A program made the position numbers and the translations under genes. This document shows, piece after piece, positions 1-64,000 of a DNA stretch of 64,000 nt. The notes beneath the pieces are model-generated. The model saw only the letters and a program-made list of their open reading frames with translations, had not been told where the DNA came from and made no database searches. Source of the DNA: Rickettsiales bacterium (GTDB taxonomy: Bacteria > Pseudomonadota > Alphaproteobacteria > Rs-D84). Positions within the stretch are counted from its first letter, which is position 1. The number at the start of each line of letters is the position of its first letter. Where the stretch lies: NCBI GenBank assembly GCA_031265235.1, contig JAISCX010000002.1, positions 22,939 to 86,938 on the forward strand, written 5' to 3'.

Positions 1-52
1 CGCGCATCTTGTATCACGTATCGCGATTATACTTCAACCAAAAGCAAAGCAA

Positions 53-268
53 TTGAAAAGACAAAACAAAATTTCTTTCTTAAAATATCTTATAATTGGA
101 ATCCCGGTGTTTGCGGCGCTGGGGCTCGTCGCGTTCGCATTGCGCGAATTCGGCATAGATGGCCATGTTTCAGCGGCAGAATTTATCTGTTTTGCTGTGG
201 CGGCGGTTATGACCGATTGGCTGACGAAAAGGATATATTCAAAGAAAGAGATAAGTAAAAAAGCATAG
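53..268 (+). CDS. hypothetical small membrane protein
   Basis: 71-aa ORF with a hydrophobic segment; no recognisable family; it sits upstream of rpoB where rplL would normally be. Confidence 0.25.
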   Translation: MKRQNKISFLKYLIIGIPVFAALGLVAFALREFGIDGHVSAAEFICFAVAAVMTDWLTKRIYSKKEISKKA

Positions 269-380
269 CTGCCCGGATTTTGATTGTTGATTTCGTGGAA
301 TCAATTGTCAAACGGGTAAAATTCTTTACAAAGTTTTTTTAAAACTTTGTCGTTTGTAAAAAATTAAAAAGGATGCGAAT

Positions 381-3300
381 ATGGCCGTTATACAGAAATT
401 TAGAAAATCTTTCGGAAAAAGCTTTTTGCAAACGCCGCTGCCGGACCTGGTGGAAATTCAGTATGATTCATACCGCGATTTTCTGCAGGCGGATGTAGAG
501 CCTTCGGCGCGCAAGAACACCGGGTTGCAAAACGTATTCAAGTCCATGTTCCCGATCAAGGGGTATGCCGGGACCGCCGATCTGGAATTCGTGGAATATT
601 CTTTGGACGAACCGCAATACAATGTGCGCGAATGCATGCTGCGCAATATGACGTATGGCGCGCGTCTGAAACTAAAGCTGCGTCTGATTATCTGGGATAT
701 CGCGGACGACGGGGAAAAATCCATCCGCGACATCAAGGACCAGGAAATATTTATGGGCGACATTCCGCTGATGACGGAACGCGGAACATTCGTGGCCAGC
801 GGCGTTGAACGCGTTGTGGTAAGCCAGATGCACCGTGCGCAGGGCGTTGTGTTCGGAACGACGAAAGAATCCAAAATTGCGGGGAATCCCACGACATACA
901 CCGCGCGTATTATCCCCGAACGCGGCAGCTGGATTGATTTTGAAGAATCCAAAGGAATCGTGTATGTTCGTATTGATCGCCGCCGCAAAGTGCCGGCAAC
1001 CGTGCTTATGCGCTGTCTGCCGACGGCGGCAGATGAAAAGAAATGGGCGGCCGACCCCCGGCGCGCGACCATTTCCGGCATGACGGATTCCGAGATTTTG
1101 TCCGCGTTTTACAAAAGAATTCCTCTTTCTTTTGACGGCAAATTCTGGATCGGAGATATTTCATCTTATAAGGATTTGGGAACTTATCGTCTGAATTATG
1201 ACCTGTTGGATCCCAAGACAAAAAAAACATTGGCGGCCAAGGGCGACCGACTGAATGCGAAAAAGGTCGAAAAAATCGCAGGCATTTCAAAGCAGTTTGC
1301 AATCGCATCGGAACAGTTGGCTGCCGAATACATATTTGACGCGATCGTTGAAGGCGATCAGGTTATATTCCCTGCCGGCACTGAAATCACCGAAGAAGTT
1401 TTGGGTGACATTGAAAAGCTTGGCATTAAATCTCTATCCATCATATCCATCGATAATATGTCGTCCGGCGCGCATATGCGGAATACATTGGTTGCTGATA
1501 AAACCGCAACCCGTGATGAAGCGATGATTGAAATCTATAATGTCATCCGCCCGGGCGAAAGGCCCACTGTGGAAGCCGCGGCAAACCTGTTCGCGCACCA
1601 AGGATTCGATCCGGCGTATTATGACTTGTCCGCGGTCGGCCGCTTTAAGATGAACAAGCGTCTGAAAATCGATTCCGGAAAACGGCCAGAGGATGAACGT
1701 CTGCTTACCAAATCGGACATTGTCGCCGTCTTAAAGACATTGGCCGATATCATCGACCACAAGGATGCGATTGATGATATAGACAATCTTTCCAACCGCC
1801 GTGTCCGCGCGGTCGGCGAGTTGTTGGAACAACAGTTCAGAATCGGAATGTCGCGCATTGAACGACTGGTTCGCGAAAATCTGTCCAGTCCGAATATCGT
1901 AAACTTGCGCCCCCAGGACATAATCAATGCAAAGCCCTTGATGTCTTTGATTGCGGAATTCTTTGGAACCAGCCCGTTGTCGCAATTTATGGATGCGTAT
2001 AATCCGCTGGCCGAATTGGAACACAAACGCTTGGTTTCGGCGCTGGGTCCGGGGGGGCTTAACCGTGATCGCGCAGGAATAGACGTCCGTGACGTGCATC
2101 CGACCCACTATGGCCGCTTGTGCCCGATTCATACGCCCGAAGGGCCGAACATCGGACTAATCACGCACTTGTCCAGCTATGCCCGCGTCAATCCGTACGG
2201 GTTTGTTGAAACGCCTTATTATGTGGTGAAAAACAACAAGATTACCGAAGAGTCGGTTTATCTGACCGCGGACGAAGAAACCGGCCATAAAATCGCCCAG
2301 GGCAATACGCCGACAACCGGCAGCGGCGTATTGGCCGAAGAAATGGTGACGGCGCGCGTGGACGGCGAATTTACAATGGTGCCGCGTGAAGAAATCACCC
2401 TTATTGACGTCGCCCCGCGCCAGGTTGTGTCCATCGCGACCGGGCTGATACCGTTTGTTGAAAACGATGACGCGAACCGCGCGCTGATGGGTTCCAATAT
2501 GCAGCGCCAGGCCGTGCCGTTAATGCGCGCCGACGCGCCTTTGGTCGGAACGGGCATCGAACGCGAAGTCGCGCGCGATTCCCGCAGCGTAAAGGTTGCA
2601 AAGCACAGCGGCGTTGTAGAGTCGGTGGACGCGAACCGCATTGTGGTGAAATGCATGAATTCCCGCAATGTGCTGACGGGCGTTGATGTGTATGATTTGG
2701 AAAAGTTCGCGCGCAGCAATTCCGAAACCTTGATTCACCAAAAGCCGCTGGTAAAGGTTGGCGATAGAATTTCCGCCGGCGACATAATCGCGGACGGATC
2801 CAGCACCGATCATGGCGAAATGGCGCTGGGCAAGAATGTCGTCGTGGCGTTTGTGCCTTGGCGCGGTTATAACTATGAAGACTCTATCGTGATATCCGAA
2901 CGCATCTCGCGCGACGACGTGTTCACGTCCATCAAGATCGTGGAAAAGGAATTCAAGGCGCGCGATACCCAGCTGGGCCCGGAATCGTTTACCCGCGATA
3001 TTCCGAACGTATCCGAAGAATCGTTAAAAAACCTGGATGAATCCGGCATAATATACATCGGCGCGCATGTGAAGCAGGGCGACATATTGGTCGGCCGCGT
3101 ATCGCCGAAATCCGAAACATTGCTGACGCCCGAAGAATCGTTGCTGCGCAATATATTCGGCGAAAAGGCGTTAAGCGTCAAAGATTCGTCGCTTCGCGTG
3201 GGACCAAATGAAGAAGGCGTTGTGATCGGCGTGAACGTGCTGACCCGCCATGGCGTCAAGAAAGACGAACGCACCCAGATGATCGAATTGCAAAAGATTG

Positions 3301-4514
3301 AATTCATCAATAAAAATCGCGAAGAAAAGGTGGCGATTCACGAACGCGGCTTTGCGGACCAGATTCTGCAGCTGGCCGAAAGTCAGACAATCACGAACGG
3401 CACGGGCAGCATAAAGCCGTTCATCGGCAAAAAATTGTCCGAAGAAATCGCGGATGCTATACGCCCAAGCGATATTAAAAAACTGTCTGTAAAGGATGCG
3501 GGTATCCAGGAAAAGATCGACGAACTGCGCGAACAGCATCTGATCGTCTTGAAATCTTTGCATGACAAGGCAGATCACGAGATTGAAAAGGTTCGTGAAA
3601 GTAATTCGCTGAATGCGGGCGTATTGAAAGAAGTAAAGGTTTACATTGCGCATAAGATGAAGCTGCAGCCGGGGGACAAGATGGCCGGTCGACATGGAAA
3701 CAAAGGCATAGTGTCCAAGGTTGTTCCGGTCGAAGATATGCCGTATATGGAAAACGGAACGCCGGTTGACATCGTGCTGAATCCGCTGGGCGTGCCATCG
3801 CGTATGAACATCGGCCAGATATTGGAAACTCATCTTGGTGCGGCTGCGCTGGCGCTGGGCCATCAGATTGGCGAAGTCTTGGAAGAAATCAAGGCAAAGC
3901 GCGCGGTAACGGACGATCTGCGCACGACTTTGGGCAAGATTTATGGCAAAGACACGGCGGTAAACCTTGAAAAAATGACCGATACAGATGTTCGCGCTGC
4001 GGCAAATCTGTTGCGCGGCGGTGTGCCGATGGCGACGCCAACGTTTGACGGCGCGATGCCGGATGACATTAAAAAGATGCTGAAATTGGCCAAGTTGCCC
4101 GAATCAGGACAGGTTCCGTTGTATGACGGCATGTCCGGCGAAAAGTTTGCGCGCGAAGTGACGGTCGGTGTTATGCACATGTTGAAACTGCATCACTTGG
4201 TTGATGAAAAGATCCATGCGCGTTCGGTTGGCTCTTATTCGCTTGTCACGCAGCAGCCGTTGTCCGGCAAGGCGCATATGGGCGGACAGAGACTTGGCGA
4301 AATGGAGGTTTGGGCACTGGAAGCGCACGGTGCGGCGCACTTGTTAAAGGAAATGCTGACCGTAAAATCGGACGACATCACGGGCCGCAACAAGATGTAT
4401 GAAACGGTCATCAGCGGTTCCACCGACATCCAGACCGGAATGCCCGAAGCGTTTAATGTGTTTATGCGCGAATTAAAAGGCCTTGGGCTGTCCATGACAC
4501 CAAAGAAAATATAA
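381..4514 (+). CDS. rpoB: DNA-directed RNA polymerase subunit beta
   Basis: 1377-aa ORF with canonical beta-subunit motifs (GDK..GRHGNKGV, NADFDGD-adjacent regions); large lineage-specific insertion around aa 230-350. Confidence 0.97.
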   Translation: MAVIQKFRKSFGKSFLQTPLPDLVEIQYDSYRDFLQADVEPSARKNTGLQNVFKSMFPIKGYAGTADLEFVEYSLDEPQYNVRECMLRNMTYGARLKLKLRLIIWDIADDGEKSIRDIKDQEIFMGDIPLMTERGTFVASGVERVVVSQMHRAQGVVFGTTKESKIAGNPTTYTARIIPERGSWIDFEESKGIVYVRIDRRRKVPATVLMRCLPTAADEKKWAADPRRATISGMTDSEILSAFYKRIPLSFDGKFWIGDISSYKDLGTYRLNYDLLDPKTKKTLAAKGDRLNAKKVEKIAGISKQFAIASEQLAAEYIFDAIVEGDQVIFPAGTEITEEVLGDIEKLGIKSLSIISIDNMSSGAHMRNTLVADKTATRDEAMIEIYNVIRPGERPTVEAAANLFAHQGFDPAYYDLSAVGRFKMNKRLKIDSGKRPEDERLLTKSDIVAVLKTLADIIDHKDAIDDIDNLSNRRVRAVGELLEQQFRIGMSRIERLVRENLSSPNIVNLRPQDIINAKPLMSLIAEFFGTSPLSQFMDAYNPLAELEHKRLVSALGPGGLNRDRAGIDVRDVHPTHYGRLCPIHTPEGPNIGLITHLSSYARVNPYGFVETPYYVVKNNKITEESVYLTADEETGHKIAQGNTPTTGSGVLAEEMVTARVDGEFTMVPREEITLIDVAPRQVVSIATGLIPFVENDDANRALMGSNMQRQAVPLMRADAPLVGTGIEREVARDSRSVKVAKHSGVVESVDANRIVVKCMNSRNVLTGVDVYDLEKFARSNSETLIHQKPLVKVGDRISAGDIIADGSSTDHGEMALGKNVVVAFVPWRGYNYEDSIVISERISRDDVFTSIKIVEKEFKARDTQLGPESFTRDIPNVSEESLKNLDESGIIYIGAHVKQGDILVGRVSPKSETLLTPEESLLRNIFGEKALSVKDSSLRVGPNEEGVVIGVNVLTRHGVKKDERTQMIELQKIEFINKNREEKVAIHERGFADQILQLAESQTITNGTGSIKPFIGKKLSEEIADAIRPSDIKKLSVKDAGIQEKIDELREQHLIVLKSLHDKADHEIEKVRESNSLNAGVLKEVKVYIAHKMKLQPGDKMAGRHGNKGIVSKVVPVEDMPYMENGTPVDIVLNPLGVPSRMNIGQILETHLGAAALALGHQIGEVLEEIKAKRAVTDDLRTTLGKIYGKDTAVNLEKMTDTDVRAAANLLRGGVPMATPTFDGAMPDDIKKMLKLAKLPESGQVPLYDGMSGEKFAREVTVGVMHMLKLHHLVDEKIHARSVGSYSLVTQQPLSGKAHMGGQRLGEMEVWALEAHGAAHLLKEMLTVKSDDITGRNKMYETVISGSTDIQTGMPEAFNVFMRELKGLGLSMTPKKI

Positions 4515-4609
4515 GTCGTGATTTGTAATCTGTGATTTGTGATTTGAAGTTGGATTTCAGATCACAAATCACAAGTCACAAATCACTTTTGCGACGAAGG
4601 AGCAAACAA

Positions 4610-7600
4610 ATGAATATGCTGCAGAAAATATTTGGACAAATAGAGACAAAAGAAAATTTTGACGCCTTGCAAATAAAAGTCGCGTCGCCGGAAGAAATTA
4701 TGTCCTGGTCTCATGGCGAGGTCAAAAAGCCAGAGACAATCAATTACCATTCTCTAAAGCCGGAATCCGACGGCCTGTTCTGCCAGCAGATATTCGGACC
4801 CGTAAAAGATTACGAATGCGCGTGCGGAAAATACAAGCGCATCAAGGTCCGCGGCGTGGTTTGCGACCGCTGCGGCGTGGAAGTAGGCAGCAGTTCCGTC
4901 CGACGCGAACGCATGGGCCATATCAAATTGGCGACGCCGGTGTCCCACACATGGTTCCTGCGCGAAGGCAAGATTGCCACGCTGTTGAACAACATGCCCC
5001 AGAAAAAGCTGGAACAGGTTATTTATTACGACGCGTATATCGTGACGGAACCGGGCTTGACCAATCTGAAGCTGTATGATGTAATTTCCGAAGACGAATT
5101 CCAAAACGCGCTGGAAGAATTCGGGGCGGATGCATTTCGCGTCGGTATCGGCGCCGAAGGCGTCCGCGATGTGATTTCCAACATGGACATGGGCGACGAA
5201 CGCACGCGTCTTCGTGTTGAATTATCCGAAACAAAATCCGAAACAAAGCGCAAGGGTATAATCAAACATTTGAAACTGGTGGAATCATTCATGGATTCGG
5301 GCACCGAACCCGCGTGGATGCTGCCGGATGTTCTGCCGGTCATTCCGCCGGATATGCGTCCGCTGGTAACACTGGACGCGGGTCACGTCGCTGCGTCGGA
5401 TCTGAACGATTTGTATCGCCGCGTGATTATCCGCAACAATCGCTTGAAGAAACTGGTTGACCTGCACGCGCCGGAAATCATCATCCGCAATGAAAAAAGA
5501 ATGTTGCAGGAAGCGGTGGATGCGTTGTTCGACAACGGGCACAAGGCCAGGCCGTTGGTCAGCCAGAACCGCCGTCCGCTGAAATCGCTGTCTGATTCTT
5601 TGATTGGAAAATCCGGACGTTTCCGTATGAACATGCTGGGCAAGCGCGTGGATTATTCCGGTCGTTCGGTTATCGTGTCCGGCCCCACGTTAAAGCTGCA
5701 CCAGGTCGGATTGCCGAAAACCATGGCGCTGGAATTGTTCAAGCCGTTCGTGTTCGCGCGACTGCTTGCCGGCGATTATGCGAATACTTTAAAGACTGCG
5801 CGCAAGATGGTTGAAAACGGCGAAGAAGTTGTTTGGGATATATTGGGCCGGGTCGTGCACCAGCATCCTGTTTTGCTTAACCGCGCGCCGACGCTGCACC
5901 GCTTGTCGGTCTTGGCGTTTGAACCGGTCCTGATCGAAGGAAAGGCGATCCGTCTGCATCCGTTGGTCTGCCAAGGCTTTAATGCGGACTTTGACGGCGA
6001 CCAGATGTCTGTTCATGTGCCGATCTCGCTGGAAGCGCAACTGGAAGCACGCACATTGATGCTGGCTACGAACAACGTGTTGTCGCCCGCAAGCGGCAAT
6101 CCTATGATCGTGCCGTCCCAAGACATGGTGCTGGGCGTTTATTACATGTCCCTGATTGACGGGGATCACACTGACAAGTCGCAGATATTTGCAAATATGG
6201 ATGAAATAAAACTGGCGCTGCATAATGGCGCGATTACATTGCACACGCCGATTATTGCAAAATACCATGCAGCCGAAGGGACGGAAAAAGTAAAGACAAC
6301 CGCTGGCCGCATGATTTTGGGCGAATTGTTGCCGAAAAAACCGAATATGCCGTTTTCCTTGGTAAATCAGCCGATGGGAAAAAAGCAGATCGAAGCTTTG
6401 TTGACCGTGACATATGAAAACTGCGGCGACAAGGATATGATTCTGCTTGCCGACAATCTGAAAAACACCGGGTTCGAACAGGCGGCAAAGTCCGGAATTT
6501 CCATCGGATTCGACGATATCGTGATTCCCGAAGAAAAAAAGCAAATGATCGAAAATGCCGAATCACAGGCCGAAGAAATTGAATCCCAATATCAGAACGG
6601 TCTGATTTCCCATGGAGAACGGTATAACAAGCTGATCGACATGTGGCAAAAAGTTACGAACAAGCTGGGTGATTTGGCTTTCTCTGGACTCCGCAAGACA
6701 TCGGGCGACAATTGGAATTCCATCATCATGATGGCGGATTCCGGCGCGCGCGGTTCAAAGTCGCAGATTCAACAGTTGGCCGGAATGCGCGGCGTTATGC
6801 AAAAGCCGTCGGGCGAATTGATCGAAGTTCCGATTATATCAAACTTTAAAGAAGGTTTGAGCATGGCGGAATACTTTACTTCCACCCACGGTGCGCGCAA
6901 AGGACTTTCCGACACCGCGTTGAAAACGGCAGAGGCCGGGTATCTTACCCGCCGCCTGGTGTCATTGGCGCATAATACTGTTATAACCGAACATGATTGC
7001 GGAACGCAAGAATACATCACGGCGGTGCCTGTTTACAACGGTTCCGTCCTGGCGGTATCGTTGGGCAATGTGGTCTTGGGCCGCACGGCCGCCAAGGATA
7101 TCGTCAATCCCACGACGGGCAAGGTTATTGTTCCTGTCGGAGAATTGGTTTCCAAGGCCGCCGCAAAGGAAATTGACGCGTCCGGCTTGTCCAGCGCGGA
7201 CATCCGCAGTGTTCTGACATGCCGGTCCGACGGGCTGTGTGCGAAATGCTATGGAATGGATTTGTCCAGATCCGCACTGGTCCATGTCGGCGAAGCGGTC
7301 GGCGTTATCGCGGGACAATCCATTGGGGAACCCGGGACCCAGCTGACGCTGCGTACATTCCACGTCGGCGGAATCGCCGAAGGCGGAACATCGTCGCACT
7401 TTATAGAAGCGCCGCTTGGCGGCACGATAAAGTTTGACGGCGTGTCTGTGATTACGAATTCCGCGGGCCGCCAGGTTGTCATTTCCCGTAATTCGAAAAT
7501 CATAATTACGAACAAGAAAGGCGGCGAATTGTTCAGCCAGAAACTGCCGTATGCGTCATTGCTGATCACCAAGGACGGCGCGTCGGTTGCGAAAGGCGAC

Positions 7601-8734
7601 AAGCTGTGCGAGTCCGATCCGTATTCCAACCTGATCATTGCAGAAAAAGACGGCGTCGTGAAATTTAGTGACATGGTTGAAAACATATCGTATTCCGAAG
7701 AACTGGATACGCTTACCGGCATAGTTTCGCGCAAGATTACAAATTGGAAGAATGTGACCAAGAAGCCGTTGAAACCATCCATATCGTTGCTTGGTGATGA
7801 CGGAAAGATACTGAACCTTGGCGGAAAGCGCGTTGCGGAATACATGCTGCCGATTTACGCGGTTCTGAATGTTGCCGACAAACAGTCTGTTCGTGCAGGC
7901 GACGTTTTGGCGCGCATACCGGTTGAAATGCGCAAAACCCGCGACATTACGGGCGGACTGCCGCGCGTTAACGAACTGCTGGAAGTACGTCATTCAAAAA
8001 CGCCCGCGATACTTGCGGAAACCGACGGCGAAATCGAAATCGAAGATGCGGGCAAGGCGAAAATCGTCGTTCGCATTGTTCCAGAAAACGGTGCGGCGCC
8101 GGTCGAGTACGCAATTCCAAAAGGCGTGAATCTGCTGGTGCGCGCCGGCGACATAGTGAAAAAGGCCGACATGATCGTTGACGGCGATCCGGTGCCGGGC
8201 GATATCCTGCGCATCTTGGGACAGAAAGCATTGGCGCAGTTTATGGTGGAACAGATTCAACAGGTTTATCGTCTGCAAGGCGTTACGATTAACAACAAGC
8301 ATATGGAAATCCTGATACGCGAAATGACGCGCCGCGTGGAAATCACGCATCCGGGCGACACCGTGTTCCTGACCGGGCAGGTTGTTGATCATGTGGATAT
8401 GGATGAAGAAAACGCCCGCGTGGCGCGCGACGGGGGACGTCCGGCCGAAGCGTCCCAGGTTCTGGTCGGGCTTACCCGCGCATCGCTGACCAGCCGTTCG
8501 TTTATTTCGAACGCATCGTTCCAACAGACGACCAAGGTTTTGGTGGATGCGGCGATATCCGGCGCAACGGATAAGCTGGTCGGAATCAATGAAAACCTGA
8601 TGGTGGGACGCCTGATACCTGTCGGAACCGGCGCGTATGTCCGCCGTGTCCGCGAAATTGCGCATGACGAGGAAGAGTCCGAGCGTCTAGCCGCGAAAAA
8701 CGCCGCAGGCGAACAGCAGCTTCTCGGGATATAA
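4610..8734 (+). CDS. rpoC: DNA-directed RNA polymerase subunit beta'
   Basis: NADFDGDQM catalytic motif and zinc-finger CxxC..CxxC present; AGGAG RBS before the ATG at 4610; the ORF-track upstream extension (4532-4609) is encoded by a palindromic repeat and is probably not translated. Confidence 0.95.
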   Translation: MNMLQKIFGQIETKENFDALQIKVASPEEIMSWSHGEVKKPETINYHSLKPESDGLFCQQIFGPVKDYECACGKYKRIKVRGVVCDRCGVEVGSSSVRRERMGHIKLATPVSHTWFLREGKIATLLNNMPQKKLEQVIYYDAYIVTEPGLTNLKLYDVISEDEFQNALEEFGADAFRVGIGAEGVRDVISNMDMGDERTRLRVELSETKSETKRKGIIKHLKLVESFMDSGTEPAWMLPDVLPVIPPDMRPLVTLDAGHVAASDLNDLYRRVIIRNNRLKKLVDLHAPEIIIRNEKRMLQEAVDALFDNGHKARPLVSQNRRPLKSLSDSLIGKSGRFRMNMLGKRVDYSGRSVIVSGPTLKLHQVGLPKTMALELFKPFVFARLLAGDYANTLKTARKMVENGEEVVWDILGRVVHQHPVLLNRAPTLHRLSVLAFEPVLIEGKAIRLHPLVCQGFNADFDGDQMSVHVPISLEAQLEARTLMLATNNVLSPASGNPMIVPSQDMVLGVYYMSLIDGDHTDKSQIFANMDEIKLALHNGAITLHTPIIAKYHAAEGTEKVKTTAGRMILGELLPKKPNMPFSLVNQPMGKKQIEALLTVTYENCGDKDMILLADNLKNTGFEQAAKSGISIGFDDIVIPEEKKQMIENAESQAEEIESQYQNGLISHGERYNKLIDMWQKVTNKLGDLAFSGLRKTSGDNWNSIIMMADSGARGSKSQIQQLAGMRGVMQKPSGELIEVPIISNFKEGLSMAEYFTSTHGARKGLSDTALKTAEAGYLTRRLVSLAHNTVITEHDCGTQEYITAVPVYNGSVLAVSLGNVVLGRTAAKDIVNPTTGKVIVPVGELVSKAAAKEIDASGLSSADIRSVLTCRSDGLCAKCYGMDLSRSALVHVGEAVGVIAGQSIGEPGTQLTLRTFHVGGIAEGGTSSHFIEAPLGGTIKFDGVSVITNSAGRQVVISRNSKIIITNKKGGELFSQKLPYASLLITKDGASVAKGDKLCESDPYSNLIIAEKDGVVKFSDMVENISYSEELDTLTGIVSRKITNWKNVTKKPLKPSISLLGDDGKILNLGGKRVAEYMLPIYAVLNVADKQSVRAGDVLARIPVEMRKTRDITGGLPRVNELLEVRHSKTPAILAETDGEIEIEDAGKAKIVVRIVPENGAAPVEYAIPKGVNLLVRAGDIVKKADMIVDGDPVPGDILRILGQKALAQFMVEQIQQVYRLQGVTINNKHMEILIREMTRRVEITHPGDTVFLTGQVVDHVDMDEENARVARDGGRPAEASQVLVGLTRASLTSRSFISNASFQQTTKVLVDAAISGATDKLVGINENLMVGRLIPVGTGAYVRRVREIAHDEEESERLAAKNAAGEQQLLGI

Positions 8735-8815
8735 AGCCATCCGCAGTAAAAGCCAAACCCGCAAGATTTATGTCTTGCGGGTTATTGTTTTATGTCATGG
8801 TTCCGGAATTTCGGC

Positions 8816-9601
8816 CTAGCGTTGAAATTCTATAATCTTTTTATAAAACTTTTCCGCTTTTCCCAAATCCAAAGTTTTTCCGTCGGCGCTTTTTAATTTT
8901 CCTTCGGCATCAATCCATATTTTGACATCCGGATTTATTTGGGCTGTTCTGATTTTAACCAGCTCGGACTGTATATTGTCCGGCGAAAATCCACCGGCAT
9001 AACCTTGGATAATATTTGGAAATACCGGCGGCGCGTATTTTTCTGCCATTACCGCGTTTCCGAACGACATGTCATAAAGAATGCCGAAATTTAAAATATG
9101 GCTGTCATGCAGTTCGCATATGGCGCTATAAAACGTATTCACGTATTCTTTTGTCTTGTCGCAATATGACAATATCAGTCGTGCGCGCGGTGCGATTTTA
9201 CGCCACAAATCAGAACCATGTGCAAAAATTTCAGCGTTTTCGATAGGAATTTCATAACCATAGTGATTGACTTGCAGGCTCATATTTGGAAAATGCATCA
9301 TTTCGGAAAGCGCATCGTTGACATGCCCGTTCAGCGCTTGATACGGCCATCCGCTTTCGCCGTCTTTCCCGATTCCATTGACATGCAGTGCGATCGTGCC
9401 GTTCCTTCCGGGAAAGCATTTCTTATCAACCTCGTTTTGAAGAGACTTTACATAATCGAATCTGGGCGTTCCGCGACCGCCTTTGCCGGCGGATACCCCG
9501 ATGCCTATTTCCGCCAGCGGATATGCGCGAATAAAATCTATGATGTCTTTTTCCGACAGATGTTCGTTTGCCCCGACCATTGAAATTTTTACAATTTGCA
9601 T
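8816..9601 (-). CDS. TIM-barrel protein, phosphoribosylanthranilate isomerase (TrpF)-like
   Basis: N-terminal KISMVGA and C-terminal YAGGFSPDNI resemble TrpF KICGI / LAGGLNPDNV motifs; no other trp genes nearby. Confidence 0.35.
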   Translation of the reverse strand: MQIVKISMVGANEHLSEKDIIDFIRAYPLAEIGIGVSAGKGGRGTPRFDYVKSLQNEVDKKCFPGRNGTIALHVNGIGKDGESGWPYQALNGHVNDALSEMMHFPNMSLQVNHYGYEIPIENAEIFAHGSDLWRKIAPRARLILSYCDKTKEYVNTFYSAICELHDSHILNFGILYDMSFGNAVMAEKYAPPVFPNIIQGYAGGFSPDNIQSELVKIRTAQINPDVKIWIDAEGKLKSADGKTLDLGKAEKFYKKIIEFQR

Positions 9602-9777
9602 TTTTGTATCCTAAAATCCATCTCTCACGCACACATAATAAAACTATACGATATATAATTGTAAAGTCAATTATTTTAGACCGCGATGGCGGATGCCGTC
9701 CGCCCATGCAAATTTAGTTTGCTTTCTTCATTTCCATTTGATACTTTATTTTAATCAACCAAGAAAGGAGCTTTTCA

Positions 9778-10338
9778 ATGGATTATGCCGACATAAAATC
9801 GGAAGCAGAACAAAAGACAAATGCGACGCTGGATGTGCTGCGGGGCGAATATACGGGCTTGCGCACGGGCCGCGCGTCGGTGCATCTGCTTGACGGAATT
9901 CGCGTGGAAACATATGGCAGCGAAATGCCGATCGATCAGCTGGCCACAATATCCACGCCGGAATCCCAGGTTATTTCCGTATCCGTTTGGGACGCGACGA
10001 ACACGGCAAAGGTCGAAAAGGCGATACGCGACTCTGGCCTTGGCCTGAATCCCATGACAGCAGGCGGAGTCATTCGTCTGAATCTGCCGCCGCTGACCGA
10101 AGAGCGCCGCAAAGAGCTGGTGAAAGTCGCGGGCAAATACGCCGAAGAGGCAAAGATTTCAATGCGCAATATCAGGCAAGATTTAATGGGTAAAATTAAG
10201 CGGGCGGTTGCGGATAAGGAAATCAGCGAAGACGATCAGCGTCGTTACGAAGAAGACCTGCAAAAAGTTTTTGATGCCCGCGCGGCAGAGGTTGACGGAA
10301 TAGCGCGGCAAAAAGAATCGGATATAATGAGTGTGTAA
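9778..10338 (+). CDS. frr: ribosome recycling factor
   Basis: 186 aa, typical RRF sequence; RBS AAGGAG upstream. Confidence 0.9.
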   Translation: MDYADIKSEAEQKTNATLDVLRGEYTGLRTGRASVHLLDGIRVETYGSEMPIDQLATISTPESQVISVSVWDATNTAKVEKAIRDSGLGLNPMTAGGVIRLNLPPLTEERRKELVKVAGKYAEEAKISMRNIRQDLMGKIKRAVADKEISEDDQRRYEEDLQKVFDARAAEVDGIARQKESDIMSV

Positions 10339-10370
10339 AAATCCTGTGCGCGCCGCGTTGCGGCGGATAG

Positions 10371-10446
10371 TGGTGCCGGATGTCGGATTTGAACCAACGA
10401 CCCCCTCATTACGAATGAGATGCTCTACCAACTGAGCTAATCCGGC
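10371..10446 (-). tRNA. tRNA-Thr (anticodon CGT)
   Basis: 76-nt cloverleaf on minus strand: acceptor gccggat/atccggc, T-loop TTCAAAT, anticodon loop TTCGTAA, CCA encoded. Confidence 0.75.
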
Positions 10447-10494
10447 GCACGGGCTTGATTATACTTATGGTATCGCCTGAATTCAAGTTTTTTT

Positions 10495-10523
10495 TATCAA
10501 TTTCTTGCAATATGCGTATAATT
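10495..10523 (+). promoter_or_regulatory. sigma70-like promoter (TTATCA-17-TATAAT) upstream of the thioredoxin-like gene
   Basis: -35/-10 hexamers with 17-bp spacer, about 60 bp before the AAGGAG RBS and ATG at 10582. Confidence 0.4.
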
Positions 10524-10581
10524 TTCGCTTGCATGCATAGTGCATTGTAATTATAATCGCGGATAATAAGGAGAAAATATC

Positions 10582-11139
10582 ATGAAAAAAACAAAATCTT
10601 TGCTTTTTGCTATCTGCGCTCTGCTATTTGCGCCGCTTGCTGCGAATGCCGCGCCGGAATTGGTGTTGTATTATTCCCCGACGTGCCCGCACTGCCATAA
10701 TGCGCAAGAATTTATTATGCAGAATCTGGTAATCGAATACCGTTCGCTGGTTGTTGCCCAGGTTAATGTTTCTACACAATCCAATGCCAATGAGTTTCAA
10801 GAAGCTGTTAAAAAGTGCAAGCTGGATTCATTCGGCGTGCCGCTGGTTGTGATTGGTGAAAAATGTTTCCAGGGATACGGCCTGACAACCGGCCAGGAAT
10901 ATAGGGAAGCAATCAATGCAGAGCTATCTGCGGAAGAAGTTGCCGAAGCATCGGAAAGCCGCAAGGCGCTGGATGCCAATCCAGAAGAAGTGCGCAAAGC
11001 TTCTGCCGACAGAATCAACGCCGTCCAGAATTCCGAAAAAAAAAATGATGGCAAAAGCTATGTATTCCTATACGCTCTGTTCGGAATATTGCTGATTGCG
11101 TTCGGCTTTGTAGCATTGTCAAAAAAGAAAAAGAAATAA
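10582..11139 (+). CDS. periplasmic thioredoxin-fold protein (CPHC active site), C-terminally anchored
   Basis: Signal peptide, YYSPTCPHCH motif, C-terminal hydrophobic helix plus a KKKKK tail. Confidence 0.6.
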   Translation: MKKTKSLLFAICALLFAPLAANAAPELVLYYSPTCPHCHNAQEFIMQNLVIEYRSLVVAQVNVSTQSNANEFQEAVKKCKLDSFGVPLVVIGEKCFQGYGLTTGQEYREAINAELSAEEVAEASESRKALDANPEEVRKASADRINAVQNSEKKNDGKSYVFLYALFGILLIAFGFVALSKKKKK

Positions 11140-11215
11140 AAGTGTCAGTGCAAGTAGTTAGGATTGTTGAATGAATATGTTTACCATCCGAAGCACTTGC
11201 ACTTGCACTTGCACT
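11140..11215. repeat. palindromic heptamer-repeat element, family B (GTGCAAG/CTTGCAC arms), empty copy
   Basis: Left arm gtgtcagtgcaagtag and right arm cacttgcacttgcacttgcac around a ~40-nt spacer; the same arms occur at 27508/27899 and 50744-50848. Confidence 0.7.
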
Positions 11216-11219
11216 AATC

Positions 11220-11987
11220 ATGTTTGACCTGACAATTCTTGATTATATTTATATTGGGCTGATCTTGGTGTCCACGGTTTGGGCTTCGATCCGTGGCGGC
11301 GTTTACGAGACTGTCACAATGATTTCGTGGCTTGCGGCCGCGCTGGTCGCCCGGTTTGTCTCTCCGTATTTGAACGAACTTTTCCAAAGCTGGTTCAAGC
11401 TGCCGGAACCAACCATCGGAACGCTGGTCGCAAGTTACTTTATCATATTTTTTGTAATACTTGTGGCGTTCAGCTTTTTCAATCAAAAGCTGCGCGACCG
11501 CGTCCAGGAAAGCATGATGCGCGTTACCGATCATACGCTTGGCATAGTGTTCGGCATAATCCGCGGAATCGTCGTAATGGGGATTGTATATTGGGGATTG
11601 CTTTGGTATTATTCAGAGATGCCGTTGCCGTCATACATCGCAGATGCCAGGACCCGGCCTATAATGCAGCTGACTGCGGTCCAGATTCACAAATGGTTTA
11701 TCCCGGGACATAACAAATTGCTGGATGCGGACATGACGGGCGCGGAATCCGCGCAATCGGTATATGAAAATCTGATCAATCCGAAAGTCCAATCACTGGA
11801 CGCCAAACAGACAGATGATTCTGAAAAGCCCGTATCGGAAAAGCCGGAAAACGCAAAAGCGGAATCATCGGCCGCGACCGACAAGGCGGCGGAAGAATCC
11901 GATGCGAATGCCGGGACGGGATACAAAGATTCGGAACGGGATTTGTTGGAAAACAAATTGCTGCAAATAGAAAGCATTCCTGAATAA
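11220..11987 (+). CDS. cvpA: CvpA-family membrane protein
   Basis: N-terminal multi-TM region with a CvpA-like pattern (ILVSTVWASIRG..), acidic C-terminal tail. Confidence 0.55.
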   Translation: MFDLTILDYIYIGLILVSTVWASIRGGVYETVTMISWLAAALVARFVSPYLNELFQSWFKLPEPTIGTLVASYFIIFFVILVAFSFFNQKLRDRVQESMMRVTDHTLGIVFGIIRGIVVMGIVYWGLLWYYSEMPLPSYIADARTRPIMQLTAVQIHKWFIPGHNKLLDADMTGAESAQSVYENLINPKVQSLDAKQTDDSEKPVSEKPENAKAESSAATDKAAEESDANAGTGYKDSERDLLENKLLQIESIPE

Positions 11988-12005
11988 GGCGTATTTTGCC
12001 GATAA

Positions 12006-12707
12006 TTATTCGCGCCAATAGACAGATTCAAGCAGGCTGTTCAAAGTCGCCCTCAAACCATTGTCATTAAAAAATTGCGAACGCGCTTCGGGTGTTGTTT
12101 TATTGTCTTCCGGTTCGAAATGCGGGATATATTTTTGGATCGCGACCGTTTTAACGCCGCGCCCAGACAGTAAATTTGCAATTTCAACCAAGCTTTCCTT
12201 GGTTACGAATCTGGGGTCGCATGTTATTCTGACTTCGCCGTCCTTTTTTGATGCAATCCATATGTCCAGGCTTTGAATCATTCTGTCGTATGCAACCGTG
12301 CTGCCCACCAGTGTGGGATATTGTTCTTTCGTCGTTTTGAAATCAATCCCTGTCCAATCGATAAATGGCAGCGCGCGTTCGAAAACTTCCGGATAAAAGC
12401 CGTTCGTATGCAGTCCGATTTTGAAATCCATGTCGCGAACGCGCTTTATATAATCAATCGCGGTGTCGCCCTGCATCAGTGCCTCGCCGCCGGAAAAAAC
12501 GACCGCATCCAGCTTGCCTTGCCGGTCGCGCAGCCATTCCAAGACTTTATCTGGGTCATACTCGTCGCCGCCGGATTCAAACAAATGCGGATTTGAACAA
12601 TACGCGCAGCGGATCGGACAGCCGTAAAAAAATAAAACCGCGGCCAGCTTTCCCGGATAATCAATCGTTGTGAACGGCGTGATTCCGCCAATCTGAATCT
12701 GCTTCAT
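12006..12707 (-). CDS. nrdG: anaerobic ribonucleoside-triphosphate reductase activating protein (radical SAM)
   Basis: GCPIRCAYCSNPH CxxxCxxC motif; start taken at MKQIQIGG within the longer track ORF. Confidence 0.85.
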   Translation of the reverse strand: MKQIQIGGITPFTTIDYPGKLAAVLFFYGCPIRCAYCSNPHLFESGGDEYDPDKVLEWLRDRQGKLDAVVFSGGEALMQGDTAIDYIKRVRDMDFKIGLHTNGFYPEVFERALPFIDWTGIDFKTTKEQYPTLVGSTVAYDRMIQSLDIWIASKKDGEVRITCDPRFVTKESLVEIANLLSGRGVKTVAIQKYIPHFEPEDNKTTPEARSQFFNDNGLRATLNSLLESVYWRE

Positions 12708-12915
12708 TTGGTTTAGGCCGCTTTTTTTAACAAGGTCTGGTGTCTGGCGCCGGCGGATATGCTGTTCTGTTCGGAAAATGTCCTGCGTTCGCAAAATTCG
12801 GAATATTTGCCGATATTAAAATGCTGCACCGGTCTGATAAAACCCATAGAGCGTGAAAAGATTTCACATTTTGTTCTTTGCGGCACTTGGTTGTCGTTCA
12901 TTTTTTACTCCTTTT

Positions 12916-14952
12916 TTATTTTAATAAAGCTTCGTTCGCGGCGTTCAATTCCGCATCGCACTTTGGACAGAATTCATGTTTGCCGGGCAGATAGCCGTGT
13001 TTGGGGCATATTGAAAATGTCGGCGTCAGCGTCATATATGGCAGCTTGTAATTTTCAAAAATGGTTTTTACAATCTTTTGCGCCGCCTCGCCGCTGGATA
13101 CGGGTTCGCCCAGATACAAATGAAACATCGTGCCGCCGGTATATTTTCGCTGAAACGGCTCTTGATGTTCCAATGCGACGAACGGGTCGTCCGTATAGCT
13201 TACCGGCAGTTGCGTGGAATTGGTGTAATACGGCGCATCCGGTGTTCCAGCCGTTATGATATCCGGAAAGTTTCTGACATCCGTTTTTGCAAAGCGGTAA
13301 GAACATCCTTCGGCTGGCGTCGCCTCTAAATTATATAAATTTCCCGTTTGCTCTTGAAAGTCCGACAAATTGTCGCGAATGAAATCCATTACGTCCAGAA
13401 CAAGCTGTCTGCCGAAATTCGTTGATATATCGTCGGTTCCGCTTGTGAAATTCAGAACCATTTCGTTCGCGCCGTTAACACCGATAGTGGAAAAATGATG
13501 ATTCCAATTGCCCAGATATCTTTTTGTAAACGGATACAATCCGCGTTTTATGTTTTTTGAAATAATGTCGCGTTTGATTTCCAGCGAATCGCGCGCCAAA
13601 TCAAGCAGTCTTTTCAATTCCTTGAACAATCCTTCGCGGTCGCCTTTGTTAGTGTATCCCAAACGCGCCAAGTTTACCGTGACGACCCCGATGGAACCGG
13701 TCTTTTCGGCAGATCCGAACAAGCCGCCGCCGCGTTTCATCAATTCGCGGACATCCAGCTGCAAACGGCAGCACATCGAACGAACGTCTGTCGGATTTAA
13801 ATCCGAATTCAGAAAATTCTGGAAATTCGGGATTCCGTATTTTGCCGTCAATTCAAACAAAGGCTTTACATTCGGATGATCCCATGGAAAATCCGGGGTG
13901 ATGTTATATGTCGGAATCGGGAATGTGAACGGGCGGCCATGCGCGTCGCCTTCGGTCATTACTTCTAGAAAAGCTTTGTTTATAATGTCCATTTCCGCTT
14001 GCAGTTCGCCGTATGTGAACGGCACGTGCCCTTTTCCGATAAACGGATGCTGGTCCCTTAAATCCTCTGGACACACCCAATCGAATGTGAAATTAATAAA
14101 AGGCGTCTGCGTTCCCCATCTGCACGGCACGGCACAGTTGAATATCAGCGTCTGCATGGCGCTCTTGACATCCGCGTATGCCAGATTGTCCAGCCGGACA
14201 TATGGCGCCAGATATGTATCGACGCTAGAAAATGCCTGCGCGCCGGCGAATTCGTTCTGCAACGTGCCCAGAAAGTTGACCATATGCGAAACTGCGGTCG
14301 CCATATGTTTCGCCGGCTTGCATTGCAGATATCCTTCGACACCGTTGAATCCTTCGTATAACAGTTCGCGCAATGACCAGCCCGCGCAATAGCCCGTAAG
14401 CCATCCCAGATCGTGAATGTGAATCGCTGCTGTCTTGTGGGCGTCGCCAACTGCTTTCGGATACAGGTTCAGCCAATATTCCGCGGTCATGCGTTCCGTC
14501 GTGCGCAGAATCATCCCGCCGATGGAATAGCCGATATTTGCATTTTCCTTGATTCGCCAATCGTGCGCGCTGACATATCCGTCGATCACTTCGACAGCGT
14601 CAACCATGGAATTTCTGATTTCGCTGCGCTTTTGACGGTATATGATATAAGATTCGGCCGTTTTATACGCGCGCAAGTCCATCAGTGTTTGAATGACTGT
14701 ATCTTGGATGCTTTCTATGTCGGGGACTTGGCTTTTGAACTGGTCTTCCAATTTTCCCAGCGCGTGTCTGGCAGCGTTCAAAATTTCGGTATCGTTCAAT
14801 TCTTCCGTAACTGCGGCGGCCTTTTTTATAACATTAAATATCCGCATTGAATCGAACGGGGCAATGTCACCGTCACGTTTTTTTACCGTTTTTATACAGC
14901 AGGGCAAATCTTTGCCCGTGATACTTGATTGATTATTGTTTGGTTTTTGCAT
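12916..14952 (-). CDS. nrdD: anaerobic ribonucleoside-triphosphate reductase (class III)
   Basis: 678 aa, N-terminal ATP-cone, C-terminal Zn-ribbon CPKHG..CPKCD, glycyl-radical enzyme architecture; nrdG follows on the same strand. Confidence 0.9.
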   Translation of the reverse strand: MQKPNNNQSSITGKDLPCCIKTVKKRDGDIAPFDSMRIFNVIKKAAAVTEELNDTEILNAARHALGKLEDQFKSQVPDIESIQDTVIQTLMDLRAYKTAESYIIYRQKRSEIRNSMVDAVEVIDGYVSAHDWRIKENANIGYSIGGMILRTTERMTAEYWLNLYPKAVGDAHKTAAIHIHDLGWLTGYCAGWSLRELLYEGFNGVEGYLQCKPAKHMATAVSHMVNFLGTLQNEFAGAQAFSSVDTYLAPYVRLDNLAYADVKSAMQTLIFNCAVPCRWGTQTPFINFTFDWVCPEDLRDQHPFIGKGHVPFTYGELQAEMDIINKAFLEVMTEGDAHGRPFTFPIPTYNITPDFPWDHPNVKPLFELTAKYGIPNFQNFLNSDLNPTDVRSMCCRLQLDVRELMKRGGGLFGSAEKTGSIGVVTVNLARLGYTNKGDREGLFKELKRLLDLARDSLEIKRDIISKNIKRGLYPFTKRYLGNWNHHFSTIGVNGANEMVLNFTSGTDDISTNFGRQLVLDVMDFIRDNLSDFQEQTGNLYNLEATPAEGCSYRFAKTDVRNFPDIITAGTPDAPYYTNSTQLPVSYTDDPFVALEHQEPFQRKYTGGTMFHLYLGEPVSSGEAAQKIVKTIFENYKLPYMTLTPTFSICPKHGYLPGKHEFCPKCDAELNAANEALLK

Positions 14953-15014
14953 ATATCATGCCTCGTTACATTACAAATGCCGAATCACAACATCTGGCAC
15001 TGTTTTTAAGTTAT

Positions 15015-15032
15015 GAACACAATATATAGTTT
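15015..15032 (-). promoter_or_regulatory. NrdR-box-like palindrome in the nrdD leader
   Basis: acacaatatatagttt matches about 13/16 of the NrdR consensus acaCwAtATaTwGtgt, 65-80 bp upstream of the nrdD start. Confidence 0.35.
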
Positions 15033-15207
15033 TTAGGTTTTTCTAACAATGAAAAAAAATGCTTTTTTTGCACATTTTTCACTTTACTTTTTAAAACCCT
15101 ATGAAATCTTGGAATAGGAATTTTTAAATAAATACAAAACAGGGTTTTGTGTATATATTCCTTTTGAACCTTTTAATATTCGGATTGTCCGGTGCGTATA
15201 TTTTTGT

Positions 15208-15330
15208 ATCGGAACCCCCCGCCACTCATGACCCTCGTTCAAGTACTGTGCGATAAATAAAACCCCCCGCAGGCTTGCGCTATACGGGGGACTCCTCTCC
15301 TTCCGGGATCCGGAAACTTTATTTAGCCCA
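15208..15330 (-). terminator. intrinsic terminator hairpins downstream of the 15379-15717 ORF
   Basis: On the minus strand the 6-bp hairpin ttccgg-gat-ccggaa is followed by CCCCCG..CGGGGGG and a U-run (gttttattta). Confidence 0.45.
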
Positions 15331-15378
15331 AAATCAATATATAACGGTATTGTTTATTAGATTTTGGACTGTTAACCG

Positions 15379-15717
15379 TTAAGCGGCCATGGCGATTTTT
15401 TCCGATTGAATGGTCACGATGCTTTCGTCCAAAACTTTTTTCGCTTCTGCAAATACCATTTCTTTCACGCGCAGGGCCAGATCCGCGGTTTCCAAACTTT
15501 CCGCCGCGACGGAAAAATTATCGGATCTGATTTGCAATGACACGAATGCGCCGACAAGACTTGTCCGTGGCAGGTCTTCGATGGTGCGCGGCGAACTTCC
15601 TGCGCCTATGTGCAGTTCGTCGGCGAGCGACACAATCTGGCGGTCGGCATTAACCCAAACGGTGGTTGTCAGGACTTTATCCAGGGCCATCATGATTTCT
15701 TTTATATTTTTTGGCAT
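15379..15717 (-). CDS. hypothetical protein (roadblock/LC7-like size and composition)
   Basis: 112-aa ORF with no strong motif. Confidence 0.3.
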   Translation of the reverse strand: MPKNIKEIMMALDKVLTTTVWVNADRQIVSLADELHIGAGSSPRTIEDLPRTSLVGAFVSLQIRSDNFSVAAESLETADLALRVKEMVFAEAKKVLDESIVTIQSEKIAMAA

Positions 15718-16095
15718 CCCACGCTCTCCTTTTTAGTAATCAGTAATCAGATCGGCAATCAGTAATTTTTGTTACGGATTTCGATTTCTAAAAACCGAAA
15801 GTTTGTTTATATCCAATTTTCTTGGTTTTCCGCCTATTTCAAGCGTAAATACCTTTGTCTACACACGAATCATAAAACAAAAGCGAATCGGCTGTCAACA
15901 TTATTTTTAAGAAAATTAATAATCGGCGGAAATCTGGGATATTTTTTATACAAAATCAACGTCATAGCCAAAGCACATCATTTTTGCAAACGTTTTTTAT
16001 CACATACACGCGTCAATACAAAATAGGGGATGGCGTGCCTCGCAAAATGATTTTATAACTTGCACCAAATCTTGCCGTAGCGTAAGCGAAGGCGG

Positions 16096-16195
16096 ATGGC
16101 GTCCCCACCAGGAATCGAACCTGGATCTAATTCTTAGGAGTTCTTGGCTCTTTGGCGGATTGATTCTACCAAAGCCACAACTACCAAGCGTTTTG
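16096..16195 (-). pseudogene. degenerate tRNA-Arg(CCT)-derived pseudo-tRNA
   Basis: 3' half (anticodon loop CTCCTAA, T-arm GGTTCGATTCC, GCCA end) aligns with the adjacent tRNA-Arg; ~20-nt insertion in the D/anticodon region; no complementary 5' acceptor strand. Confidence 0.5.
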
Positions 16196-16291
16196 GGGCA
16201 TCTAGTTTTTTCTTGAAAATCCGTGGCTAACCTATGGCTAACTTTTCCCATAAATCATAAGACAGCATAATCAGGTTTCCAAGTAAAATTC

Positions 16292-16367
16292 TGGCGTTCC
16301 CAATAGGAATCGAACCTATATCTGACCCTTAGGAGGGGTCTATTCTATCCAATTGAACTATGGGAAC
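16292..16367 (-). tRNA. tRNA-Arg (anticodon CCT)
   Basis: Acceptor gttccca/tgggaac perfect; anticodon stem gaccc/gggtc with loop CTCCTAA; CCA encoded. Confidence 0.85.
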
Positions 16368-16441
16368 AAACCTGCGGCGCATTATATCGGGATTTTGCCA
16401 AAAATCAATCGACAAATTGCTTTGGGGCGGTGGCGGGGCTT

Positions 16442-17266
16442 TTATTTACCCAAGATCATTTTGACCATATCAAGGCAAAGAAAAACTGGAATCGCGGACA
16501 AATTGACGTCTGACCGTGCGTCATCGTTCAAGACAATCTTGTCGGGTGTGATATCGCCATAATACAAATTGGCGTTGCTGTGTTTAATTTTGCAGTATTC
16601 TGCATAAAACAGCACAAACTGCCTATCCAAATTGATATTGGTCTGACTATCTTTTATGTGGCGTTCCACAACTTTTTTACGAAATGGGCGCAGGTAATCT
16701 TCAACTATCGGCAAATTATAAAAATCGCAGATACATTTTTTCTTATCAGAATTGGAATTTTTTGGATCTTTCAAAAATTTAATGCGGGTGGCATTTGCTT
16801 TTTTCGCTTCTTTATCCGCTTTAATCGCTAAATGTCCGTTATATTCCAAAACGCCCAAGCCTTCTAAAAAAGCAGTTTTTATATCTTCGTCTTGTAAATT
16901 TGTAATATCATAATCAAGTATGTCGCAAAGACCACGAAGCGTGCTTTTTGCTACATATTTACGGGCATTGTTCGGGGCATCTTTGGCATAACTGATTATA
17001 GAGCAAGTTTCTAATATGTGTCCGGCGATAAGCATTGCATCTGTAAAATGATTATTATCAACCAGCAATAAATACGATTTTATGGATTCGTTGAGTTTCT
17101 TTAATTGCATTTTGATATTCATATCGGCGACAGGCGCGCCCCTGTCAATAACATCAGGCACATCGAACGATGTTTGGCGGATTGATTCTACGTATTCATT
17201 TTTTGTCTGCGGTTTCATATCAGAGCATTTTATTATTTGGTTTTTGGTGTTTCTTTTGTTAGACAA
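16442..17266 (-). CDS. hypothetical island protein (R-x6-H HEPN-like motif RKKVVERH)
   Basis: 274-aa ORF in the AT-rich islet with no clear family. Confidence 0.4.
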   Translation of the reverse strand: MSNKRNTKNQIIKCSDMKPQTKNEYVESIRQTSFDVPDVIDRGAPVADMNIKMQLKKLNESIKSYLLLVDNNHFTDAMLIAGHILETCSIISYAKDAPNNARKYVAKSTLRGLCDILDYDITNLQDEDIKTAFLEGLGVLEYNGHLAIKADKEAKKANATRIKFLKDPKNSNSDKKKCICDFYNLPIVEDYLRPFRKKVVERHIKDSQTNINLDRQFVLFYAEYCKIKHSNANLYYGDITPDKIVLNDDARSDVNLSAIPVFLCLDMVKMILGK

Positions 17267-17808
17267 AATTCATTGCCATTTTTTGTATATATAAAAACAT
17301 TCATATTGTCGCTCATAAAATCTTTTTCTATGATCTCAAATGGAAGCATAGGCACAAATATACAAGTGACTTCTTTGTTGGGTGGTAAAATTTGTTCCTG
17401 ATTTTTGTTAATGTTGAGATTCGGCGGTATTTGATTGACATTACCTGTCACTAAATCTTTAATCGTTATCCCATATTCCGCATTAAAAAACGCTGCTCTA
17501 TTCGTTTTATTATTAAGCACCAATCGTATCGCGCACTGGTGAGCGACAGGATTACCATTTTTCCCGACCGATGGCTCATTTGGCATATGGGGTATTTTTA
17601 ATATTGTATATGTTCCGGTTATATTTTCTGTTGGTATAAAGATTTTATCCCATAAAGCCGTTATAACCGCGCCAATTGTTCCGACAACAATTAGTGTGTT
17701 TAATACTAAATCAGACCAACCCGTTTCTTTAATCCAATGCAAATAAATAGCAAGCGATATAAACAACAAAGACGCGATACAAAAACTTATAAAAATAGAC
17801 TTTTTCAT
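17233..17808 (-). CDS. hypothetical membrane protein
   Basis: 191 aa with two N-terminal TM helices; AT-rich codon usage; overlaps the upstream ORF by 34 nt. Confidence 0.4.
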   Translation of the reverse strand: MKKSIFISFCIASLLFISLAIYLHWIKETGWSDLVLNTLIVVGTIGAVITALWDKIFIPTENITGTYTILKIPHMPNEPSVGKNGNPVAHQCAIRLVLNNKTNRAAFFNAEYGITIKDLVTGNVNQIPPNLNINKNQEQILPPNKEVTCIFVPMLPFEIIEKDFMSDNMNVFIYTKNGNEFCLTKETPKTK

Positions 17809-18035
17809 TATTTATCCTATATATTCTTTTTCACAAGAAAATATAGCAAAAAACTATCCTAATTCAAGGCATTTTAGGTTAAAAACTATGTGCAGGTTCA
17901 TTTCCAGCGCATTTTACATTTTTGTTTGGAAATTGCAAGAATTTGTAAGTCTTGCGTTATAATTGCATAATAAAGACCGGTCCCAGCCGTTTTATGCTCT
18001 TTTTGATAATGCATGGATATTAAAGATTCAAGAAG

Positions 18036-18112
18036 TGGGGCGAATGACGGGGTTCGAACCCGCGACAACCGGTACCACAAACCGGCGCTCTACCAGCTGA
18101 GCTACATCCGCC
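18036..18112 (-). tRNA. tRNA-His (anticodon GTG)
   Basis: Extra 5' G(-1) pairing with the discriminator C, anticodon loop TTGTGGT, T-loop TTCGAAC, CCA encoded. Confidence 0.85.
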
Positions 18113-18204
18113 AACGTCCGCACATTTTATATGCCGCCGCGTTAAAAGTCAAATAAATTTAGGATAATGGTTTCAAACAACGGATATTTGTGTCGCCAAA
18201 GAAA

Positions 18205-18858
18205 AAACAGCCGGAAATTATCCGACTGTCCGATATGGTGGAAGATATTTGACAAGTTTCGAACTAATTCACCCGATGAAATTATGGAATTGGCTCGAAA
18301 TATCAAAGATTTTAAACAAAAATTATCTTTTCAAGCCCAGCAATAATAAGGCAACAAGTCGCCCAATGTTTTAACTTCGCCATGGTCTAGGATTATTTCA
18401 GTATTTATATTGTCAGTATTCGTTTGATACATCATTTCACGACAACGACCACAGGGCGATAATATTTTACCGGATTTATGAAACGCAACTATTTTTGCAA
18501 TTTTTGTCTCGCCTGCTTTTAGCATTTCGGCAATTGCGGCGGCTTCCGCACAAAATCCGAGGCCGCAGGTCATATTTATACTAATTCCAGTGTAAATATT
18601 GCCATTGACTGTTAATAAAGCGCACCCAACGCTTCTTGCGCGATTGTCTTTATTGCCATTAAGCGAAATTGGATTAACGAGTTCGGAAGCAATTTTAATT
18701 AGATTATCATTCATAATAATTGTGTCCTTTTTTCTGATGCTAGTTCGAAACTGGCCGAAAAGCAATAAAATTTGAAAATAATAGTCTCGAACTGGGCGTG
18801 AAATAAAGCAGGAATAAGAAAACAGCCGGAAATTATCCGACTGTCCGATATGGTGGAG
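18205..18858. mobile_element. ~0.6-kb cassette flanked by perfect 39-bp direct repeats at the tRNA-Ala(GGC) 3' end
   Basis: aaaacagccggaaattatccgactgtccgatatggtgga occurs at 18205-18243 and 18820-18858; the second copy includes the first 7 nt (CCA end) of tRNA-Ala; the cargo is a low-GC cytidine-deaminase-like gene. Confidence 0.6.
18331..18714 (-). CDS. cytidine/deoxycytidylate-deaminase-fold zinc enzyme (cytidine or blasticidin-S deaminase-like)
   Basis: CAEAAAI ... PCGRCRE zinc-binding motifs; start taken at MNDNLIK. Confidence 0.65.
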   Translation of the reverse strand: MNDNLIKIASELVNPISLNGNKDNRARSVGCALLTVNGNIYTGISINMTCGLGFCAEAAAIAEMLKAGETKIAKIVAFHKSGKILSPCGRCREMMYQTNTDNINTEIILDHGEVKTLGDLLPYYCWA

Positions 18859-18926
18859 CTGAAGAGACTCGAACTCTCGACCCCTTGCATGCCATGCAAG
18901 TGCTCTACCAACTGAGCTACAACCCC
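18851..18926 (-). tRNA. tRNA-Ala (anticodon GGC)
   Basis: ggggttgtagctcagttggtagagc..., anticodon stem cttgc/gcaag with loop ATGGCAT, CCA encoded. Confidence 0.85.
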
Positions 18927-19021
18927 GGTGTCTGAAATTATTATAGTGCGAATTTGCGTCATTCTAACAATTTTAGAACGGGCGTATTTTATATGCTTAC
19001 CCGCGAAAAGTCAAATGGATA

Positions 19022-20269
19022 TTATTTTCTTATGTTTTCCGCCAGCCGCTTTTTGGCGATGTTCCGCTGACGCGTCTTGAAGCTGCGGCACTTTTCAATA
19101 ACTTCGTTGTAATCGTGCGCGTCGGAACCCATATATGCCACATACTTGTTTTCTTGGTCTATTTTTATGGCATGATTATAATTTTCCACATAATGCCTGG
19201 CTGTCGGCCGCAGTTCACGTATAATCTGTGGATTTTTCGCAACCCCGTTTATTGCCAGTTTCGCATATTTTGGAATCATTTCCAACATATAGTCCATAAC
19301 CTTGGCGCTGAGGTTCATATTCATCTGCGCCATGAAATCCTTGAACTTTTTGGATATTTCCGGCCCGTCCAGCGGCACGGCTTCCCCTGCGATGGCCGGC
19401 ACCAGTTGAATGTAATGGACAAATTTTGAAATCATGTATGACACAGGGATATTGGTCATTTCTTTGAAATCCGGTTCATGTGTTTTCCAGTCGGCGCATT
19501 CTTGCAGTATTTCGGCATACCCGTTGCAGACCGGGGAAATTTTTTCCATAATTTCCGTCATTGATGTGTCGGATGCGTTCAAGGATTCCCTTCTGCCCAG
19601 GTTATAAAAATTATATACCCAATCCAGAACCTTGGTTTTCATAAAGCCGTTTGGCTCCGCATCCAGTATGTCCAAGATGTAATTGTCTGGATCGTTGAAC
19701 GCGGCGGCTTCCTTTTTTGTGGTCTTTAATCGCCGCGCGTTGTCCATATAGTCTTCGATGAATATGTCCAGCGCGTCGTTTATTTCATATATGTCCTGGA
19801 TATGCAGACCGTATTCGCCGTCATCTGAAAGCAGCCCGGCCAGAACGTCCAGCCGCGGCACGTCAAATTCCGCCTGGGTAAAGCCTGTCGGCGGCGCAAA
19901 GTCCAATATCTTATATCCGGCTTGCAGTTCTTCCAGAATGATCGCTGCGTCGCGCGCGGTGGTAATCATATCCGACGAAATCGCCACTTTCTCGGAATCG
20001 CCGTTCTGGGCGCAATCGACCAGTTTTGTCGCGTCGGGCTGGAACCGGATGGCGTTGGAATATGTCAGGGCGGCCCATGATTTGAAGATAAACCCGGTTA
20101 TTTCTTTTATGGGGGATTTGTTCAGGTCTTGTTTGTCATACATTCGGACATGTTTTTCCATTATTTTGGAAAATGCCGCGTCGCGGGCGGTTCCACGCAT
20201 TTTCATAAGCGTTTTCGCGGCATCGTCGCCCAGACAGAATTTAATTTCATCGCGTGTAAAAAATTGCAT
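19022..20269 (-). CDS. hypothetical protein, 415 aa
   Basis: Long ORF with coherent codon usage and no recognisable domain. Confidence 0.45.
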   Translation of the reverse strand: MQFFTRDEIKFCLGDDAAKTLMKMRGTARDAAFSKIMEKHVRMYDKQDLNKSPIKEITGFIFKSWAALTYSNAIRFQPDATKLVDCAQNGDSEKVAISSDMITTARDAAIILEELQAGYKILDFAPPTGFTQAEFDVPRLDVLAGLLSDDGEYGLHIQDIYEINDALDIFIEDYMDNARRLKTTKKEAAAFNDPDNYILDILDAEPNGFMKTKVLDWVYNFYNLGRRESLNASDTSMTEIMEKISPVCNGYAEILQECADWKTHEPDFKEMTNIPVSYMISKFVHYIQLVPAIAGEAVPLDGPEISKKFKDFMAQMNMNLSAKVMDYMLEMIPKYAKLAINGVAKNPQIIRELRPTARHYVENYNHAIKIDQENKYVAYMGSDAHDYNEVIEKCRSFKTRQRNIAKKRLAENIRK

Positions 20270-20338
20270 ATTTTTACCTTTTTAACATGCATTCTCTCGC
20301 AAAGAATCTAACCGCAAATCGCTTGAAAGTCAAGATTT

Positions 20339-20698
20339 TTATACCGCATTTTTGAACCACCGGATTTTAAGACCCGACACGACGACAATATCAAAGCGCG
20401 CGCCGCCCGTCCAGCGGGCGCGGGCCAGATAGTTTTCCGCAGCGCGTCGCAGTCGCGCGCGTTGGGAATATGATACCGCCCGTATTCCGGTTTCCGCCGC
20501 GGCCCGGCTTTTCACTTCGACGAAGACAATCGTGCTGCCGCGCCGCGCTATTATGTCTATTTCCGCGCGGCCCGTGTGTCGCCCGGTCACATATCGCGCC
20601 TCGAGAATGCAAAACCCATATAGCCGAAGATATTGCCGTGCCAACCATTCCGCAAAAAGTCCCGATTTATAGGTGCTTGTTTTCATATTGGTAATCAT
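20339..20698 (-). CDS. yraN: YraN-family (UPF0102) endonuclease
   Basis: GEIDIIARRGSTIVFVEVKSR core typical of YraN. Confidence 0.7.
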   Translation of the reverse strand: MITNMKTSTYKSGLFAEWLARQYLRLYGFCILEARYVTGRHTGRAEIDIIARRGSTIVFVEVKSRAAAETGIRAVSYSQRARLRRAAENYLARARWTGGARFDIVVVSGLKIRWFKNAV

Positions 20699-20733
20699 AA
20701 TTCGGTTGACCAGAAATCGTCAATGCCGTTTTT

Positions 20734-21609
20734 TTAGAATGCATACGGCTTTGCCCGGAAATTTTCCTGCGCGGCGGCGGCGTTTTCTGCGGCATCCATG
20801 GCGTTTCGTCCCAAATCGGTCAATTCCAGCTGGCCGTAAAACGCCGTCATCGTCGGGTCAAAGGAATTATCGGATGATATCCATTTGTCATTTCCGGAAT
20901 TCGGCGCGCCGTATTTGTCCAATACGCCCTGCCAAAAGCTGAGTATTTTTTTATCGCGCTGGTCTGCGAATTTTTCGGCGTCCCCTTCTATTTCGTTCGC
21001 GTCATTTTTATAAACTATCTTCCAGACGCGGTTTCCGGTTGCGTTGGATGTAAAAAAGACGTCAATTGTCTCGCCGGTTGACATCCGCACCAGATGCAGT
21101 TCGGACGCGTAAAGCAGTCCGCGTTTTTTCGCCAGGGTGTTTATGCATTTTTCAAGTTCGCCGGGGATTATTACTTTCTGCTGTCTGCATTCATAGTCGA
21201 GATTGTTTTTCCAAACGCCCGGCACCGAATATATCACCGAATTTTTTGCGCGCGGCGCATAAAGCGAACGCGATTTGAAAAACAGTGATTGTATGTCCGA
21301 AAAGGCCATGCCCAGCATTGATCCAGCGATATCCATGTCTTCCACTGCGGCAAAGCTGGTGTTTTCATTTAAGTATACGGGCGTGTCTATTGTCATATTC
21401 AATGGCGCGGCATCGGATATTCTGGCGTCCGTCGCGCTTTGGAAATCATAATCGGCTGTCTGAAAGTCATCGAATGCAAAAGGGTCTTCGTCCGCCGCTT
21501 GCGCATGCGGCAAATAGCAAATAGCAGACAGCAGACAGCAAATACGACAGATGCGCGTTAAGCGGCGCGTTTTTTGCTGTCTGCTATTTGCTATTTGCTC
21601 TTTATTCAT
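20734..21609 (-). CDS. secreted hypothetical protein (C-terminal ...KPYAF)
   Basis: 291 aa; the signal peptide is encoded by a palindromic heptamer repeat (family E); acidic N-terminal region; ends in aromatic F. Confidence 0.5.
   Translation of the reverse strand: MNKEQIANSRQQKTRRLTRICRICCLLSAICYLPHAQAADEDPFAFDDFQTADYDFQSATDARISDAAPLNMTIDTPVYLNENTSFAAVEDMDIAGSMLGMAFSDIQSLFFKSRSLYAPRAKNSVIYSVPGVWKNNLDYECRQQKVIIPGELEKCINTLAKKRGLLYASELHLVRMSTGETIDVFFTSNATGNRVWKIVYKNDANEIEGDAEKFADQRDKKILSFWQGVLDKYGAPNSGNDKWISSDNSFDPTMTAFYGQLELTDLGRNAMDAAENAAAAQENFRAKPYAF
21509..21598. repeat. palindromic heptamer-repeat element, family E (GCAAATA/GCAGACA)
   Basis: gcaaatagcaaatagcagacagcagacagcaaata ... tttgctgtctgctatttgctatttgc; lies inside the 5' end of the 20734-21609 CDS. 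Confidence 0.7.
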
Positions 21610-21611
21610 TT

Positions 21612-22241
21612 TTATCGGACCTCGTCCACTTTGAATTTGAATATCGCAGAAGGGTCGCCGCCGCTTTCAAGATATTTTACTATTGCCGCGTCGCTGTCTT
21701 CCCATATCTTTTTTTCAAATAACGCCAGCCGCAGACGGATTTCATTATTCTTTTTTATTTCAGGAACCGCGTTCGTATCATTCGGACGATCATATGTTAT
21801 CAAATCATATTCGACAACGTAATAATCGCCGCCTTTTCTGATATTGTCGCGCACTATTACGCGGCGCAGAACATTATCGTCGGCCAGACGGGCCAGACCG
21901 GGCGCGACGTTTTCCTTCCATTCGCGGAATACTGCGGGTGTGCCCATTCTTGAAATCGCACCGCTTTCTATGCGTTCATTCACGTTTTCGGAATCCGGGA
22001 TAACGTAAAAGTATTCGATCACAAATTTTTTTATCAGGCGGTCGCGAATAAATTCGTCGGACAATTTTTCTATCGGGACCGGCCGTCCGACACGCGCGGA
22101 AGAAAGATCCGCGGGCTGCATAAAATAAGGCTCTATTTGCATCTTATAGGTCGCGTCAAAAATCACCGCGCCGAAATAAACCATTGCGACGGCCATTGCG
22201 ACCAATATTATCATTGATAAAATTGAAACAAATTTCTTCAT
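21612..22241 (-). CDS. bitopic membrane protein with an NTF2-like-sized periplasmic domain (VirB8/DotI/Tim44-like architecture)
   Basis: N-terminal TM helix followed by ~180-aa soluble domain; tightly packed with the next gene. Confidence 0.45.
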   Translation of the reverse strand: MKKFVSILSMIILVAMAVAMVYFGAVIFDATYKMQIEPYFMQPADLSSARVGRPVPIEKLSDEFIRDRLIKKFVIEYFYVIPDSENVNERIESGAISRMGTPAVFREWKENVAPGLARLADDNVLRRVIVRDNIRKGGDYYVVEYDLITYDRPNDTNAVPEIKKNNEIRLRLALFEKKIWEDSDAAIVKYLESGGDPSAIFKFKVDEVR

Positions 22242-22248
22242 CGGAACC

Positions 22249-22923
22249 TTATTCTGTTACATACGCGTTAAAGTCCGCGATGTAATAACCAAGCGTCAGC
22301 GGCCCGCCCGGGGGTCCTTTTGCAACGCGCGCGAATGCCGTGACGCTTATGATTTCATGCGCGTTGGATTCTACCTTAAAGCTGATCCGCCATACGCCGC
22401 CTGTTTCAGAAATGCCCGACACCGGAAAAATTTGAACAGAATTTTCCAGAACGTGCCTTGTTTCCCCGGCATTCGCGCGCACGGTCAGCTGCGGCAGCAC
22501 GCCGAATTTGAATTTTTGATAAAGGCCGTCCGCAGCCTTGCAGCAAATATCGCATCTTCCGGCGTCATTTGTTTCGCAAGCGGCGCGGTCGCATGCGCAC
22601 CAGTTTGCCTCGTTCTCGTTTGGATCGGGTGACACGGAAAGCCATTTTTTTGCGAATGCCGCGACCAGCGATTCCTGTCCAGCGCTGTCCGGTGTTTTGG
22701 GCGCGGTTGTCTTTTCGCCGATGACGTTCCATTCGCCGGTTTCCGAATCAATGGAAATCAGAAAAGGATTGATTCTGGCGGAATGAACCGTCCAAAGCAA
22801 CAATCCGGCGAGAGCCGCCATAACAAAAAATGCGACAAGCGACCAAATGGCCAAAGCCCGCGAGAATGCAATTTTTCCGGCCGTTGGGAAAACAGGCAAG
22901 TCATAATTGTTCGGATAGTCCAT
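22249..22923 (-). CDS. bitopic membrane protein, paralogous architecture, with a Cys cluster
   Basis: N-terminal TM, then soluble domain containing CACDRAACETNDAGRCDICC. Confidence 0.45.
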   Translation of the reverse strand: MDYPNNYDLPVFPTAGKIAFSRALAIWSLVAFFVMAALAGLLLWTVHSARINPFLISIDSETGEWNVIGEKTTAPKTPDSAGQESLVAAFAKKWLSVSPDPNENEANWCACDRAACETNDAGRCDICCKAADGLYQKFKFGVLPQLTVRANAGETRHVLENSVQIFPVSGISETGGVWRISFKVESNAHEIISVTAFARVAKGPPGGPLTLGYYIADFNAYVTE

Positions 22924-22941
22924 TTTGCGATTCCACCGTCG

Positions 22942-23133
22942 TCAGGCGTTTTGATAAATTATCATGCATGCGCACGGCGACAGCTTTAATTCATCGTTAT
23001 CGTATCCGACGCCGACAGGTTCGCGGTCATATACCTGACCGCATCCGGCCAAAGCGATGACGGCAAGGAAAACAAATAAAAACTTTTTCATATACCTCTC
23101 CTTTTTTGAAATTATAGGGAAAATTCGGGACAT
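22942..23133 (-). CDS. small lipoprotein
   Basis: MKKFLFVFLAVIALAGC lipobox. Confidence 0.4.
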   Translation of the reverse strand: MSRIFPIISKKERYMKKFLFVFLAVIALAGCGQVYDREPVGVGYDNDELKLSPCACMIIYQNA

Positions 23134-23224
23134 TCGTCAAGGGCAAAAAGCATATGGCATGCAGTATCATGTTGGCAGATACCAAAAACTCTATCCATTG
23201 CATATCGGATGCTGCGTACTTTTT

Positions 23225-25528
23225 TTAAAACTGTGTCGCGAACGACAGCAAGAATCTTTGTTCCCGGTCATATGTGTGTTTCAAGAACGGCCAGCCCCAT
23301 GAAAAATTCATTGGCCCCATCGGCGTATTCCAGTAAACGCCGACGCCATACGATACGCGCAAATCGGAATCTATATTGTTTGCGCATACGGGATTTTCCG
23401 GCGGACAAGTTCCAATCGGTGGATAATAATAGTATTCCGCCTTTGGCGGCTTGCCCAGCATGCCGTAATCCAAGAATACAAAGCCTTTGACCTGGTGTTC
23501 GTCGGGTATGAATATGGGAAAGTTCAATTGGGTTGATCCGTTTATTTTCCATAGTCCGCCAAGCGCGTAATTGATGTATGCCCAGTTCCGCGAACCTATG
23601 CCCGCAATGTTAAAGCCGCGCAATGTTTCGCCGCCCAAGAAATATCTGTATATGCGGGACACGTATTCATCCCCGATGGTTTGCAGCATTCCAAAGTCCA
23701 AATTTGACTTTAATTGCCACCGGTTGTCCAGGAATTTGAACAGGCCCGTGACAGACGCGTCATAGCGCATGAATGTTTCCGTGCTGCCAAAGCCGGTGTA
23801 TGACGCACCAAAGTTTGCAACTATCCCGTCATGCGTTTGCTGGGCGAAATCAGTGTCCAGATTGTAATACCTGAACTGCGTGCCAAGGGTGTAAAGATTC
23901 GCCGCCTGCCATCCGCCCGGTACGTGCAGGTCGTAATTCTGGTCAAAGCTGGCGGAAAGGCGAAGCGTCTGCGACCAGTTGTCGGTAAGCCGCCAGCCCA
24001 GCCGCCCCGCCACAGTAAAGCTGTCGCGGTCGTATCCGAATGACCCCAGCTGGCTGTAATTATACATTGTATAATTGACATCGAACCCGCCCGACAGCTG
24101 GCGGTCAAACAGGTATGGTTCCGTAAAGCTGAACACCATTTGCTTTTGATACTGGGCGATCTGTCCGCGCAGTTGCACGGTTTGCCCGCGGCCCATAAAA
24201 TTGTTTTCCGTAATTCCGGCGTCGATCATGAATCCGTTGATATTCGACCAGCCAAGCCCCCCCGACAATTCCCCTGTCGGCTGTTCTTCGACCTTTATGT
24301 CCAGATTCATCAGATTCGTGCCATTGACGCGCGTCGGCACGATGTCCACCGACTTGTAATATCTTGACCGCATCATCCGCTGGCGCCCGGTTTCAATTTC
24401 CTGCAAAGAAAACGGATCGCCGGGGCGGATTTGCAGCTGTTGTTCCGCCACCCTGTCGAATGTGCGGACATTGCCCAGAATCGCCACGTTGTTGATATAC
24501 ATGCGATTCGTTTTCTGAATTTTAAAGACCATGCTGATAGTCCGCGCTTTGTCGTCCTTGTCAGGAACCACATCCACGTTTATAAAGGCATATCCATAGC
24601 TTGCCACCATCGTGCGCAGGTTGGAAATAGTCGTTTCCACCTGGTCTATATTGTATGTGTCGCCACTGCTCATCTCTATCTTGTCGGACAAATCGTCGGT
24701 GCTGATGTCCGGGAAAGGATTTTCAATCCCAATGGTTCCGAATTTATAGCGGTTGCCTTCTTCAACGTCGAATGTAACGGAATAGTATTCGCGATCTTCT
24801 GCGAATGTGCCCTGGACGTTTTTAATCCGGAAATCGACATAACCGTTCCGCATGTAAAATTGACGCAGTAATTGCTGGTCGTATTGAATCCGGTCTTCGT
24901 CATAAGTATCGAATGACGCCATGAATTTCCACCATGCGTGCTCGTTCGATAATATTTCCTTGCCCAATGTGCCGTCGCTGAATTTCTTGTTGCCGGTAAA
25001 GTCTATGGACCTGATGTATGTCGGATGGCCTTCCTTGACTTCGTATACGACATTGACGCGCCCGCCTTCCAAATCAATGCGTTTTGGTTCGATTTTTGTG
25101 CCAAAGTATCCCTGGCGCTGATACACCGTCAGCATTCTGGCGACATCCGCGCCGATGACCGATTCATCATACGCCCCGCGCGGGGCCAGGCGAATTTCTT
25201 TTTTAAGATCTTCGGTTGACACGGCGTCGTTGCCTTCGACTGTCACGGTGTCTATGACCGGCGCTTCGGTTACATTGATTCTAAGAACGTCGTCGATCAT
25301 TTTTACTTCGGATTTGGAAAAAAGACCCGAAGCATTCAATTTTTTTGCAATCTGGTTCAATTGTTCGGAATTGACATTATCACCGGGTTTGACGTCGGCA
25401 AGCAGTCGCACAGATTCCGCATCCATGCGGCGATTGCCGACGACGCTGATTTTGCTTATAACGGCGGCATTCGCGTCAGCGATAACCAGAAAGAACAAAG
25501 GGCAAAGAACGAACAGTAATTTTTTCAT
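23225..25528 (-). CDS. bamA: outer membrane protein assembly factor BamA
   Basis: ~770 aa, signal peptide, POTRA-repeat region then Omp85 barrel ending ...FATQF. Confidence 0.9.
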   Translation of the reverse strand: MKKLLFVLCPLFFLVIADANAAVISKISVVGNRRMDAESVRLLADVKPGDNVNSEQLNQIAKKLNASGLFSKSEVKMIDDVLRINVTEAPVIDTVTVEGNDAVSTEDLKKEIRLAPRGAYDESVIGADVARMLTVYQRQGYFGTKIEPKRIDLEGGRVNVVYEVKEGHPTYIRSIDFTGNKKFSDGTLGKEILSNEHAWWKFMASFDTYDEDRIQYDQQLLRQFYMRNGYVDFRIKNVQGTFAEDREYYSVTFDVEEGNRYKFGTIGIENPFPDISTDDLSDKIEMSSGDTYNIDQVETTISNLRTMVASYGYAFINVDVVPDKDDKARTISMVFKIQKTNRMYINNVAILGNVRTFDRVAEQQLQIRPGDPFSLQEIETGRQRMMRSRYYKSVDIVPTRVNGTNLMNLDIKVEEQPTGELSGGLGWSNINGFMIDAGITENNFMGRGQTVQLRGQIAQYQKQMVFSFTEPYLFDRQLSGGFDVNYTMYNYSQLGSFGYDRDSFTVAGRLGWRLTDNWSQTLRLSASFDQNYDLHVPGGWQAANLYTLGTQFRYYNLDTDFAQQTHDGIVANFGASYTGFGSTETFMRYDASVTGLFKFLDNRWQLKSNLDFGMLQTIGDEYVSRIYRYFLGGETLRGFNIAGIGSRNWAYINYALGGLWKINGSTQLNFPIFIPDEHQVKGFVFLDYGMLGKPPKAEYYYYPPIGTCPPENPVCANNIDSDLRVSYGVGVYWNTPMGPMNFSWGWPFLKHTYDREQRFLLSFATQF

Positions 25529-25638
25529 GCCCCATACGTTAAAGCAAAACAAGAATAAATGCAAATGGTTTAATAAAAATCCTTGTCTTTTTGGAATGTG
25601 TCATGCTAGGATGTCTGATCAGGAAAAAAAGGAAGAAT

Positions 25639-26421
25639 ATGTTGGGTTTTTTTAAGAAATCAAATAGTAAGCCACAGATTGCAAGCCATGAATCCGCGCC
25701 GCAGCACATCGCGTTTATATGCGACGGAAACCGCCGCTGGGCCAAGGATCGCGGGTTGCCCCCGCTAGAAGGCCATCGTGCCGGAATCGCCAATTTCGAA
25801 ACTTTGGTGGATTGGTTTATCGCGCATGGGGTCAGCACGGTGACTTTTTTTATTTTTTCCACAGAAAATTGGGACAGGTCCAAAGAAGAAGTGGATTTCC
25901 TGATGAACCTGTTTTATCTGGAAATGAAAAAGAATCTTAAGAACGCCTTGGAAAAAAACTTGCGCTATCGGGTGATTGGAGAACGCGGAAGATTGCCGAA
26001 AAAGCTGGCCGAAATGTGTGACAAGCTTGAACGCGACAGTGCGGAAAATACAGGCGGCACGGTGGTATTCGCACTGAATTATGGCGGCCAGAATGAAATC
26101 GTCCGCGCCGTTCAGGATGCGATTAAAAGCGGAATAAATCCGGACAAGCTTGACATAGAAACATTTGAATCATTTATGGATACCGGTGAACTGTTGCCCA
26201 TTGACATGATGGTGCGGACCAGCAATGAAAACAGGATATCCAATTTCTTACTGTGGAAACTGGCGTATGCAGAATTGTTCTTTGTGCCGGAACATTGGCC
26301 GGAATTGGTGAAAAGCGAAAAGGTATGGCAGCGTGTCTTGGATGAATTCGCGCGTCGCAATCGGCGTTTCGGCGGGGGCAAGGAAAAAGATTATAGCGGA
26401 AAGAAAAAGGACGGAAATTGA
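25639..26421 (+). CDS. uppS: undecaprenyl-diphosphate synthase
   Basis: HIAFICDGNRRWA motif and following UPPS core; the track ORF begins at a TTG at 25591. Confidence 0.85.
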   Translation: MLGFFKKSNSKPQIASHESAPQHIAFICDGNRRWAKDRGLPPLEGHRAGIANFETLVDWFIAHGVSTVTFFIFSTENWDRSKEEVDFLMNLFYLEMKKNLKNALEKNLRYRVIGERGRLPKKLAEMCDKLERDSAENTGGTVVFALNYGGQNEIVRAVQDAIKSGINPDKLDIETFESFMDTGELLPIDMMVRTSNENRISNFLLWKLAYAELFFVPEHWPELVKSEKVWQRVLDEFARRNRRFGGGKEKDYSGKKKDGN

Positions 26422-26846
26422 TATATTCAAAGGGGATAGAAGTCGGCGTGATTGGGGTCATACTGAACGACGACATGACCAAGGTTTTGGTATGCATCGG
26501 ATCGCCCAAAAGGGGATGGCATATGCCCGGCGGGCATATGGAGCCGGGCGAAACATCCCGCCAAGCTGTAATAAGGGAAACCAAGGAAGAGGTCGGCATA
26601 GATATAGATATCCTGCACGCGTTTCCAGTGCAAGAATTGATAGTGGATTATGACGGCATCGGGCCAGAGCATGTAATAGTATTTCCATATATCGCGAAAA
26701 TAAAGCCGGGACAAGATGTTCGGCCGGACGGGGTCGAGATTTTGGAAGCAAAATGGGTGTCGTTGGATGAAGCGGAAAGCTTGATGAACAAACTTTGGGC
26801 AGGAATTATCGCGCCATTGCGCCAATGGTTGAATGAAAGGAATTAG
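26418..26846 (+). CDS. NUDIX hydrolase
   Basis: Nudix box GGHMEPGETSRQAVIRETKEEVGI. Confidence 0.65.
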   Translation: MIYSKGIEVGVIGVILNDDMTKVLVCIGSPKRGWHMPGGHMEPGETSRQAVIRETKEEVGIDIDILHAFPVQELIVDYDGIGPEHVIVFPYIAKIKPGQDVRPDGVEILEAKWVSLDEAESLMNKLWAGIIAPLRQWLNERN

Positions 26847-26849
26847 AAA

Positions 26850-27506
26850 ATGACAAATACAATAATACGAATTTTGGTGGCCGTGGCATTGATTCTTGGC
26901 GCAATCGGCGCGGGCTTTCTGGAACATTTTGGCATTCCGGTCGTGCGCTGGGTGGCCGCTGCAATATGCGCGGTTATGGTTTTGGAAACTATGATTCTTA
27001 AAATCAAGGACAAAAAGTTATGTTTGTTGCGCTGTGCTTTTGGCGCGTGGATTATACTGATGGGCGTGTCCGCGTATTTTATCGGGTCGCGGCCATTGAT
27101 CATGCTGTTGCTTTTATTGATTATCGCGGCGACAGACACCGGCGCGTGGTTTTTCGGAAAAAAATTCGGCGGGGACAAGATGTGGCCCGCGATTTCGCCG
27201 AACAAGACATGGTCTGGTCAGATCGCGGGAATCATATGCGGAACGCTTGCGGCATTGCTTTACGGATTCATCGGCACCGCTGCGGCCAGCGGTCACATTG
27301 ATTACGGTCAATTTATGCCGCAATTGATGTGGATTGGAATGTCGGTCGCGTTGTTATCCCAGTATGGGGATCTGACCGCCAGCTGGATAAAGCGCAAGCT
27401 TGGCATAAAGGACTTTTCAAACATGTTGCCGGGGCACGGCGGGCTGATTGATCGCTTTGACGGATGGATTTACGTCCTGCCGGTTGTATGGCTGGTAACG
27501 TTGTAA
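26850..27506 (+). CDS. cdsA: phosphatidate cytidylyltransferase
   Basis: Multi-TM protein with PNKTWSG signature. Confidence 0.85.
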   Translation: MTNTIIRILVAVALILGAIGAGFLEHFGIPVVRWVAAAICAVMVLETMILKIKDKKLCLLRCAFGAWIILMGVSAYFIGSRPLIMLLLLLIIAATDTGAWFFGKKFGGDKMWPAISPNKTWSGQIAGIICGTLAALLYGFIGTAAASGHIDYGQFMPQLMWIGMSVALLSQYGDLTASWIKRKLGIKDFSNMLPGHGGLIDRFDGWIYVLPVVWLVTL

Positions 27507-27507
27507 T

Positions 27508-27924
27508 AGTGCAAGTGTCAGTGCAAGTGCAAGTTGGTGGCAAATATGAAATCAGTAGAAGATTTAAATGTTTATAAACTTGGATTCAAAGTAGCATTAG
27601 ATGTTTATAAAATTACAGAAAAGTTTCCAAAGGCAGAAGTATTTGGATTAGTCTCGCAGATGAGACGTGCGGCAATCTCGATAAACTCCAATTTATCCGA
27701 AGGGTGTGCAAGGAATTCTTCGGGAGAATACAAGCATTTTGCAGGAATATCAAAAGGATCGGCGGAAGAATTGAAATTTCAGGTAAAAATATCGCAAGCT
27801 CTAAACTATATTAACTATGAAGAGGCCGCAAAGTTAATAGAAGATATTAACGAAATATGTAAGATGCTAACAGGCCTAATAAAAACTCTAAATTAATACT
27901 TGCACTTGCACTGACACTTGCACT
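27508..27924. mobile_element. MITE-like cassette: perfect 26-bp inverted repeats (family B) enclosing a four-helix-bundle gene
   Basis: agtgcaagtgtcagtgcaagtgcaag at 27508-27533; its exact reverse complement at 27899-27924; inserted between cdsA and rseP. Confidence 0.75.
27534..27896 (+). CDS. four-helix-bundle protein (23S rRNA intervening-sequence protein family)
   Basis: ~120 aa; LNVYKLGFKVALDVYKIT...LVSQMRRAAISINSNLSEG...ELKFQVKIS pattern typical of TIGR02436-like proteins. Confidence 0.7.
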   Translation: MVANMKSVEDLNVYKLGFKVALDVYKITEKFPKAEVFGLVSQMRRAAISINSNLSEGCARNSSGEYKHFAGISKGSAEELKFQVKISQALNYINYEEAAKLIEDINEICKMLTGLIKTLN

Positions 27925-27941
27925 TATGAAAAGGAAATATT

Positions 27942-28994
27942 ATGACTATTTTTTTAACAATTGTCGGACTGTTGATTGTTCTTGGCATTGTCGTGTTTGT
28001 CCATGAATTGGGGCACTATCTGGCCGCGCGGATTTCCGGCGTCAGGGTAGAGGCTTTTTCGATCGGATTTCGTCCGATACTGCGCTGGAAAGACAGGCGC
28101 GGAACGGAATGGCGTCTGGGCTGGGTTCCGTTCGGCGGATACTGCAACATATACGGTCAGGATATGATGTTCAACCCAAAGGAATATGAAGCGCTGCCAA
28201 AAGAAAAAAAGAAGGGGCATTATTTGTCCGTATCCGCGTGGCGCCGGGCGCTGATTATCGCCGGCGGCGTGATTATGAATTTTGCTTTGGCTTTTGTTAT
28301 TTATTTCGGGATTGCGTGGCTGCGTCCGCAAAACGTCCAGCTGCCCGTGATCGGTCAGGTTATTCAAGGATCAAACGCATACGCCGCCGGCGTCCGGGCG
28401 GGCGACACGGTTGTAAAGATTGACGGCGCAAAAATAGCGAACTGGGGGGATTTGTTGATTGCAAAAGAACTGGCCGGGCGTAAGACTGCGGACATAATTC
28501 TGGTGCGCGGGGAAAATTTGGTGAATGTAAAGATGGCGCCCGCGGAACGTTGGGGCCTGGTTGCGGACGGGGCAAAGACGGAAACGCAAAAGAATAATAT
28601 TTGGCAGGCTGGAATCGCAGGCGCGCGCAAGACATGGAAAGAATCAAAAACAATAGTAATCGTGATAAAGCAGATTATCGCAGGCGAACGTTCCAGCAAA
28701 TCGCTGGGGTCGTTCATAATGATCGCACAGGTGTCGGGCCAGGCTTTGGCGGCCGGGTTTGTCGCGCTGTTGTCAATCATCGCGCTGTTGTCTGTGAATC
28801 TGGGGGTGATTAATCTTTTGCCTTTGCCGGTTTTGGACGGGGGGTATTTATTGGTTTTGGCGGTCGAAGGAATAACGCGGCGCAAGCTGCAGGGCAAGGC
28901 GATGGAATACGTCTGGATCGGCGGATGGGTTTTGATCGGCCTTTTGTTTGCGCTTACCATGAAGAACGATATATTCAGGGTGCTGGGGTTGTAA
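27942..28994 (+). CDS. rseP: RIP zinc metalloprotease RseP (M50)
   Basis: HELGHY motif in TM1, PDZ-like segment, LDGG motif. Confidence 0.85.
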   Translation: MTIFLTIVGLLIVLGIVVFVHELGHYLAARISGVRVEAFSIGFRPILRWKDRRGTEWRLGWVPFGGYCNIYGQDMMFNPKEYEALPKEKKKGHYLSVSAWRRALIIAGGVIMNFALAFVIYFGIAWLRPQNVQLPVIGQVIQGSNAYAAGVRAGDTVVKIDGAKIANWGDLLIAKELAGRKTADIILVRGENLVNVKMAPAERWGLVADGAKTETQKNNIWQAGIAGARKTWKESKTIVIVIKQIIAGERSSKSLGSFIMIAQVSGQALAAGFVALLSIIALLSVNLGVINLLPLPVLDGGYLLVLAVEGITRRKLQGKAMEYVWIGGWVLIGLLFALTMKNDIFRVLGL

Positions 28995-29009
28995 AATTAA
29001 GAATTTAAA

Positions 29010-29037
29010 TTTGACACGGCGCGTGTTAAATGTATAA
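29010..29037 (+). promoter_or_regulatory. near-consensus sigma70 promoter TTGACA-N16-TATAAT (TGn extended -10)
   Basis: ttgacacggcgcgtgttaaatgtataat about 40 bp upstream of the AAGGAGG RBS of the small lipoprotein gene. Confidence 0.5.
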
Positions 29038-29077
29038 TCTCGGCGGGTTGAATTTAATAAAACCAAGGAGGAATCCA

Positions 29078-29215
29078 ATGAAAAAATTATTGCTACTGAC
29101 CCTGGCGGTCGTCGGTCTGTCTGCATGCACGGGTGCGTATAGGCAAGGCAACTGCGATTATCATTATCTGATTCATCCGCAGATTTCCATCACTCGCTTG
29201 GTGGGATGTCAGTAA
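29078..29215 (+). CDS. small lipoprotein (45 aa)
   Basis: MKKLLLLTLAVVGLSAC lipobox; strong RBS. Confidence 0.35.
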   Translation: MKKLLLLTLAVVGLSACTGAYRQGNCDYHYLIHPQISITRLVGCQ

Positions 29216-29352
29216 AACCGCCCTTTGGGCAATTTTGTTTTGCCTTGCAAAGTGTGTTAATTACGATATTAAATCAACAAAGTTAATGTTCGGGGTATGG
29301 AAAGCCCCATGCGTGCAGTGCGTTTGCCGCGTCATAAAATTATGAAATCAAA

Positions 29353-30207
29353 ATGTTACCAAAGATATCAATAATCACGATTTGCTATAACGAACCGCAG
29401 GTGCGCGGCACCTGCGAGAGCGTGGCGTCCCAGACATACAAGAACTATGAATGGATTGTCATAGACGGCGGCAGCGGCCCCGACACGCTGGCCGTGTTCG
29501 ACCGATATAAATTTATTATGTCGCACTTTGTTTCAGAAAAAGATGACGGGGTATATGATGCTATGAACAAGGGCATCCGCGCGGCGACGGGCGAATACAT
29601 CATATTCATGAACGCGGGCGACCGATTTTACCATAACGAAGTCCTTGCCCGCGTCGTGGAATTCATGGAAAGCAATCGATCGGATATAATCTATGGCAGC
29701 GTCGTCACATCCGGCAAGGGGGAAATACATTCATACATTCGCGTTCCAGTCAAAGACATTCAGGGCGGTTTTTTCTGGTTCTATGGCAATTTGCCGCACC
29801 AAGGCGAATTTTTCCGCCGCGAATTGTTTGATAAATTCGGATATTATCGGACCGACAGAAAAATTTACAGCGACTGGATCGAAAATTTAACATTTTTTCG
29901 CAAAGGATGCAGCTTTACTTTTGTTGATACAATCATTGCCGAGTACAACAATGAAGGCATATCGTCCATGCACAAGGATATGCTGCCGAATTTGGAAAGC
30001 GCGCTGTTGCATGCGGAATTCTGGCCGGAAATGAATTATCTAAAGCATCCGTGGCTTGTCTATCTGCTGGCCAGATTGAAATACAGGCTTACGCGTGATA
30101 AAAAATACAGATGGCTATCGCGCATGGCAAAGCGGTATGCCCGCGCATGCAGGCGGTATCCGGCGATGCATGGGATGGCGCTTGAAATGATGGGGGATAA
30201 AAAATGA
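29353..30207 (+). CDS. family 2 glycosyltransferase
   Basis: ISIITICYNEP...VIDGGS...DAMNKG GT2 N-terminal motifs. Confidence 0.75.
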   Translation: MLPKISIITICYNEPQVRGTCESVASQTYKNYEWIVIDGGSGPDTLAVFDRYKFIMSHFVSEKDDGVYDAMNKGIRAATGEYIIFMNAGDRFYHNEVLARVVEFMESNRSDIIYGSVVTSGKGEIHSYIRVPVKDIQGGFFWFYGNLPHQGEFFRRELFDKFGYYRTDRKIYSDWIENLTFFRKGCSFTFVDTIIAEYNNEGISSMHKDMLPNLESALLHAEFWPEMNYLKHPWLVYLLARLKYRLTRDKKYRWLSRMAKRYARACRRYPAMHGMALEMMGDKK

Positions 30208-31079
30208 CACCGAAAATATCAGTATGCATGCCGGTTTACAATACGCCGGAAAAATATCTGCGCCAAGCGATTGACAGCATTCTGGCGCAGACTTTCACGG
30301 ATTGGGAATTTCTGATTCTGAATGATTCGCCGGACAATCACGACATAGACCGCGTGGTTGAATCATATTCCGACCCGCGTATTAAATTATTTAGAAACGA
30401 AAGGAACATGGGCATAGGGTATTCGCGCGACAGGCTTTTCGGTCTGGCGTCGGGCGAATACATGGCGATAATGGACAGCGACGATTGTTCTTATCCGATA
30501 CGGCTGGCAAAGCTGTCCGATTATCTGGACAATAATCCAAGCGTTGATGTCGTCAGCGCCCAGGCGGATGTTGTTGACGGTGAAGATAAATACATACGGA
30601 CGACCGATTATCCGTCCGGCGATTTGGATATCAAGACGCTGCTTTTAACGGAATGCTGCATCGTGAATTCTTGCGCGATGATAAGAAAGTCGGTCATGAC
30701 CGACAACGGCGTTCATTACGAATGTGAATTCAACTGGGCCGAAGATTACCGCCTTTGGTGCAGGCTGATAGAATTCGCCAGATTTCATAATATCCAGGAA
30801 CCGCTGCACAAATACCGATGGCATCAAGGAAACACCAGCCATCTGCGCAACGAGTTGCAGATGGCCGATTTCGAAGCGGTCGTGTTCGCGGCCATGACGG
30901 CGTATCCGGCGCTGTATATGCGGAACATGCTCCAGAAATTAGACATGCTTATACCCGCGGAAAAAATCGCGCGCGTGCGGCTGCTTGGAATACCATTTTT
31001 GAAGATAAAGAAACGCGGCATCCGAACCAAGGTATATTTGTTCGGATTCATTCCTATCTTGAAAATAAAGCGGAAATAA
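30204..31079 (+). CDS. family 2 glycosyltransferase
   Basis: ISVCMPVYNTPEKYL...DSDD GT2 motifs; 4-bp overlap with the upstream GT2 gene. Confidence 0.75.
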   Translation: MTPKISVCMPVYNTPEKYLRQAIDSILAQTFTDWEFLILNDSPDNHDIDRVVESYSDPRIKLFRNERNMGIGYSRDRLFGLASGEYMAIMDSDDCSYPIRLAKLSDYLDNNPSVDVVSAQADVVDGEDKYIRTTDYPSGDLDIKTLLLTECCIVNSCAMIRKSVMTDNGVHYECEFNWAEDYRLWCRLIEFARFHNIQEPLHKYRWHQGNTSHLRNELQMADFEAVVFAAMTAYPALYMRNMLQKLDMLIPAEKIARVRLLGIPFLKIKKRGIRTKVYLFGFIPILKIKRK

Positions 31080-31435
31080 TAAAGTTGTTGGAAAAAACGT
31101 CCGCCGGTTTTCCTGCGGAATGTATTCGGCACAAATTACGGCCGCAGCGTTCCGGTTGTCAGAATTCCCGAATGAATCCGCATTTTGCCAAGGCGAGGAT
31201 GGTTGAAACACGCATTCCCATGGAATGCTTGTTTTTTTATATTGATTTTCTGCAAGAACTGGTATATGCTTATCGTCGCCGACGGGAATTCCGGCGGCGG
31301 GGCATCAAAACCTCTCTTATAACGAAGCGCGCGGTCGTTATCGTGCGAATTGTTCTCCAATCACTGCGGTTGGAGGGCGGCGAATAAGGCTATGCCAAAT
31401 AAGCTCGCTATTTTATAAGATAGTTTTGAACCTCC

Positions 31436-31461
31436 AACCACCCTTTTAAAGGTGGTTTTTT
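31436..31461 (+). terminator. intrinsic terminator (family G conserved module TGAACCTCCAACCACC..GGTGGTTTTTT)
   Basis: aaccacc-ccttttaaa-ggtggtt hairpin plus T6; near-identical module in opposite orientation at 62461-62490. Confidence 0.55.
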
Positions 31462-31485
31462 CATTACGAAAAAAAGGGGGACAAA

Positions 31486-32061
31486 ATGAAAATATTACCG
31501 GTCATCGCGGCCGTGACGGTCTGTGCGGCCATTCTGCCGCAACGTGCGTCCGGCGCGATTTGTTCGTCCACACAGGAATGGACGGCCTGTACGTCACCGA
31601 CGGCATACTGCGGGTCCGACGAAAGTAGCTGTCACAAAATTAATTGCAGAGAATCCAGCAGCAGTTCCATCAACTGCTATTGCCTCGGCAGTAAATTTAG
31701 CTGCATTGACGAAGTCATAATATGCAACGCGAACTGCCCGCCCGATTCATGGGAGTCTTATGATACCAGCCACGAACGACGGGCAACATACTCTCCGAAT
31801 GTGAAAAATTATTGCAGCTGCGCGTTAAAAAAATACATATACCGCTGCAAGGCTGGATATTACGGCGACATGGAAACGGATGACGCCGGGACCTGTACGC
31901 GATGCCCCAGTATGACCGATTCAGGCGGCACAGCGCGCTATGGGATGAATACGGCCGGTGCCAATGCAAATGTGACGAGTTGTCTTATGTCGTCGTCATA
32001 CACATTTTCTGATGGCGCGGGGACATACAAGTTTGGCGCCGATTGCCAATACGCGAACTGA
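31486..32061 (+). CDS. secreted cysteine-rich protein
   Basis: Signal peptide, then 191 aa with more than 20 Cys (CxxC and CxC patterns); no family recognised. Confidence 0.5.
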   Translation: MKILPVIAAVTVCAAILPQRASGAICSSTQEWTACTSPTAYCGSDESSCHKINCRESSSSSINCYCLGSKFSCIDEVIICNANCPPDSWESYDTSHERRATYSPNVKNYCSCALKKYIYRCKAGYYGDMETDDAGTCTRCPSMTDSGGTARYGMNTAGANANVTSCLMSSSYTFSDGAGTYKFGADCQYAN

Positions 32062-32111
32062 TCCAGTCACAAAGGGCAGGGGGACGCATATCCGGCGCCG
32101 GCAAACAAATT

Positions 32112-32387
32112 TCACTTTATAACGGCGCTTTTAATCATGGTAATGTCTTCTTTTATTACATCCAGTTTTAATTGCAACTGACCCAACCCTGATTCCAGTG
32201 TCGCGACGCGCGATTCCAGCGCGGCGGCCCGCGCTTCCAATTTTTGAATGTCTGTCAGCGAAGAATCATGCTTGGCGGCCCAGTAAATCGCGGTTCCGAC
32301 GAATACTATCAGAAACCATGAATTGCGCAGCAGATCAAGCAGCGCGCCCGCCGCCGCCGGTCCCGTTTGTTTTATTTCCTTAACCAT
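32112..32387 (-). CDS. small membrane/coiled-coil protein (phage-like)
   Basis: One TM helix plus an ALESRVATLESGLGQLQ heptad coiled coil. Confidence 0.3.
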   Translation of the reverse strand: MVKEIKQTGPAAAGALLDLLRNSWFLIVFVGTAIYWAAKHDSSLTDIQKLEARAAALESRVATLESGLGQLQLKLDVIKEDITMIKSAVIK

Positions 32388-32601
32388 TTTTCCCTCTTTC
32401 TATCAATGCTTTCATCTGGTGAACCAGTGCCCTTTGCCCTTCCAGTGCGCGAAGCTGGGCTTCTGTTGCATCCGGTCCCAGAAAGCGTTCTATGGTAATA
32501 TCGCGCAGGTGGGCCATCACCCGCGCGCCGTCCGAACCGCGAAATGTTTTTGCGTATGATTGTTCAATATCCGTCATGATTGTTTCCTTTTTTGTTTGCA
32601 A
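32380..32601 (-). CDS. small hypothetical protein
   Basis: 73-aa ORF with overlapping start/stop with the downstream gene. Confidence 0.25.
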   Translation of the reverse strand: MQTKKETIMTDIEQSYAKTFRGSDGARVMAHLRDITIERFLGPDATEAQLRALEGQRALVHQMKALIERGKNG

Positions 32602-32879
32602 TTTTTGCGAAATTAAGTATAGTTAATCCGAATCCAAATGAATTTGGGTTCGGGACCTTTAGAAAGTCCTATATAGTGGCGGCGCGAAAGTGCCGGTATC
32701 CGTACATGGTGCTTTTGCGCCGGATCTGTGTCCCGACATCGGTCGGGAAGCTGTTGGCTATAAAACAGGTATTGCCAAAAGCCACAGGGTCATTCCACTA
32801 TATGATTTTCTAAACTTCCCGACCGCCAATTCATTGGCGGTTTTTGCGCATCAGAGAGAGAAAGCCGAAGGGCAGTCAG

Positions 32880-33764
32880 ATGAAAGCGTATCTTGATCAA
32901 TGCCGGTATATTCTTGATAACGGCATAAAAAGAATGGACAGAACCGGAACCGGGACTTTGGATTGTTTCGGATATCAGGCCAGGTATGACCTGTCCGATG
33001 GATTTCCCATCGTAACCACAAAAAAATTATTTCTCAAAGGCGTGATATTCGAATTGTTGTGGTTTATCAAGGGAGAGACAAACATAAAATATCTTGTTGA
33101 TAACGGCGTTCACATCTGGGACGAATGGGCGGATCAGGACGGAAACCTGGGCGATGTTTACGGTCGCCAGTGGCGTTCATGGCCGACCGCGGACGGCCGT
33201 CATATAGACCAGCTGCAAGACGTTGTCGGTCAAATAAAAAATAATCCGGATTCCCGGCGCATGATTGTCAATTCCTGGAATGTAGGGGAAATTTCCAAGA
33301 TGGCATTGCCCCCGTGCCATATGATTTTCCAATTTTATGTTCTTGACGGCAAATTGTCATGCCAGCTTTATCAGCGCAGCTCTGACATGTTTCTTGGTGT
33401 TCCATTTAACATTGCGTCTTATGCCTTGCTGACCCAGATGGTTGCCCAGGTTTGCAATCTGGAACTGGGCGATTTCGTTCATACATTCGGCAGCCATCAT
33501 ATTTATTTGAATCACATAGACCAGGTAAAACAACAGCTGGGCCGAAAGCCATATCCATTGCCGATCATGAAAATCAATCCGGATGTCCGGGACATAACGG
33601 AATTCAGATTAGAAGACTTTGAACTGGGGTATGGCAGCGCCGCAGAAAAAGAACTGGCAGAAAATTATGGGGATGACGCCAATTATCAAAAATACAGGGA
33701 ATCAGCCCGATCGAGATTCAACTATGTATGTCATCCGCGTATAAAAGGGGATGTTTCAAAATGA
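32880..33764 (+). CDS. thyA: thymidylate synthase
   Basis: [15 protein letters not shown]...RTGTGT...[12 protein letters not shown] motifs; the track ORF starts at a TTG at 32844. Confidence 0.9.
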
Positions 33765-34447
33765 AAAACGCAATGATTATCGCCGTTGAAGGTGCAGACC
33801 GCGCGGGAAAAGCAACCCAGGTCAGAAATATAATGAATTATCTGCATGGCCAAAATATTATGGCTCAAACATTGGATTTTCCACAATACAATGCATACTT
33901 TGGAAAATTTGCAAAAGATTATCTTAATGGAAAATATGGACATTTCCGCGATCTGCCGGCTGAATATGCAATGATGCCGTATGCGCTTGACAGACTGCAA
34001 CACCAGCCGTTGATAAAGGAATGGTTGGATTCCGGCGCATGGATAGTTCTTGATAGATATTCTTATTCCAATATTTTCAGCGTTGCAAAATGTCCGCACG
34101 AAAATTGGGAAGAAAAAATAAATTACCTGGAAGATTTGGAATTCAATCAGCTTGGCCTTTTGCGTCCGGATTACAACTTTTATTTATATCTGCCGCCGGA
34201 AATATCATATCAACTGCGCAATATCGGTGGCAAAGCGGCAGATATGGGAAAGACCGATATTCATGAAGCAGATTTCAGCTTGCAGCGCAATACAACGGAA
34301 GCATACAAATACCTGACCGAGCGGCGCCCGCAAGAATGGTCTTTCATAGACCAGATGCAAGGTGACGTGCGTCTATCTGCAGATCAGGTATTCGTCCAAA
34401 AAATCCAGCCGATAATAGACCGGCTTACAAGGGCCAGGGGTGAATAA
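33761..34447 (+). CDS. tmk: thymidylate kinase-like P-loop kinase
   Basis: [15 protein letters not shown]-loop, DRY-like box; start ATG overlaps the thyA stop (ATGA). Confidence 0.55.
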
Positions 34448-34465
34448 TATTCACCTCTTTGATAT

Positions 34466-35839
34466 TTAAGCGTTCAGCAATTGTTCCGGTATGTGCATCG
34501 CGTTCGCCAGATATTCTATCGTTGCAGGTTTGTTGATAGAGTCCGCGAATCCCGCGGTGTCCGCCGCCGACAGCCATGATAGAATTTGCGCCGCGCGTTC
34601 GTCCGCGGCCAGCTGGGCGATCGGCGCTATATAGCACAGCCGCGCGTCAGAGTTCAGCGATATGGGATCAATGATTCCGCGGCGCGCCAATATCGCAAGT
34701 CCGCGTTCGCAAAGCGGCCGGATCAGTTCATGCAAAATTCGTCCATATGTCGCGCCCAGCACCCGCATCATGTCCGTATTTCGCGCGATGATTTCCGTTG
34801 CGGTCATCTCCTTGTCGGACAAAGCGCCAAGTCGGTCGGCAAGCAGCGCGTGGCGAATCCGCGCGCGCAGATCGGACAGCACCAGCTGCGATACATCAAA
34901 ATCCGCGCCGGAACGCAGCGGGGTCAGACCGCTGGAACCGACGGCTTTCGGAATAATGGCGCCGGGCGTCAGGTTGATGTTGGAAAGGTTTATTACGCCG
35001 TCGTCGTCCGCCTGCCAGATTCCGCTGACCGCTATGGTTGCGTTTTTCAGGACTAATTCGACCACCTTGTTCGCAGTCTTGATATCGGGCAGCGCGCGCA
35101 TGACCGGGCTGCGGCCGTATGCTTCGCCGGCCGCCGCCGACCAGCGGAAAATCAGATACGGGCACTGTTCGAACCGGCCGTTCGCGACAATATTGTTTTC
35201 CATTTCGCCATCGGTATCTATCCATGCGGAAAAATTAAATCCATTCGCGGCCGACTGAACGCATTGCACCAGTCGAAGCTGCGTTTCCGGATTTTGCTTA
35301 ATGCCGTCGGCCAGATTTTTTGGCGGGGTCCATGACGGATATTTTTCCAAAACGTCCGCCGCGGACATCGACGTGGTGTGAAATATTGCCGTCAAATCGC
35401 CCGGCCCGTTGCGCAGGACGGAAATATCCGTCATGGGTATCGCGGTAAAGTTAAACGCGCTTGTGGCAGCAATGGGGTTTTCCGAAAAGAACAGGCATGC
35501 GGTCCCAAGAATCGCCATATCCAGATAGCATTGATGAATCGTGGTGTAAAAATTAGAATCGTTCAAATGACGGCGCAGCGCTGTTGTCGCCGCATCCGGG
35601 TCTGGCGATAATTCGGAAGCGCGCGCCAGCGATACCCAACAGGATTCCGGCGGGGTAAGCAGGCTGAACATATTCGCGGCCAGCATATCCACGGCGTCGG
35701 CGGCCGTTGCGTCAAACAGCCGCGCGTTGTCATCATCGGTCGCAGGCATGGTATATCGCGCGCATTCGGCCCATCGGCGCATGACTGCATCCCGTCCGGC
35801 AAGCGATTGTTTGTAAAGGTTTTGTAAATTTTTGTTCAT
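34466..35839 (-). CDS. T7-like head-to-tail connector (portal) protein
   Basis: N-terminal pattern R..W..CARYTMP...LFD..AADAVDMLAANMFSLLTPPESCWVSL parallels T7 gp8 ERLKNDRAPYETRAQNCAQYTIP...LFP..W. Confidence 0.65.
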   Translation of the reverse strand: MNKNLQNLYKQSLAGRDAVMRRWAECARYTMPATDDDNARLFDATAADAVDMLAANMFSLLTPPESCWVSLARASELSPDPDAATTALRRHLNDSNFYTTIHQCYLDMAILGTACLFFSENPIAATSAFNFTAIPMTDISVLRNGPGDLTAIFHTTSMSAADVLEKYPSWTPPKNLADGIKQNPETQLRLVQCVQSAANGFNFSAWIDTDGEMENNIVANGRFEQCPYLIFRWSAAAGEAYGRSPVMRALPDIKTANKVVELVLKNATIAVSGIWQADDDGVINLSNINLTPGAIIPKAVGSSGLTPLRSGADFDVSQLVLSDLRARIRHALLADRLGALSDKEMTATEIIARNTDMMRVLGATYGRILHELIRPLCERGLAILARRGIIDPISLNSDARLCYIAPIAQLAADERAAQILSWLSAADTAGFADSINKPATIEYLANAMHIPEQLLNA

Positions 35840-35898
35840 AATGTTTCCTTTGTGGTTGGTTGTTTTTTCTATTGCAAATACGGAAATATTGGTTTAAT

Positions 35899-36060
35899 AT
35901 TGCCCGCACGGGCATATGGCGGAATCCGAGTATATGAGAACAAGCATAGCGAAGTTCGAATAAATACGAGGATACGCGCAGATGCGAAGCGTCAAGCGAA
36001 TTGGTAGACGCGCCGCGGATTTTCACCGAGCATAGCGAGGGTTGAAAATCCAGCGAGTTT
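35899..36060 (+). pseudogene. fragmented duplicate of the tRNA-Leu(CAG) 5' half
   Basis: cgggcatatggcggaat at 35898-35914 and gaattggtagacgcgc at 35998-36013 reproduce tRNA-Leu positions -1..30; they are separated by a 73-nt insert flanked by duplicated gaat; gcgaag-type short repeats follow. Confidence 0.45.
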
Positions 36061-36065
36061 TTATC

Positions 36066-36150
36066 GGGCATATGGCGGAATTGGTAGACGCGCTAGTTTC
36101 AGGTACTAGTGGGGCGACCCTTGGAAGTTCGAGTCTTCTTATGCCCACCA
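36066..36150 (+). tRNA. tRNA-Leu (anticodon CAG)
   Basis: 85 nt with long variable arm, anticodon stem ctagt/actag with loop TTCAGGT, CCA encoded. Confidence 0.85.
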
Positions 36151-36209
36151 AATTATTATAACGGCACATCTGCGCCATTCTAATAATTTTAAAACCATTT
36201 TATAGTTTC

Positions 36210-36285
36210 GGGGTTGTAGCTCAGTTGGTAGAGCGCTACGTTCGCATCGTAGAGGTCGAGAGTTCGAGTCTCTTCAGCTCCACCA
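36210..36285 (+). tRNA. tRNA-Ala (anticodon CGC)
   Basis: Acceptor and T arms identical to tRNA-Ala(GGC); anticodon loop TTCGCAT. Confidence 0.85.
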
Positions 36286-36288
36286 GGA

Positions 36289-36358
36289 TCAAAGTTGAAA
36301 GCAAAAGATAAAAGCTGAAATATTTCAACTTTCAACTCTCTGCTTTCAATTTTCTTTT
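36289..36358. repeat. palindromic heptamer-repeat element, family D (GTTGAAAG/CTTTCAAC)
   Basis: agttgaaagcaaaagataaaagctgaaat ... tttcaactttcaactctctgctttcaa between two tRNAs. Confidence 0.6.
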
Positions 36359-36360
36359 TC

Positions 36361-36447
36361 GGGGATATGGCGGAACGGTAGACGCTGAGGACTTAAAATC
36401 CTTTGGTTATTGCAACCGTGTGGGTTCAAGTCCCACTATCCCCACCA
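36361..36447 (+). tRNA. tRNA-Leu (anticodon TAA)
   Basis: 87 nt with long variable arm, anticodon loop CTTAAAA, CCA encoded. Confidence 0.8.
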
Positions 36448-36536
36448 TTTTTTTCTAAAATCTCATATTCCGGCCGATTGAACGCGCCAAAGGGGCATCT
36501 TTGGACAAGCTTTGATATGGTATTTATGCACGGGTA

Positions 36537-37382
36537 TCACACTTTAAAATCCGTGGCGGCGCGCAGCGGCAGAAACATCTGTCCGCGGGGGCGTATGGCG
36601 ATCGGCGTCATGCGGAGCGCGCCTGCGACCGCATCCAGACCATCATCGTGGTTCGCCCCGGCAACAGGCAGCCATTCTTCCATTTCCGCAATCAGCCTTG
36701 TCCGCCGCACGCGTTCGTGCGCGTAAAGGCGTCCCGTGGCCAGCAATGGTTCTATGGCGTCCAGGATGCGCTTTTCCTTGTTTTCGCGGTTTATTATTTT
36801 CTGAATTGCAATCGGCCGGCCTTTTGCGATCGCTGCGCCGCGCAAAATTTCAGGCAGCGCGTTTCCAATGCCGTTGACTTCTATGGCAATATTTCGTTGC
36901 CCATATTGTCCGAGAAAATCTAAAACCCGTCCGCATTGCGTCGCGAAAGGATGCAGATCGTCGGCGCCGGTCGCCAGATATTTTATGTCGTGAATAAAAG
37001 CGCGTCGGTTTTTATCGTCGCGGAATATTATGGCGCAAACGCTGCTGTCTGCGCCATCTTTTGCGCTTGACGGGTCCCAATATGCCGCGATACCGGTTAT
37101 TTGCAGGGGCGCATTTCCATGCATACTTGCGTCTATATGCGCCATTTGCGGATTGAATTCGCCATCATAGAACCGCAATGCGCCCGGATCCAAACGCGCG
37201 CGGTCTTCGGATATGAATTCCAGCATCATTTGCGATGAAAAATACCGCGGCCCCGCGGTTTCGCGCAAACGATCGATCTTTTCAATCGGAAAGACTTCGG
37301 GCCACGCGGACGCGCCTTTGTCATTCACGATCGGAATGCGCATCATGCGAAAGCCTTTCAGGAATGGTTGTTCGTTTGGCAT
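36537..37382 (-). pseudogene. T7-like terminase large subunit, C-terminal nuclease fragment
   Basis: RNaseH-like nuclease motifs (IDASMHG..., SVCAIIF, NHDDGLDAVAG); aligns with T7 gp19 from about residue 215; in-frame stop 5 codons upstream of the ATG. Confidence 0.8.
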
Positions 37383-37428
37383 ATGGGAATTCTTTTATTG
37401 TTATTTGTCCGAAAGCAATTTATAATCA

Positions 37429-39759
37429 ATGCAAATGTCGGACGAAAAAATCATAGAGCTTGAAAAACAGTTGCTAACACTGGATATGCAGCGGCGCGAA
37501 GTGTCGGCGCGCCTGCGCGAAATGCGCAGCGCGTCGGAATCTGTCGCAAGCAGAGTGCCGGCCACGCCGGATGCAAAGATTGCGTTGTTCCGGTCGCTCT
37601 TTCGCGGACGCGAAGACGTATATGCCCGCTGGTGGGAAAATCCCAAGACCGGTGGATCGGGCTTTGCCCCGGCCAAGGATTTTTTCGGCAATTATCAAAA
37701 AATGACCGACGCCACGATCAAAAATCATCTGCAAGGCATAAATCCGAATGAAAAACCCATAGGCGGCCGCAGCAAAGATTTTATAGCCGGCGTCTATCCG
37801 ATGCTGCGCAATGAATCCGCCTGGCTGCTGGCGGTTGATTTTGACCGGGACGATTGGAAGACGGCGGCGCGCCACTTTGTCCAGACAGCTCGGTTTGCCG
37901 GAATTCCCGCATATGCGGAAATATCGCGCGGCGGCGCGGGCATGCATGTATGGTTCTTTTTTTCCCAGCCGATAGATGCGCGGCTGGCCCGGCAGATGGG
38001 GATCGTTCTGCTGTCGCGCGCGATGAACGCGCACCCGGAAATCGGATTTGCATCATACGACCGGATGTTTCCGTCACAGGACAATCTGCCCAGGGGCGGA
38101 TTTGGAAATTTTATCGCGCTGCCGCTGCAACAGTCGGCGCGCGCAAACGGCGCAACGGTGTTCGTGGATGAAAATTTTGATCCTTATCCCGACCAATGGG
38201 AATTTTTGGCAAATATTGAAAAAATTACTTTCGCGCAATTGTCTGAATTTCTGGTAAAGAATGCTCCGGTTCCGACAGAAGAAGAATCGGAACCGTGGCT
38301 GATTCCCCGCCCGGAAAAATTTACGGATGTGCGTCTGCCGCGGGAAATCCGCATTATTTTATCAAATCAGATTTATATAGAGCGTGACGGCATTCCAGCC
38401 AAGGTCGTGAACCGTATCATAAAGTTCGCCGCATTCAAGAATCCCGAATTCTACCGCGCCCAGGCGATGCGCTTTTCCACGTATGACAAGCCGCGGATAA
38501 TTTCGTGCAGCGATCTGACCGCGAAATATATCGCCATGCCGCGAGGAACATACGCAGAAGTACGCGAATTTTTGGAATCATGCGGCGTGAAGATTGACTT
38601 GGATGACAAGCGTGTCGCGGGTGATTTGATTGCCGCAAAGTTCGTCGGCGCGCTGAGACCGGACCAGGAAAAAGTCGTTAAAAAAATCATATCCGAAGAC
38701 TGTGGAATCATGGCTGCGCCGACGGCGTTTGGAAAAACAGTGACAGCGATCGGTGTAATCGCCGCGCGAAAAACGAATACTTTGATTCTTGTTCATCGCG
38801 CGCAGCTGGCGACGCAGTGGAAAGAGCGCCTGAACCAGTTTCTGGACATCGGCGGCGCCAAGATTGGAATCATCGGCGGCGGAAAGAATACATCGGGCGG
38901 CGTGGTTGATATTGCGCTGATCCAATCATTGTCAAAGCGCGAAGACCTGGCGGAATTCATGTCCGGATACGGACAGTTGATCGTGGACGAATGCCATCAT
39001 ACGGCCGCATTCAGCTTTGAGCAAGTGGCCAAGGCGTTTCGTGGGAAATATATACTGGGGCTGACCGCGACTATAGAGCGCAAAGACGGGCACCAGCCGA
39101 TAATAATGATGCAGTGCGGCCGCGTGATTGCGAACGTTTTGTCGCATACAGTGAAAAAAGACTTTGAAAAGTTCCTGGTGCCAAGATATACATTCTTTAA
39201 TTATATGAATCCGATGACAGGTCCGGATGATGTGGCAATCCACGATATTTACGCGGCGATGACAGAAAATAAACAACGGAACCAGATGATTTGCGACGAT
39301 GTTGCAACCGCGCTGTCCAAACGTCGCGCGTGTATTGTTCTAAGCGAACGCAAAGAGCATCTGAACGTGTTTGAAAATTATTTCAAGGGACGCACGGATA
39401 ATATGGTTGTGATGACCGGCGGCATGACCGCAAAGGAACGTGCGGCAACAATGAAAAAATTAAAGTCGATCCCGCATGAACAGGAATTGCTGATTCTGGC
39501 AACGGGCGCATTCCTGGGCGAAGGTTTTGACGAAGCGCGCCTGGATACTTTGTTTCTAACGATGCCTATATCGTGGAAAGGGACGCTCGCCCAATATGCG
39601 GGCCGACTGAATCGCGATTTTGACAGCAAGGAATCAGTGCTGATTTATGATTACATAGACGATAAGATTCCGATGATGTCGGCGATGTACCGGCGCCGTC
39701 TGGCGGGTTACCGTGCATTGGGCTTTCGCGAGGCAGATGCGGAAAAGATTTTGGCATAG
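37429..39759 (+). CDS. archaeo-eukaryotic primase (prim-pol) domain fused to SF2 (DExH) helicase
   Basis: N-terminal coiled coil; AEP motifs VDFDRDD, GGAGMHVWFFF, YDRMF; C-terminal Walker A APTAFGKT, DECHH box, helicase C domain. Confidence 0.7.
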   Translation: MQMSDEKIIELEKQLLTLDMQRREVSARLREMRSASESVASRVPATPDAKIALFRSLFRGREDVYARWWENPKTGGSGFAPAKDFFGNYQKMTDATIKNHLQGINPNEKPIGGRSKDFIAGVYPMLRNESAWLLAVDFDRDDWKTAARHFVQTARFAGIPAYAEISRGGAGMHVWFFFSQPIDARLARQMGIVLLSRAMNAHPEIGFASYDRMFPSQDNLPRGGFGNFIALPLQQSARANGATVFVDENFDPYPDQWEFLANIEKITFAQLSEFLVKNAPVPTEEESEPWLIPRPEKFTDVRLPREIRIILSNQIYIERDGIPAKVVNRIIKFAAFKNPEFYRAQAMRFSTYDKPRIISCSDLTAKYIAMPRGTYAEVREFLESCGVKIDLDDKRVAGDLIAAKFVGALRPDQEKVVKKIISEDCGIMAAPTAFGKTVTAIGVIAARKTNTLILVHRAQLATQWKERLNQFLDIGGAKIGIIGGGKNTSGGVVDIALIQSLSKREDLAEFMSGYGQLIVDECHHTAAFSFEQVAKAFRGKYILGLTATIERKDGHQPIIMMQCGRVIANVLSHTVKKDFEKFLVPRYTFFNYMNPMTGPDDVAIHDIYAAMTENKQRNQMICDDVATALSKRRACIVLSERKEHLNVFENYFKGRTDNMVVMTGGMTAKERAATMKKLKSIPHEQELLILATGAFLGEGFDEARLDTLFLTMPISWKGTLAQYAGRLNRDFDSKESVLIYDYIDDKIPMMSAMYRRRLAGYRALGFREADAEKILA

Positions 39760-39839
39760 CTTGCGTATACGAAAGCAAATATTACCCCTTGAAAATTGAA
39801 ATTTTTAATATAACATGCAAAAGCATATGAAATAAAATC

Positions 39840-41408
39840 ATGGAAAACACGAACCTTAATTTTTCCCCAAAGACATTGCCAAGCAATCTAGAGGCTGAAC
39901 AGGCGGTTCTGTCCGCGATTCTGATGAACAACCGCGCGCTGGAACGCGTGTCGGAATTCTTAAAGCCCGATCATTTCACGCATCCCGCGCATCGGGAAAT
40001 TTATCGCCTGATGGAACGGCAATTCGCCGCCGGATTTCCCGTTGACGCGATCACAATCAGAAATTACCTGGAACAGCAGGGTGTTTTGGAATCCGTCGGC
40101 GGCATCGAATATCTGGCCCAGCTGGCCGCCGCAGGCGCGACCGTTGTAAACGTTGAACAATACGGCCGCATAATTTATGAAAACGCGATGCGCCGCGAAC
40201 TGATCCAACTGGGCGCCGAAATCACCGACTCGGCATACATTGAAGACTTGGACAAGCCTGTCCAGACACAGATAGAGCACGCGGAACAGAAATTATTCGA
40301 ACTGTCCGCGAATGGCGAGATTGACAGAGGGCCCATGGAAATGGGCACGGCGCTTCGCGCTGCACTGGAAGAAGCCGAAATCGCATACAAGGCGGACGGC
40401 AAGCTGTCGGGACTGACCACCGGCCTGCGCGATCTGGACAAGTCGATCAGCGGACTGCATAAATCAGACCTTGTTATTGTTGCCGGCCGGCCCGCGATGG
40501 GAAAGACCACGGTTGCGATGAATATCGCATTTAATGCGGCGAATGCGATTATGGCAGGTCGCGCGAATCCCAAATACAAGGGCGCGGTGATATTTTTCAG
40601 CCTTGAAATGTCATCGTCGCAATTGGCTGCCCGCGTGCTAAGCAGCCAATCCAAGATTTCCACCAGTTCCATGCGTCACGGCACGATCAGCGATGAAGAT
40701 TTTCTTAAAATGTCCCAGTATTCCGACGCGCTTTCCAAAGTGCCGCTGTTTTTCGACGATACGCCGGGCATGTCCGTGCCGATGATGCGGACGCGCGCGC
40801 GGCGTTTGTCGCGGAAATTCGGCGGGGTATCTCTGATTGTAATCGACTATTTGCAACTGATGACGGCGCCCGGCGGACGGCGCCCAGACAACCGCGTGAA
40901 CGAGCTGTCTGAAATCACCCGCAGCCTGAAAATGTTGGCAAAAGAACTGGACGTGCCGATTATCGCCTTGTCGCAACTGTCGCGTTCCGTTGAAAGCCGC
41001 GATGACAAACGCCCGTTGCTGTCGGATCTTCGCGAATCCGGGTCGATTGAGCAAGATGCGGATATTGTGATATTCACTTATCGCGAAGAATATTATCTGC
41101 AAGGACGCGATCCTGCGGAATCAGGGGGCGAACATGCGGAACGGTTCGTTTTAACCAAACAGGAAAATTGGAAAAAGCGCATGGAAGAATCCCGTGGCAA
41201 GGCCGATCTGATTATCGGCAAAAACCGCCATGGCAAGCCTGAAACAGTGCGCGCCAAATTCAGCGGGGAATACAGTCTGTTCAGCGATCTGGATGAATTT
41301 GAATCGCGCGGCGGGGATAATTCGTTCGGCGCGGACCCGCAATATTCTGCACCGCCGGCCGCTGCGCAATCCGGTCCGAACATGGACGCAGTCCCGGATG
41401 ATTTCTAA
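39840..41408 (+). CDS. dnaB: replicative DNA helicase DnaB (with unusual ~50-aa C-terminal extension)
   Basis: LEAEQAVLSAIL N-domain, Walker A GRPAMGKTT, RecA-like core; Ser/Pro-rich tail. Confidence 0.8.
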   Translation: MENTNLNFSPKTLPSNLEAEQAVLSAILMNNRALERVSEFLKPDHFTHPAHREIYRLMERQFAAGFPVDAITIRNYLEQQGVLESVGGIEYLAQLAAAGATVVNVEQYGRIIYENAMRRELIQLGAEITDSAYIEDLDKPVQTQIEHAEQKLFELSANGEIDRGPMEMGTALRAALEEAEIAYKADGKLSGLTTGLRDLDKSISGLHKSDLVIVAGRPAMGKTTVAMNIAFNAANAIMAGRANPKYKGAVIFFSLEMSSSQLAARVLSSQSKISTSSMRHGTISDEDFLKMSQYSDALSKVPLFFDDTPGMSVPMMRTRARRLSRKFGGVSLIVIDYLQLMTAPGGRRPDNRVNELSEITRSLKMLAKELDVPIIALSQLSRSVESRDDKRPLLSDLRESGSIEQDADIVIFTYREEYYLQGRDPAESGGEHAERFVLTKQENWKKRMEESRGKADLIIGKNRHGKPETVRAKFSGEYSLFSDLDEFESRGGDNSFGADPQYSAPPAAAQSGPNMDAVPDDF

Positions 41409-41456
41409 AAAATGCTTGCAAAGGGCAAAAATCTAATATATTATACGCGACGCTAT

Positions 41457-41532
41457 TCGGGCATAGTTCAGTCGGTAGAACAACGGACTGTTAATCCGTA
41501 TGTCGCTGGTTCGAGTCCAGCTGCCCGAGCCA
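41457..41532 (+). tRNA. tRNA-Asn (anticodon GTT)
   Basis: Acceptor tcgggca/tgcccga, anticodon stem acgga/tccgt with loop CTGTTAA, CCA encoded; followed by a terminator hairpin. Confidence 0.85.
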
Positions 41533-41540
41533 ATTTTTAC

Positions 41541-41565
41541 AAGACCCCTGAAAGGGTCTTTTTTG
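41541..41565 (+). terminator. intrinsic terminator after tRNA-Asn
   Basis: aagacccc-tgaa-agggtctt hairpin plus T6. Confidence 0.6.
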
Positions 41566-41724
41566 TTGATTTTCCAAGGTTTACGCCAATTTTATAAACC
41601 TTGTTATAGATTTCCAAGATTCTCACCCATTTGGGTTAACTGCCATATTTTTATAAGTATGTTTTGACTTTGTCAAAATTTAATATAGTATTACATATTA
41701 CAATATTAGCTAAAAGAGGCTTTA

Positions 41725-42237
41725 ATGCATATATTGTATGACAAATACAAGCATTTTTGTATGTATGATTTTCGGCAACGCAAGGTGATCGTGCCATTCA
41801 GAGGCGCAGCCCACGGTGGAGCATACCAATTGTTTGAAAACGTATGTTCTCCGAGGGAACACGATACAGATAAGATTCAAGATGCTTTTACAAAAAATTT
41901 TCCAGACTTTACTTTAGAGCACATATGCGCAAAAACGACTAAGGTGACAGATCGAACCTTTCCGATAAACAGGTGCATATCAGATATTGATCATGACAAT
42001 GGGTTTGTTTATACTACGGGATGGCGAAAAAGTGATGATTCTGAACTGATTTACCCAACAAGCCCGGACGGACGTATTCTTTGGAATCACGCTGGAATAT
42101 TTTATGGACGGTTGTGGGGAATGACGGAAGCTAACTTTGTCCGCGCGAATCGTAAAATATGTTTGCGAGACAGTATGGATTATATCGCGAAAAATATAGA
42201 TTCTTGGCTTAATGAAGTTAGTGCAAATTCTATGTAA
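41725..42237 (+). CDS. hypothetical protein (AT-rich cargo)
   Basis: 170-aa ORF in a low-GC stretch; no family recognised. Confidence 0.35.
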   Translation: MHILYDKYKHFCMYDFRQRKVIVPFRGAAHGGAYQLFENVCSPREHDTDKIQDAFTKNFPDFTLEHICAKTTKVTDRTFPINRCISDIDHDNGFVYTTGWRKSDDSELIYPTSPDGRILWNHAGIFYGRLWGMTEANFVRANRKICLRDSMDYIAKNIDSWLNEVSANSM

Positions 42238-42382
42238 TATCAAAGGGATGATCATTTCTTGAAAACATAAGTTCACTTGGCAAAAAAAAGCTTAGAAATC
42301 CAACCTTTTTCAAATTTTCGTCCTGGTCCAAGCCAAACTGTCCCGTTTTTATCGTTTCTGTTTTATAAATAAAGGCTTAACA

Positions 42383-42784
42383 ATGAAAAAAATTGCGTTG
42401 TGTGGAAGTGCGAAAAATCATGTATTTATTACCAAATTGGCAGATGCTCTGACCGATAAAGGATTTTATATTTTCTTGTTTCCTGATGCGCGTTCATTGT
42501 TTCAAGATATTTTGCCGCAACAGACAAAAATCATAATGGCAGCGGGTCTTACACATGATCATTTCGGCAAAATAAAGAATGCAGATTATATCCTTTTTGC
42601 AAATCTTGGCAGATTCATTGGAAATAGCGCAACTATGGAGTTAGGGTGTGCCGCAGGATTATCAAAACATATCATTGCGTTAAATCATGATGAAGAGTTA
42701 GCACGCGAATGCCTTTTCCACGATGTATTGGAAACAGAAGATATTAACGAAATTGCAGACATATTCGCCAAGAAATTCAAGTAA
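42383..42784 (+). CDS. nucleoside 2-deoxyribosyltransferase-like (NDT/DNPH1-fold) protein
   Basis: MKKIALCGS N-terminus and ADYILFANLG..NSATMELGCAAGLSKHIIAL match the NDT-family pattern KIYLAGP ... DSGTAFEIGYAYALGKPV. Confidence 0.5.
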   Translation: MKKIALCGSAKNHVFITKLADALTDKGFYIFLFPDARSLFQDILPQQTKIIMAAGLTHDHFGKIKNADYILFANLGRFIGNSATMELGCAAGLSKHIIALNHDEELARECLFHDVLETEDINEIADIFAKKFK

Positions 42785-42788
42785 ATTT

Positions 42789-43610
42789 ATGATGGTTGGC
42801 ATGAAAAATTATATAAAAAAGTTTTTAAAATATTTTCCCGGTTGGGGTCGTGAGATAGCCTATTATGCCATAAACTTAAACAGTGGCAATACAGCGGCAC
42901 AAAATGAGAATATCCGAATATATCCGGCAAGTTCATACAAAATATTTATTGCCGCGGAAATTCTGAAAAAGTGTAAAAATGGCGAATTGCAACTGGATCA
43001 GGGGATAAAACTGAAAGACAGTTACCCGGTATGGGCGGATATATATCCCATAAACAGCACGACCATTGCCGCCGGAAAAACATTTACTATAAATATATTG
43101 CTGGAACTAATGTTGCGAAACAGCGATAACCGCGCTTCGAATTCCTTGGTGGAACAAATAGGTTTAGATAACGCGGGACGCAGTTTTTTGGAATACGCGT
43201 TCGGCGCCACGCAAAAATATACGGACACGATAGAACTTGGCAAGAAATCAATGTATTCGGAAAAAATCGCGGTATCTTCGAAAGATTTGGCCGAATTTAT
43301 GAGATATGTTTTTGAATCGGGGAATAGTATCGCAGAAAAATTAAAGCACCTTATGTTGACAAGCAGCCCGGATGGCTTGTTAAAAAACGTAATTTGGCAA
43401 AAAGCGGGTTTTTTGGAAGCCATGCCTAAAACGGGCCCCAAGCTTTTAAGAAAATTTTGGTGCGTCAGATACAAATCCCAGGCGGCGATAGTAAAATCCG
43501 ATGATATCTATTATGCGATTGGGATTATGACAAAGTCCAATTCGTTAAGGCAGAGCAAACAAATCGATCTGTCCGTCTTTCAGAAAGCAATCGAAGATAA
43601 GTTAAGATAA
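42789..43610 (+). CDS. class A beta-lactamase-like serine hydrolase
   Basis: SxxK (ASSYK), SDN (RNSDNRASN) and KAG-like (QKAGF) motifs in the class-A order and spacing. Confidence 0.5.
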   Translation: MMVGMKNYIKKFLKYFPGWGREIAYYAINLNSGNTAAQNENIRIYPASSYKIFIAAEILKKCKNGELQLDQGIKLKDSYPVWADIYPINSTTIAAGKTFTINILLELMLRNSDNRASNSLVEQIGLDNAGRSFLEYAFGATQKYTDTIELGKKSMYSEKIAVSSKDLAEFMRYVFESGNSIAEKLKHLMLTSSPDGLLKNVIWQKAGFLEAMPKTGPKLLRKFWCVRYKSQAAIVKSDDIYYAIGIMTKSNSLRQSKQIDLSVFQKAIEDKLR

Positions 43611-43630
43611 TTCAAAGATTGCCGGTTTTA

Positions 43631-43652
43631 TGCGCCGTATGGCGCATTTTTT
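43631..43652 (+). terminator. intrinsic terminator
   Basis: tgcgcc-gtat-ggcgca hairpin plus T6. Confidence 0.6.
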
Positions 43653-44580
43653 ATTCCCAGCCCCGTGATTCTGCCAATTCCTTTAAAAAGTTGGTATCGG
43701 AAAGCAAAGAATTTACGGCATAGCTTTCAAGTTCCAGCGGATTTCTGCGGTAATAATCCGGGTCCAGTTTTTTCGGAATATAATTCTTCCTGCTTAAGTC
43801 CGTCATTGTAACAGACAGGGATGCTTTCTTGAATTTTTGATACCGGTGATTGGTTTCGTGCGCGGCGTCTATTACTGCAAGATTTCCGTCCGTATAGTTT
43901 TTGGTTCCCCCGAAATTATAACTGTCGTTCCAGTAATACATGGCCGAATATCCGGTCTGTTTGGACAGGTCTTCAAATGAAAAAGCCCATGTGGAATCTA
44001 ATTGGCGCGCTTTGGCCATTCTATGCGATAGTTCCATCAGCAGTTTTTCTTTTTCTGTGCCGCCAATGTTTTCGTAATTTTTTGCCTGCCGATAAAGGTC
44101 ATGGTCAAACAGGGTGAATATTTCATTTTTTATCGTCTGCGCGTTCGCATCGGCGGCGCGCCAGTCATAATTTTCGACCAGCTTGTCTATCACGCTTCTT
44201 CTCTTATCAAGCGTTGCCCGAACCAGTTGTTTTTTTACATCGGCAATGTTATTTTCAGCGTTGTGTCGCGCGGACAGTTTTTTTGATAATTTCGGTTTTT
44301 TATGCAGCAGGTCAAGCTTTTTATCGTCCAATTGATCAAGCGCCGCAGTGTTGTCAATCCCGGTTTTGGATGACATTGCGATAAGATCGTTCTGTTCCCG
44401 ATCGATTTTTTCAAATTTTTTCACATCGCGTGATTTGTTTATCTTTTTAAGATCCCAAAGTGAATCGCCGATTTTCGCATTTTGCCTGATTTTCATCCTT
44501 TGATTTATCAATTCGGCCATCGCATTGCGGTCAAACGCAATCAGGTCGGATTCCTTTGAAGAAATGTTTTCTTGTTCTGT
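43651..44580 (-). CDS. hypothetical protein with HExxH motif (possible Zn-metallopeptidase)
   Basis: AAHETNHRYQ; K/D-rich N-terminal half; start uncertain (track ORF runs to 44649). Confidence 0.3.
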   Translation of the reverse strand, partial: TEQENISSKESDLIAFDRNAMAELINQRMKIRQNAKIGDSLWDLKKINKSRDVKKFEKIDREQNDLIAMSSKTGIDNTAALDQLDDKKLDLLHKKPKLSKKLSARHNAENNIADVKKQLVRATLDKRRSVIDKLVENYDWRAADANAQTIKNEIFTLFDHDLYRQAKNYENIGGTEKEKLLMELSHRMAKARQLDSTWAFSFEDLSKQTGYSAMYYWNDSYNFGGTKNYTDGNLAVIDAAHETNHRYQKFKKASLSVTMTDLSRKNYIPKKLDPDYYRRNPLELESYAVNSLLSDTNFLKELAESRGWE

Positions 44581-44702
44581 CATGATAAACATTATAACAG
44601 AAACCTTGCGATTCCAGAACCTTGAATTTTTTTGTTGCCTTTTTCGCAAATGTTGACTAAGATTCTGTCAAGAATTGACAACAATTGACAAGGGAGCACA
44701 CA

Positions 44703-45722
44703 ATGGCATGGGAAGAAATCATTTTTCCAAACAATATCCGCAACATTCGCCTTTCAAGGGGAATGAAGATGACCGCTGTCGCAAAAAAGGCCGGTCTTTC
44801 GCTTTCCGCGATGTCCAAAGTTGAAAAGGGTGTCCGCCGCTTGAACCAAAAACAGCTGTTGACGCTGTGCGGCATATTGAATTGCAAACTTTCCGATATA
44901 TTTATCAAGGAATCCGACGAAGTTGCCGGCGCATGGCAAAGCGAAATGCAGCGGAGATTATCCGACAATGAAATGTCCGGCCTTAAAATATTCGGCTCTG
45001 GCGTGCGGTTTCTTCGCAAGAAAAAGGGGCTGACCATCGCCCAGGCTGCGAAAGATTCCAAAATGACCCTGTCTGTTTATCATAAAATAGAAGTGGGCCA
45101 GCGCGAAGTTTACGAAGATGAAATCGGGAACCTGGCAAAAGCGCTTGGCAAGACTACGGACGGAATGTTCAAAACAATTGCAGAACTTTATGAATCCGGA
45201 GAGTTGTCAAAACAAATCAGCAAGGTTGAAGAGAAAGTTCGCAGCGTTCTGGTGCCCAATAGTCCGAATGCCGGGCATGGCATCCAAGGCGCTTTGTATG
45301 GGGCAAAGATTTACGAATCCGCGCGCAAGAAACTGGTGCCTGTTTTCGGCACGCCTTCTGAAAAGAACATCATTTTCAAAAAAACCGATGAAAAAATGAT
45401 TGTCGCGCCGCTCAGTCTAGAAGGCAATCCTGGAATTTACGCCATAATTCCGAATGTTCGCAGACTTGGCAATATGTTTCCCGCGCGTTCGTATCTGTTT
45501 GTTAATCCCGACGCGGTTGCGCAACCTGGCGATTTGGCGGTTGCATTTGCAGAAGACTTTGAAAGAATAGAACCTGATGCGAAAACGCATGCGTCGGTCG
45601 TAATGGTCCGCGAAGACGCCAAGGGAAAGCTCTATGGCCAGATGGCGGGACCCGATGAAAAAATTCCGGTTTCCAATAATGGCGGCAGACTGCATAAAGT
45701 CGTGCAGGTGGTGATAGAGTGA
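44703..45722 (+). CDS. CI/LexA-like repressor with tandem XRE HTH domains and a C-terminal S24-like domain
   Basis: Two HTH_XRE segments (IRNIRLSRGMKMTAVAKKAGLSLSAMSKVEKG; VRFLRKKKGLTIAQAAKDSKMTLSVYHKIEVG) plus a ~150-aa C-terminal domain. Confidence 0.5.
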   Translation: MAWEEIIFPNNIRNIRLSRGMKMTAVAKKAGLSLSAMSKVEKGVRRLNQKQLLTLCGILNCKLSDIFIKESDEVAGAWQSEMQRRLSDNEMSGLKIFGSGVRFLRKKKGLTIAQAAKDSKMTLSVYHKIEVGQREVYEDEIGNLAKALGKTTDGMFKTIAELYESGELSKQISKVEEKVRSVLVPNSPNAGHGIQGALYGAKIYESARKKLVPVFGTPSEKNIIFKKTDEKMIVAPLSLEGNPGIYAIIPNVRRLGNMFPARSYLFVNPDAVAQPGDLAVAFAEDFERIEPDAKTHASVVMVREDAKGKLYGQMAGPDEKIPVSNNGGRLHKVVQVVIE

Positions 45723-45813
45723 TTTGTAATTTGTGACCTGTGATTTGTATGAAATTTACCTATCAAGGATTATACTGAATATCAAATCACAAATCACAGA
45801 TTACAAGTCACGA
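45719..45813. repeat. palindromic heptamer-repeat element, family A (GTGATTTGT/ACAAATCAC)
   Basis: gtgatttgtaatttgtgacctgtgatttgta ... atcaaatcacaaatcacagattacaagtcac; second copy at 4518-4586 between rpoB and rpoC. Confidence 0.7.
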
Positions 45814-45826
45814 CTCGGAGAGAGAA

Positions 45827-46477
45827 ATGAAAGAGAAAAATTCCATCATAGCAGCGCGTTTGTTGAATTTGTATCGTTCCGCGCATGTAATAGACGGCGG
45901 CTGGCGCGCTGTTAATGCGGTCTTTATTTCCGACGCGAACGCAGATGTTTTGGAAGAATTGAAAAAATTGCCGAATGGCGGAAAGCTTGCCCAGCATATA
46001 AGAAACCTGCAAGACGGCAAAACGCCGGTGAACTCGATCTCTCATGAATTGATGCCATACGGCGGCATGATGGAATCCGCGCCGGTTGACGGGGATGACG
46101 CCCCTACTGGAATATCGGATGATGATTTAAAAGAGATAGAATCCGCGCTTGAAAATTTTAAACCGGATCAAGAGCATTTGGATGCGATTCGCGGGTTGCC
46201 ATCCGTCCGTCAATTTGGCGACCGCTGGCTGGCGGGAATTCGCGTGACAATCGCCGGCCGGCCGGATTTGCTGGACAAATGGCGTATAGTTTACAGCGCC
46301 GACCGGGCGTTTTCGCTGTGGTCGCGCGCAAATGAAATATTATCTTGGACGCCTTCGGCGCGCACGCGCGCCGAAGTCCAGGCGGACATGCCGGAATACG
46401 AAACATATCTGCCAATGTTTGGCGATGCCGGGAAAGAAATGCTTGTAAAGCTTCGCGCGTTCATCAGCAGCATGTAA
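45827..46477 (+). CDS. hypothetical protein
   Basis: 216-aa ORF preceded by RBS-like GGAGAG. Confidence 0.35.
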   Translation: MKEKNSIIAARLLNLYRSAHVIDGGWRAVNAVFISDANADVLEELKKLPNGGKLAQHIRNLQDGKTPVNSISHELMPYGGMMESAPVDGDDAPTGISDDDLKEIESALENFKPDQEHLDAIRGLPSVRQFGDRWLAGIRVTIAGRPDLLDKWRIVYSADRAFSLWSRANEILSWTPSARTRAEVQADMPEYETYLPMFGDAGKEMLVKLRAFISSM

Positions 46478-46562
46478 ATTAGATATGCGCAATGGCGCGG
46501 TCCCGTCGCAAAAATTCAATTATAAAAGATTAAATGTCGGGCAAGTCCAAAAAAACGCATGA

Positions 46563-47162
46563 TCACGCGGTTTTATAAATCGTATCTTTCGTATGCGGCG
46601 TACCGATATAAATCATTGTGCCCAAAGGCGACAGGATGAAATCCAGTTCGCGCAGACGCTCTCTCAGCTTTTCACGTTTTTGCGCGGTGTTGCAGGTATT
46701 CGGAACTTCTACGTCGTCGCAGATAATCAGGTCCGAACGCATGCCTGTGATGTTACCGTTGATACCTTGGCAAATTATGGAAGGTTCGCGAATGCCGGGC
46801 GGACGATTTATGGTCAGCCTGTGCCTCCCCCATTCTTTTTTGACGGCGGGCAACATGTCGCGGCAAAACTCGTGATTTTCCAAGATGTGCTTTATATGAG
46901 ACACCATGCGCGATGCCAGATTTGTTTCTGCGGATAAAATCATGATCCGCGCGTGCGGCCGCATGCACAGAATCCATGCGGCAAAAATGCCGACAACGGT
47001 TGATTTTCCAGAATGCCGGAATGCCGCCAAAAGGGCTCGGCGTGGCTCGGCGTCCGAAGATTCCACCAAAAATCGCAGAATATCCTTATGATGCGCGGGC
47101 GTTGCGAACCCGATCAGCTCGTTCCATGAATTTAAAAAATTTAAAGCGGAAGAATAATGCAT
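46563..47162 (-). pseudogene. T7-like terminase large subunit, N-terminal ATPase fragment
   Basis: Walker A AFRHSGKST, Walker B LIICDDVE, coupling motif IYIGTP; co-linear with T7 gp19 residues ~45-210; stops 2 codons after TIYK. Confidence 0.8.
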
Positions 47163-47167
47163 GAATA

Positions 47168-47737
47168 TTAAATATTCCCGTAATCGTCTTTGGTTTCATT
47201 TGCGGCGGGCTCTGTAATGCTGCCGTAATCGTTGATCAATTGGGGCAATGCGTCCGACAACACGGTCACCAGATTGTTATAAAGTCCCAAAACTGCGCCG
47301 CCGCTCATTTTGTCCCTGATAGTGTCGTGCGCGTATTGAACTTGGGCCAGCGCCGTGTTCATAATGGCGATCACATTGTCATGAATGTTCTTCCATTCGA
47401 TCACGTCGATTTCGACTTCGTAAAGGTCGCGGAACGCTTCCAACAGAAAGTTGAAATCTGCGTTCAGCTGTTCCGGATCAATTTTCGCGGTCGGCTGGTA
47501 ATCTATGAACCTTTCCAGATTTATGCGGCGAAAAATATCGATTCGGGCGTTTTGCTCTGGCGCGGATGCAAAGCTGATGATTCCGCCGTGCATGTCTTCG
47601 GATGACGCAAGATTGTATTCCGATGGTTCAAGCAATTCTTCATTTATCGCAACGCGGATGTCGGCCGGCTGAAAGAATTCGAAATCGAATGCGAACTCGG
47701 CCTGGCTGCCGTCGGCGGCATAGGATATTTTATACAT
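47168..47737 (-). CDS. T7-like tail fibre protein, N-terminal (tail-attachment) domain only
   Basis: YAADGSQAEFAFDFEFF...RRINLERFIDYQPTAKIDPEQLN parallels T7 gp17 N-terminus YQLDGSNRDFNIPFEYL...RRVTSTTDRLVDF; 189 aa against ~550 aa in T7. Confidence 0.55.
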   Translation of the reverse strand: MYKISYAADGSQAEFAFDFEFFQPADIRVAINEELLEPSEYNLASSEDMHGGIISFASAPEQNARIDIFRRINLERFIDYQPTAKIDPEQLNADFNFLLEAFRDLYEVEIDVIEWKNIHDNVIAIMNTALAQVQYAHDTIRDKMSGGAVLGLYNNLVTVLSDALPQLINDYGSITEPAANETKDDYGNI

Positions 47738-47752
47738 GGTGGCGCCTTTGTT

Positions 47753-48103
47753 TTAATTCATAATTTTTTCAAAATTAGAAATAATCGATTTCAACAGATT
47801 GGTTTTTTTTAGCTTTCTCAGCTTGGATAGCTTGTCCATATTTGATCTTTTTTTATCATTGAACGGCTCTTCCGTTTCATCGCGCATGCGCCGCAGCACG
47901 GCTTCCTCTGTCATGCCTTTGCCGGTCATTCCGCCGGCGCCATAAGCTGCGCGTTGTTTCGCCAAAGCTTTTTTCACAAGATTTGTTTTTGCGGCTTCGT
48001 CGTTGGCGATCTGGTCCAGAACTTTTTGGCGTTCTTGTTTGATTTCTTTGTTTTCGTTTTTATTGCCCAAAATACTTTGAACATCGTTGGCAAGTTGTCC
48101 CAT
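47753..48103 (-). CDS. small basic virion protein (gp13-like internal protein?)
   Basis: Lys-rich ~115-aa ORF in the gp13 position. Confidence 0.25.
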   Translation of the reverse strand: MGQLANDVQSILGNKNENKEIKQERQKVLDQIANDEAAKTNLVKKALAKQRAAYGAGGMTGKGMTEEAVLRRMRDETEEPFNDKKRSNMDKLSKLRKLKKTNLLKSIISNFEKIMN

Positions 48104-48117
48104 TTTAAATCCTTTTT

Positions 48118-49857
48118 TTAAATTGAATATCTTCCTTCTGCCGTGACGGATAAAATTGTGCAGGGCAGGGGTTCCGAGCCTTCTATTTCCCACAGTGGCT
48201 GCATGGCGGCGGCGTTCGTCCCAAGCAGCGATATGGAAACATCGCCGGAATATCCCGGGTTTTCTGGTTTCTGAACTTCGTTCGGAAGCGCTGCGCGAAA
48301 TGCCTGGGGCCCGATTTTGAAAAACATAGACTTTGTTTCCAAAACGCGCGCGGATATTTTTGTAAGACGAATTTTTTTCAATGGATGGCCAGATGCGAAC
48401 AGCGGCATGCCACTGGCTGCAAACGCGAATCCGAATCCGCCGGAATCGTTCGCTGCGGCATTTGAAAATTTTTCAACAAACGTTCCGATGTCGCGTGCGA
48501 CGATAACAAATATTTCATCATTCATAACCGCGACGGATTTGAATTCGCCCTGGGTTTTGTATTCGGCCCATGCGGATATTGATAAGGCCGCTATTTTTGT
48601 AAGCACAGCGATGCTGCCGCCCTGCATGGCGACGAACAGCCTGTGCGATTCGTCGTGATATGCGATTGACGTCGGCGTTTTCATCAAGTGCGAAGACAAT
48701 GCGCACAAATCCGGCGCACTGTAATTTTGCCCAAGGTCGTCCAGAATCAGTTCGCGGATTTCGGTATTTGTGCGGGACACGAAAACAGTGCATCCTTCTA
48801 TCTTTTGCGGCGGCAGATACCTGTCCGCGCAGGATCCTACGGACGTGTGCTGTTTTATGTCTATCGTTGCCGGCGTCAATGGCTTTGCGGTGATCGCCCA
48901 TTCGCCGCTGGTGGTTAGTATCTGCAGGTTTTCGGATGACGCGACGGTGCATATCTGCTGTCTTGCGCCGGAAAGCAAGGTTAAAAATATCGCCTCGTCA
49001 TCCAGCCCCGTGCCGGCGTCAAAATTCATGTGATCGCCGACTTTCGACATCCAAACGCCGCACGGCCAGTCGCGCGATCCTCCGAATACCAGCCGGTCTT
49101 GATGGAATGTAATGCTGCGCGGCCATCCGCGGCGCGCGGAAAATGCGGCTTCTTTCCAGTCCGACACGGACGCGCCGGGTGGCGAATATGCTCCGTTTGT
49201 CTGTGCCACGACGACGGTTGGACTGGCATATTCCGTAACCAGCCATTGCCTGCCCATGAACATCAGCGTGCCGCCAACGTTCGCGGGTTTCCAAAAGGCG
49301 CGGTCAGCAGTGATGGTCGCATAGTTGTTGCCAGACGGATGGGTCGCGATATCCAGCTTCACGTCATCCGAATCGTCGAATCTTATGAACGGAATATTTT
49401 CGGTCATATCGTCATTGCGCGAAAATTCAAAGTCATTTAGGGAAAATGAATTTTCGCCAGTTTTGCGCAAGACCACAGGACGCTTTCCCGGATGGACGAA
49501 AATCATTGTGCCGAATCGCTGGGCGTATTGCACGTTCTTCAATTCGTCTGCGGACCAAGGTGCCGACAAATCCTGGACGAAAGAATCGCCGTTATAAATT
49601 TTTATGTGCCCCGCATGCATTACCAGCAGATAGTTTTCGTTGTCGCCGACCGACATCGGCACCAGCATTGAATCCGCGTTTGTTTCAAACATACGGACGG
49701 TGCCCGCCCGCCGCGATATCGCGCCGGACTTTAGCACGTCCATATTTACCAGGCGCGACAATCCCCGCGCCGCCGCGGCCATATCGCCGCGCGCAAAGAA
49801 TTCATGCGCCATTTCGCCATTCGCGAAAGAATTCTGGGTATGCATAAATTTTCCCAT
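48118..49857 (-). CDS. T7-like tail tubular protein B (gp12-like)
   Basis: 579 aa immediately downstream of the gp11-like gene; N-terminal similarity pattern to T7 gp12. Confidence 0.45.
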   Translation of the reverse strand: MGKFMHTQNSFANGEMAHEFFARGDMAAAARGLSRLVNMDVLKSGAISRRAGTVRMFETNADSMLVPMSVGDNENYLLVMHAGHIKIYNGDSFVQDLSAPWSADELKNVQYAQRFGTMIFVHPGKRPVVLRKTGENSFSLNDFEFSRNDDMTENIPFIRFDDSDDVKLDIATHPSGNNYATITADRAFWKPANVGGTLMFMGRQWLVTEYASPTVVVAQTNGAYSPPGASVSDWKEAAFSARRGWPRSITFHQDRLVFGGSRDWPCGVWMSKVGDHMNFDAGTGLDDEAIFLTLLSGARQQICTVASSENLQILTTSGEWAITAKPLTPATIDIKQHTSVGSCADRYLPPQKIEGCTVFVSRTNTEIRELILDDLGQNYSAPDLCALSSHLMKTPTSIAYHDESHRLFVAMQGGSIAVLTKIAALSISAWAEYKTQGEFKSVAVMNDEIFVIVARDIGTFVEKFSNAAANDSGGFGFAFAASGMPLFASGHPLKKIRLTKISARVLETKSMFFKIGPQAFRAALPNEVQKPENPGYSGDVSISLLGTNAAAMQPLWEIEGSEPLPCTILSVTAEGRYSI

Positions 49858-49874
49858 TGTTTTTTCCTTTTTTT

Positions 49875-50402
49875 CTAGAATCGCGCGCTGATCAGTGAAA
49901 AGTTGGCAATGTCGGCGGCGGACGCCATCGTGCTATCGATGAATTTGGCCGCGCGCAGTTCCGAATCATAAAGCGCCGCCAAAGTGTTGAATGCGTTTTG
50001 ATTGTCTGTTAGCGGCATGCAGAATTCCATGGCAAGCTTTGTGACAGCGGCGGATATGAAGTAAGACGGATAATTTTCAACGCCGACGCGCGCAACCCCG
50101 TTTATTGAAACCTTTTCTCCGCTGGCAATAATTCTGTTGCCGGTTATCTCATAACGTGCGGCATCGCATGACATCACGCGCAGGACATCTGTCGGTATCA
50201 GAAAATTCCCGTCCAAAGTTTTGACAAGGTCGTATTTTTTGACGGCGAATCTCCATGGGTGCGCGGATAATAAAGAATCGGTTATGTTGTCGAACAGTGT
50301 TCTTGCCAATTGCGCGCCCGCGGTGTCCTCGTTGAAAGATTGGATCGGCTTTTCGCCTATTTTAAGCAAAGCCATGGAACATAAGTCTATTTTGGTGGGC
50401 AT
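49875..50402 (-). CDS. T7-like tail tubular protein A (gp11-like)
   Basis: ALLKIGEKPIQSF...ARTLFDNITDSLLSAHPWRF parallels T7 gp11 ILASIGEPPVSTL...ARRILNKINRQIQSRGWTF. Confidence 0.55.
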   Translation of the reverse strand: MPTKIDLCSMALLKIGEKPIQSFNEDTAGAQLARTLFDNITDSLLSAHPWRFAVKKYDLVKTLDGNFLIPTDVLRVMSCDAARYEITGNRIIASGEKVSINGVARVGVENYPSYFISAAVTKLAMEFCMPLTDNQNAFNTLAALYDSELRAAKFIDSTMASAADIANFSLISARF

Positions 50403-50495
50403 TAAAAACTCCGTTTTTTTAATGGTAAGTGAAAAGCAACACGCAATACAGGTTCGGAATTTGAATCAAAAGTCCAATCTATCTGTTACTTGTCG

Positions 50496-50726
50496 CTATC
50501 CTAATATTGCCACGGCGATATCGGGATTTGTCGTAACGACTCTGCGAATCGCCGTGTTGTCGATTGAATTGACTAATATGATGTCGCCGGCATTCATCAG
50601 TGTCCGGACATCATTGAAATATCCGTCCGTGCATATTGCGCCCAGCGATACGTGTTCCGCATAGTGCCAAAGGGTGAACCCGTTCGCATATGCAATCACA
50701 GACAAATTCTTATTTGCAAAAGCCAT
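50496..50726 (-). CDS. small hypothetical protein
   Basis: 76-aa ORF between the capsid and gp11-like genes. Confidence 0.2.
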   Translation of the reverse strand: MAFANKNLSVIAYANGFTLWHYAEHVSLGAICTDGYFNDVRTLMNAGDIILVNSIDNTAIRRVVTTNPDIAVAILG

Positions 50727-50743
50727 GAAAAATCCTTTTTTTT

Positions 50744-50848
50744 AGTGATTAGTGCAAGTGTTAGTGCAAGTGCAAGCAGTGAATATGAAGATACATGTTT
50801 TTATCATGCATCCTTGATCCACTTACACTTGCACTTGCATTTACACTA
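50744..50848. repeat. palindromic heptamer-repeat element, family B (third copy)
   Basis: ttagtgcaagtgttagtgcaagtgcaagcagtg ... ccacttacacttgcacttgcatttacac. Confidence 0.65.
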
Positions 50849-51658
50849 TTCAGCGCAGCTGATTTTCACAATCCCGGCATTGTCGATCAGGCATGCGCCT
50901 TGGGACATGCTGTTGCATACGAAATGCGCGGCGCGCTCGCCATTCCAAGAAATGTCGGTTTTGACATCCTGGCCGGATGCGTGCCCAACGGCGGACGCGT
51001 GATACATAAAACAGTCGCGCACGCCGTCGTCTTCCGGCAGGCCGTTGTGCAAAAGCCAATTGACCCCAAGCCATTTCTTGGTTTCAAATCCGCCGACCAG
51101 CGCGCCGGTTCCGACATAGTCCGCATTGGTGAATTCTTCCAATGACAGCAGTTCGTTCCACTGGTGCACTCCGACGACGCAGAATCTGCGGCCGTCGTCA
51201 GGAATATCTTTTTCGTTCAGATATTCGACGGCGGAAAGAATCAGATCTTTGGAAAGACCCGTAGCTCCGGTGCCGGCAACTGTCAAAGCGCCCGACATCG
51301 CATTGATGATCAGTTCATCCGTTTTGCGACCAAGCGCGTACGCGCCGGCGGATGCGACGACGCGGCGTTCATCGATGTTGGTTTTTAATTCATCCAGGGC
51401 ATCGACCCAATCGCCGGCGTAATAGTCGGCCAGCTGGCATTCGACCGGCGTGTGCTGCAGGTTCATGACAGGAACCAGTTCATGGCGTTCTTTGGTTGCG
51501 GCGGTGCCTTTGCCGACTTTTTGAAATACGGTGCTGGCGCCCGTGACACCGTTCTTGGAACGCACGGTAGAGCGTAATTTTGTTCCGGTCTGCTGGTATG
51601 CCAAATGCACGTCAGCTTCGAACTGTTTTACAAATGCATGATCTATGGTTAAAGACAT
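50846..51658 (-). CDS. T7-like major capsid protein (gp10 family)
   Basis: HAFVKQFEADVHLAY...RSTVRSKNGVTGASTVFQKVG parallels T7 gp10 ALFLKVFGGEVLTAFA...RHMVRSISSGKSAQFPVLG. Confidence 0.7.
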   Translation of the reverse strand: MSLTIDHAFVKQFEADVHLAYQQTGTKLRSTVRSKNGVTGASTVFQKVGKGTAATKERHELVPVMNLQHTPVECQLADYYAGDWVDALDELKTNIDERRVVASAGAYALGRKTDELIINAMSGALTVAGTGATGLSKDLILSAVEYLNEKDIPDDGRRFCVVGVHQWNELLSLEEFTNADYVGTGALVGGFETKKWLGVNWLLHNGLPEDDGVRDCFMYHASAVGHASGQDVKTDISWNGERAAHFVCNSMSQGACLIDNAGIVKISCAE

Positions 51659-51710
51659 TTTTATTTCCTTTGGTTAATGGACACGGTATTTTGCAATGTC
51701 CGGTTAATAA

Positions 51711-51739
51711 AAAACCGGCGCTGCGATGGCGCCGTTTTT
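51711..51739. terminator. bidirectional hairpin (aaaaccggcgc-tgcgatg-gcgccgtttt) upstream of the capsid gene
   Basis: GC stem with A- and T-runs on both sides. Confidence 0.5.
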
Positions 51740-51821
51740 AAAGTTTAGCATTGCGGTTATGCGACATTCCGTCGCGCCGCTTTGCAAAACACGCGGGTCC
51801 AAAGGATTATCCGCGAATGAG

Positions 51822-51958
51822 AAAGTGAAAGAATGAAACAGTGAAAAGATAAAAAATTGCGGATGCTGCTGATTTGCGGCGACATGCTAACTATTTTACT
51901 GGGAAAAATTGCTTTGCAATTTTGCGAATTCACTCTTTTACTTTTTCACTCTAAAATA
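51822..51958. repeat. palindromic heptamer-repeat element, family C (AGTGAAA/TTTCACT)
   Basis: gagaaagtgaaagaatgaaacagtgaaaag ... attcactcttttactttttcactc with ~90-nt spacer; related copy at 56985-57098. Confidence 0.65.
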
Positions 51959-51960
51959 AA

Positions 51961-51983
51961 AAACCCGCGAACGCGGGTTTTTT
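51961..51983. terminator. bidirectional intrinsic terminator (aacccgcg-aa-cgcgggtt) flanked by A/T runs
   Basis: Lies just downstream of the K/A-rich gene on the minus strand. Confidence 0.55.
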
Positions 51984-52001
51984 ATTAGCATTGCAAAGAA
52001 A

Positions 52002-52451
52002 TTACCAAGCTTTTCTTGCGGCCGGCTTTTTCTTCGCCGGGGCTTTTTTTGCAACCGGTTTCTTTGCCGCAGGTTTTTTCACCGCAACTTTCTTAACGGC
52101 CGGTTTTTTTGCAACCGGCTTTTTCGCTGGGGCTTTTTTCGCAACCGGTTTCTTCGCCGCAGGTTTTTTTGCGACCGGCTTTTTCTTCGCCGGGGCTTTC
52201 TTCGCGATCAGCTTTTTTGCGACCGGGGCCTTTACGGCCAGCTTTGCGACTTTCTTCGCGGCGGGTTTTTTCGCCGGGGCTTTTTTCGCGACCGGATTTT
52301 TGACGGCCACTTTCTTCGCAACGGCTTTTTTCACCGCCGGCTTTTTAGCGGCCGGTTTTTTCACCGCTGGCTTTTTCGCCGCAGGCTTTTTAGCGACCGG
52401 TTTCTTTGCCGCAGGTTTCTTCGCAGTGGGTTTCAAGAATGAAAATGCCAT
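52002..52451 (-). CDS. histone H1-like Lys/Ala/Pro-rich protein (AKKPAAKKPVAKK repeats)
   Basis: AGGAG RBS before MAFSFLKPT; about 25 pentapeptide repeats encoded by 15-nt tandem DNA repeats; the plus-strand F/A/G-rich track ORF is its antisense. Confidence 0.55.
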   Translation of the reverse strand: MAFSFLKPTAKKPAAKKPVAKKPAAKKPAVKKPAAKKPAVKKAVAKKVAVKNPVAKKAPAKKPAAKKVAKLAVKAPVAKKLIAKKAPAKKKPVAKKPAAKKPVAKKAPAKKPVAKKPAVKKVAVKKPAAKKPVAKKAPAKKKPAARKAW

Positions 52452-52552
52452 TCTTCCTCTCCTTCTCTTTTGTTTTGATAGAACAAAATTTTTTTGTTCT
52501 TGGTACAATTGTATCTGAAACGAAAAAAATAGTCCAGAACATTTTGTAAAAA

Positions 52553-53206
52553 TCACGAATAAAGTTTTTTAAATCCGCTTTCGATCTTTCGTATGTATTC
52601 AGGATTGCGATCGCGCCAATATTTTGGATCGCGCATCATATCGCGGAGGTCATTGTCAGACAAATTCCCGCATTCGTTTTTTGACGTTGAAACGGATGGC
52701 TCTATATTTTGCATCATGGCAAAGATGCTGCGGATTCCCGCGGATGACGCGCATAACGATTCGTAAGTGTCTTTGGGCAAAAATTTTTCCGCAAAAGCGT
52801 CTATCGCCGTTAACGATTCCCGCATTTTTTCTTCGCTGCCGAAAAAGCTTTTTAATTCGAACATCGCGTCTGCAACATATCCCGATTGAAATATTTCCGA
52901 CAAGGCGGGTTCGAAAAATTCATTCGCGATTTCGTAAATTTTTTCAACCTGCCGCGCATTAAGTCCCGCTTCTTGAAATTTTTTCCGAATCATATCGTCA
53001 TCATACAAAGGATGCATAGGATATCCCGATATATCTTCCGGCACCCCGATTGCGCGGTTGAACCTGGCTTTGGAATCATCGTCCGCGTCATCGTTTGGCA
53101 ATGACACCATTGTTCCGATTTTCTTTTCAAGTTCGGAATATGATTTGATCAACGCCTCTGGGTTAAGCGTTCCGTCCTGGTTTTGGAATTTTTCTGGGAT
53201 TTGCAT
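52553..53206 (-). CDS. acidic protein, candidate scaffolding protein
   Basis: 217 aa, D/E-rich, positioned upstream of the capsid gene as gp9 is in T7. Confidence 0.35.
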   Translation of the reverse strand: MQIPEKFQNQDGTLNPEALIKSYSELEKKIGTMVSLPNDDADDDSKARFNRAIGVPEDISGYPMHPLYDDDMIRKKFQEAGLNARQVEKIYEIANEFFEPALSEIFQSGYVADAMFELKSFFGSEEKMRESLTAIDAFAEKFLPKDTYESLCASSAGIRSIFAMMQNIEPSVSTSKNECGNLSDNDLRDMMRDPKYWRDRNPEYIRKIESGFKKLYS

Positions 53207-53403
53207 TCTTTCTCCTTTGATAGTTCGTTATTGACGCTTGCACGCAAGAAATAAATCCCGCCAAGCATGAAAATTGTTTGCAGCATATTGAATATATCTG
53301 TGTCCCCGGACAGATAAGTGGCGACTGCGGACAATATCCCGGCGGCAGCAGTCACGTATGTGCGGTATCCGGACAAGAATCCGCCTTTGATAATTTTGTT
53401 CAT
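53149..53403 (-). CDS. holin-like small membrane protein
   Basis: Two hydrophobic helices plus a basic C-terminal tail; adjacent to the endolysin. Confidence 0.35.
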   Translation of the reverse strand: MNKIIKGGFLSGYRTYVTAAAGILSAVATYLSGDTDIFNMLQTIFMLGGIYFLRASVNNELSKEKECKSQKNSKTRTERLTQRR

Positions 53404-53476
53404 GGGAAAACCTTTTCTAATAATAAGCAATCAGTAACTGACAATCGGTTGTCGCGCAAAGCGCATCAAAAGACCG

Positions 53477-53932
53477 CTACAAATAAAACAGCAATCCGTC
53501 CACGTCTGCGACGTATCCCATTGCCGCCGCCCACTCTGGTATATTATCTGCGTGGTGAAATCTTGTTGCGCCGGTGACAGCGTCTTTTAATTGTCCGCCC
53601 GTCATGCGTCTGACGGTGCGCAGGCAAATTTGAAATTCGGGCGTTCTGCTGTCCACGAACAAATCTTTATGCCTTTTGGATTCGCGTCGCAGCGATTTGA
53701 AGATATTTTCATCCTGTGCGATATCGGAAAGCGTTCGTCCCGTCTTGTTTGACAGGTTTGCGACCATGGACGCCAATGCTTCGACCACGCGCAAGCTGGA
53801 TGCAAGCGTTTCGGCATAAATGGCGCGCGCCAATTTATAGGTTGTAATCTTTGCGTCATCATCATTTTTAACCAGCGTCAATTGCGGCTGCGGCTTTGCT
53901 GTTTTCGATCGGGTCATTGGCATGGCGTTCAT
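53477..53932 (-). CDS. SleB-type cell-wall hydrolase (putative endolysin)
   Basis: LARAIYAETLASS resembles the conserved SleB/Hydrolase_2 motif ARTIYGEARGE; 151 aa. Confidence 0.5.
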   Translation of the reverse strand: MNAMPMTRSKTAKPQPQLTLVKNDDDAKITTYKLARAIYAETLASSLRVVEALASMVANLSNKTGRTLSDIAQDENIFKSLRRESKRHKDLFVDSRTPEFQICLRTVRRMTGGQLKDAVTGATRFHHADNIPEWAAAMGYVADVDGLLFYL

Positions 53933-53960
53933 GTTGTTTCCTTTTTTTGTGTAAAAAATA

Positions 53961-53985
53961 CCCGCAAGGACTTGCGGGTTGAAAT
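53961..53985 (-). terminator. intrinsic terminator after mltB (minus strand)
   Basis: acccgcaag-tcc-ttgcgggt followed by a T-run on the minus strand. Confidence 0.55.
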
Positions 53986-54103
53986 TTTTGCAATAAAAAA
54001 CCCCGACCGGGGACGATATAAACTTTCACTGTTGATGTATATCATCATATCATAAATCACGCTGCAAATCAAGCGATAATTTCTTGCCGCCCCGCTGCGC
54101 GGA

Positions 54104-55111
54104 TCATTTTTTCAATTCTTCTGCCAATAATCCGATGGCGATCGCGTACCAATTTGAATTATTCCATTTCTTGATACGGTAAAAATTCGGATATGTCAGA
54201 TAAGCGCGCAAATTTGACGGCACTGCATTTTTTTCATCGGTCGAATTCGCCTCGCATATGATTCCCGCGACCATGTCAATGCGCGGTATAGCGCTTTCGT
54301 CCGGATTTTTTATTCCCATCGCCGCCCATTCGTTCAAAGTCTTTTTCGTCTTGCCGTCACATAAAGACTTGTCAAAATTTTCTGGCGTTGCCACCGTGCG
54401 CAGGATTTTTTCATCCTTGTTCCAGCCCAGCTTGTTCAAATAATTTCCAGCTGAAAACATCGCGTCGGATATATTGTTTATTATGTCTATGCGATCGTCC
54501 CCGTTTCCATCGACGCCGTATTGCTGCAAAGTTGTGGGGATAAATTGAAAGTGCCCCATCGCGCCGGCCCAGCTACCGCGGATGGTTTTGACTTTCAAGT
54601 TATTTTTTTCCGCGATTTTCATCAATGCCAGCAATTGGTCGCCAAAGAATTTTTCGCGCCGTCCGTCGTATATTAATGTCAGGAAAGCGTCCGATAATTT
54701 GTGCGAAGCCTTGTATTGTCCATATCGCGATTCCATTCCCCAGAATGCCAAGATTACATGCGGCGAAACGCCGAATTTTTGTTCGGTGCGACGCAGCAGC
54801 GTCGGATATTTCGCGCGCGCCGTGCGCCCCATGGTAATGCGTTCATTGCTTACCGCGCGGGTAAGGTATTCATTCAGGATTAATTTGAATTCGGCCTGAT
54901 TTTTATCTTTTTGGATAATTGATGGAATGAATGCGCCGTTTTGAATTACCTGATTGATTATATATGGGGATATGTTTTCTGCGATTGCGCGGTCTTGCAC
55001 CTGGTTTAATATCGCGTACCACCGGTCCATGTCGAATTCGCCTTCATCGGCGTATAAAGGCGTATTGCATATGCATAAGAAAGCCAGAAAGCAAATGATT
55101 GTTTTTTTCAT
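54104..55111 (-). CDS. mltB: lytic murein transglycosylase B family protein
   Basis: Signal peptide; GAMGHFQFIPTT and YGVDGNGDGRIDI motifs typical of MltB/Slt35. Confidence 0.7.
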   Translation of the reverse strand: MKKTIICFLAFLCICNTPLYADEGEFDMDRWYAILNQVQDRAIAENISPYIINQVIQNGAFIPSIIQKDKNQAEFKLILNEYLTRAVSNERITMGRTARAKYPTLLRRTEQKFGVSPHVILAFWGMESRYGQYKASHKLSDAFLTLIYDGRREKFFGDQLLALMKIAEKNNLKVKTIRGSWAGAMGHFQFIPTTLQQYGVDGNGDDRIDIINNISDAMFSAGNYLNKLGWNKDEKILRTVATPENFDKSLCDGKTKKTLNEWAAMGIKNPDESAIPRIDMVAGIICEANSTDEKNAVPSNLRAYLTYPNFYRIKKWNNSNWYAIAIGLLAEELKK

Positions 55112-55160
55112 AAAGCCACGATAGTGTGAACAAAGGATAAAGTTAATAAAAACTTTCAGC

Positions 55161-56678
55161 CTAGAACGCATACTTTACCCCGATATGCAAGCCGAAAGAT
55201 TGCCATTTCGCATATTTCAGGGAATCATTAAGCTTTTCCGTGTGCGGATCTATGGTTTCAAGCTTTGGATAACAATTCGCCACCGCATAAGGATCGCACT
55301 CAATTCCCGATGGATCAATGAACTTATACTGGCCTTCGCTATCCTTTGCGTATGTTGTATACCCGGATATATACAGTTCTCCGCCTATCTTTCCGACATA
55401 GAAATAATTAGTATCGGCCTTGATTGACAACTGCATGCGTTCTGAAATCTGGTATGTGTATTCCATTTCCGCTTGATACGAATATGCACCGTTGCTTCCT
55501 TTGTCTATAAAGCTGGGATTTTGCTGCCAGTCCGTGCGGTTAGGCCATATTCCTTCGGACGAGTATTCAGGCATCCCAAACTGGATATAGAACCGCAGCT
55601 TGTCTGCAAATGTCATCTGCTTTTCGATTTCCAAGCCGAGATATACCCCCCCCCACGTGGTATTGTAAATATGCGTGACACCGGAAACGATTATTGGGCC
55701 GTCTCCGCCGATAATCACGCAGTCGCCGGCTCCCACGCCCCATGGAACAAAAGTTCCATTGGCGATGGAATTCTGCCAGTTTATGGTGTTTATGAATCCG
55801 CCGTCTATATTTACCGAACCATCCGGGTTTGTTTGGGCAACCATGATGTCTTCGGGCGACAGACATACTTGATAAAATCCGTCCGGTGCCGGTTCGTTCT
55901 GTTGCACGGTTTTATAATTGCCCGTATTATCGCCGAATACATAATCCCCGCGATCAGTAAGCAATGGCAGATATATTCCCGGGTTTGGATAAATATGGTT
56001 GGACATTTCTAAATTATGGTGAAAGATTTCGTATCCGATTGATGGGGAAAACTTCCACCCGGCGATATCCCAGATATTTTTCGCGCCGAACCCCAGCCGC
56101 AAATAATCTGTCTTTCCGGACTGTTCGCCCATAGATACCGTGAATATCCCGGCTTTCGGCTGGGATTGGTCGTATGGCTCCAAGTCATAGTCGTATGAAA
56201 GCGGCCCGCCGCCATCAACCATGCCATAGCGGTATTCGCCCATCACGAACAGATTATAATCACGAATGTTAAAATTATGATCCAAACGCGCGCCGATTTC
56301 ATTAATGAGCATGTCGTCCCATTTCAGGATGCTATTCACGCTGGTCTTGAATTCAAAGCTTGCAAATCTTCGTGCATAATCCGCGGACAGCAGCCAATCC
56401 GGCTGCACGGGAATTCCGATGCCGCCGGGCGTCATCGCATACGACGCGACGCCAAAGGGAGAATTTCCGGCGCTGCCGGGAATATATTGATTTTGCGCTG
56501 CCGCCCTTGGCACTTGATAGCTATAAGATCGTGTTCCGACAATTGTGCTGCCGCTGGACGTTTGGACAGCTTGGGCCGGCCGGTGCCCGCTTTGATAGTA
56601 TTCGGGCGTCCCTTCCTGCGCGGCAAAGGCGGCAAAGGGCAAAAGAACACCTGCAAAAATAGACAAAAGTGCTTTCAT
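55161..56678 (-). CDS. outer-membrane beta-barrel protein (unknown family)
   Basis: Signal peptide, alternating amphipathic strands, C-terminal ...GVKYAF. Confidence 0.45.
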   Translation of the reverse strand: MKALLSIFAGVLLPFAAFAAQEGTPEYYQSGHRPAQAVQTSSGSTIVGTRSYSYQVPRAAAQNQYIPGSAGNSPFGVASYAMTPGGIGIPVQPDWLLSADYARRFASFEFKTSVNSILKWDDMLINEIGARLDHNFNIRDYNLFVMGEYRYGMVDGGGPLSYDYDLEPYDQSQPKAGIFTVSMGEQSGKTDYLRLGFGAKNIWDIAGWKFSPSIGYEIFHHNLEMSNHIYPNPGIYLPLLTDRGDYVFGDNTGNYKTVQQNEPAPDGFYQVCLSPEDIMVAQTNPDGSVNIDGGFINTINWQNSIANGTFVPWGVGAGDCVIIGGDGPIIVSGVTHIYNTTWGGVYLGLEIEKQMTFADKLRFYIQFGMPEYSSEGIWPNRTDWQQNPSFIDKGSNGAYSYQAEMEYTYQISERMQLSIKADTNYFYVGKIGGELYISGYTTYAKDSEGQYKFIDPSGIECDPYAVANCYPKLETIDPHTEKLNDSLKYAKWQSFGLHIGVKYAF

Positions 56679-56815
56679 TTCTCTCAGTTTTATGGATTAT
56701 ATCATAAAAAAGGAATAGGAAAAAGAGAAAAGGGAAGCGGCGTGGAATTAAAAATCACTTGCAAATCATGCGAATTTGGTTAAAATGACATGTCAAAATA
56801 CATAAAGGATATATT

Positions 56816-56989
56816 ATGGCAGTTCCAAAGAAAAAGACCAGCAAAGCCCGCAGCAAGCAGCGCCGCGCGCATGATGCGTTGCCCGTAATGGCGTCCGGCA
56901 CATGCAAGAAATGCGGCGAAAAAAAGCGTCCGCACCATATCTGTCCGGCATGCGGAAACTATGACGGCAAGGCGATAGTAGTTAAATAG
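56816..56989 (+). CDS. rpmF: 50S ribosomal protein L32
   Basis: MAVPKKKTSKARSKQRRAHDAL..., 57 aa, not in the ORF track (below 60 aa); AAGGAT RBS. Confidence 0.85.
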   Translation: MAVPKKKTSKARSKQRRAHDALPVMASGTCKKCGEKKRPHHICPACGNYDGKAIVVK

Positions 56990-57098
56990 TGAAAGAAGTG
57001 AAATAGTTAAAATATGCTTTGTATATTTTAACAGTGAAAAAAGTGAATTTGTTCACTCTTTTCACTTTTTTCACTCTTTTCACTCTTTTCACTTACAA
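56985..57098. repeat. palindromic heptamer-repeat element, family C (second copy)
   Basis: agtgaaagaagtgaaatag...cagtgaaaaaagtgaa | ttcactcttttcacttttttcactcttttcactcttttcac, between rpmF and plsX. Confidence 0.65.
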
Positions 57099-58160
57099 AT
57101 GTCAAATTCCAAAAAAATCATTGCTATTGATGCTATGGGCGGCGATCGGGCGCCAAAGGCCGTTTTTGGCGGTCTGAACCAGTTTTTGTTTCAAAATGGC
57201 GAAGATAATATATTTTTCCGCATTTTCGGGGATGAATACCGCATATCTCAAATGCTGAAAAAATATCCGCGTGTCGCCAGAAACTCTGAAATAATTCATG
57301 CCCCGGATAAAATAAAATCCACGGACAAGGTGCGTGATGTTATACGTTCCGCGCAGAATACATCCATGTACATGGCGATAAAAGACGTCCGCGAAGGGAA
57401 TGCCTGTGCCGTTGTATCTGCTGGAAATACGGGTGTTCTTATGGCGCTGTCAAAATTGGCGTTAAAGACTGTGGACGGCATTTCAAGACCCGCGATTACG
57501 ACGATGCTGCCCAGCGGCGGCGGCGACAGCCGGGTCGTTTTGCTGGACCTGGGTGCGAATGTTATGTGCGATGAAGAAAACCTGTTTGATTTCGCGCTAA
57601 TGGGGGCTGTTTATGCGGATAATATCGGAAAAATGCCGCGCCCGAAACTTGGCATATTGAATATCGGCGAAGAAGAGCAAAAGGGCCAGGAATACCTGCA
57701 AAAGTTGAATAAATTGCTAACCGCGCATAAAGATGAACTGCCTTTCGAATATGTCGGATTTGTAGAAGGCACGGATATCGGCGGGGGCGAGGTTCAGGTT
57801 GTGGTAACGGACGGTTTTACCGGGAATATAGTGTTAAAAACAGTGGAAGGCACGGCGAAATTGGTAAAACGGGTGTTGGTTGACACTTTCAAGAAATCGG
57901 TTTTGGCGATTGCTTTGGCGTTTCTCTTGACCCATGTTTTCAAACGTCTCAAGGCAAAGATCGACCCGCGTTCATATGCGGGGGCTGTTTTTATCGGATT
58001 AAACGGATTTGTTGTGAAAACGCACGGTTCCAGCGATGCGCTGGCATTTTCCAATTCTATAAAATATGCGGCGGATCTGGCGGTTGCGGACTTTAATCAA
58101 AAAATCAAAACAGGTATCAAAGCTCTTGCGGCTGTCAAAGGAAAATTAAAGGAAGAGTGA
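57099..58160 (+). CDS. plsX: phosphate acyltransferase PlsX
   Basis: IAIDAMGGD N-terminus and full-length PlsX core. Confidence 0.9.
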   Translation: MSNSKKIIAIDAMGGDRAPKAVFGGLNQFLFQNGEDNIFFRIFGDEYRISQMLKKYPRVARNSEIIHAPDKIKSTDKVRDVIRSAQNTSMYMAIKDVREGNACAVVSAGNTGVLMALSKLALKTVDGISRPAITTMLPSGGGDSRVVLLDLGANVMCDEENLFDFALMGAVYADNIGKMPRPKLGILNIGEEEQKGQEYLQKLNKLLTAHKDELPFEYVGFVEGTDIGGGEVQVVVTDGFTGNIVLKTVEGTAKLVKRVLVDTFKKSVLAIALAFLLTHVFKRLKAKIDPRSYAGAVFIGLNGFVVKTHGSSDALAFSNSIKYAADLAVADFNQKIKTGIKALAAVKGKLKEE

Positions 58161-58259
58161 TATTTCCGATTATATTTTCTATTTTACATTTGCCGTATTC
58201 CCTGCTATCATTTTCCATTATTAATAAATGTAATAACATCTAAAATCCAGGAGATTAAA

Positions 58260-59192
58260 ATGGCCATAAAGGTCCGCGACTATGAAGTCCGATTAACCAG
58301 AACAAGCGAAGAACGAAGGCAGGTCCGCCAGCTGAGATACAGGGTATATGTTGAAGAAGAAGGCATCAAGGCAACCGAAGAACAAAAAAATCTGCGCGAA
58401 GAATATGACAAATTCGACACTTATGCGGAATACATGGCAGTATTTCATGATGGCAGAGTGGTCGGTACATACAGATTGATTGACAGGGATGCCGCGGAAA
58501 AAATCGGCGGATTTTATTCGGAAGAAGAGTTTAATATAAAGAAATTAAAAAATATCCGCGGAAATATCATAGAAATGTCGCGCGCCTGCGTGGCCCCGGA
58601 ATACCGGGACAAGCCATTAGTGATGAGCTTGCTGTGGCTGGGCCTTGGCGACTATGTATTCAAGAAAAAGATTGTTCTGCTGTTCGGCATGTGCAGCTGG
58701 GTTGGAACAAATCCCGCGGTCAGCGCCCAGGCGATATCGTATCTTTATTATAATCACCTGGCGCCGATATCATTGCGCACAACCGTATTGAAAGACAGCA
58801 TGGAAGAAAAGGGCATCGACCCAAAGCTGTCGCGCATGAACATACTGCCGAAAGCGTTTGTGAACAAACAGATGGCGCGTGCGGAAATGACCCCGCTGAT
58901 GAAGGGTTATCTTAATCTGGGGGCGACGTTCGGCAACGGCATATCTGTCGATATCCGGGAAAATTCTTATACCCCGCTTGTGATAGTTCAGACAAAAAAC
59001 ATAAAAAAGGCGTATCAAAAGCATTTCACGGGCAGCGAAAATGCGTTTGATGAACTGGGCATAAAACCCGGCGCATGGAAAACATTCGGCAAGATTTTGA
59101 TTTCGCCTGTGGCGGGGCTTGCGGCGATTGCGAAATTCTTTTTGAAACCCGAAGACGCCGAAGCGGTGGAACGCGTCCCGGATGAAGAATAA
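58260..59192 (+). CDS. olsB: ornithine lipid N-acyltransferase (OlsB-like, GNAT/hemolysin-like)
   Basis: ~310 aa; RQLRYRVYVEE...YRL motif region; directly followed by a PlsC-family acyltransferase. Confidence 0.55.
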   Translation: MAIKVRDYEVRLTRTSEERRQVRQLRYRVYVEEEGIKATEEQKNLREEYDKFDTYAEYMAVFHDGRVVGTYRLIDRDAAEKIGGFYSEEEFNIKKLKNIRGNIIEMSRACVAPEYRDKPLVMSLLWLGLGDYVFKKKIVLLFGMCSWVGTNPAVSAQAISYLYYNHLAPISLRTTVLKDSMEEKGIDPKLSRMNILPKAFVNKQMARAEMTPLMKGYLNLGATFGNGISVDIRENSYTPLVIVQTKNIKKAYQKHFTGSENAFDELGIKPGAWKTFGKILISPVAGLAAIAKFFLKPEDAEAVERVPDEE

Positions 59193-59207
59193 AAAGTAAA
59201 ATACAAA

Positions 59208-60056
59208 ATGAAAAACATGCTTAGAACGATTTCTGCCGCTGTCAAATTCGTCACGTTCTGGCTGCTGGCTTTGCTGCAAGTTCCGCTGGCGTTGATTCTT
59301 TGGCCGCTGGGCCGGCGCGCATCCGTGTGGCAGTTCAAGTTCTTTGGTGGCCTTACCTTAAAACTGGCCGGCATACGGGTTCGGGTATATGGCGAAATTT
59401 CAAAACAGCGTCCTTTGCTGATTGTTGGAAATCACATATCGGTATTTGAATTCATGACGTTTCCCGCGACATTCGGGGGCAGCTTTTTCGGTAAAGACGA
59501 TATCGCAAAAATGCCGGTGGTCGGATGGTTTGCCAAGCGCTGGGGCGTTGTTTTCGTATCTCGCCGTTCGACAGATGCGGCAAAGATGGTGGATTTGATC
59601 AGCAGCCAGATGCAAAGCGCTTCATGGCCGATGGTGATATATCCCGAAGGAACGACAACGAACGGCAGTGTAATACTGCCGTTTAAATCCAGCATGTTCA
59701 GTTTTTTGGAAAACGGCGTGAAAGCCACGATCCAGCCGGTGGTTATGCTGTATCGCGATAAGCATGGAAACCCCATAGACGACCAGACGATGGCCGATGA
59801 TTACGCCTATTTCGATAACAGAAAAATGCCGGACGGCGCGTGCCTGTGCCGAAAGGACCGCAGCGCGTTCGGCCAGGTGTTCCACGTCTTTGCGCTTGGC
59901 GGGTTTACGGTTGAGTTTCATTTGCTGCCGCCGCCGCCATTGGCGGACATGGATAGAAAACAAATTGCGGAAACACTGCACAAAATAATCAGCGATGAAT
60001 TTGTAAAATTAAAAGGCAATAAATATGATCAAAACAGCAATTACGCCAACCCGTAG
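59208..60056 (+). CDS. olsA: lyso-ornithine lipid O-acyltransferase (PlsC family, OlsA-like)
   Basis: N-terminal TM, VGNHISVFE (H-x4-E/D) and PEGTT acyltransferase motifs. Confidence 0.55.
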   Translation: MKNMLRTISAAVKFVTFWLLALLQVPLALILWPLGRRASVWQFKFFGGLTLKLAGIRVRVYGEISKQRPLLIVGNHISVFEFMTFPATFGGSFFGKDDIAKMPVVGWFAKRWGVVFVSRRSTDAAKMVDLISSQMQSASWPMVIYPEGTTTNGSVILPFKSSMFSFLENGVKATIQPVVMLYRDKHGNPIDDQTMADDYAYFDNRKMPDGACLCRKDRSAFGQVFHVFALGGFTVEFHLLPPPPLADMDRKQIAETLHKIISDEFVKLKGNKYDQNSNYANP

Positions 60057-61449
60057 CGAAAACTTTTCAGAATGGTATCAGAACCTTATAACCGCCGCAG
60101 ACCTGGCGGAAAATTCCCCATCCGCAGGATGCATGACTGTGAAACCATATGGCTGGGCAATTTGGGAACTTATGCGTGATGAACTTGACCGGCGGATAAA
60201 GGCCAATGGCGTTCAGAATGCGCAATTCCCGACGCTTATCCCGATAGAGTATTTTAACAAGGAAGCCGAACATGTCGAAGGCTTTGCAAAAGAATGCGCG
60301 GTCGTGACACATCACAGGCTGAAAATGATTGACGGGAAATTACAGCCTGACCCAGATTCAATATTAACAGAACCGTATATTCTCCGTCCGACTTCGGAAA
60401 CCATTATTGGCGAGGCTATGGCGCGCTGGGTTCAATCTTACCGCGATTTGCCGTTAAAGCTGAACCAATGGACCAGTGTTTTCCGCTGGGAAATGCGTCC
60501 GCGCCTGTTCTTGCGCACACGTGAATTTTTCTGGCAAGAAGGTCACAACGTCTTCGCAACTGCGAGTGAGGCAACGGCGGACGCAATAAAAATGCATAAT
60601 GTTTATACCGAATATATGCGCGATGTTTTGGCCATTGATTCTATTACTGGTGAAAAGACGCCCGAAGAAAGATTTGCCGGCGCGGATCACACATATGCCC
60701 GCGAACAAATAATGCAGGACGGCAAGGCTTTGCAGGTCGGAACATCGCATGACCTGGGCCAGCATTTTTCCAAGTCGTTCGGAATAAAATTCCTTGGCCC
60801 GGATGGAAAGTTACAGCATGCCTATACTACATCTTGGGGCACGACCAGCAGAATGATCGGCAGCATAATAATGACGCATGGCGACGATGACGGTCTGATT
60901 TTGCCGCCGATGGTTGCGCCGTATCAAATCGTGATAATTCCGATCATGACGGAACAAAATGAATATGCGCACGTCGTTGCGGAACAGTTGCGCGCCGCGG
61001 GCATCCGCGTGTTGGTGGATGACACAGACGCGCGCAGCCCGGACAAGATGTGGAAATGGATAAAGCGCGGCGTGCCGCTGCGCGTTGAAATCGGCGCCCG
61101 CGAAGCAGAAAGTCAAGCGGCGACCATAACGCGCCGCGATATAGGTCGCGATAGCAAAAAAACTTTATCGGTGTCGGAACTTGTGGCGATAGCAAGGGAT
61201 TTATTGCAACAAATCCAATCGGACATGCTGGCGGTGTCCGTCGCGCGCAACAAAACAATGATTCATAACGTTGCGAATGTTTCCGAACTGGCGGACGCTT
61301 TGCGTGCGAACAAAATCGGATTCTTCCGTCTGAAATATGAACAGACCAAAACGCCGGAATTCGATGCGCTGATGGATGAATACAAAATCAGCCGCCGGTG
61401 TCTTGACGATACCGATCCGACATTTGTCTTTGTTGCAAAATCGTATTAA
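60025..61449 (+). CDS. proS: proline--tRNA ligase (archaeal/eukaryotic-type)
   Basis: 474 aa, class II motifs, lacks the bacterial insertion/editing domain; overlaps olsA by 32 nt. Confidence 0.9.
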   Translation: MIKTAITPTRSENFSEWYQNLITAADLAENSPSAGCMTVKPYGWAIWELMRDELDRRIKANGVQNAQFPTLIPIEYFNKEAEHVEGFAKECAVVTHHRLKMIDGKLQPDPDSILTEPYILRPTSETIIGEAMARWVQSYRDLPLKLNQWTSVFRWEMRPRLFLRTREFFWQEGHNVFATASEATADAIKMHNVYTEYMRDVLAIDSITGEKTPEERFAGADHTYAREQIMQDGKALQVGTSHDLGQHFSKSFGIKFLGPDGKLQHAYTTSWGTTSRMIGSIIMTHGDDDGLILPPMVAPYQIVIIPIMTEQNEYAHVVAEQLRAAGIRVLVDDTDARSPDKMWKWIKRGVPLRVEIGAREAESQAATITRRDIGRDSKKTLSVSELVAIARDLLQQIQSDMLAVSVARNKTMIHNVANVSELADALRANKIGFFRLKYEQTKTPEFDALMDEYKISRRCLDDTDPTFVFVAKSY

Positions 61450-61450
61450 A

Positions 61451-61478
61451 ACGGCGCGCAACGCGCCGTTTATTTTTT
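61451..61478 (+). terminator. intrinsic terminator after proS
   Basis: acggcgcgc-aa-cgcgccgt plus T-run. Confidence 0.65.
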
Positions 61479-61507
61479 CTTCAGATCGCACCCGGACCTG
61501 TCCGCGG

Positions 61508-62434
61508 CTAGTTATGCAGTCTGATGATCACAATTCCCTGATACCCATTGCCGCCCTGGCCATATGTATGGCTGCTGGAAAATGCAGCCCCGCCGCCGCC
61601 CGCGCCATAAAATGTTCCGTTGCTGCCACGGTTACTGGAAGTGTCGTTGTTGCCTCGGCCCCCATTCCCGCCGCCAGTGGCGCCGCCGTTGCCGCCTTTT
61701 TTACCTGTGGTGTAAGTGAAACTGGTGCAGCTGGGATAAGCGTTGTCCCCGCCACCGCCGCCCGCGCCATAAAACTTTCCATCCAGGTTTGAATCGCCGG
61801 TTGCAAACTGCAGTTCTGTGCCATTCGCGCCATTCCGCAGATTCCATCCACCGTCGCCCTCTGTTGCGATGTTCGGGGTTCCACCATTCGCGACAACAGA
61901 GCCGAAAGATGTATTTCCGCCCGGATTACCTTTGCTTTGCGTACTTTGATATTGCGCACCGCCGGTCCCGCCGGCGCCAATGACCACCGATATTTCTTGC
62001 CCGGTCGATACGGTTATGGTTTGATAAATCGTCTGTCCGCCGTTTCCTCCTTTGCCGGAATGGCCGCAAGGATACATGTCTCCGCCGCCGCCCGCGCCGC
62101 CGCCAACTGCGAATACGTCAATTTTTGTAAATCCCGCCGGAACGGTAAACGTTGTTTTTTTAGTAAACGTATATACGGCTTGCGGTAGTGGAACGGAATA
62201 AGTGACGCCGTTATACATGACGCGGATAGTGCTGTCCGGAACGGCGTCCGCAGTCAGCGGCGCATACCATATCGTGTCATTGACTTTCACGCATAATGCC
62301 GGTGTTGTTTCTTTTGTCGCGCTTAATTCCACCGATACGCTCGCGTTTGTTTTCAAGGCCAGCCCCGACGCGCCGCAGACGATGAAAATCATCGGCATGA
62401 AGAGAAAGAAAAAACGTTGCGAAATTTTTATCAT
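61508..62434 (-). CDS. secreted glycine-rich repeat protein
   Basis: Signal peptide MIKISQRFFFLFMPMIFIVCGASGLA; multiple GGxGG / GNGG repeats; C-terminal GIVIIRL. Confidence 0.45.
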   Translation of the reverse strand: MIKISQRFFFLFMPMIFIVCGASGLALKTNASVSVELSATKETTPALCVKVNDTIWYAPLTADAVPDSTIRVMYNGVTYSVPLPQAVYTFTKKTTFTVPAGFTKIDVFAVGGGAGGGGDMYPCGHSGKGGNGGQTIYQTITVSTGQEISVVIGAGGTGGAQYQSTQSKGNPGGNTSFGSVVANGGTPNIATEGDGGWNLRNGANGTELQFATGDSNLDGKFYGAGGGGGDNAYPSCTSFTYTTGKKGGNGGATGGGNGGRGNNDTSSNRGSNGTFYGAGGGGAAFSSSHTYGQGGNGYQGIVIIRLHN

Positions 62435-62737
62435 CTGTAACCTCTCGATAAAAAACCACCGGAATGGTGGTTGGAGGTTCAAGACTATAATTTTTGGAAA
62501 ATAGCGGGCTTATTCAATATATTCGCCGCCCTCCAACCCATGGTTGGAGGTATTTTATGTCCCCTCGGACACCAAAAATTAGAGGTCTTGACACCCCGCT
62601 CTGGAATTTGCCAGTCGCGATAATATTATAAACGAAAAAGGGGCCTTTGTGAATAAAAAATTAACAATCATATAGTGTGAAAAAATCGGGACCGGCCTCT
62701 GTCCGTTCCCGTTTGTTCTTTGCTTTAACCGCATCGG

Positions 62738-62941
62738 TCACTTTTTCTTCTTTAAATTTTTCAGATCGCATCCGGCTTTGTCCGCGACGGACAGCGCGAT
62801 TGCGACCGCCTGGCGACGTGGCTTTCCGGCCTTTATTTCCGTTTTTATGTTTTGCGATATGGCATCACGGGAACATGTTTTATTCAGCGGCATGGCATCC
62901 TCCTTTGCTTTAAATTTTATCGCAAAATCTGCGCCGAACAA
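62738..62941 (-). CDS. small conserved hypothetical protein
   Basis: 67 aa; its 3' end is duplicated as a fragment at 61476-61510. Confidence 0.3.
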   Translation of the reverse strand: MFGADFAIKFKAKEDAMPLNKTCSRDAISQNIKTEIKAGKPRRQAVAIALSVADKAGCDLKNLKKKK

Positions 62942-63043
62942 ATAGGATTGAATGTCGCCATGCGATCGTAATATGCCGCGCAGAAAAATTTATGCCGCTT
63001 ATCCTGTTCGAAAATGGTATAATGCGAAAAAGAGGAAGCAAAA

Positions 63044-63961
63044 ATGAAAATCGGAATTGTCGGGCTTGGCAGTGTGGGCGGCGCAGTCGCAACCGCCGCA
63101 TATAACACCGGGTTGATACATGAAATGGTTTTAATAGACCGTAATCCGTTGCGCGCGCGCGCGGCCGCCGAAGACCTTGGGCATGCCGCGGCTTTCGGAT
63201 TTGATATAAATATTCACTCTGGCGGATACCGCGATTTAAAAGGCGCGGAAATTGTGATTATCGCGGCCGGCCAGAATCAAAAGATCGGAGAAAGCCGGAC
63301 GGATTTGCTGAAATCCAATGCCGCCGTAATCCGCGATATCGTGCCGCAGATCATGAAAAACGCTGATGCTGACAATATAAAATTGATTGTCGTTACAAAC
63401 CCGCTGGACGTCATGGTCATGCAAACGTTAGAGATTTCAGGATTGTCCGCAGGGCGTGTAATCGGCACGGGGACCATGCTTGATTCCGCGCGTTTGCGGG
63501 CATTGCTATCGAAACAGTTGTCTGTGTCGCCCGCGTCGATAAATGCGTATGTTCTGGGCGAACATGGTGATTCAAGCGTATTGAACTGGTCGGCCGCGAC
63601 CATTGGAAACCTGCCTTTGCAAGACTTTTGCAGACAGACTAAGATAGCGATGACCGCGGCGGTAAAGAAAACGACGGAACATCGCGTCCGAAATGCGGCG
63701 AATGAAATCATAAAGGGCAGGGGCGCGACATGGGACGGAATCGGCGCGGCCGCGGCGGACCTTGTCCGCGCGATCGCGAATGACGAGAAAAGAATATTGA
63801 CCGTCAGCAAAATGGAAAAGGATGTCGCGATGTCGTTGCCGCGAATTGTCGGCGCAGACGGCGTTACTGCGACATTGATGCCGCGGTTGGATGCGAACGA
63901 GTCCGCAGCGTTAAAAAACAGCGCCGCAATCATCCGAAAAAATTTCTCTGATTGCGCCTGA
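63044..63961 (+). CDS. ldh: L-lactate/malate dehydrogenase family enzyme (LDH-like, Gln at the substrate-specificity position)
   Basis: GIVGLGSVGG NAD motif, GEHGDS, GQNQKIGESR loop. Confidence 0.75.
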   Translation: MKIGIVGLGSVGGAVATAAYNTGLIHEMVLIDRNPLRARAAAEDLGHAAAFGFDINIHSGGYRDLKGAEIVIIAAGQNQKIGESRTDLLKSNAAVIRDIVPQIMKNADADNIKLIVVTNPLDVMVMQTLEISGLSAGRVIGTGTMLDSARLRALLSKQLSVSPASINAYVLGEHGDSSVLNWSAATIGNLPLQDFCRQTKIAMTAAVKKTTEHRVRNAANEIIKGRGATWDGIGAAAADLVRAIANDEKRILTVSKMEKDVAMSLPRIVGADGVTATLMPRLDANESAALKNSAAIIRKNFSDCA

Positions 63962-64000
63962 TTGTTTTTAAGTTGCATAGTTTTGAATATTCTCCTAACA

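Follow-up and report, generated by a model that had tools for sequence, protein, structure and literature searches.

The stretch of DNA analysed here (the window, 64 kb long) comes from a metagenome-assembled alphaproteobacterium whose nearest named relative is Candidatus Enterousia, and carries nine hairpins distributed among its genes (Table 1). Inspection of all of the cited coordinates showed that in each of them one arm is composed of 2-5 tandem units and the other arm of their complement; the units are 6-9 nt long, most often 7 nt, the arms measure 20-31 nt with a complementarity of 77-100%, and the predicted folds are hairpins. Five unit families are represented by 1-3 copies each, all with internally tandem arms: GTGATTT (4518-4586 and 45719-45811), GTGCAA(G) (11140-11215, 27508-27925 and the hairpin at 50746-50852), an AGTGAAA type with a period of 8-9 nt (51818-51948 and 56988-57093), GTTGAAA (36291-36354) and GCAAATA/GCAGACA (21510-21603). 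An earlier inspection of the letters alone (the sequence-only reading) had described palindromes built from tandem units of 6-7 nt at these sites; all of them are present as described and in excess over shuffled sequence, the tandem units being real but their period being 6-9 nt. The intergenic contexts that it gave (rpoB|rpoC, rpmF|plsX, tRNA-Ala|tRNA-Leu and beside a phage-type capsid gene) were also confirmed, and the copy at 21510-21603 proved to fall within an annotated ORF. Its pair of arms at 27508/27899 is likewise real, but what it took for a spacer, of 363 nt, is a complete gene that had been overlooked.

Table 1. Hairpins of the window and the gene enclosed by one of them, with their surroundings, arms and predicted folds.
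Feature	Position	Strand	Context	Arms and fold
ORF-less GTGATTT hairpin	4518-4586		3 nt past rpoB stop; rpoC ATG at 4610	31-nt arms, 87% complementary; -37.9 kcal/mol, z -7.9
ORF-less GTGCAAG hairpin	11140-11215		76 nt, filling the gap from the TAA of a glutaredoxin-like gene (stop at 11139) to AATC-ATG of cvpA (11220)	z -5.1
GCAAATA/GCAGACA hairpin	21510-21603		overlaps first ~35 codons of ORF 20734-21609(-)	24-nt arms, 100% complementary
Full-length element	27508-27925	+	cdsA stop (27506) on one side, rseP ribosome-binding site and ATG (27942) on the other; four-helix-bundle gene enclosed	arms 27508-27534 and 27898-27924, 27 nt, 100% complementary, 363 nt apart; GTGCAAG/GTGTCA units
PF05635/TIGR02436 gene, 116 aa	27546-27896	+	in loop of 27508-27925	
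ORF-less GTTGAAA-type hairpin	36291-36354		fills spacer from tRNA-Ala (end 36285) to tRNA-Leu (start 36361)	weakest member: -17.9 kcal/mol, z -3.0
ORF-less GTGATTT hairpin	45719-45811		TGA of ORF 44685-45722 in first unit; next ORF from 45827	z -7.3
ORF-less GTGCAAG hairpin	50746-50852		stop of capsid gene (50846-51658, minus) within one arm	z -4.1
ORF-less AGTGAAA-type hairpin	51818-51948		between capsid gene start and a separate, conventional terminator (51955-51986)	73-nt loop; -40.3 kcal/mol, z -5.9
Composite ORF-less AGTGAAA / TTCACTCTT hairpin	56988-57093		rpmF TAG (56987-56989) overlaps first unit; plsX ATG at 57099	right arm period 9; -42.2 kcal/mol, z -7.4

An ungapped scan for inverted repeats with a score of at least 14 within 500 nt returned 10 non-overlapping pairs, whereas 100 dinucleotide-preserving shuffles of the window gave 0.42 on average and never more than 2, and the arms were periodic in five of these 10 (shuffle mean 0.01). 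Seven of the ten longest inverted-repeat pairs of the window are these hairpins, Tandem Repeats Finder (TRF) calls their arms as arrays of period 6, 7 or 9, and RNA folding of eight elements gave z-scores from -4 to -7.9, equalled by no shuffle, in seven. The detectors used (ungapped and TRF-based) each overlook several true elements, the TRF pairs finding five of the nine in the window, and an automated classifier under-calls periodic hairpins at rpoB|rpoC, so that all element counts are lower bounds. Three TRF arrays (15735-15766, 41689-41708 and 58170-58191) were left uncounted for want of a complementary partner; the first is a lone direct array of AGTAATC heptamers with no such partner nearby, which may be half of a decayed element. 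A 37-nt inverted repeat just upstream of thyA (32637-32673 and 32799-32835, 81% complementary, 125 nt apart) has non-periodic arms and is of a different kind. In the window, Rfam at gathering thresholds found tRNAs and no other known RNA family, and PADLOC found no defence-system match.

The elements are placed from the stop codon of one gene to the ribosome-binding site of the next. In three of the window the upstream stop lies inside the first unit (the elements at 45719, with its TGA at 45720, at 56988, with the rpmF TAG at 56987, and at 50746, where the capsid gene stops on the minus strand), and three more begin 0-3 nt from a stop.

The protein encoded in the loop of 27508-27925 matches PF05635 (23S_rRNA_IVP) from end to end (E 1e-35) and NCBIfam TIGR02436 (four helix bundle protein, E 8e-35). 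The nearest solved structure is that of the pentameric XCC0516 (PDB 2gsc, E 5e-19), and 126 homologues of the 116-aa protein were collected and their invariant residues identified. Judged by these matches, the loop gene is of the 'S23p' type found in 23S rRNA intervening sequences (IVSs), and the presence of a PF05635 gene within the 27508/27898 pair of arms ties the window hairpins to those sequences. The protein also has in common a homologous four-helix-bundle fold with Avd, the accessory protein of diversity-generating retroelements (PF22296, E 1e-6; PHROG Avd, E 5.5e-9), with a score against the Avd family NF033474 of 33 bits, below the cut-off of 80; no reverse transcriptase was found in the window ORFs or among the called genes around four homologues. 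Derivation of the ORF-less copies from the full-length one by internal deletion was considered and rejected, as local alignments between their loops and the interior of the full element were not significant (at best 20 of 300 shuffles). A six-frame profile search found nothing of the gene in the ORF-less loops (all E > 0.3), which leaves descent by internal deletion unsupported and arm identity as the only tie to the full-length copy.

This identity extends to the order of the units. The left arms at 4518 and 45719 match at 27 of 31 positions and share the order GTGATTT-GTAATYT-GTGAYYT-GTGATTT, and those at 27508 and 50751 match at 25 of 27, with AGTGCAAGTGTYAGTGCAAGTGCAAG common to both; an order of variant units that is common to the copies of a family indicates that they are related by descent and not by convergence. 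Between the window element at cdsA|rseP and one at gyrB|x in another genome (L002), the arms agree at 26/27 and 27/27 positions while the interiors are 73% identical. AGCAATT units are found around a gene in one relative (L206) and in an ORF-less hairpin in another (L096). When 72 elements were compared, pairs sharing at least 30% of their arm 6-mers had a protein identity of 57%, against 45% for the others, a difference reached in 0 of 2,000 permutations (p < 0.0005). By these sequence comparisons arms and gene are inherited jointly, and their co-variation could come from common descent.

The same arms surround PF05635 genes far beyond this lineage. A scan with the family profile over one genome per species gave at least 588 matches to the window protein, the best 80 of which, from about 20 phyla, yielded 78 usable loci; being the top matches to the window protein, they are a biased sample of the PF05635 family. 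In this set (best 80 of at least 588 matches), an inverted repeat with a score of at least 12 flanks the gene at 66 of the 78 loci, compared with 2 of 386 controls taken at shifted positions inside the same loci; at a score of at least 14 the figures are 53/78 and 0/386, and periodic arms, overwhelmingly of period 7, were found at 48/78 loci and 0/386 controls. On viral contigs of IMG/VR the PF05635-type gene is flanked in 25 of 31 cases, 18 of them with periodic arms. The idea of a lineage-specific proliferating element, put forward in the sequence-only reading, was thus not upheld. The four closest homologues examined (at gyrB|x, at mraY|ftsW and at two dxs|rnhA loci) all have inverted tandem-unit arms, each with different units (GTGCAAG, GTGATTC/GTGCTC, GTGCTAG/GTGTTA and GTGTAAG/GTGTAGG), and in general the repeat unit changes from locus to locus, nearly every one having its own. 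A search of 5 kb around each of the 80 loci of the cross-phylum set found no conserved 23S motifs. The loops between complementary pairs of tandem arrays are bimodal in length (2-150 nt and about 350-650 nt), which fits the co-occurrence of ORF-less and gene-bearing forms in the same genomes.

Several further loci deserve a separate mention. A few units are shared by phyla that are far apart, in some cases where the proteins between the arms have an identity of no more than 34-50%. Thus AGTGGTTAG is present in Planctomycetota, Fibrobacter, Bacteroidota, Chloroflexota and Proteobacteria, AGGCTGAAG occurs in Desulfobacterota as well as in numerous viral contigs, and CGTGAAG and CGTATCT also recur in distant phyla. 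Long-loop pairs detected in two relatives (L155 and L095) were discarded, each being two adjacent short hairpins. In L136 (13861-14274), the loop between AGTGATAG/TATCACTT arms is 362 nt long and lacks any recognisable gene for a four-helix-bundle protein; several GC-rich palindromes are nested within it and may represent the insertion of a second small element. In L094, a relative from a termite gut, complementary arms AATCATAATCAG… and …CTGATTATGATT (935-1476) flank the whole of rplJ at a distance of 496 nt, and could be either halves of two elements or the arms of one hairpin around a housekeeping gene.

Orientation and composition of the elements are both biased. The PF05635 gene lies on the same strand as its upstream neighbour at 59 of 64 loci, compared with 72% of control gene pairs (p = 5e-5), and the orientation of the downstream neighbour showed no bias in the same set of loci; with its strand shared by the upstream neighbour, the gene is probably expressed by transcription that reads through from host operons. 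Of 73 gene-bearing elements, 67 have a G-rich (C-poor) first arm and a C-rich second one (p = 6e-15), as do eight of the nine window elements, a bias that is independent of orientation, as a palindrome is identical on both strands. One idea is that a G-rich first arm avoids Rho, which might otherwise load on a C-rich, G-poor arm left exposed before its partner has been transcribed. Two further explanations were tried and set aside. The left arm has stops in all three frames in 30% of elements (8% of shuffles) and no stop at all in 22%, which is modest support for a role of the heptamer period in placing stops in three frames. Selection at the RNA level through an excess of G.U wobbles on the sense strand gave no signal either (69 G.U-type and 69 A.C-type arm mismatches), and these equal counts do not point to RNA over DNA as the folded molecule under selection.

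The hairpin at 21510-21603 overlaps the start of a conserved secreted protein; the charged arm and the loop of the hairpin encode MNKEQIANSRQQKTRRLTR and its T/C-rich arm encodes the hydrophobic core ICRICCLLSAICYL, directly before the cleavage-like site AQA|ADEDP. In two relatives (L205 483-640 and L206 1471-1600) arms likewise lie in the signal peptide, with different units (IYSLFFILYSLFF and YALCFMLFALCF), and distant homologues of this protein have ordinary short signal peptides. Upstream of this gene, a VirB8-like gene (22249-22923, minus strand) adjoins small membrane or secreted proteins, and the neighbourhood could belong to a cluster resembling type IV secretion systems. Four of the hairpins lie between 34466 and 53206, where T7-like phage genes are dispersed among cellular genes, a tRNA cluster among them; these include a head-tail connector (34466-35839), a terminase large subunit that seems to be split (36537-37382 and 46563-47162), an AEP primase-helicase, DnaB, and tail tube, capsid and T7-type capsid assembly proteins. 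Between the phage-type capsid and scaffold genes there is also a histone H1-like gene, rich in lysine and alanine (52002-52556, minus strand), with tandem repeats of 15, 30 and 45 nt.

The explanation that we favour, with moderate confidence, is that the nine palindromes are IVS-type foldback insertion elements located outside rRNA, one of them full-length and eight ORF-less. As part of this reading, the arrangement of genes and hairpins suggests that the elements are co-transcribed with host genes. By analogy with the IVSs of rRNA, the arms of the transcript would pair into a perfect duplex of 20-30 bp, a substrate of RNase III, which probably cleaves these stems, and such a cut would remove or isolate the insert, so that operons, tRNA clusters and rRNA could tolerate it. 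Copies that lack the ORF may be non-autonomous relatives of the gene-bearing ones, and the turnover of units may combine slippage within arms with conversion between arms. With regard to an enzyme for mobility, a Pfam or NCBIfam screen of the ~57 ORFs of the window found no transposase, integrase or reverse transcriptase. A wider proposal, offered tentatively and rather unlikely in this full form, is that PF05635 proteins are the dedicated factor of a hitherto unrecognised, pan-bacterial class of mobile elements without transposase, each protein recognising its own tandem-heptamer arms and promoting the copying or insertion of hairpins at stop-codon/ribosome-binding-site junctions via a hairpin DNA or RNA intermediate; the 23S rRNA IVSs would then be the subset that landed in rRNA, and Avd a domesticated relative.

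The comparison of orthologous junctions bears on whether such hairpins are insertions or have evolved in place. At rpoB|rpoC, 32 distinct spacers of relatives were compared, and a stem of at least 12 bp was found in 27 of them and one of 11 bp in three more. About a dozen of these are heptamer hairpins with lineage-specific units (GTGGTTA/GTGTAAG, GTTGTTA, GTGACGG/GTGTCGG and GTGGTTG/GTGCCGG, GTGATTT being that of the window) and the remainder plain GC hairpins, and the junction is empty in L092 (14-nt spacer) and L098 (50 nt, no hairpin). The glutaredoxin-like|cvpA junction is empty in five relatives (L098, L102, L116/L123 and L158), with spacers of about 8-15 nt of the form …AAAAAATAA-…-ATGTTTGA, and is occupied in L096 by an independent hairpin with AATTAGC units. 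At cdsA|rseP, which holds the gene-bearing element in the window, the closest relative (L208) has an ORF-less hairpin with GGAACAA units, the genes are directly adjacent in L211 (12 nt) and L209 (22 nt), and L210 carries a four-helix-bundle element after rseP and not at this junction. No target-site duplication was found at filled compared with empty sites at the junctions examined in relatives. Elements are therefore gained and lost at orthologous junctions, and this presence and absence at three of them, together with near-identical arms at unrelated loci, bears out the suggestion of the sequence-only reading that these are palindromes of the insertion type.

It could nevertheless be argued that the hairpins are RNA structures selected by the host between cistrons (processing sites, mRNA stabilisers or translational insulators), which evolved in place by slippage and took up the gene as an occasional passenger. 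A stem of 12 bp or more in so many of the rpoB|rpoC spacers (27/32), with units that differ by lineage, would be expected in that case, and the exact fit from stop codon to ribosome-binding site and the hairpin that was absorbed into a signal peptide and kept across lineages with different units also agree with it. Selection in place is nonetheless unlikely: each of the three sites tested is empty in some close relatives (8-22 nt), arms with one order of variant units reappear at unrelated loci and in different genomes, and the location of PF05635 inside arms at 66 of 78 loci, taken from the best 80 of at least 588 matches, when only 2 of 386 control positions were so flanked, would be unexpected for a passenger.

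Less probable still is a reading in which a sequence-specific protein, perhaps the pentamer of the cognate four-helix-bundle protein, binds the tandem units as it would iterons, the palindrome being secondary. The Avd protein, to which the window protein is related by its PHROG match, binds nucleic acid, and the arms (26-27 of 27 positions) are better conserved than the enclosed gene (73%) and their units co-vary with protein similarity; this co-variation is, however, equally explained by common descent, the complementarity of the arms is kept through variant units, which binding sites do not require, and the window has five unit families and a single gene of this type. The suggestion that the shared GTG-rich cores are binding sites of one protein was not supported either, with five units in the window and nearly each other locus having its own.

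The sequence-only reading had likened the hairpins to REP, Correia and RPE palindromes, and miniatures of these types (REP/REPIN included) that a RAYT or an IS transposase would mobilise from another place in the genome are indeed small, multi-copy, dispersed, hairpin-forming, intergenic and polymorphic in presence and absence. This origin appears very improbable for the elements described here, whose arms are tandem repeats of many different units and not copies of one conserved imperfect palindrome of 20-40 nt (there are five unit families in 64 kb). The screen of the ~57 ORFs of the window found neither a Y1/RAYT or DDE transposase nor an integrase or a reverse transcriptase, and the kinship with REP/RAYT systems was accordingly abandoned; nor was there an IS in the window or a duplicated flank, as in IS-derived MITEs, and PF05635, alone among genes in its consistent link with the arms, encodes a four-helix-bundle protein and not a transposase. 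Ordinary rho-independent terminators are hardly credible, for although the hairpins are stable and T-rich runs follow 4518-4586 and 36291-36354, the other seven of the nine have no T-run after the stem, the stems are AT-rich and of 20-30 bp where intrinsic terminators have a GC-rich stem and a U-tract, the elements lie inside operons (rpoBC, rpmF-plsX and cdsA-rseP) and between tRNAs, and a conventional terminator stands apart at 51955-51986, beside one of them.

IVS-type foldback elements have their closest known counterpart in the 23S rRNA IVS of Coxiella burnetii, a selfish element of 428 nt in which a 28-bp stem closes a loop with an S23p ORF, with three tandem GACAGAT heptamers, variable in number among strains, in the 5' arm upstream of the ORF, and that is cut by RNase III within the stem (PMC4990558). 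The PF05635 gene in the loop is common to the S23p IVSs of C. burnetii and Leptospira and to the full-length element of the window, which is of similar size (418 nt) and also has tandem heptamers next to the ORF and terminal inverted repeats of about 20-30 bp, as do the other window elements (PMC4990558). They differ in location, as the S23p IVS sits in a helix of 23S rRNA whereas all nine window elements are situated within or between genes for proteins and tRNAs, one of them in a region coding for a signal peptide, and in content, most of the window copies (eight of nine) having no ORF. RNase III cleavage was demonstrated experimentally for the rRNA IVSs of Coxiella and Leptospira (PMC4990558), and for the window elements it would follow by analogy.

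Tandem heptanucleotides are also known as cyanobacterial STRR and Beggiatoaceae TAACTGA repeats, which, like the window units, abound in intergenic DNA near start codons; according to the part of the Beggiatoaceae paper available, these arrays are mainly direct, with a single inverted set beside 169 direct ones in the Beggiatoa genome, unlike the inverted arms of the window, and that part reports no link with PF05635 (PMC4679880). The foldback (FB) transposons of Drosophila have inverted arms composed of tandem repeats in variable number, most copies being gene-less and a minority carrying a coding loop. They are eukaryotic, with much longer arms and another coding capacity, and their likeness to the window elements is architectural only. 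Heptamer hairpin contexts in Nostoc may have been described earlier by Elhai et al. in 2008 (PMC2527708).

Where rRNA intervening sequences come from, and what S23p does in them, has been under discussion since the early 1990s (PMC4990558). The IVS design was already known in rRNA, and what is added here is the pan-bacterial rule that associates PF05635 genes with heptamer arms, for which a limited search of the open-access literature found no general description. The elements have a simple signature (arms of tandem heptamers, the first of them G-rich), with ORF-less derivatives and clear gain and loss; gene callers extend ORFs into the arms, and one arm in the window is now part of a signal peptide. 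These findings suggest that the copies found in rRNA represent one particular case within a far larger set of hairpin elements residing in ordinary intergenic spacers.

Follow-up and report, generated by a model that had tools for sequence, protein, structure and literature searches.

Between cdsA and rseP, in a uppS-cdsA-rseP operon, the window (the whole 64-kb stretch of DNA that was analyzed) carries a 417-bp unit in which a single ORF is enclosed by an inverted repeat. The earlier note had described perfect 26-bp inverted repeats bracketing a four-helix-bundle (4HB) gene at this position; this description holds, and the repeat in fact extends to 27 nt (27508–27534 and 27898–27924). The 26-mer at 27508–27533 on the + strand has its exact reverse complement at 27899–27924, where chance predicts no match. 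The features of the locus are:

26850–27506, + strand: cdsA, the upstream host gene (PF01148, E = 2.9e-44)
27508–27534: left (5′) arm, 27 nt, 4.5 tandem hexamers AGTGCA/AGTGTC (TRF period 6)
27535–27545, + strand: leader from the arm to the start codon, with a Shine-Dalgarno (SD)-like GGTGG at 27536–27540, read from the sequence
27546–27896, + strand: 4HB protein gene, 116 amino acids (PF05635/TIGR02436)
27898–27924: right (3′) arm, exact reverse complement of the left arm
27942–28994, + strand: rseP, the downstream host gene (TIGR00054, E = 9.4e-67)

The cdsA stop codon lies 1 nt before the left arm, and the right arm begins 1 nt past the 4HB stop codon and ends 17 nt ahead of the rseP start. 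Folded as RNA, the unit is predicted to form a terminal stem of 27–29 bp (ΔG −118 kcal/mol, z = −5.75). Over the whole unit, the sequence agrees at 100% of positions with that of a Logan assembly made independently (L001, 4555 nt), which rules out an assembly artifact. The ORF could also start at a TTG at 27534, which would give the 120 amino acids (27534–27896) assigned to it previously. The ATG at 27546 is the more likely start and would give 116 amino acids; the claim of a single enclosed ORF stands.

The encoded protein

The predicted protein matches PF05635 with 122.3 bits (cut-off 33.8, E = 1.2e-35) and TIGR02436 with 119.1 bits (cut-off 24, E = 9.3e-35). Residues R41, S45, N49 and E52, which are invariant in an alignment of 27 sequences, correspond to the polar motif R-x3-S-x3-N-x2-E reported for this family (PMC3936711). 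In the PDB, the protein matches 2gsc (XCC0516 from X. campestris, E = 5e-19), which was deposited with five chains and has been described as a pentameric ring (PMC4990558). The PF05635 family comprises 16,972 clusters at 50% identity, and the nearest copies in reference genomes are those of Ca. Enterousia (56%) and an uncultured proteobacterium MAG (55%). The dN/dS values of the window ORF against homologs, 0.08–0.23, show that it is under purifying selection, which argues that the protein is functional. Scans of the gene against Pfam and NCBIfam (E ≤ 1e-3) returned nothing beyond four-helix-bundle and Avd-type families, with no HUH/Y1 transposase domain among them; no catalytic motif was recognized in the protein, and tblastn against cultured phages gave no match. 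Judged by eye, the sequence is not obviously basic.

Sites of insertion

In the closest relatives found with an unoccupied site, the cdsA-rseP spacer measures 28 nt (L108) or 21 nt (L109), and removal of the unit from the window leaves a spacer of 18 nt. Comparison with these empty sites, a check that the earlier note had put forward, establishes the 417-bp unit at the level of sequence as a clean, discrete insertion. A search for target-site duplications, proposed alongside it, came out negative at six cassettes, with chance matches of 0–3 nt only. In another relative (L188), a cassette occupies the same cdsA-rseP site, and cassette and flanking genes have diverged alike (62–69%).

The gene-plus-arms unit is also found at other loci in other genomes: after gyrB, and between mraY and ftsW, dxs and rnhA, or rpoB and rpoC. 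The gyrB-3′, mraY|ftsW and dxs|rnhA sites, occupied in relatives, are not contained in the window. One homologous unit (L002) aligns with that of the window from end to end, with arms identical at 53 of 54 positions, a CDS that is 75% identical (dS 1.29) and flanks that are unrelated (p = 3e-6). This comparison shows that the gene and its arms travel together, both in inheritance and in exchange. No transposase was found among the genes that immediately adjoin the unit or its homologs.

Complementary arms in many phyla

We sampled approximately 100 family members from many bacterial phyla and scored arms as present when the flanking inverted repeat exceeded the 99th percentile of control positions. 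Locus-specific complementary arms were found in 65 of 79 reference-genome homologs, from more than 12 phyla (p ~1e-115), and in 14 of 18 copies on viral contigs; roughly 15–20% of family members, such as the Nostoc PCC 7120 alpha copy, have no detectable arms. The best period was 7 nt in 57 of 69 arms, 6 nt in six and 8 nt in four, with a median of 4.0 repeat copies per arm (IQR 3.4–4.7). A median of 20 nt separates the arm from the start codon, and an SD-like motif precedes the start in 34 of 69 cases, starts having been called heuristically.

Among arm pairs with loops of 301–600 nt, 50 of 51 contain a 4HB gene, which is almost the sole cargo of such arms. The earlier note had named arms around many unrelated genes, or the same gene without inverted repeats in other genomes, as counterevidence to a gene-bearing element; instead, the long-loop arms enclose 4HB genes and homologs elsewhere carry arms. 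Its statement that the family usually resides in 23S rRNA intervening sequences (IVSs) was not borne out in our sample, as none of the approximately 100 sampled cassettes lies there; one plasmid-borne copy does. That copy, on plasmid AZO_p2 of Azospirillum lipoferum 4B (NC_016586.1, 14398–14730), is embedded in an LSU rRNA gene (Rfam, 2529 bits), and its arms are heptamer arrays of 36 nt (CAGAGGA/CGGATGA). Plasmids also carry matches to 4HB genes in Nostoc (19) and Calothrix (4); Nostoc cassette arms are built of AGGAGTC or TAGGGAG.

The sequence of the arms differs from locus to locus, and several flavors coexist in one genome. Within our sample, arm similarity follows protein identity, and arms and protein co-vary: a flavor is common to 40% of pairs at ≥70% protein identity versus 0.1% of pairs below 45%. 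Sharing across phyla does occur. At the occupied cdsA-rseP site of L188, three of the four left-arm units read AGTGAC in place of AGTGCA and the right arm has changed to match, giving a best pairing of 20/21 with the register shifted by one unit. This comparison reveals arms that evolve in concert, the repeat unit changing while complementarity is kept. Mismatches between arms, read on the sense strand, comprise 58 G·U and 74 A·C (p = 0.19); since G·U is not in excess, the arms bear no sequence signature of selection on RNA pairing, and complementarity may be restored at the DNA level. When repeat units were examined for a core-plus-spacer phase pattern, p was 0.25 for all arrays and 0.004 for in-register arrays (one pre-stated filter), in which variation is concentrated in particular repeat phases, a signal that higher-order duplications could mimic.

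Hairpins that lack the gene

The window contains at least seven tandem-repeat hairpins besides the cassette, all in spacers, at least five of which have arm sequences other than those of the cassette:

4518–4586: hairpin without cargo, GTGATTT heptamer arms, in an rpoB|rpoC-like spacer (z = −8.2)
11140–11215: hairpin without cargo, AGTGCA hexamers, the cassette flavor (MFE −28.6, z = −4.7)
21510–21603: hairpin without cargo, GCAAATA/GCAGACA heptamer arms, ~35-bp stem, between two − strand genes (MFE −55, z = −9.9)
36291–36354: degenerate heptamer hairpin, GTTGAAA units, between two tRNA genes (z = −3.6)
45719–45816: hairpin without cargo, GTGATTT-type heptamer arms, between two + strand genes (z = −5.9)
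50744–50852: hairpin without cargo, cassette arm flavor, between two − strand genes (z = −5.2)
56988–57093: nested hairpin, AGTGAAA(AA)/TTCACTCTT repeat arms, in a divergent intergenic region (z = −8.6)

All six intercistronic hairpins of the window lie between co-directional genes, and the rpoB|rpoC-like spacer holding the hairpin at 4518–4586 is occupied by a 4HB cassette in a relative (L189). The two hairpins of cassette flavor are the sites at which the same arms had been said to recur without cargo; both exist, with partner arms that are imperfect or shorter. At 11140–11215, which fills the spacer between two + strand genes, the left arm is the shorter (AAGTGTCAGTGCAAG) and the right arm is (GCACTT)x3.8. 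The segment 50751–50776 matches the cassette 26-mer at 25 of 26 positions and has an imperfect inverted partner at 50822–50852 (arm similarity score 47). For the 14-mer core of the arm, the window contains 15 occurrences where 0.21 would be expected. The interiors of these two hairpins resemble neither the 4HB gene nor each other (p = 0.17–0.49; 0.17–0.9 over the cargo-less copies). Local alignment of cargo-less interiors to the gene (p = 0.28–0.9) gave no support, for the window, to the idea that these hairpins are deletion relics of the local 4HB gene, and it was set aside. No Rfam family matches the hairpins, and within the window Rfam found only tRNAs; in viral contigs, an arm 17-mer had six matches, all of them irrelevant coding Ser/Ala/Val repeats.

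Around 4HB genes, cargo-less heptamer hairpins occur at 0.070 per kb versus 0.004 per kb in controls, an approximately 17-fold enrichment (p = 3e-9) in which taxon and 4HB presence are confounded, the control being 495 kb of RseP-selected metagenome contigs from other taxa. The arm flavor of the local cassette is shared by seven of 37 such hairpins, against 0.4 expected, and the other 30 have other flavors. In one genome (L022), a 4HB gene with an in-frame internal deletion is still enclosed by its arms. With this one intermediate, we infer that the tandem-repeat hairpins without cargo near 4HB genes are relatives of the cassette that have decayed or that depend on it.

Probable expression from the host transcript

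The upstream neighbor is co-oriented with the cassette in 53 of 57 cases, compared with a 64% baseline (p = 5e-7), and its stop codon precedes the arm by a median of 4.5 nt. In at least one case, in N. edaphicum, the cassette is antisense to its neighbors. A promoter and terminator scan of 26800–28100 yielded nothing beyond shuffle expectation, and no U-tract terminator was found at the arms.

From this arrangement we infer a route of expression. A cassette with no promoter of its own would be transcribed by read-through from the host gene, or from rRNA; the transcribed arms would pair into a perfect duplex of about 27 bp that RNase III would cut, an activity demonstrated on the Coxiella IVS and on others. 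The cut would free the 4HB mRNA and part the cistrons, or rRNA halves, on either side. Because such cleavage would leave the flanking cistrons or rRNA halves intact, insertions could be tolerated in essential operons.

Discussion

We consider it probable that the 417-bp unit is an IVS-type hairpin cassette, composed of a PF05635 gene, its leader and tandem-repeat arms, that sits in an 18-nt operon spacer and is expressed through read-through and RNase III processing. It is to the same degree likely to be the same kind of element as the ORF-bearing 23S rRNA intervening sequences, given the Azospirillum copy in an LSU rRNA gene with heptamer arms and the Coxiella IVS. The cassette is probably a transcriptional hitch-hiker that RNase III processes.

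Does the protein act on its own arms? It is conceivable, if rather doubtful, that gene and arms form a gene-repeat system, in which the 4HB ring binds its own 4–5 arm units, as TRAP binds spaced triplet repeats, and autoregulates or protects the RNA, or else recruits a host enzyme that makes or spreads hairpins, as RAYTs do for REP/REPIN sequences. The cargo-less hairpins would then be non-autonomous clients. Such a system is compatible with the hairpin cassette and would extend it. Arms kept far beyond neutral expectation (53/54 identical at a dS of 1.29), arm flavors that co-vary with protein sequence, and hairpins enriched near 4HB genes with a partial match to the cognate flavor are all consistent with it, as are the median of 4.0 copies per arm beside five chains in 2gsc and the phase-specific variation of in-register arrays. 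The distant homolog bAvd, a nucleic-acid- and reverse transcriptase (RT)-binding adaptor, points the same way. The homology of bAvd to the 4HB family has been noted (PMC10053308). However, the phase signal is not significant when all arrays are considered and could reflect higher-order duplications, the window holds several unrelated arm flavors and just one 4HB gene, and the protein has neither a recognized catalytic motif nor an obviously basic sequence.

The earlier note had instead proposed a MITE-like family with 26-bp terminal inverted repeats, moved by a transposase in trans, one copy of which had captured the 4HB gene. Much of what led to this proposal stands: the terminal inverted repeat is perfect, the insertion is discrete and clean relative to empty sites, the window has three sets of the same arms, two of them with no gene, and a homologous unit lies elsewhere in another genome. 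The MITE model itself is not supported, and we regard it as improbable, since target-site duplications are absent at six cassettes, the arms are tandem 6–7-nt repeats of many unrelated flavors, the interiors of the "empty" copies are unrelated and no transposase adjoins the unit or its homologs. About 80% of the family members sampled across phyla have arms, and these arms co-vary with the protein, which makes capture of the gene unlikely; the 4HB gene goes with such arms constantly and is no occasional passenger, and the comparisons indicate that gene and arms together are the ancestral unit. It is very unlikely that the arms are generic intercistronic RNA hairpins, such as REP-like stabilizers, processing sites or terminators, that surround a 4HB gene by coincidence. 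The window does have seven or more other tandem-repeat hairpins, every one of them in a spacer and most within operons, and these would suit that explanation, as would the gene-free convergent heptamer pairs of Xanthomonas (PMC4692102), but arms bracket 65 of the 79 family members, which come from unrelated genomes, the bracketed gene is a 4HB gene in 50 of 51 cases, its arms co-vary with the protein and the arms lack a U-tract terminator. Slighter still is the chance that the gene is what remains of a diversity-generating retroelement (DGR), or the accessory gene (Avd) of one. The protein does have weak similarity to bAvd (PF22296, 29.6 bits) and to the DGR Avd model (NF033474, 33 bits), yet both scores fall under the curated cut-offs (40 and 80 bits, respectively), the strong match is to PF05635/TIGR02436, and the neighbors are cdsA and rseP, with no reverse transcriptase or template/variable repeat (TR/VR) adjoining the gene; on these scores and neighbors the DGR reading was rejected.

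Where rRNA intervening sequences come from, and what the protein encoded by some of them does, have been open questions since the early 1990s; the PF05635 family is also found, without explanation, in cas operons and in many operons of other kinds. The window offers an element outside rRNA with intact arms, an ORF under selection and an identifiable empty site, and the comparative data present gene and tandem-repeat hairpin as one heritable unit across phyla. If the hairpin-cassette explanation is right, "IVS protein" genes would be hitch-hiking cassettes rather than functional partners of the operons around them, and they would be tied to the heptanucleotide repeat excess long noted in some bacteria. 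We found no description of a general association between 4HB genes and tandem-repeat hairpins in the searchable full-text literature. A more speculative possibility, to which we give only limited credence, is that PF05635 proteins and tandem-heptamer hairpins constitute one pan-bacterial gene-repeat system, in which the ring recognizes 4–5 of its own arm units and maintains or propagates the hairpins with a host enzyme. The 23S rRNA IVSs, the IVP genes that are "CRISPR-associated" or embedded in operons, and a large part of the heptanucleotide repeats still unaccounted for in Xanthomonas, Nostoc and many uncultured lineages would then belong to a single selfish class, with the hairpin-enclosed 4HB gene as its autonomous member.

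Relation to other repeat-bearing elements

Like MITEs, the unit is short, intergenic and multicopy, has terminal inverted repeats and is present or absent at orthologous sites. Unlike MITEs, it has tandem-repeat arms, no target-site duplication, copies with unrelated interiors and no partner transposase among adjoining genes, and coding cargo is the rule. The REP/REPIN-RAYT systems offer a closer parallel in several respects, as they too consist of hairpins scattered outside genes, for the most part in transcribed spacers within operons, with one protein gene flanked by inverted copies of the dispersed repeat, a repeat flavor tied to the gene copy and no target-site duplication. RAYTs (TnpA-REP) are, however, HUH/Y1 transposases with demonstrated activity, a domain that the 4HB protein lacks; REP arms are unique palindromes whereas those of the window are tandem 6–7-nt arrays; and the flavor match of 4HB hairpins is only partial (7/37).

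DGR Avd (bAvd) shares with the 4HB protein a homologous four-helix-bundle fold and a pentameric ring, and is a small nucleic-acid-binding adaptor. The window gene differs in its sub-cut-off scores and in having no adjoining reverse transcriptase or TR/VR, and we know of no report of such arms at DGR avd genes.

Intergenic period-7 arrays resembling the cassette arms are found in Xanthomonas (GGGAATC) and, as STRR sequences, in heterocystous cyanobacteria (GGGGA(C/T)T). Xanthomonas genomes each contain 70–75 convergent heptamer pairs, potential stem-loops with no gene inside (PMC4692102). These taxa are also rich in 4HB genes (Nostoc and Calothrix; the PDB homolog is from X. campestris), and the studies of their heptamers treated the repeats as G-quadruplex or fingerprinting sequences, with no link to 4HB genes.

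The likeness to the 23S rRNA IVSs of Leptospira, Coxiella burnetii and Azospirillum extends to both protein and arms. These IVSs likewise enclose an S23p/PF05635 protein, and their inverted ends form a terminal stem of ~28–36 bp around the insert, compared with a perfect 27 bp in the window. The Coxiella IVS forms a 28-bp stem at which RNase III cuts, and tandem GACAGAT heptamers precede its S23p ATG (PMC4990558). Its ORF is reported to be decaying and untranslated, and the protein appears not to be made (PMC4990558), whereas the window ORF is under purifying selection; the ORF may therefore have different roles in different contexts. The two also differ in arm period (6 in the window unit, 7 in the IVSs) and in location, as the IVSs lie in rRNA helix 25 or 45 and the window unit lies between protein-coding genes, so that cleavage would split an mRNA rather than rRNA. 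ORF-bearing IVSs vary among strains in repeat copy number and are regarded as selfish and vertically persistent, and, as in the window unit, their ORF is in the sense direction within the host transcript and stands directly downstream of the tandem repeats of the 5′ arm.

Results

An inverted-repeat unit inserted between cdsA and rseP

The 26-mer inverted repeat described in the earlier note, AGTGCAAGTGTCAGTGCAAGTGCAAG at 27508-27533 with its exact reverse complement at 27899-27924, was confirmed; none would be expected by chance, and it extends to 27 perfectly matched nt (27508-27534 and 27898-27924). Its arms consist of tandem hexamers (AGTGCA/AGTGTC, 4.5 copies), which that note had overlooked, and enclose a single ORF that runs from an ATG over 27546-27896 (116 aa) or from a TTG at 27534 (120 aa). 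The left arm begins 1 nt beyond the end of cdsA, and 17 nt separate the right arm from the start of rseP. The same sequence, unit included, appears over 4555 nt in L001, an independent assembly from a different read set.

ORF 27546-27896 matches PF05635 (1.2e-35), TIGR02436 (9.3e-35) and the pentameric Xanthomonas protein XCC0516 (PDB 2gsc; 5e-19), and on these matches the predicted product belongs to the PF05635/TIGR02436 family of four-helix-bundle (4HB) proteins. Membership tests rejected an identity as DGR Avd. Since its dN/dS is 0.08-0.23, the ORF is under purifying selection.

The 417-bp unit is a discrete insertion. Deleting 27508-27924 leaves 18 nt between cdsA and rseP. Scanning metagenomes with RseP yielded two relatives (61-63% identity) in which the spacer from the cdsA stop to the rseP start measures 28 nt (L108) and 21 nt (L109, a 696-kb contig) and contains neither arms nor gene. 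A third relative, L188, carries a cassette at exactly the same site, with identities to the window of 62% (CdsA), 64% (RseP) and 69% (4HB protein), consistent with an old, vertically carried insertion. No target-site duplication was present at any of six cassettes examined, and we found neither a recombinase adjoining the cassette nor copies in cultured phages.

The gene and its arms are one heritable unit

Close homologues of the 4HB protein (59-74% identity), each flanked by complementary arms of NGTGNN(N) units, lie at the following sites:

L002, after gyrB
L004, mraY-ftsW
L006 and L008, dxs-rnhA
L189, rpoB-rpoC

The unit of the window can be aligned over its full length with that of L002; the flanks are unrelated, and the coding sequences are 75% identical. 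Since 53/54 arm positions are identical despite an ORF dS of 1.29 (p 3e-6, assuming 75% per-site identity), conservation of the arms is not neutral. At the cdsA|rseP site, three of four left-arm units read AGTGCA in the window versus AGTGAC in L188, and the right arm has changed to match, a concerted, compensatory change; the L188 arms pair best at 20/21 positions, in a register shifted by one unit. The gene and its arms thus form a single heritable unit.

Within arm units, 4-nt palindromes or self-complementary pairs (TGCA; CTAG; GTGAC/GTCAC) are frequent, so each arm could also fold on itself. Arms with such units are:

window 27508-27534
L006 8480-8523
L188 2177-2197
L189 394-416

The cassette in the rpoB|rpoC spacer of the relative L189 (387-1035) has two ORFs, in the order left arm, 4HB gene, second direct arm copy with leader (tttaatatggagtaaaaaATG), 50-aa hydrophobic ORF and single right arm; the second arm copy and leader drive the hydrophobic ORF. 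In the relative L008, Microviridae-type genes (Phage_F capsid, REP_ORF2-G2P) adjoin housekeeping genes at 1-3317, which may be an integrated microvirus.

Paired arms accompany 4HB genes across the family

A search of reference genomes with the family profile gave 80 loci from many phyla. For each gene we compared the 150 nt on its upstream side with the 150 nt on its downstream side and scored the best inverted repeat, using positions in the same loci as controls. The median score was 34 at 4HB genes versus 16 at controls, and the control 99th percentile (24) was exceeded by 65/79 reference loci (p ~1e-115) and by 14/18 4HB copies on viral contigs. Arms have a median length of 28 nt, or some four units, and their best period is 7 in 57/69, 6 in 6/69 and 8 in 4/69. 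The left arm ends a median 20 nt before the start codon; the second begins a median 6 nt after the stop and often overlaps the ORF end. Composition is skewed (32% G and 13% C in the 5′ arm, mirrored in the 3′ arm), and the units are locus-specific (AGGCTGA, GAGATTT, TAGTGGT, GGTTTTC, AGGGACA and others), several flavours coexisting within one genome. The arm unit tracks the protein: a flavour is shared by 40% of pairs at ≥70% protein identity versus 0.1% below 45% (Mantel p 0.017). Sharing across phyla occurs, as between Nitrospira and Desulfobacterota at 78-81% identity.

Two plasmid cassettes of Nostoc are:

N. punctiforme pNPUN02, NC_010632.1 15234-15599, AGGAGTC arms
N. edaphicum pNe_5 (L199), NZ_CP054697.1 259376-259744, TAGGGAG arms of seven units each

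In Nostoc sp. PCC 7120 (L196, pCC7120alpha, NC_003276.1 3776-4126) the 4HB gene has a CTCTGCC heptamer array on its downstream side only. Within ~1.1 kb on the two sides of the gene lie a transposase gene and an IS200/IS605 tnpA, so disruption of this cassette is possible. Lengths of 250-430 aa, with the 4HB domain at residues ~6-121, are common among family representatives (P0147, P0152, P0162, P0163, P0177, P0189 and others); such proteins may have arisen by read-through of the right arm and fusion with the gene beyond it, or may be errors of gene calling where the arms carry no stop codon.

If the arms were generic gene-end structures, they should enclose genes of many kinds. Nearest-partner inverted pairs of tandem arrays comprised 46 with loops of ≤200 nt and 51 with loops of 301-600 nt; as 50 of these 51 long-loop pairs hold a 4HB gene, the arms are not such structures. 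The left arm starts a median 4.5 nt past the upstream neighbour's stop codon, and that neighbour shares the strand of the 4HB gene in 53/57 cases, compared with 64% among the remaining adjacent pairs of these loci (p 5e-7). Since a unit with inverted ends could enter a site in either direction, this bias in orientation argues for the importance of being expressed from the host transcript. An exception is L199, antisense between two ribonucleotide reductase genes.

Hairpins without a 4HB gene

The two "empty" sites that the earlier note had assigned to the same arms (11140-11215 and 50744-50848) are real, and it had missed at least five more window hairpins, with arms built from different tandem repeats of 7-9 nt (GTGATTT, GCAAATA/GCAGACA, GTTGAAA, AGTGAAA). 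All of these further hairpins fold far better than shuffles (z -3.6 to -9.9). Six window hairpins sit between co-directional genes, their starts falling at -7 to +8 nt relative to the stop codon of the gene before them. Within the tRNA gene cluster at 36066-36444, a degenerate heptamer hairpin (36291-36354) lies between two tRNA genes; hairpins therefore occupy tRNA operon spacers too. An unpaired direct array (AGTAATC x 4.9, 15735-15766) has no inverted partner nearby, so not all heptamer arrays of the source genome are hairpins. Dense 15/30/45-nt tandem repeats at 52009-52434, within minus-strand ORF 52002-52556, are apparently a repeat-containing coding region, at a guess Lys/Ala-rich.

Around 4HB genes (555 kb) we counted 39 short-loop hairpins (0.070 per kb) and 265 period-7 arrays, versus two hairpins (0.004 per kb), neither heptameric, and 18 period-7 arrays in RseP-selected control loci without a 4HB gene (495 kb); the differences (p 3e-9 for hairpins, 7e-52 for arrays) are confounded by taxon. 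The cassette flavour of the same locus recurs in 7/37 hairpins versus 0.4 expected, the remainder being of other flavours. In locus L022 (3597-3862), heptamer arms still surround a 4HB gene with an in-frame internal deletion that fuses helix 1 to helix 4 (profile positions 3-18 joined to 81-119), a plausible decay intermediate on the way to an empty hairpin. No significant similarity to the 4HB gene was seen in the interiors of the empty window hairpins. Between rpoB and rpoC, the window has an empty GTGATTT hairpin and L189 a full cassette with different arms.

Discussion

How might an essential operon accommodate such a cassette? Placed immediately after a host gene and in sense with it, the cassette would ride on the host transcript, where its arms would pair into a perfect duplex of ~27 bp. 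By analogy with IVSs, RNase III would cut this duplex and release the 4HB message; since flanking cistrons or rRNA halves would stay functional, insertion into essential operons would be tolerable. In the Coxiella IVS, the terminal stem is 28 bp and RNase III cuts mid-stem (PMC4990558). Two results temper this RNA-based reading: the Coxiella protein is seemingly not produced (PMC4990558), and G.U pairs are not in excess among the arm mismatches (58 G.U versus 74 A.C). As there is no such excess, complementarity is apparently re-established in the DNA, which could occur by, for example, template switching between the arms.

The window feature points to a family-wide rule that links gene and hairpin, apparently unreported. 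Parts had been sighted before: heptamers, of strain-dependent copy number, in the Coxiella IVS (PMC4990558), convergent heptamer pairs in Xanthomonas (PMC4692102) and IVP genes within cas operons (PMC3936711). Our full-text literature search, whose incomplete coverage makes an earlier description possible, found no account of the general association.

The earlier note was right in what it observed and only partly right in its interpretation. The MITE-like nature that it proposed is at odds with two of the three MITE criteria tested. Its statement that family members usually lie inside 23S rRNA IVSs does not describe our sample, in which conserved 23S motifs flank 0 of ~100 cassettes and an rRNA location is the minority. 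One Azospirillum lipoferum 4B copy (NC_016586.1 14398-14730) does lie within a gene for LSU rRNA (2529 bits in Rfam), ~1150 nt in, with 36-nt arms of CAGAGGA/CGGATGA heptamers. On the evidence of this copy and the Coxiella IVS, ORF-bearing IVSs are elements of one kind with the cassettes in operon spacers. REPIN/RAYT systems resemble the window element in layout, but it has no transposase. The window element would work as an rRNA IVS does, but does not lie within 23S rRNA, the location that defines one; it is therefore not an rRNA IVS but a cassette of the IVS type, placed in an operon spacer.

Follow-up and report, generated by a model that had tools for sequence, protein, structure and literature searches.

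A T7-like head, tail and lysis module carried on a bacterial chromosome

The locus analysed here raises the question of whether T7-like phage genes within a bacterial chromosome are the residue of a decaying prophage or a unit that the host lineage has kept. An earlier note on this stretch of 64,000 nucleotides (the window) had described a degraded T7-like structural and lysis module, and had named a domesticated particle-forming unit and a decaying prophage as the possible readings. Searches with profiles and against PDB sequences upheld the module itself: each named ORF is present on the minus strand where it had been placed, the family assignments stand, and the ORFs match T7-type scaffold, capsid, tail tubular protein A, nozzle, fibre N-terminal domain, portal and large terminase (TerL) (Table 1). 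Together they encode all of a T7-type head (scaffold, capsid, portal) and a short tail made of an adaptor, a nozzle and an optional fibre stub. The absences reported earlier were also borne out, since RNA polymerase, DNA polymerase, gp15/16, the small terminase (TerS) and a long fibre were not found in the window; nor were an integrase, phage replication genes or a conserved receptor-binding protein found in the sequence available. Five features had been overlooked: the 76-aa gene, the Bbp19-like gene, the gene for a transmembrane (TM)/coiled-coil protein, the regulatory leader and an RNA motif.

Table 1. Features of the module and of the genes nested in it (window coordinates; dN/dS across related genomes)
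Feature	Position	Strand	Evidence or context	dN/dS
Sigma-70-type promoter	54044..54072	-	Near-consensus, TTGATT-17-TATGAT with TG extension; upstream of lysis genes	
Two tandem intrinsic terminators	53995-54014, 53953-53979	-	Between promoter and endolysin start codon	
Endolysin, 151 aa	53477..53932	-	phrog_938 7e-07; weak Hydrolase_2/SleB-like, E=0.043	0.31
Holin-like small membrane protein	53149..53430	-	Two hydrophobic segments, charged C-terminus	0.32
Scaffolding protein, 217 aa	52553..53206	-	PF05396 T7 capsid assembly protein 2e-06, above cutoff	
K/A/P/V-rich histone H1/Hc2-like protein, 149 aa	52002..52451	-	PF07382 HC2 1e-18	
Intrinsic terminator	51958..51983	-	After K/A-rich gene	
Structured RNA motif	51741..51818	-	Capsid leader; two AUAA-containing helices; alignment A3	
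Intrinsic terminator	51709..51734	-	Between RNA motif and capsid ribosome-binding site	
Major capsid protein, 270 aa	50846..51658	-	PF19821 2e-79, phrog_3437 1e-76	0.09
76-aa virion-module protein	50496..50726	-	phrog_18004 7e-11; capsid-gp11 interval	0.15
Tail tubular protein A, gp11-like adaptor, 175 aa	49875..50402	-	PF17212 Tube, phrog_394 1e-35	0.19 (median)
Tail tubular protein B/nozzle, gp12-like, 579 aa	48118..49857	-	phrog_376 2e-83; 8ck1_A 'Tail Nozzle' 2e-28	0.20 (median)
Basic coiled-coil protein, 116 aa	47753..48103	-	PF24072 T7_gp14 sub-threshold, E=0.037	
Tail-fibre N-terminal (tail-attachment) domain protein, 189 aa	47168..47737	-	PF03906 sub-threshold, 0.0013; fibre PHROGs	0.16 (where present)
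TerL N-piece, 199 aa	46563..47162	-	phrog_38 2e-45; Walker A, Walker B with catalytic Glu, motif III	0.085
o216	45827-46477	+	All-helical; clade-conserved	
o345	44685-45722	+	Two HTH_3 domains and C-terminal domain; clade-conserved	
Host replicative helicase dnaB	39840..41408	+	NCBIfam equivalog NF006606, 612 bits (cutoff 540)	
TerL C-piece, 281 aa	36537..37382	-	PF22530 T7 RNaseH-like domain; phrog_38 positions 473-705	0.17
Portal (head-tail connector)	34466..35839	-	PF12236 5e-91; T7-type portal chains in PDB	0.07
Bbp19-like small protein	32380..32577	-	PF25181 1.7e-11	
91-aa protein	32112..32387	-	N-terminal TM segment, coiled coil; family hits weak only	

The endolysin is conserved throughout the clade and its assignment as such holds, but the match behind the more specific label of SleB-type is sub-threshold. 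No family matched the holin-like protein, which is so called from the two hydrophobic segments in its sequence; it probably starts at MNKII (53403), and its gene is conserved in position. The scaffold is 217-219 aa long across all clade species, and nearly every related genome carries, between scaffold and capsid, an ORF of 81-169 aa composed of about 88-94% K/A/P/V; in the window the true start of this protein is MAFSF..., which gives the interval in the table. Capsid identity within the clade is 70-87%, and the 76-aa protein is kept in all clade loci as well as in phage and prophage relatives. The 116-aa basic protein (true start MGQL..., within a conserved MGQ(L/I/V)VSDV start) sits at the gp13/14 position, and its 150-aa prophage counterpart has weak matches to internal-virion PHROGs; a gp14-like internal virion protein is possible. 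Several tail-fibre PHROGs align to residues 4-100 of the fibre stub, that is, to its N-terminal ~100 aa only, and the stub is missing from about one third of the clade species.

Selection and co-divergence with the host

These genes, arranged in this order, were found in about 35 species-level metagenome-assembled genomes of gut Alphaproteobacteria (Candidatus Enterousia and relatives), and one genome of the clade is a closed chromosome of 958,618 bp. Chromosomal context is mostly shared, with the host genes lipB, lpxI and T2SSE flanking the module in most genomes. Every module ORF is intact and of near-constant length in these species, although synonymous sites are near saturation across them (median dS ~1.2). 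Median dN/dS of the module genes ranged from 0.07 to 0.33, compared with 0.09 for dnaB and 0.17 for lipB, and comparison of the window with one related locus (L001) gave 0.09-0.14. These data bear directly on the view that the module is a decaying or cryptic, functionless prophage remnant, persisting only through the essential or useful genes interleaved with it (dnaB, regulators). That integrase, phage replication genes, TerS, gp15/16 and a long fibre were not found, that TerL is in two pieces and that the module contains inserted host genes all fit such a remnant. However, its structural ORFs have kept their length despite the synonymous divergence, its dN/dS is host-like, and catalytic motifs are invariant in both TerL pieces. 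Since neutral decay would have wrecked the ORFs, the selection data largely refute this reading, which we regard as hardly tenable, and "degraded" is not an apt description of the module.

We then compared module and host divergence. Pairwise distances of module genes correlated with those of lipB and dnaB with a Mantel r of 0.69-0.87, against 0.78 for host genes compared with each other, and GC3 was 0.555 in the module, 0.568 in host genes and 0.40 in a real island. Such co-divergence and host-like composition speak against a decaying prophage as well as against a still-mobile temperate podovirus with one preferred integration site beside dnaB. The latter would agree with the mobile-prophage look of the closest relatives, CI-repressor-bearing elements of Rhodospirillales, and with IMG/VR, in which fragments of the clade locus are entered as viral. 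No integrase was found, however, and no att-like repeats were present at the module borders or the TerL junctions; moreover, a host dnaB lies inside the packaging gene, and the CI homologue of the clade is down to an HTH domain, its S24 protease gone. Present mobility of this kind therefore appears very improbable.

A conserved two-piece terminase with a nested host helicase

The earlier note had reported a split terminase. Two pieces were indeed found, but the arrangement is a conserved one of two genes with invariant catalytic motifs and not damage. The N-piece aligns to residues 49-211 of a T7-type TerL (8dgc_E), and the best 120 of its 909 homologues are all ~200 aa long. The C-piece comprises the rest of the ATPase domain and the RNaseH-like nuclease, whose motifs YWDP, E.NG.G and DDG.DA are invariant, as are those of the ATPase, so that each piece retains its catalytic motifs. 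The break is clean, falling in a variable surface loop inside the ATPase domain after motif III, and for both pieces the alignment to TerL runs right to the end, which leaves no split intein. In the literature we found no characterised functional precedent for a TerL split within the ATPase fold. Naturally split enzymes such as cyanobacterial split dnaE and rpoC1/rpoC2 are comparable in that a single ancestral gene has become two conserved ORFs, which jointly retain every motif; TerL differs from them in having no split intein, in a break inside the ATPase fold and in an essential host gene that lies, on the opposite strand, between the pieces.

That gene, dnaB, separates terN from terC in nearly every genome of the clade and is the host equivalog rather than a phage helicase, its product scoring below the phage_DnaB cutoff. 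In most genomes the start codons (ATG) of dnaB and terC overlap back to back, and two conserved regulator-like genes, o216 and o345, form with dnaB a block between the TerL halves with essentially no intergenic DNA. In the window o345, which bears its own conserved promoter, and o216 (together 44685..46477) are convergent with the N-piece; an AF2 model of o216 (pLDDT 87.5) gave no informative fold match. A promoter scan upstream of terC returned none, which says little because the same scan also misses the promoter of the essential dnaB. The same TerL split occurs without dnaB in other lineages, for example at locus L020, and with overlapping stop and start codons in an unrelated 1.47-Mb contig.

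A terminator-rich leader and a clade-specific RNA

At the other end of the module, a TTGACT-N17-TGTGATATTATA-type promoter occupies the corresponding position in about 30 of 31 related loci, and one to three leader terminators are kept in every related locus except L020. Terminators in the scaffold-capsid interval are likewise conserved across the clade, as are the positions of the internal terminators, of which the one after the 76-aa gene lies only ~20 nt from gp11. The RNA motif of the capsid leader belongs to no Rfam family. Its covariation is pronounced, with 87% of alignment cells paired as against 32-49% in slid controls and compensatory changes in 14 of 23 pairs, and a model of it (R1) matched once per clade locus and nowhere else. 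The strong promoter would fire into the tandem terminators that precede the lysis genes. For the full set to be expressed, read-through would be required, by antitermination or attenuation, because terminators stand before the lysis genes, after the K/A-rich gene, before the capsid gene and behind the 76-aa gene. An antiterminator protein was not identified. Lambdoid late genes are controlled in the order PR'-tR'-S-R..., and the module resembles them in a strong promoter with terminators within tens of nucleotides and in lysis genes that lead the unit, with morphogenesis genes after them; it differs in that neither a Q-like protein nor a binding element was identified and in the clade-specific structured RNA and terminator ahead of the capsid gene.

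Phage relatives

The nearest relatives are Pelagibacter phage Hodr (EXVC031P, OQ414635) and the Rhodospirillales elements, members of the T7 supergroup without RNA polymerase. They share with the module the same structural families and local order (portal, Bbp19-like, scaffold, capsid, 76-aa protein, gp11, gp12, small internal protein, fibre, TerL, lysis), and the module capsid is 44% identical to that of Hodr and ~60% to those of the Rhodospirillales elements. In these relatives, by contrast, TerL is a single ORF and the fibre is full-length; Hodr also has 784- and 1247-aa genes after gp12, in the position that gp15/16 have in T7. The Rhodospirillales elements further differ in their intact CI repressor (HTH plus S24) and their variable, non-syntenic genomic contexts, and on these two grounds they look like mobile ancestors of the module. 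Compared with T7 itself (Autographiviridae), the portal, scaffold, tail tubular proteins A and B, fibre N-terminal domain and TerL are recognisably T7-type, whereas RNA polymerase, DNA polymerase, gp15/16 and gp18 were not found, the capsid falls in PF19821, the order is rearranged with lysis genes first and portal last, and the module is chromosomal, not lytic. Since it is not Autographiviridae in the strict sense and its nearest relatives are RNA polymerase-less podoviruses of temperate type, the argument that a chromosomal copy is unusual because T7-like phages are virulent is weak.

A proposed GTA-like particle system

The evidence favours the domesticated unit that had been proposed as an alternative. 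With a probability of roughly 60%, we interpret the module as a phage-derived, vertically inherited particle system of podovirus origin, similar to gene transfer agents (GTAs) and fixed in the chromosome of a small-genome lineage of gut Alphaproteobacteria (Candidatus Enterousia and relatives); it would be a candidate new kind of GTA. The TerL pieces would reassemble non-covalently into a working packaging ATPase/nuclease, and a subpopulation of cells may produce DNA-filled particles and then lyse. Because TerS, the gp15/16 ejectosome, integrase and phage replication genes were not found, packaging is probably not element-specific and the particles would be unable to propagate the element.

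RcGTA of Rhodobacter, BaGTA of Bartonella and CcGTA of Caulobacter likewise consist of genes for phage heads, tails, terminase and lysis that are fixed in alphaproteobacterial chromosomes. They too are vertically inherited, under purifying selection and host-like in composition, lack an integrase and phage replication genes, and form clusters interrupted by or scattered among host genes. RcGTA descends from a long-tailed phage, whereas the module has T7-type podovirus ancestry, seen in its PF12236 portal, tail tubular proteins A and B and T7-type TerL. It also differs from GTAs in its two-polypeptide TerL, a TerS that was not found, and an uncultured gut clade as host, and its particles are putative. 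As in CcGTA, terminators inside the cluster imply read-through control, and anti-termination control of the CcGTA cluster has been shown (PMC11150451).

Two further readings were weighed. A domesticated particle or lysis system might have been selected for a role other than DNA transfer, such as altruistic lysis releasing DNA or nutrients, a decoy or defensive role against related phages, or action as a killing particle. Conserved lysis genes head the unit, a histone-like DNA-condensing protein belongs to it, and without ejection proteins and a conserved receptor-binding protein delivery to a recipient is not obviously possible. Yet few genes are as strongly constrained as those for the portal and the two TerL pieces, in which the ATPase and nuclease sites are intact. 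This argues that DNA packaging itself is under selection, and the tail adaptor and nozzle are constrained too; we consider this role credible but unlikely. Less likely still is a satellite-like element that relies on a helper phage for TerS, ejection proteins and fibres. These are precisely the functions in which the gene set falls short, and most genomes have a repressor-like HTH gene upstream, but the conserved set lacks integrase, primase-replicase and excision functions, its position is fixed, and it co-diverges with the host over family-level distances. The module also has its own tail and lysis genes, and we know of no capsid-forming satellite that carries these.

Gene order at the portal end

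In related genomes the Bbp19-like gene directly follows the portal gene, whereas in the window thyA/tmk separate them. The 91-aa protein, whose start codon overlaps the stop codon of the preceding gene, is 55% identical to its counterpart at locus L014 and follows the Bbp19-like gene in other loci; it is possibly lysis-associated, with a weak likeness to spanin/XhlA. Oppositely oriented host genes further interrupt the module in the window (tRNAs, thyA/tmk, an AEP primase-helicase and a low-GC island), which complicates a single-operon model.

An intact T7-type module in gut Alphaproteobacteria

Profile and PDB-sequence matches confirmed that the window carries a T7-like structural and lysis module, as the earlier note had proposed. 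The T7-type portal, scaffold, tail tubular proteins A and B and large terminase (TerL; also PDB 8dgc/4bij) are all present, and the coordinates and families are collected in the table. That note's gene list had omitted two members, the Bbp19-like and small TM/coiled-coil genes. The module is part of a MAG labelled 'Rickettsiales bacterium' (locus tags LBK26_, 90-kb contig), in a window that starts with rpoB/rpoC-sized genes and also contains nrdD, bamA, uppS, rseP, plsX, proS and mdh. The E. coli genome gave no match to the window, which is therefore not enterobacterial.

Features of the module, its insertions and its left flank in the window
Feature	Position	Strand	Remarks
Module block	54.1-46.5 kb	minus	endolysin, holin-like, scaffold, K/A-rich, capsid, 76-aa, tail tubular A, nozzle, 116-aa, 189-aa, terN
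Scaffold	in 54.1-46.5 kb block	minus	T7-type, PF05396
K/A-rich protein	in 54.1-46.5 kb block	minus	Hc2-like
RNA motif	51741-51818	minus	terminator after motif; in related locus L014 at 9866-9945, and equivalents
Capsid	in 54.1-46.5 kb block	minus	PF19821, 2e-79
76-aa conserved protein		minus	between capsid and tail tubular A
Tail tubular A	in 54.1-46.5 kb block	minus	PF17212
Nozzle (tail tubular B)	in 54.1-46.5 kb block	minus	phrog_376; PDB 8ck1 'Tail Nozzle', 2e-28
116-aa basic protein		minus	sub-threshold gp14 match
189-aa protein		minus	N-terminal tail-attachment domain only of T7-type fibre
terN	46563-47162	minus	N-terminal 199 aa of T7-type large terminase
tRNA-Asn and low-GC island	41457-44650		between dnaB and o345; GC ~0.39
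AEP(TOTE)-primase/helicase gene	37429-39759	plus	between terC and dnaB; only in this genome
terC	36537-37382	minus	C-terminal 281 aa of terminase, 9 kb beyond terN; PF22530
Three tRNA genes			between terC and portal; window-specific insertion
Portal	34466-35839	minus	PF12236, 5e-91
thyA and tmk			between portal and Bbp19-like gene; window-specific insertion
Bbp19-like protein and small TM/coiled-coil protein	32112-32577	minus	Bbp19-like: PF25181
Left flank			SLT_2, Pom-like porin; differs from relatives

Relatives were gathered by a capsid scan, with one genome retained per species. This yielded about 35 gut alphaproteobacterial MAGs with capsids 70-87% identical, labelled Candidatus Enterousia or uncultured Alphaproteobacteria/Rickettsiales and originating from rumen, goat, sheep, horse, termite and human samples (bird is also named); one of these genomes is a closed chromosome of 958,618 bp. 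OZ007020.1 is an example of a closed genome in the clade. Gene order is common to the clade. It runs from the endolysin through holin, scaffold, K/A-rich gene, capsid, 76-aa gene, gp11, gp12 and basic protein to a fibre stub, where there is one, and terN, which encodes the N-terminal piece of TerL. Three genes on the other strand follow, namely o216 (an all-helical protein), o345 (double-HTH regulator-like) and dnaB, after which come terC (the C-terminal piece), portal, the Bbp19-like gene and the TM/coiled-coil gene. The upstream host genes lipB, lpxI and T2SSE ATPase are likewise common to most clade genomes.

The module had been described as degraded, a claim that did not survive comparison of these species. 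The ORFs are intact and their lengths nearly invariant (scaffold 217-219 aa, gp11 172-175, gp12 551-579, terN 197-212, terC 271-283), and every module ORF is intact in the window too, although it has extra insertions inside the module relative to its relatives. Median pairwise dN/dS was 0.07 for portal, 0.085 for terN, 0.09 for capsid, 0.17 for terC, 0.19-0.20 for gp11/gp12 and 0.24-0.33 for the scaffold, lysis and basic proteins, compared with 0.09 and 0.17 for the host genes dnaB and lipB; between the window and its closest relative the range was 0.09-0.14. Protein distances of module genes followed those of lipB and dnaB (Mantel r 0.69-0.87, p=0.0005), a correlation as tight as that of the two host genes with each other (r = 0.78). 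GC and GC3 of the module equal those of host genes, while a true island at 41.7-44.6 kb is 10 points lower. Shared order, constant ORF lengths, low dN/dS, co-divergence and host-like composition are together what characterises a domesticated element, as opposed to one that is decaying or recently integrated. The module is thus a phage-derived structural cluster that is inherited vertically (order, host flanks, Mantel r, GC3) and held by purifying selection (dN/dS 0.07-0.33 in all module genes, constant lengths), as is looked for in a GTA.

Missing functions and phage ancestry

Within the roughly 20 kb covered per related genome, the conserved set is without a small terminase, gp15/gp16-sized proteins, integrase, phage polymerases and a receptor-binding protein. 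No RNAP-like ORF was present among those scanned between 25.6 and 64 kb of the window, and no clade locus has large ORFs between gp12 and fibre/TerL, where the 116-aa protein is the only candidate for gp14. The absences listed in the earlier note (ejectosome gp14-16, small terminase, DNA and RNA polymerases, receptor-binding fibre region) held in the scanned sequence, gp14 being represented by that sub-threshold match only. A third of species lack the fibre stub, which may be an adaptor rather than a remnant. A 324-aa glycine-rich-domain protein at 61508-62482 of the window (minus strand; PF21722) matches phage tail-fibre PHROGs (4e-20). We considered it as the missing receptor-binding protein and rejected it, since its homologues number only 35, including one in a sister MAG at 90% identity, and it is not retained together with the module.

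A functional temperate prophage would be an alternative to a domesticated element. The conserved set contains neither integrase nor phage replication genes, no flanking att-type repeats were seen in the same ~20 kb per genome, and by the NCBIfam models dnaB scores above the equivalog cutoff for the host replicative helicase and below that for phage DnaB, all of which argue against it. Prophage-like relatives do exist. Rhodospirillales elements (in Azospirillum, Niveispirillum, Inquilinus and others) have capsids ~60% identical but differ from the clade in a single-ORF 506-aa TerL, a full 573-aa fibre and a CI-type repressor with an S24 protease domain; their flanks differ between genera, and their behaviour is therefore that of mobile, prophage-like elements. 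The Enterousia clade has kept no more of the CI repressor than its HTH domain, as an 81-aa gene upstream of lipB, which likewise speaks against a functional prophage. Two ORFs initially taken as conserved flanks, 'h105' and 'post1', proved to be antisense artefacts, the true genes being this 81-aa CI-type HTH gene and the Bbp19-like gene. The intact-TerL elements of Rhodospirillales genomes and IMG/VR proviruses (loci L033-L080 and L094-L133) span ~15-19 kb from CI (HTH+S24) repressor to endolysin. No replication or integrase genes were seen within that span, and these elements might themselves be defective or GTA-like, though they sit at different genomic positions in different genera.

The closest isolated phage is the Pelagibacter podophage Hodr (capsid 44%, portal 31% identity), whose order is TerL, portal, scaffold, capsid, 76-aa, gp11, gp12, genes of 160, 784 and 1247 aa, and fibre. 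These three genes occupy the place of the T7 internal virion proteins, a likeness by position only. Autographiviridae sensu stricto encode a single-subunit RNAP and use its promoters, whereas no RNAP turned up for the module in the scanned sequence and a sigma-70-type promoter precedes it. By these comparisons the module lineage is a temperate, RNAP-less branch of the T7 supergroup. Such ancestry weakens the earlier note's case for regarding a T7-like element in a chromosome as unusual in itself.

A terminase in two pieces around dnaB

Alignment to intact TerL showed that terN ends directly after motif III (GTPH..TIY) and that terC starts with the next conserved block, so that the break takes the place of a variable acidic loop, at the cost of no conserved residue. 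The cut falls within the ATPase fold, since terN (aligned to residues 49-211 of the 586 of a T7-type TerL) covers only the first half of the Pfam ATPase-domain model and the RNaseH-like nuclease domain of terC begins only at about residue 107. Across 27-32 species there is no variation in Walker A, Walker B with its catalytic Glu, motif III or the acidic motifs of the nuclease, and the best 120 terN homologues are all ~200 aa. An intein at the junction was rejected because the alignment of each piece to intact TerL continues right to the junction, where nothing extra is present. An intron was rejected as well: the window has no Rfam intron match, and the intervening genes lie on the opposite strand. 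Nor are there direct or att-type repeats at the junctions, as an excisable element would leave. The two TerL subunits would presumably reassemble non-covalently.

The terN and o216 stop codons are -9 to +4 nt apart in most genomes, and dnaB and terC begin back to back with overlapping start codons (CATG); the intervening block is therefore embedded without spare DNA. The fission is older than insertion of the o216-o345-dnaB block, because two loci carry the split without the block. In L020, a divergent relative, the terN and terC ORFs are separated only by a 426-nt spacer; on an unrelated 1.47-Mb contig (L137/L138, 6001-7441; ENA ERZ18545426/ERZ18545485), which represents another lineage, the stop codon of terN overlaps the start codon of terC (ATGGGTGA), and the protein is divided at the same position. 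The L020 spacer (15240-15665) contains a TTGACA-type promoter with a strong intrinsic terminator ~170 nt downstream. It is possibly a small RNA gene and is not matched by any Rfam family. On the 1.47-Mb contig a gene for a basic coiled-coil protein lies upstream of the split TerL, neighbours include Peptidase_M78, Beta_protein and OLD-like nuclease genes, and no capsid or tail gene is found within 6 kb.

Regulatory anatomy and a structured RNA

A near-consensus promoter of sigma-70 type (TTGACT-N17-TGTGATATTATA) is found upstream of the endolysin in ~30 of 31 loci, the window included, and is followed by ~20 conserved nt and one to three intrinsic terminators before the endolysin start codon. 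Lambdoid late operons have a strong promoter, immediate terminators, lysis genes first and morphogenesis genes after. The layout of the module is alike, down to a promoter-proximal terminator, as in Q-type late antitermination, in those ~30 loci. It also recalls the Caulobacter GTA, for which control by anti-termination has been shown (PMC11150451). Further terminators follow the K/A-rich gene, and 24 of 30 loci have one more between the 76-aa gene and gp11, ~20 nt ahead of the latter; the ~3.3-kb stretch from gp11 to terN, which has almost no terminators, can therefore be transcribed only by read-through. No Q-like antiterminator was recognised, nor its binding and pause elements, and o216, o345 and a 149-aa winged-helix-like protein encoded upstream in most genomes have no similarity to Q. 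These three are nevertheless candidates for a read-through factor, o345 being a conserved double-HTH protein with its own promoter and o216 all-helical.

Between the K/A-rich gene and capsid we found a conserved RNA motif, ~80 nt long, whose two helices both adjoin an AUAA. With a structure derived by eye from the same sequences used for the counts, 87% of cells pair compared with 32-49% in slid controls, compensatory change is seen in 14 of 23 pairs, and one hairpin covaries at every pair. A covariance model gave one match per clade locus, always upstream of capsid, including loci outside model building. It found none in the Rhodospirillales/prophage or viral relatives, and the motif matches no Rfam family. 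Separately, a long imperfect hairpin of GTGCAA-type hexamer repeats directly follows the capsid stop codon of the window (50752-50846, minus strand); it is not conserved in other loci, where the gap to the next gene is ~35-60 nt.

A promoter scan that also misses the dnaB promoter found none for terC inside dnaB. We speculate that read-through transcripts antisense to o216-o345-dnaB could extend to terC and portal. In its strongest form, the fullest reading given below would have late transcription run antisense through this whole block, which, if true, would couple particle production to host replication shut-off.

Interpretation as a GTA-like element

The description that fits the module best is that of a GTA-like podovirus module, inherited vertically and with a conserved terminase in two pieces. 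We infer that it may form particles, package host DNA and transfer it. The fullest reading, to which we give a probability of about 0.35 and which is accordingly tentative, is a podovirus-derived GTA family, independently domesticated in uncultured gut Alphaproteobacteria, with a two-polypeptide motor flanking dnaB and expression gated by read-through involving the structured RNA. Domesticated phage particles are already known as a kind, so the module is no new category. Few GTA lineages are genetically defined, and the alphaproteobacterial ones are of different phage ancestry; a T7-type module intact across a gut lineage with ~1-Mb genomes would be an independent domestication of a short-tailed phage. 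A natural terminase made as two polypeptides split inside the ATPase fold would bear on packaging-motor assembly, and an essential replication gene nested inside a phage gene is an unusual arrangement. Searchable literature yielded no description of a split terminase or of a T7-like GTA in this clade, the gut GTA preprint being concerned with Faecalibacterium. The module further supplies a new cis-regulatory RNA candidate and concrete targets for studies that map virome reads to follow capsid-mediated DNA mobilisation in gut communities.

Insertions and neighbours peculiar to the window

The primase/helicase gene next to terC encodes 776 aa with an AEP primase domain of TOTE conflict-system type (PF22548, 1e-74) and a ResIII/DEAD helicase, and may be a defence or mobile-element gene. 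The low-GC island looks like a recent acquisition; its ORFs comprise one class-A beta-lactamase-like/PBP-like, one weakly nucleoside 2-deoxyribosyltransferase-like and two without matches. In the left flank, a 505-aa outer-membrane protein (55161-56678, minus strand) matches the Protochlamydia Pom porin family (PF17251, 6e-11), which is unusual for an alphaproteobacterium and may bear on a host-associated way of life. At 15000-19000 lies another low-GC stretch (0.37-0.40), with tRNA-Arg, tRNA-His and tRNA-Ala genes together with unannotated ORFs.
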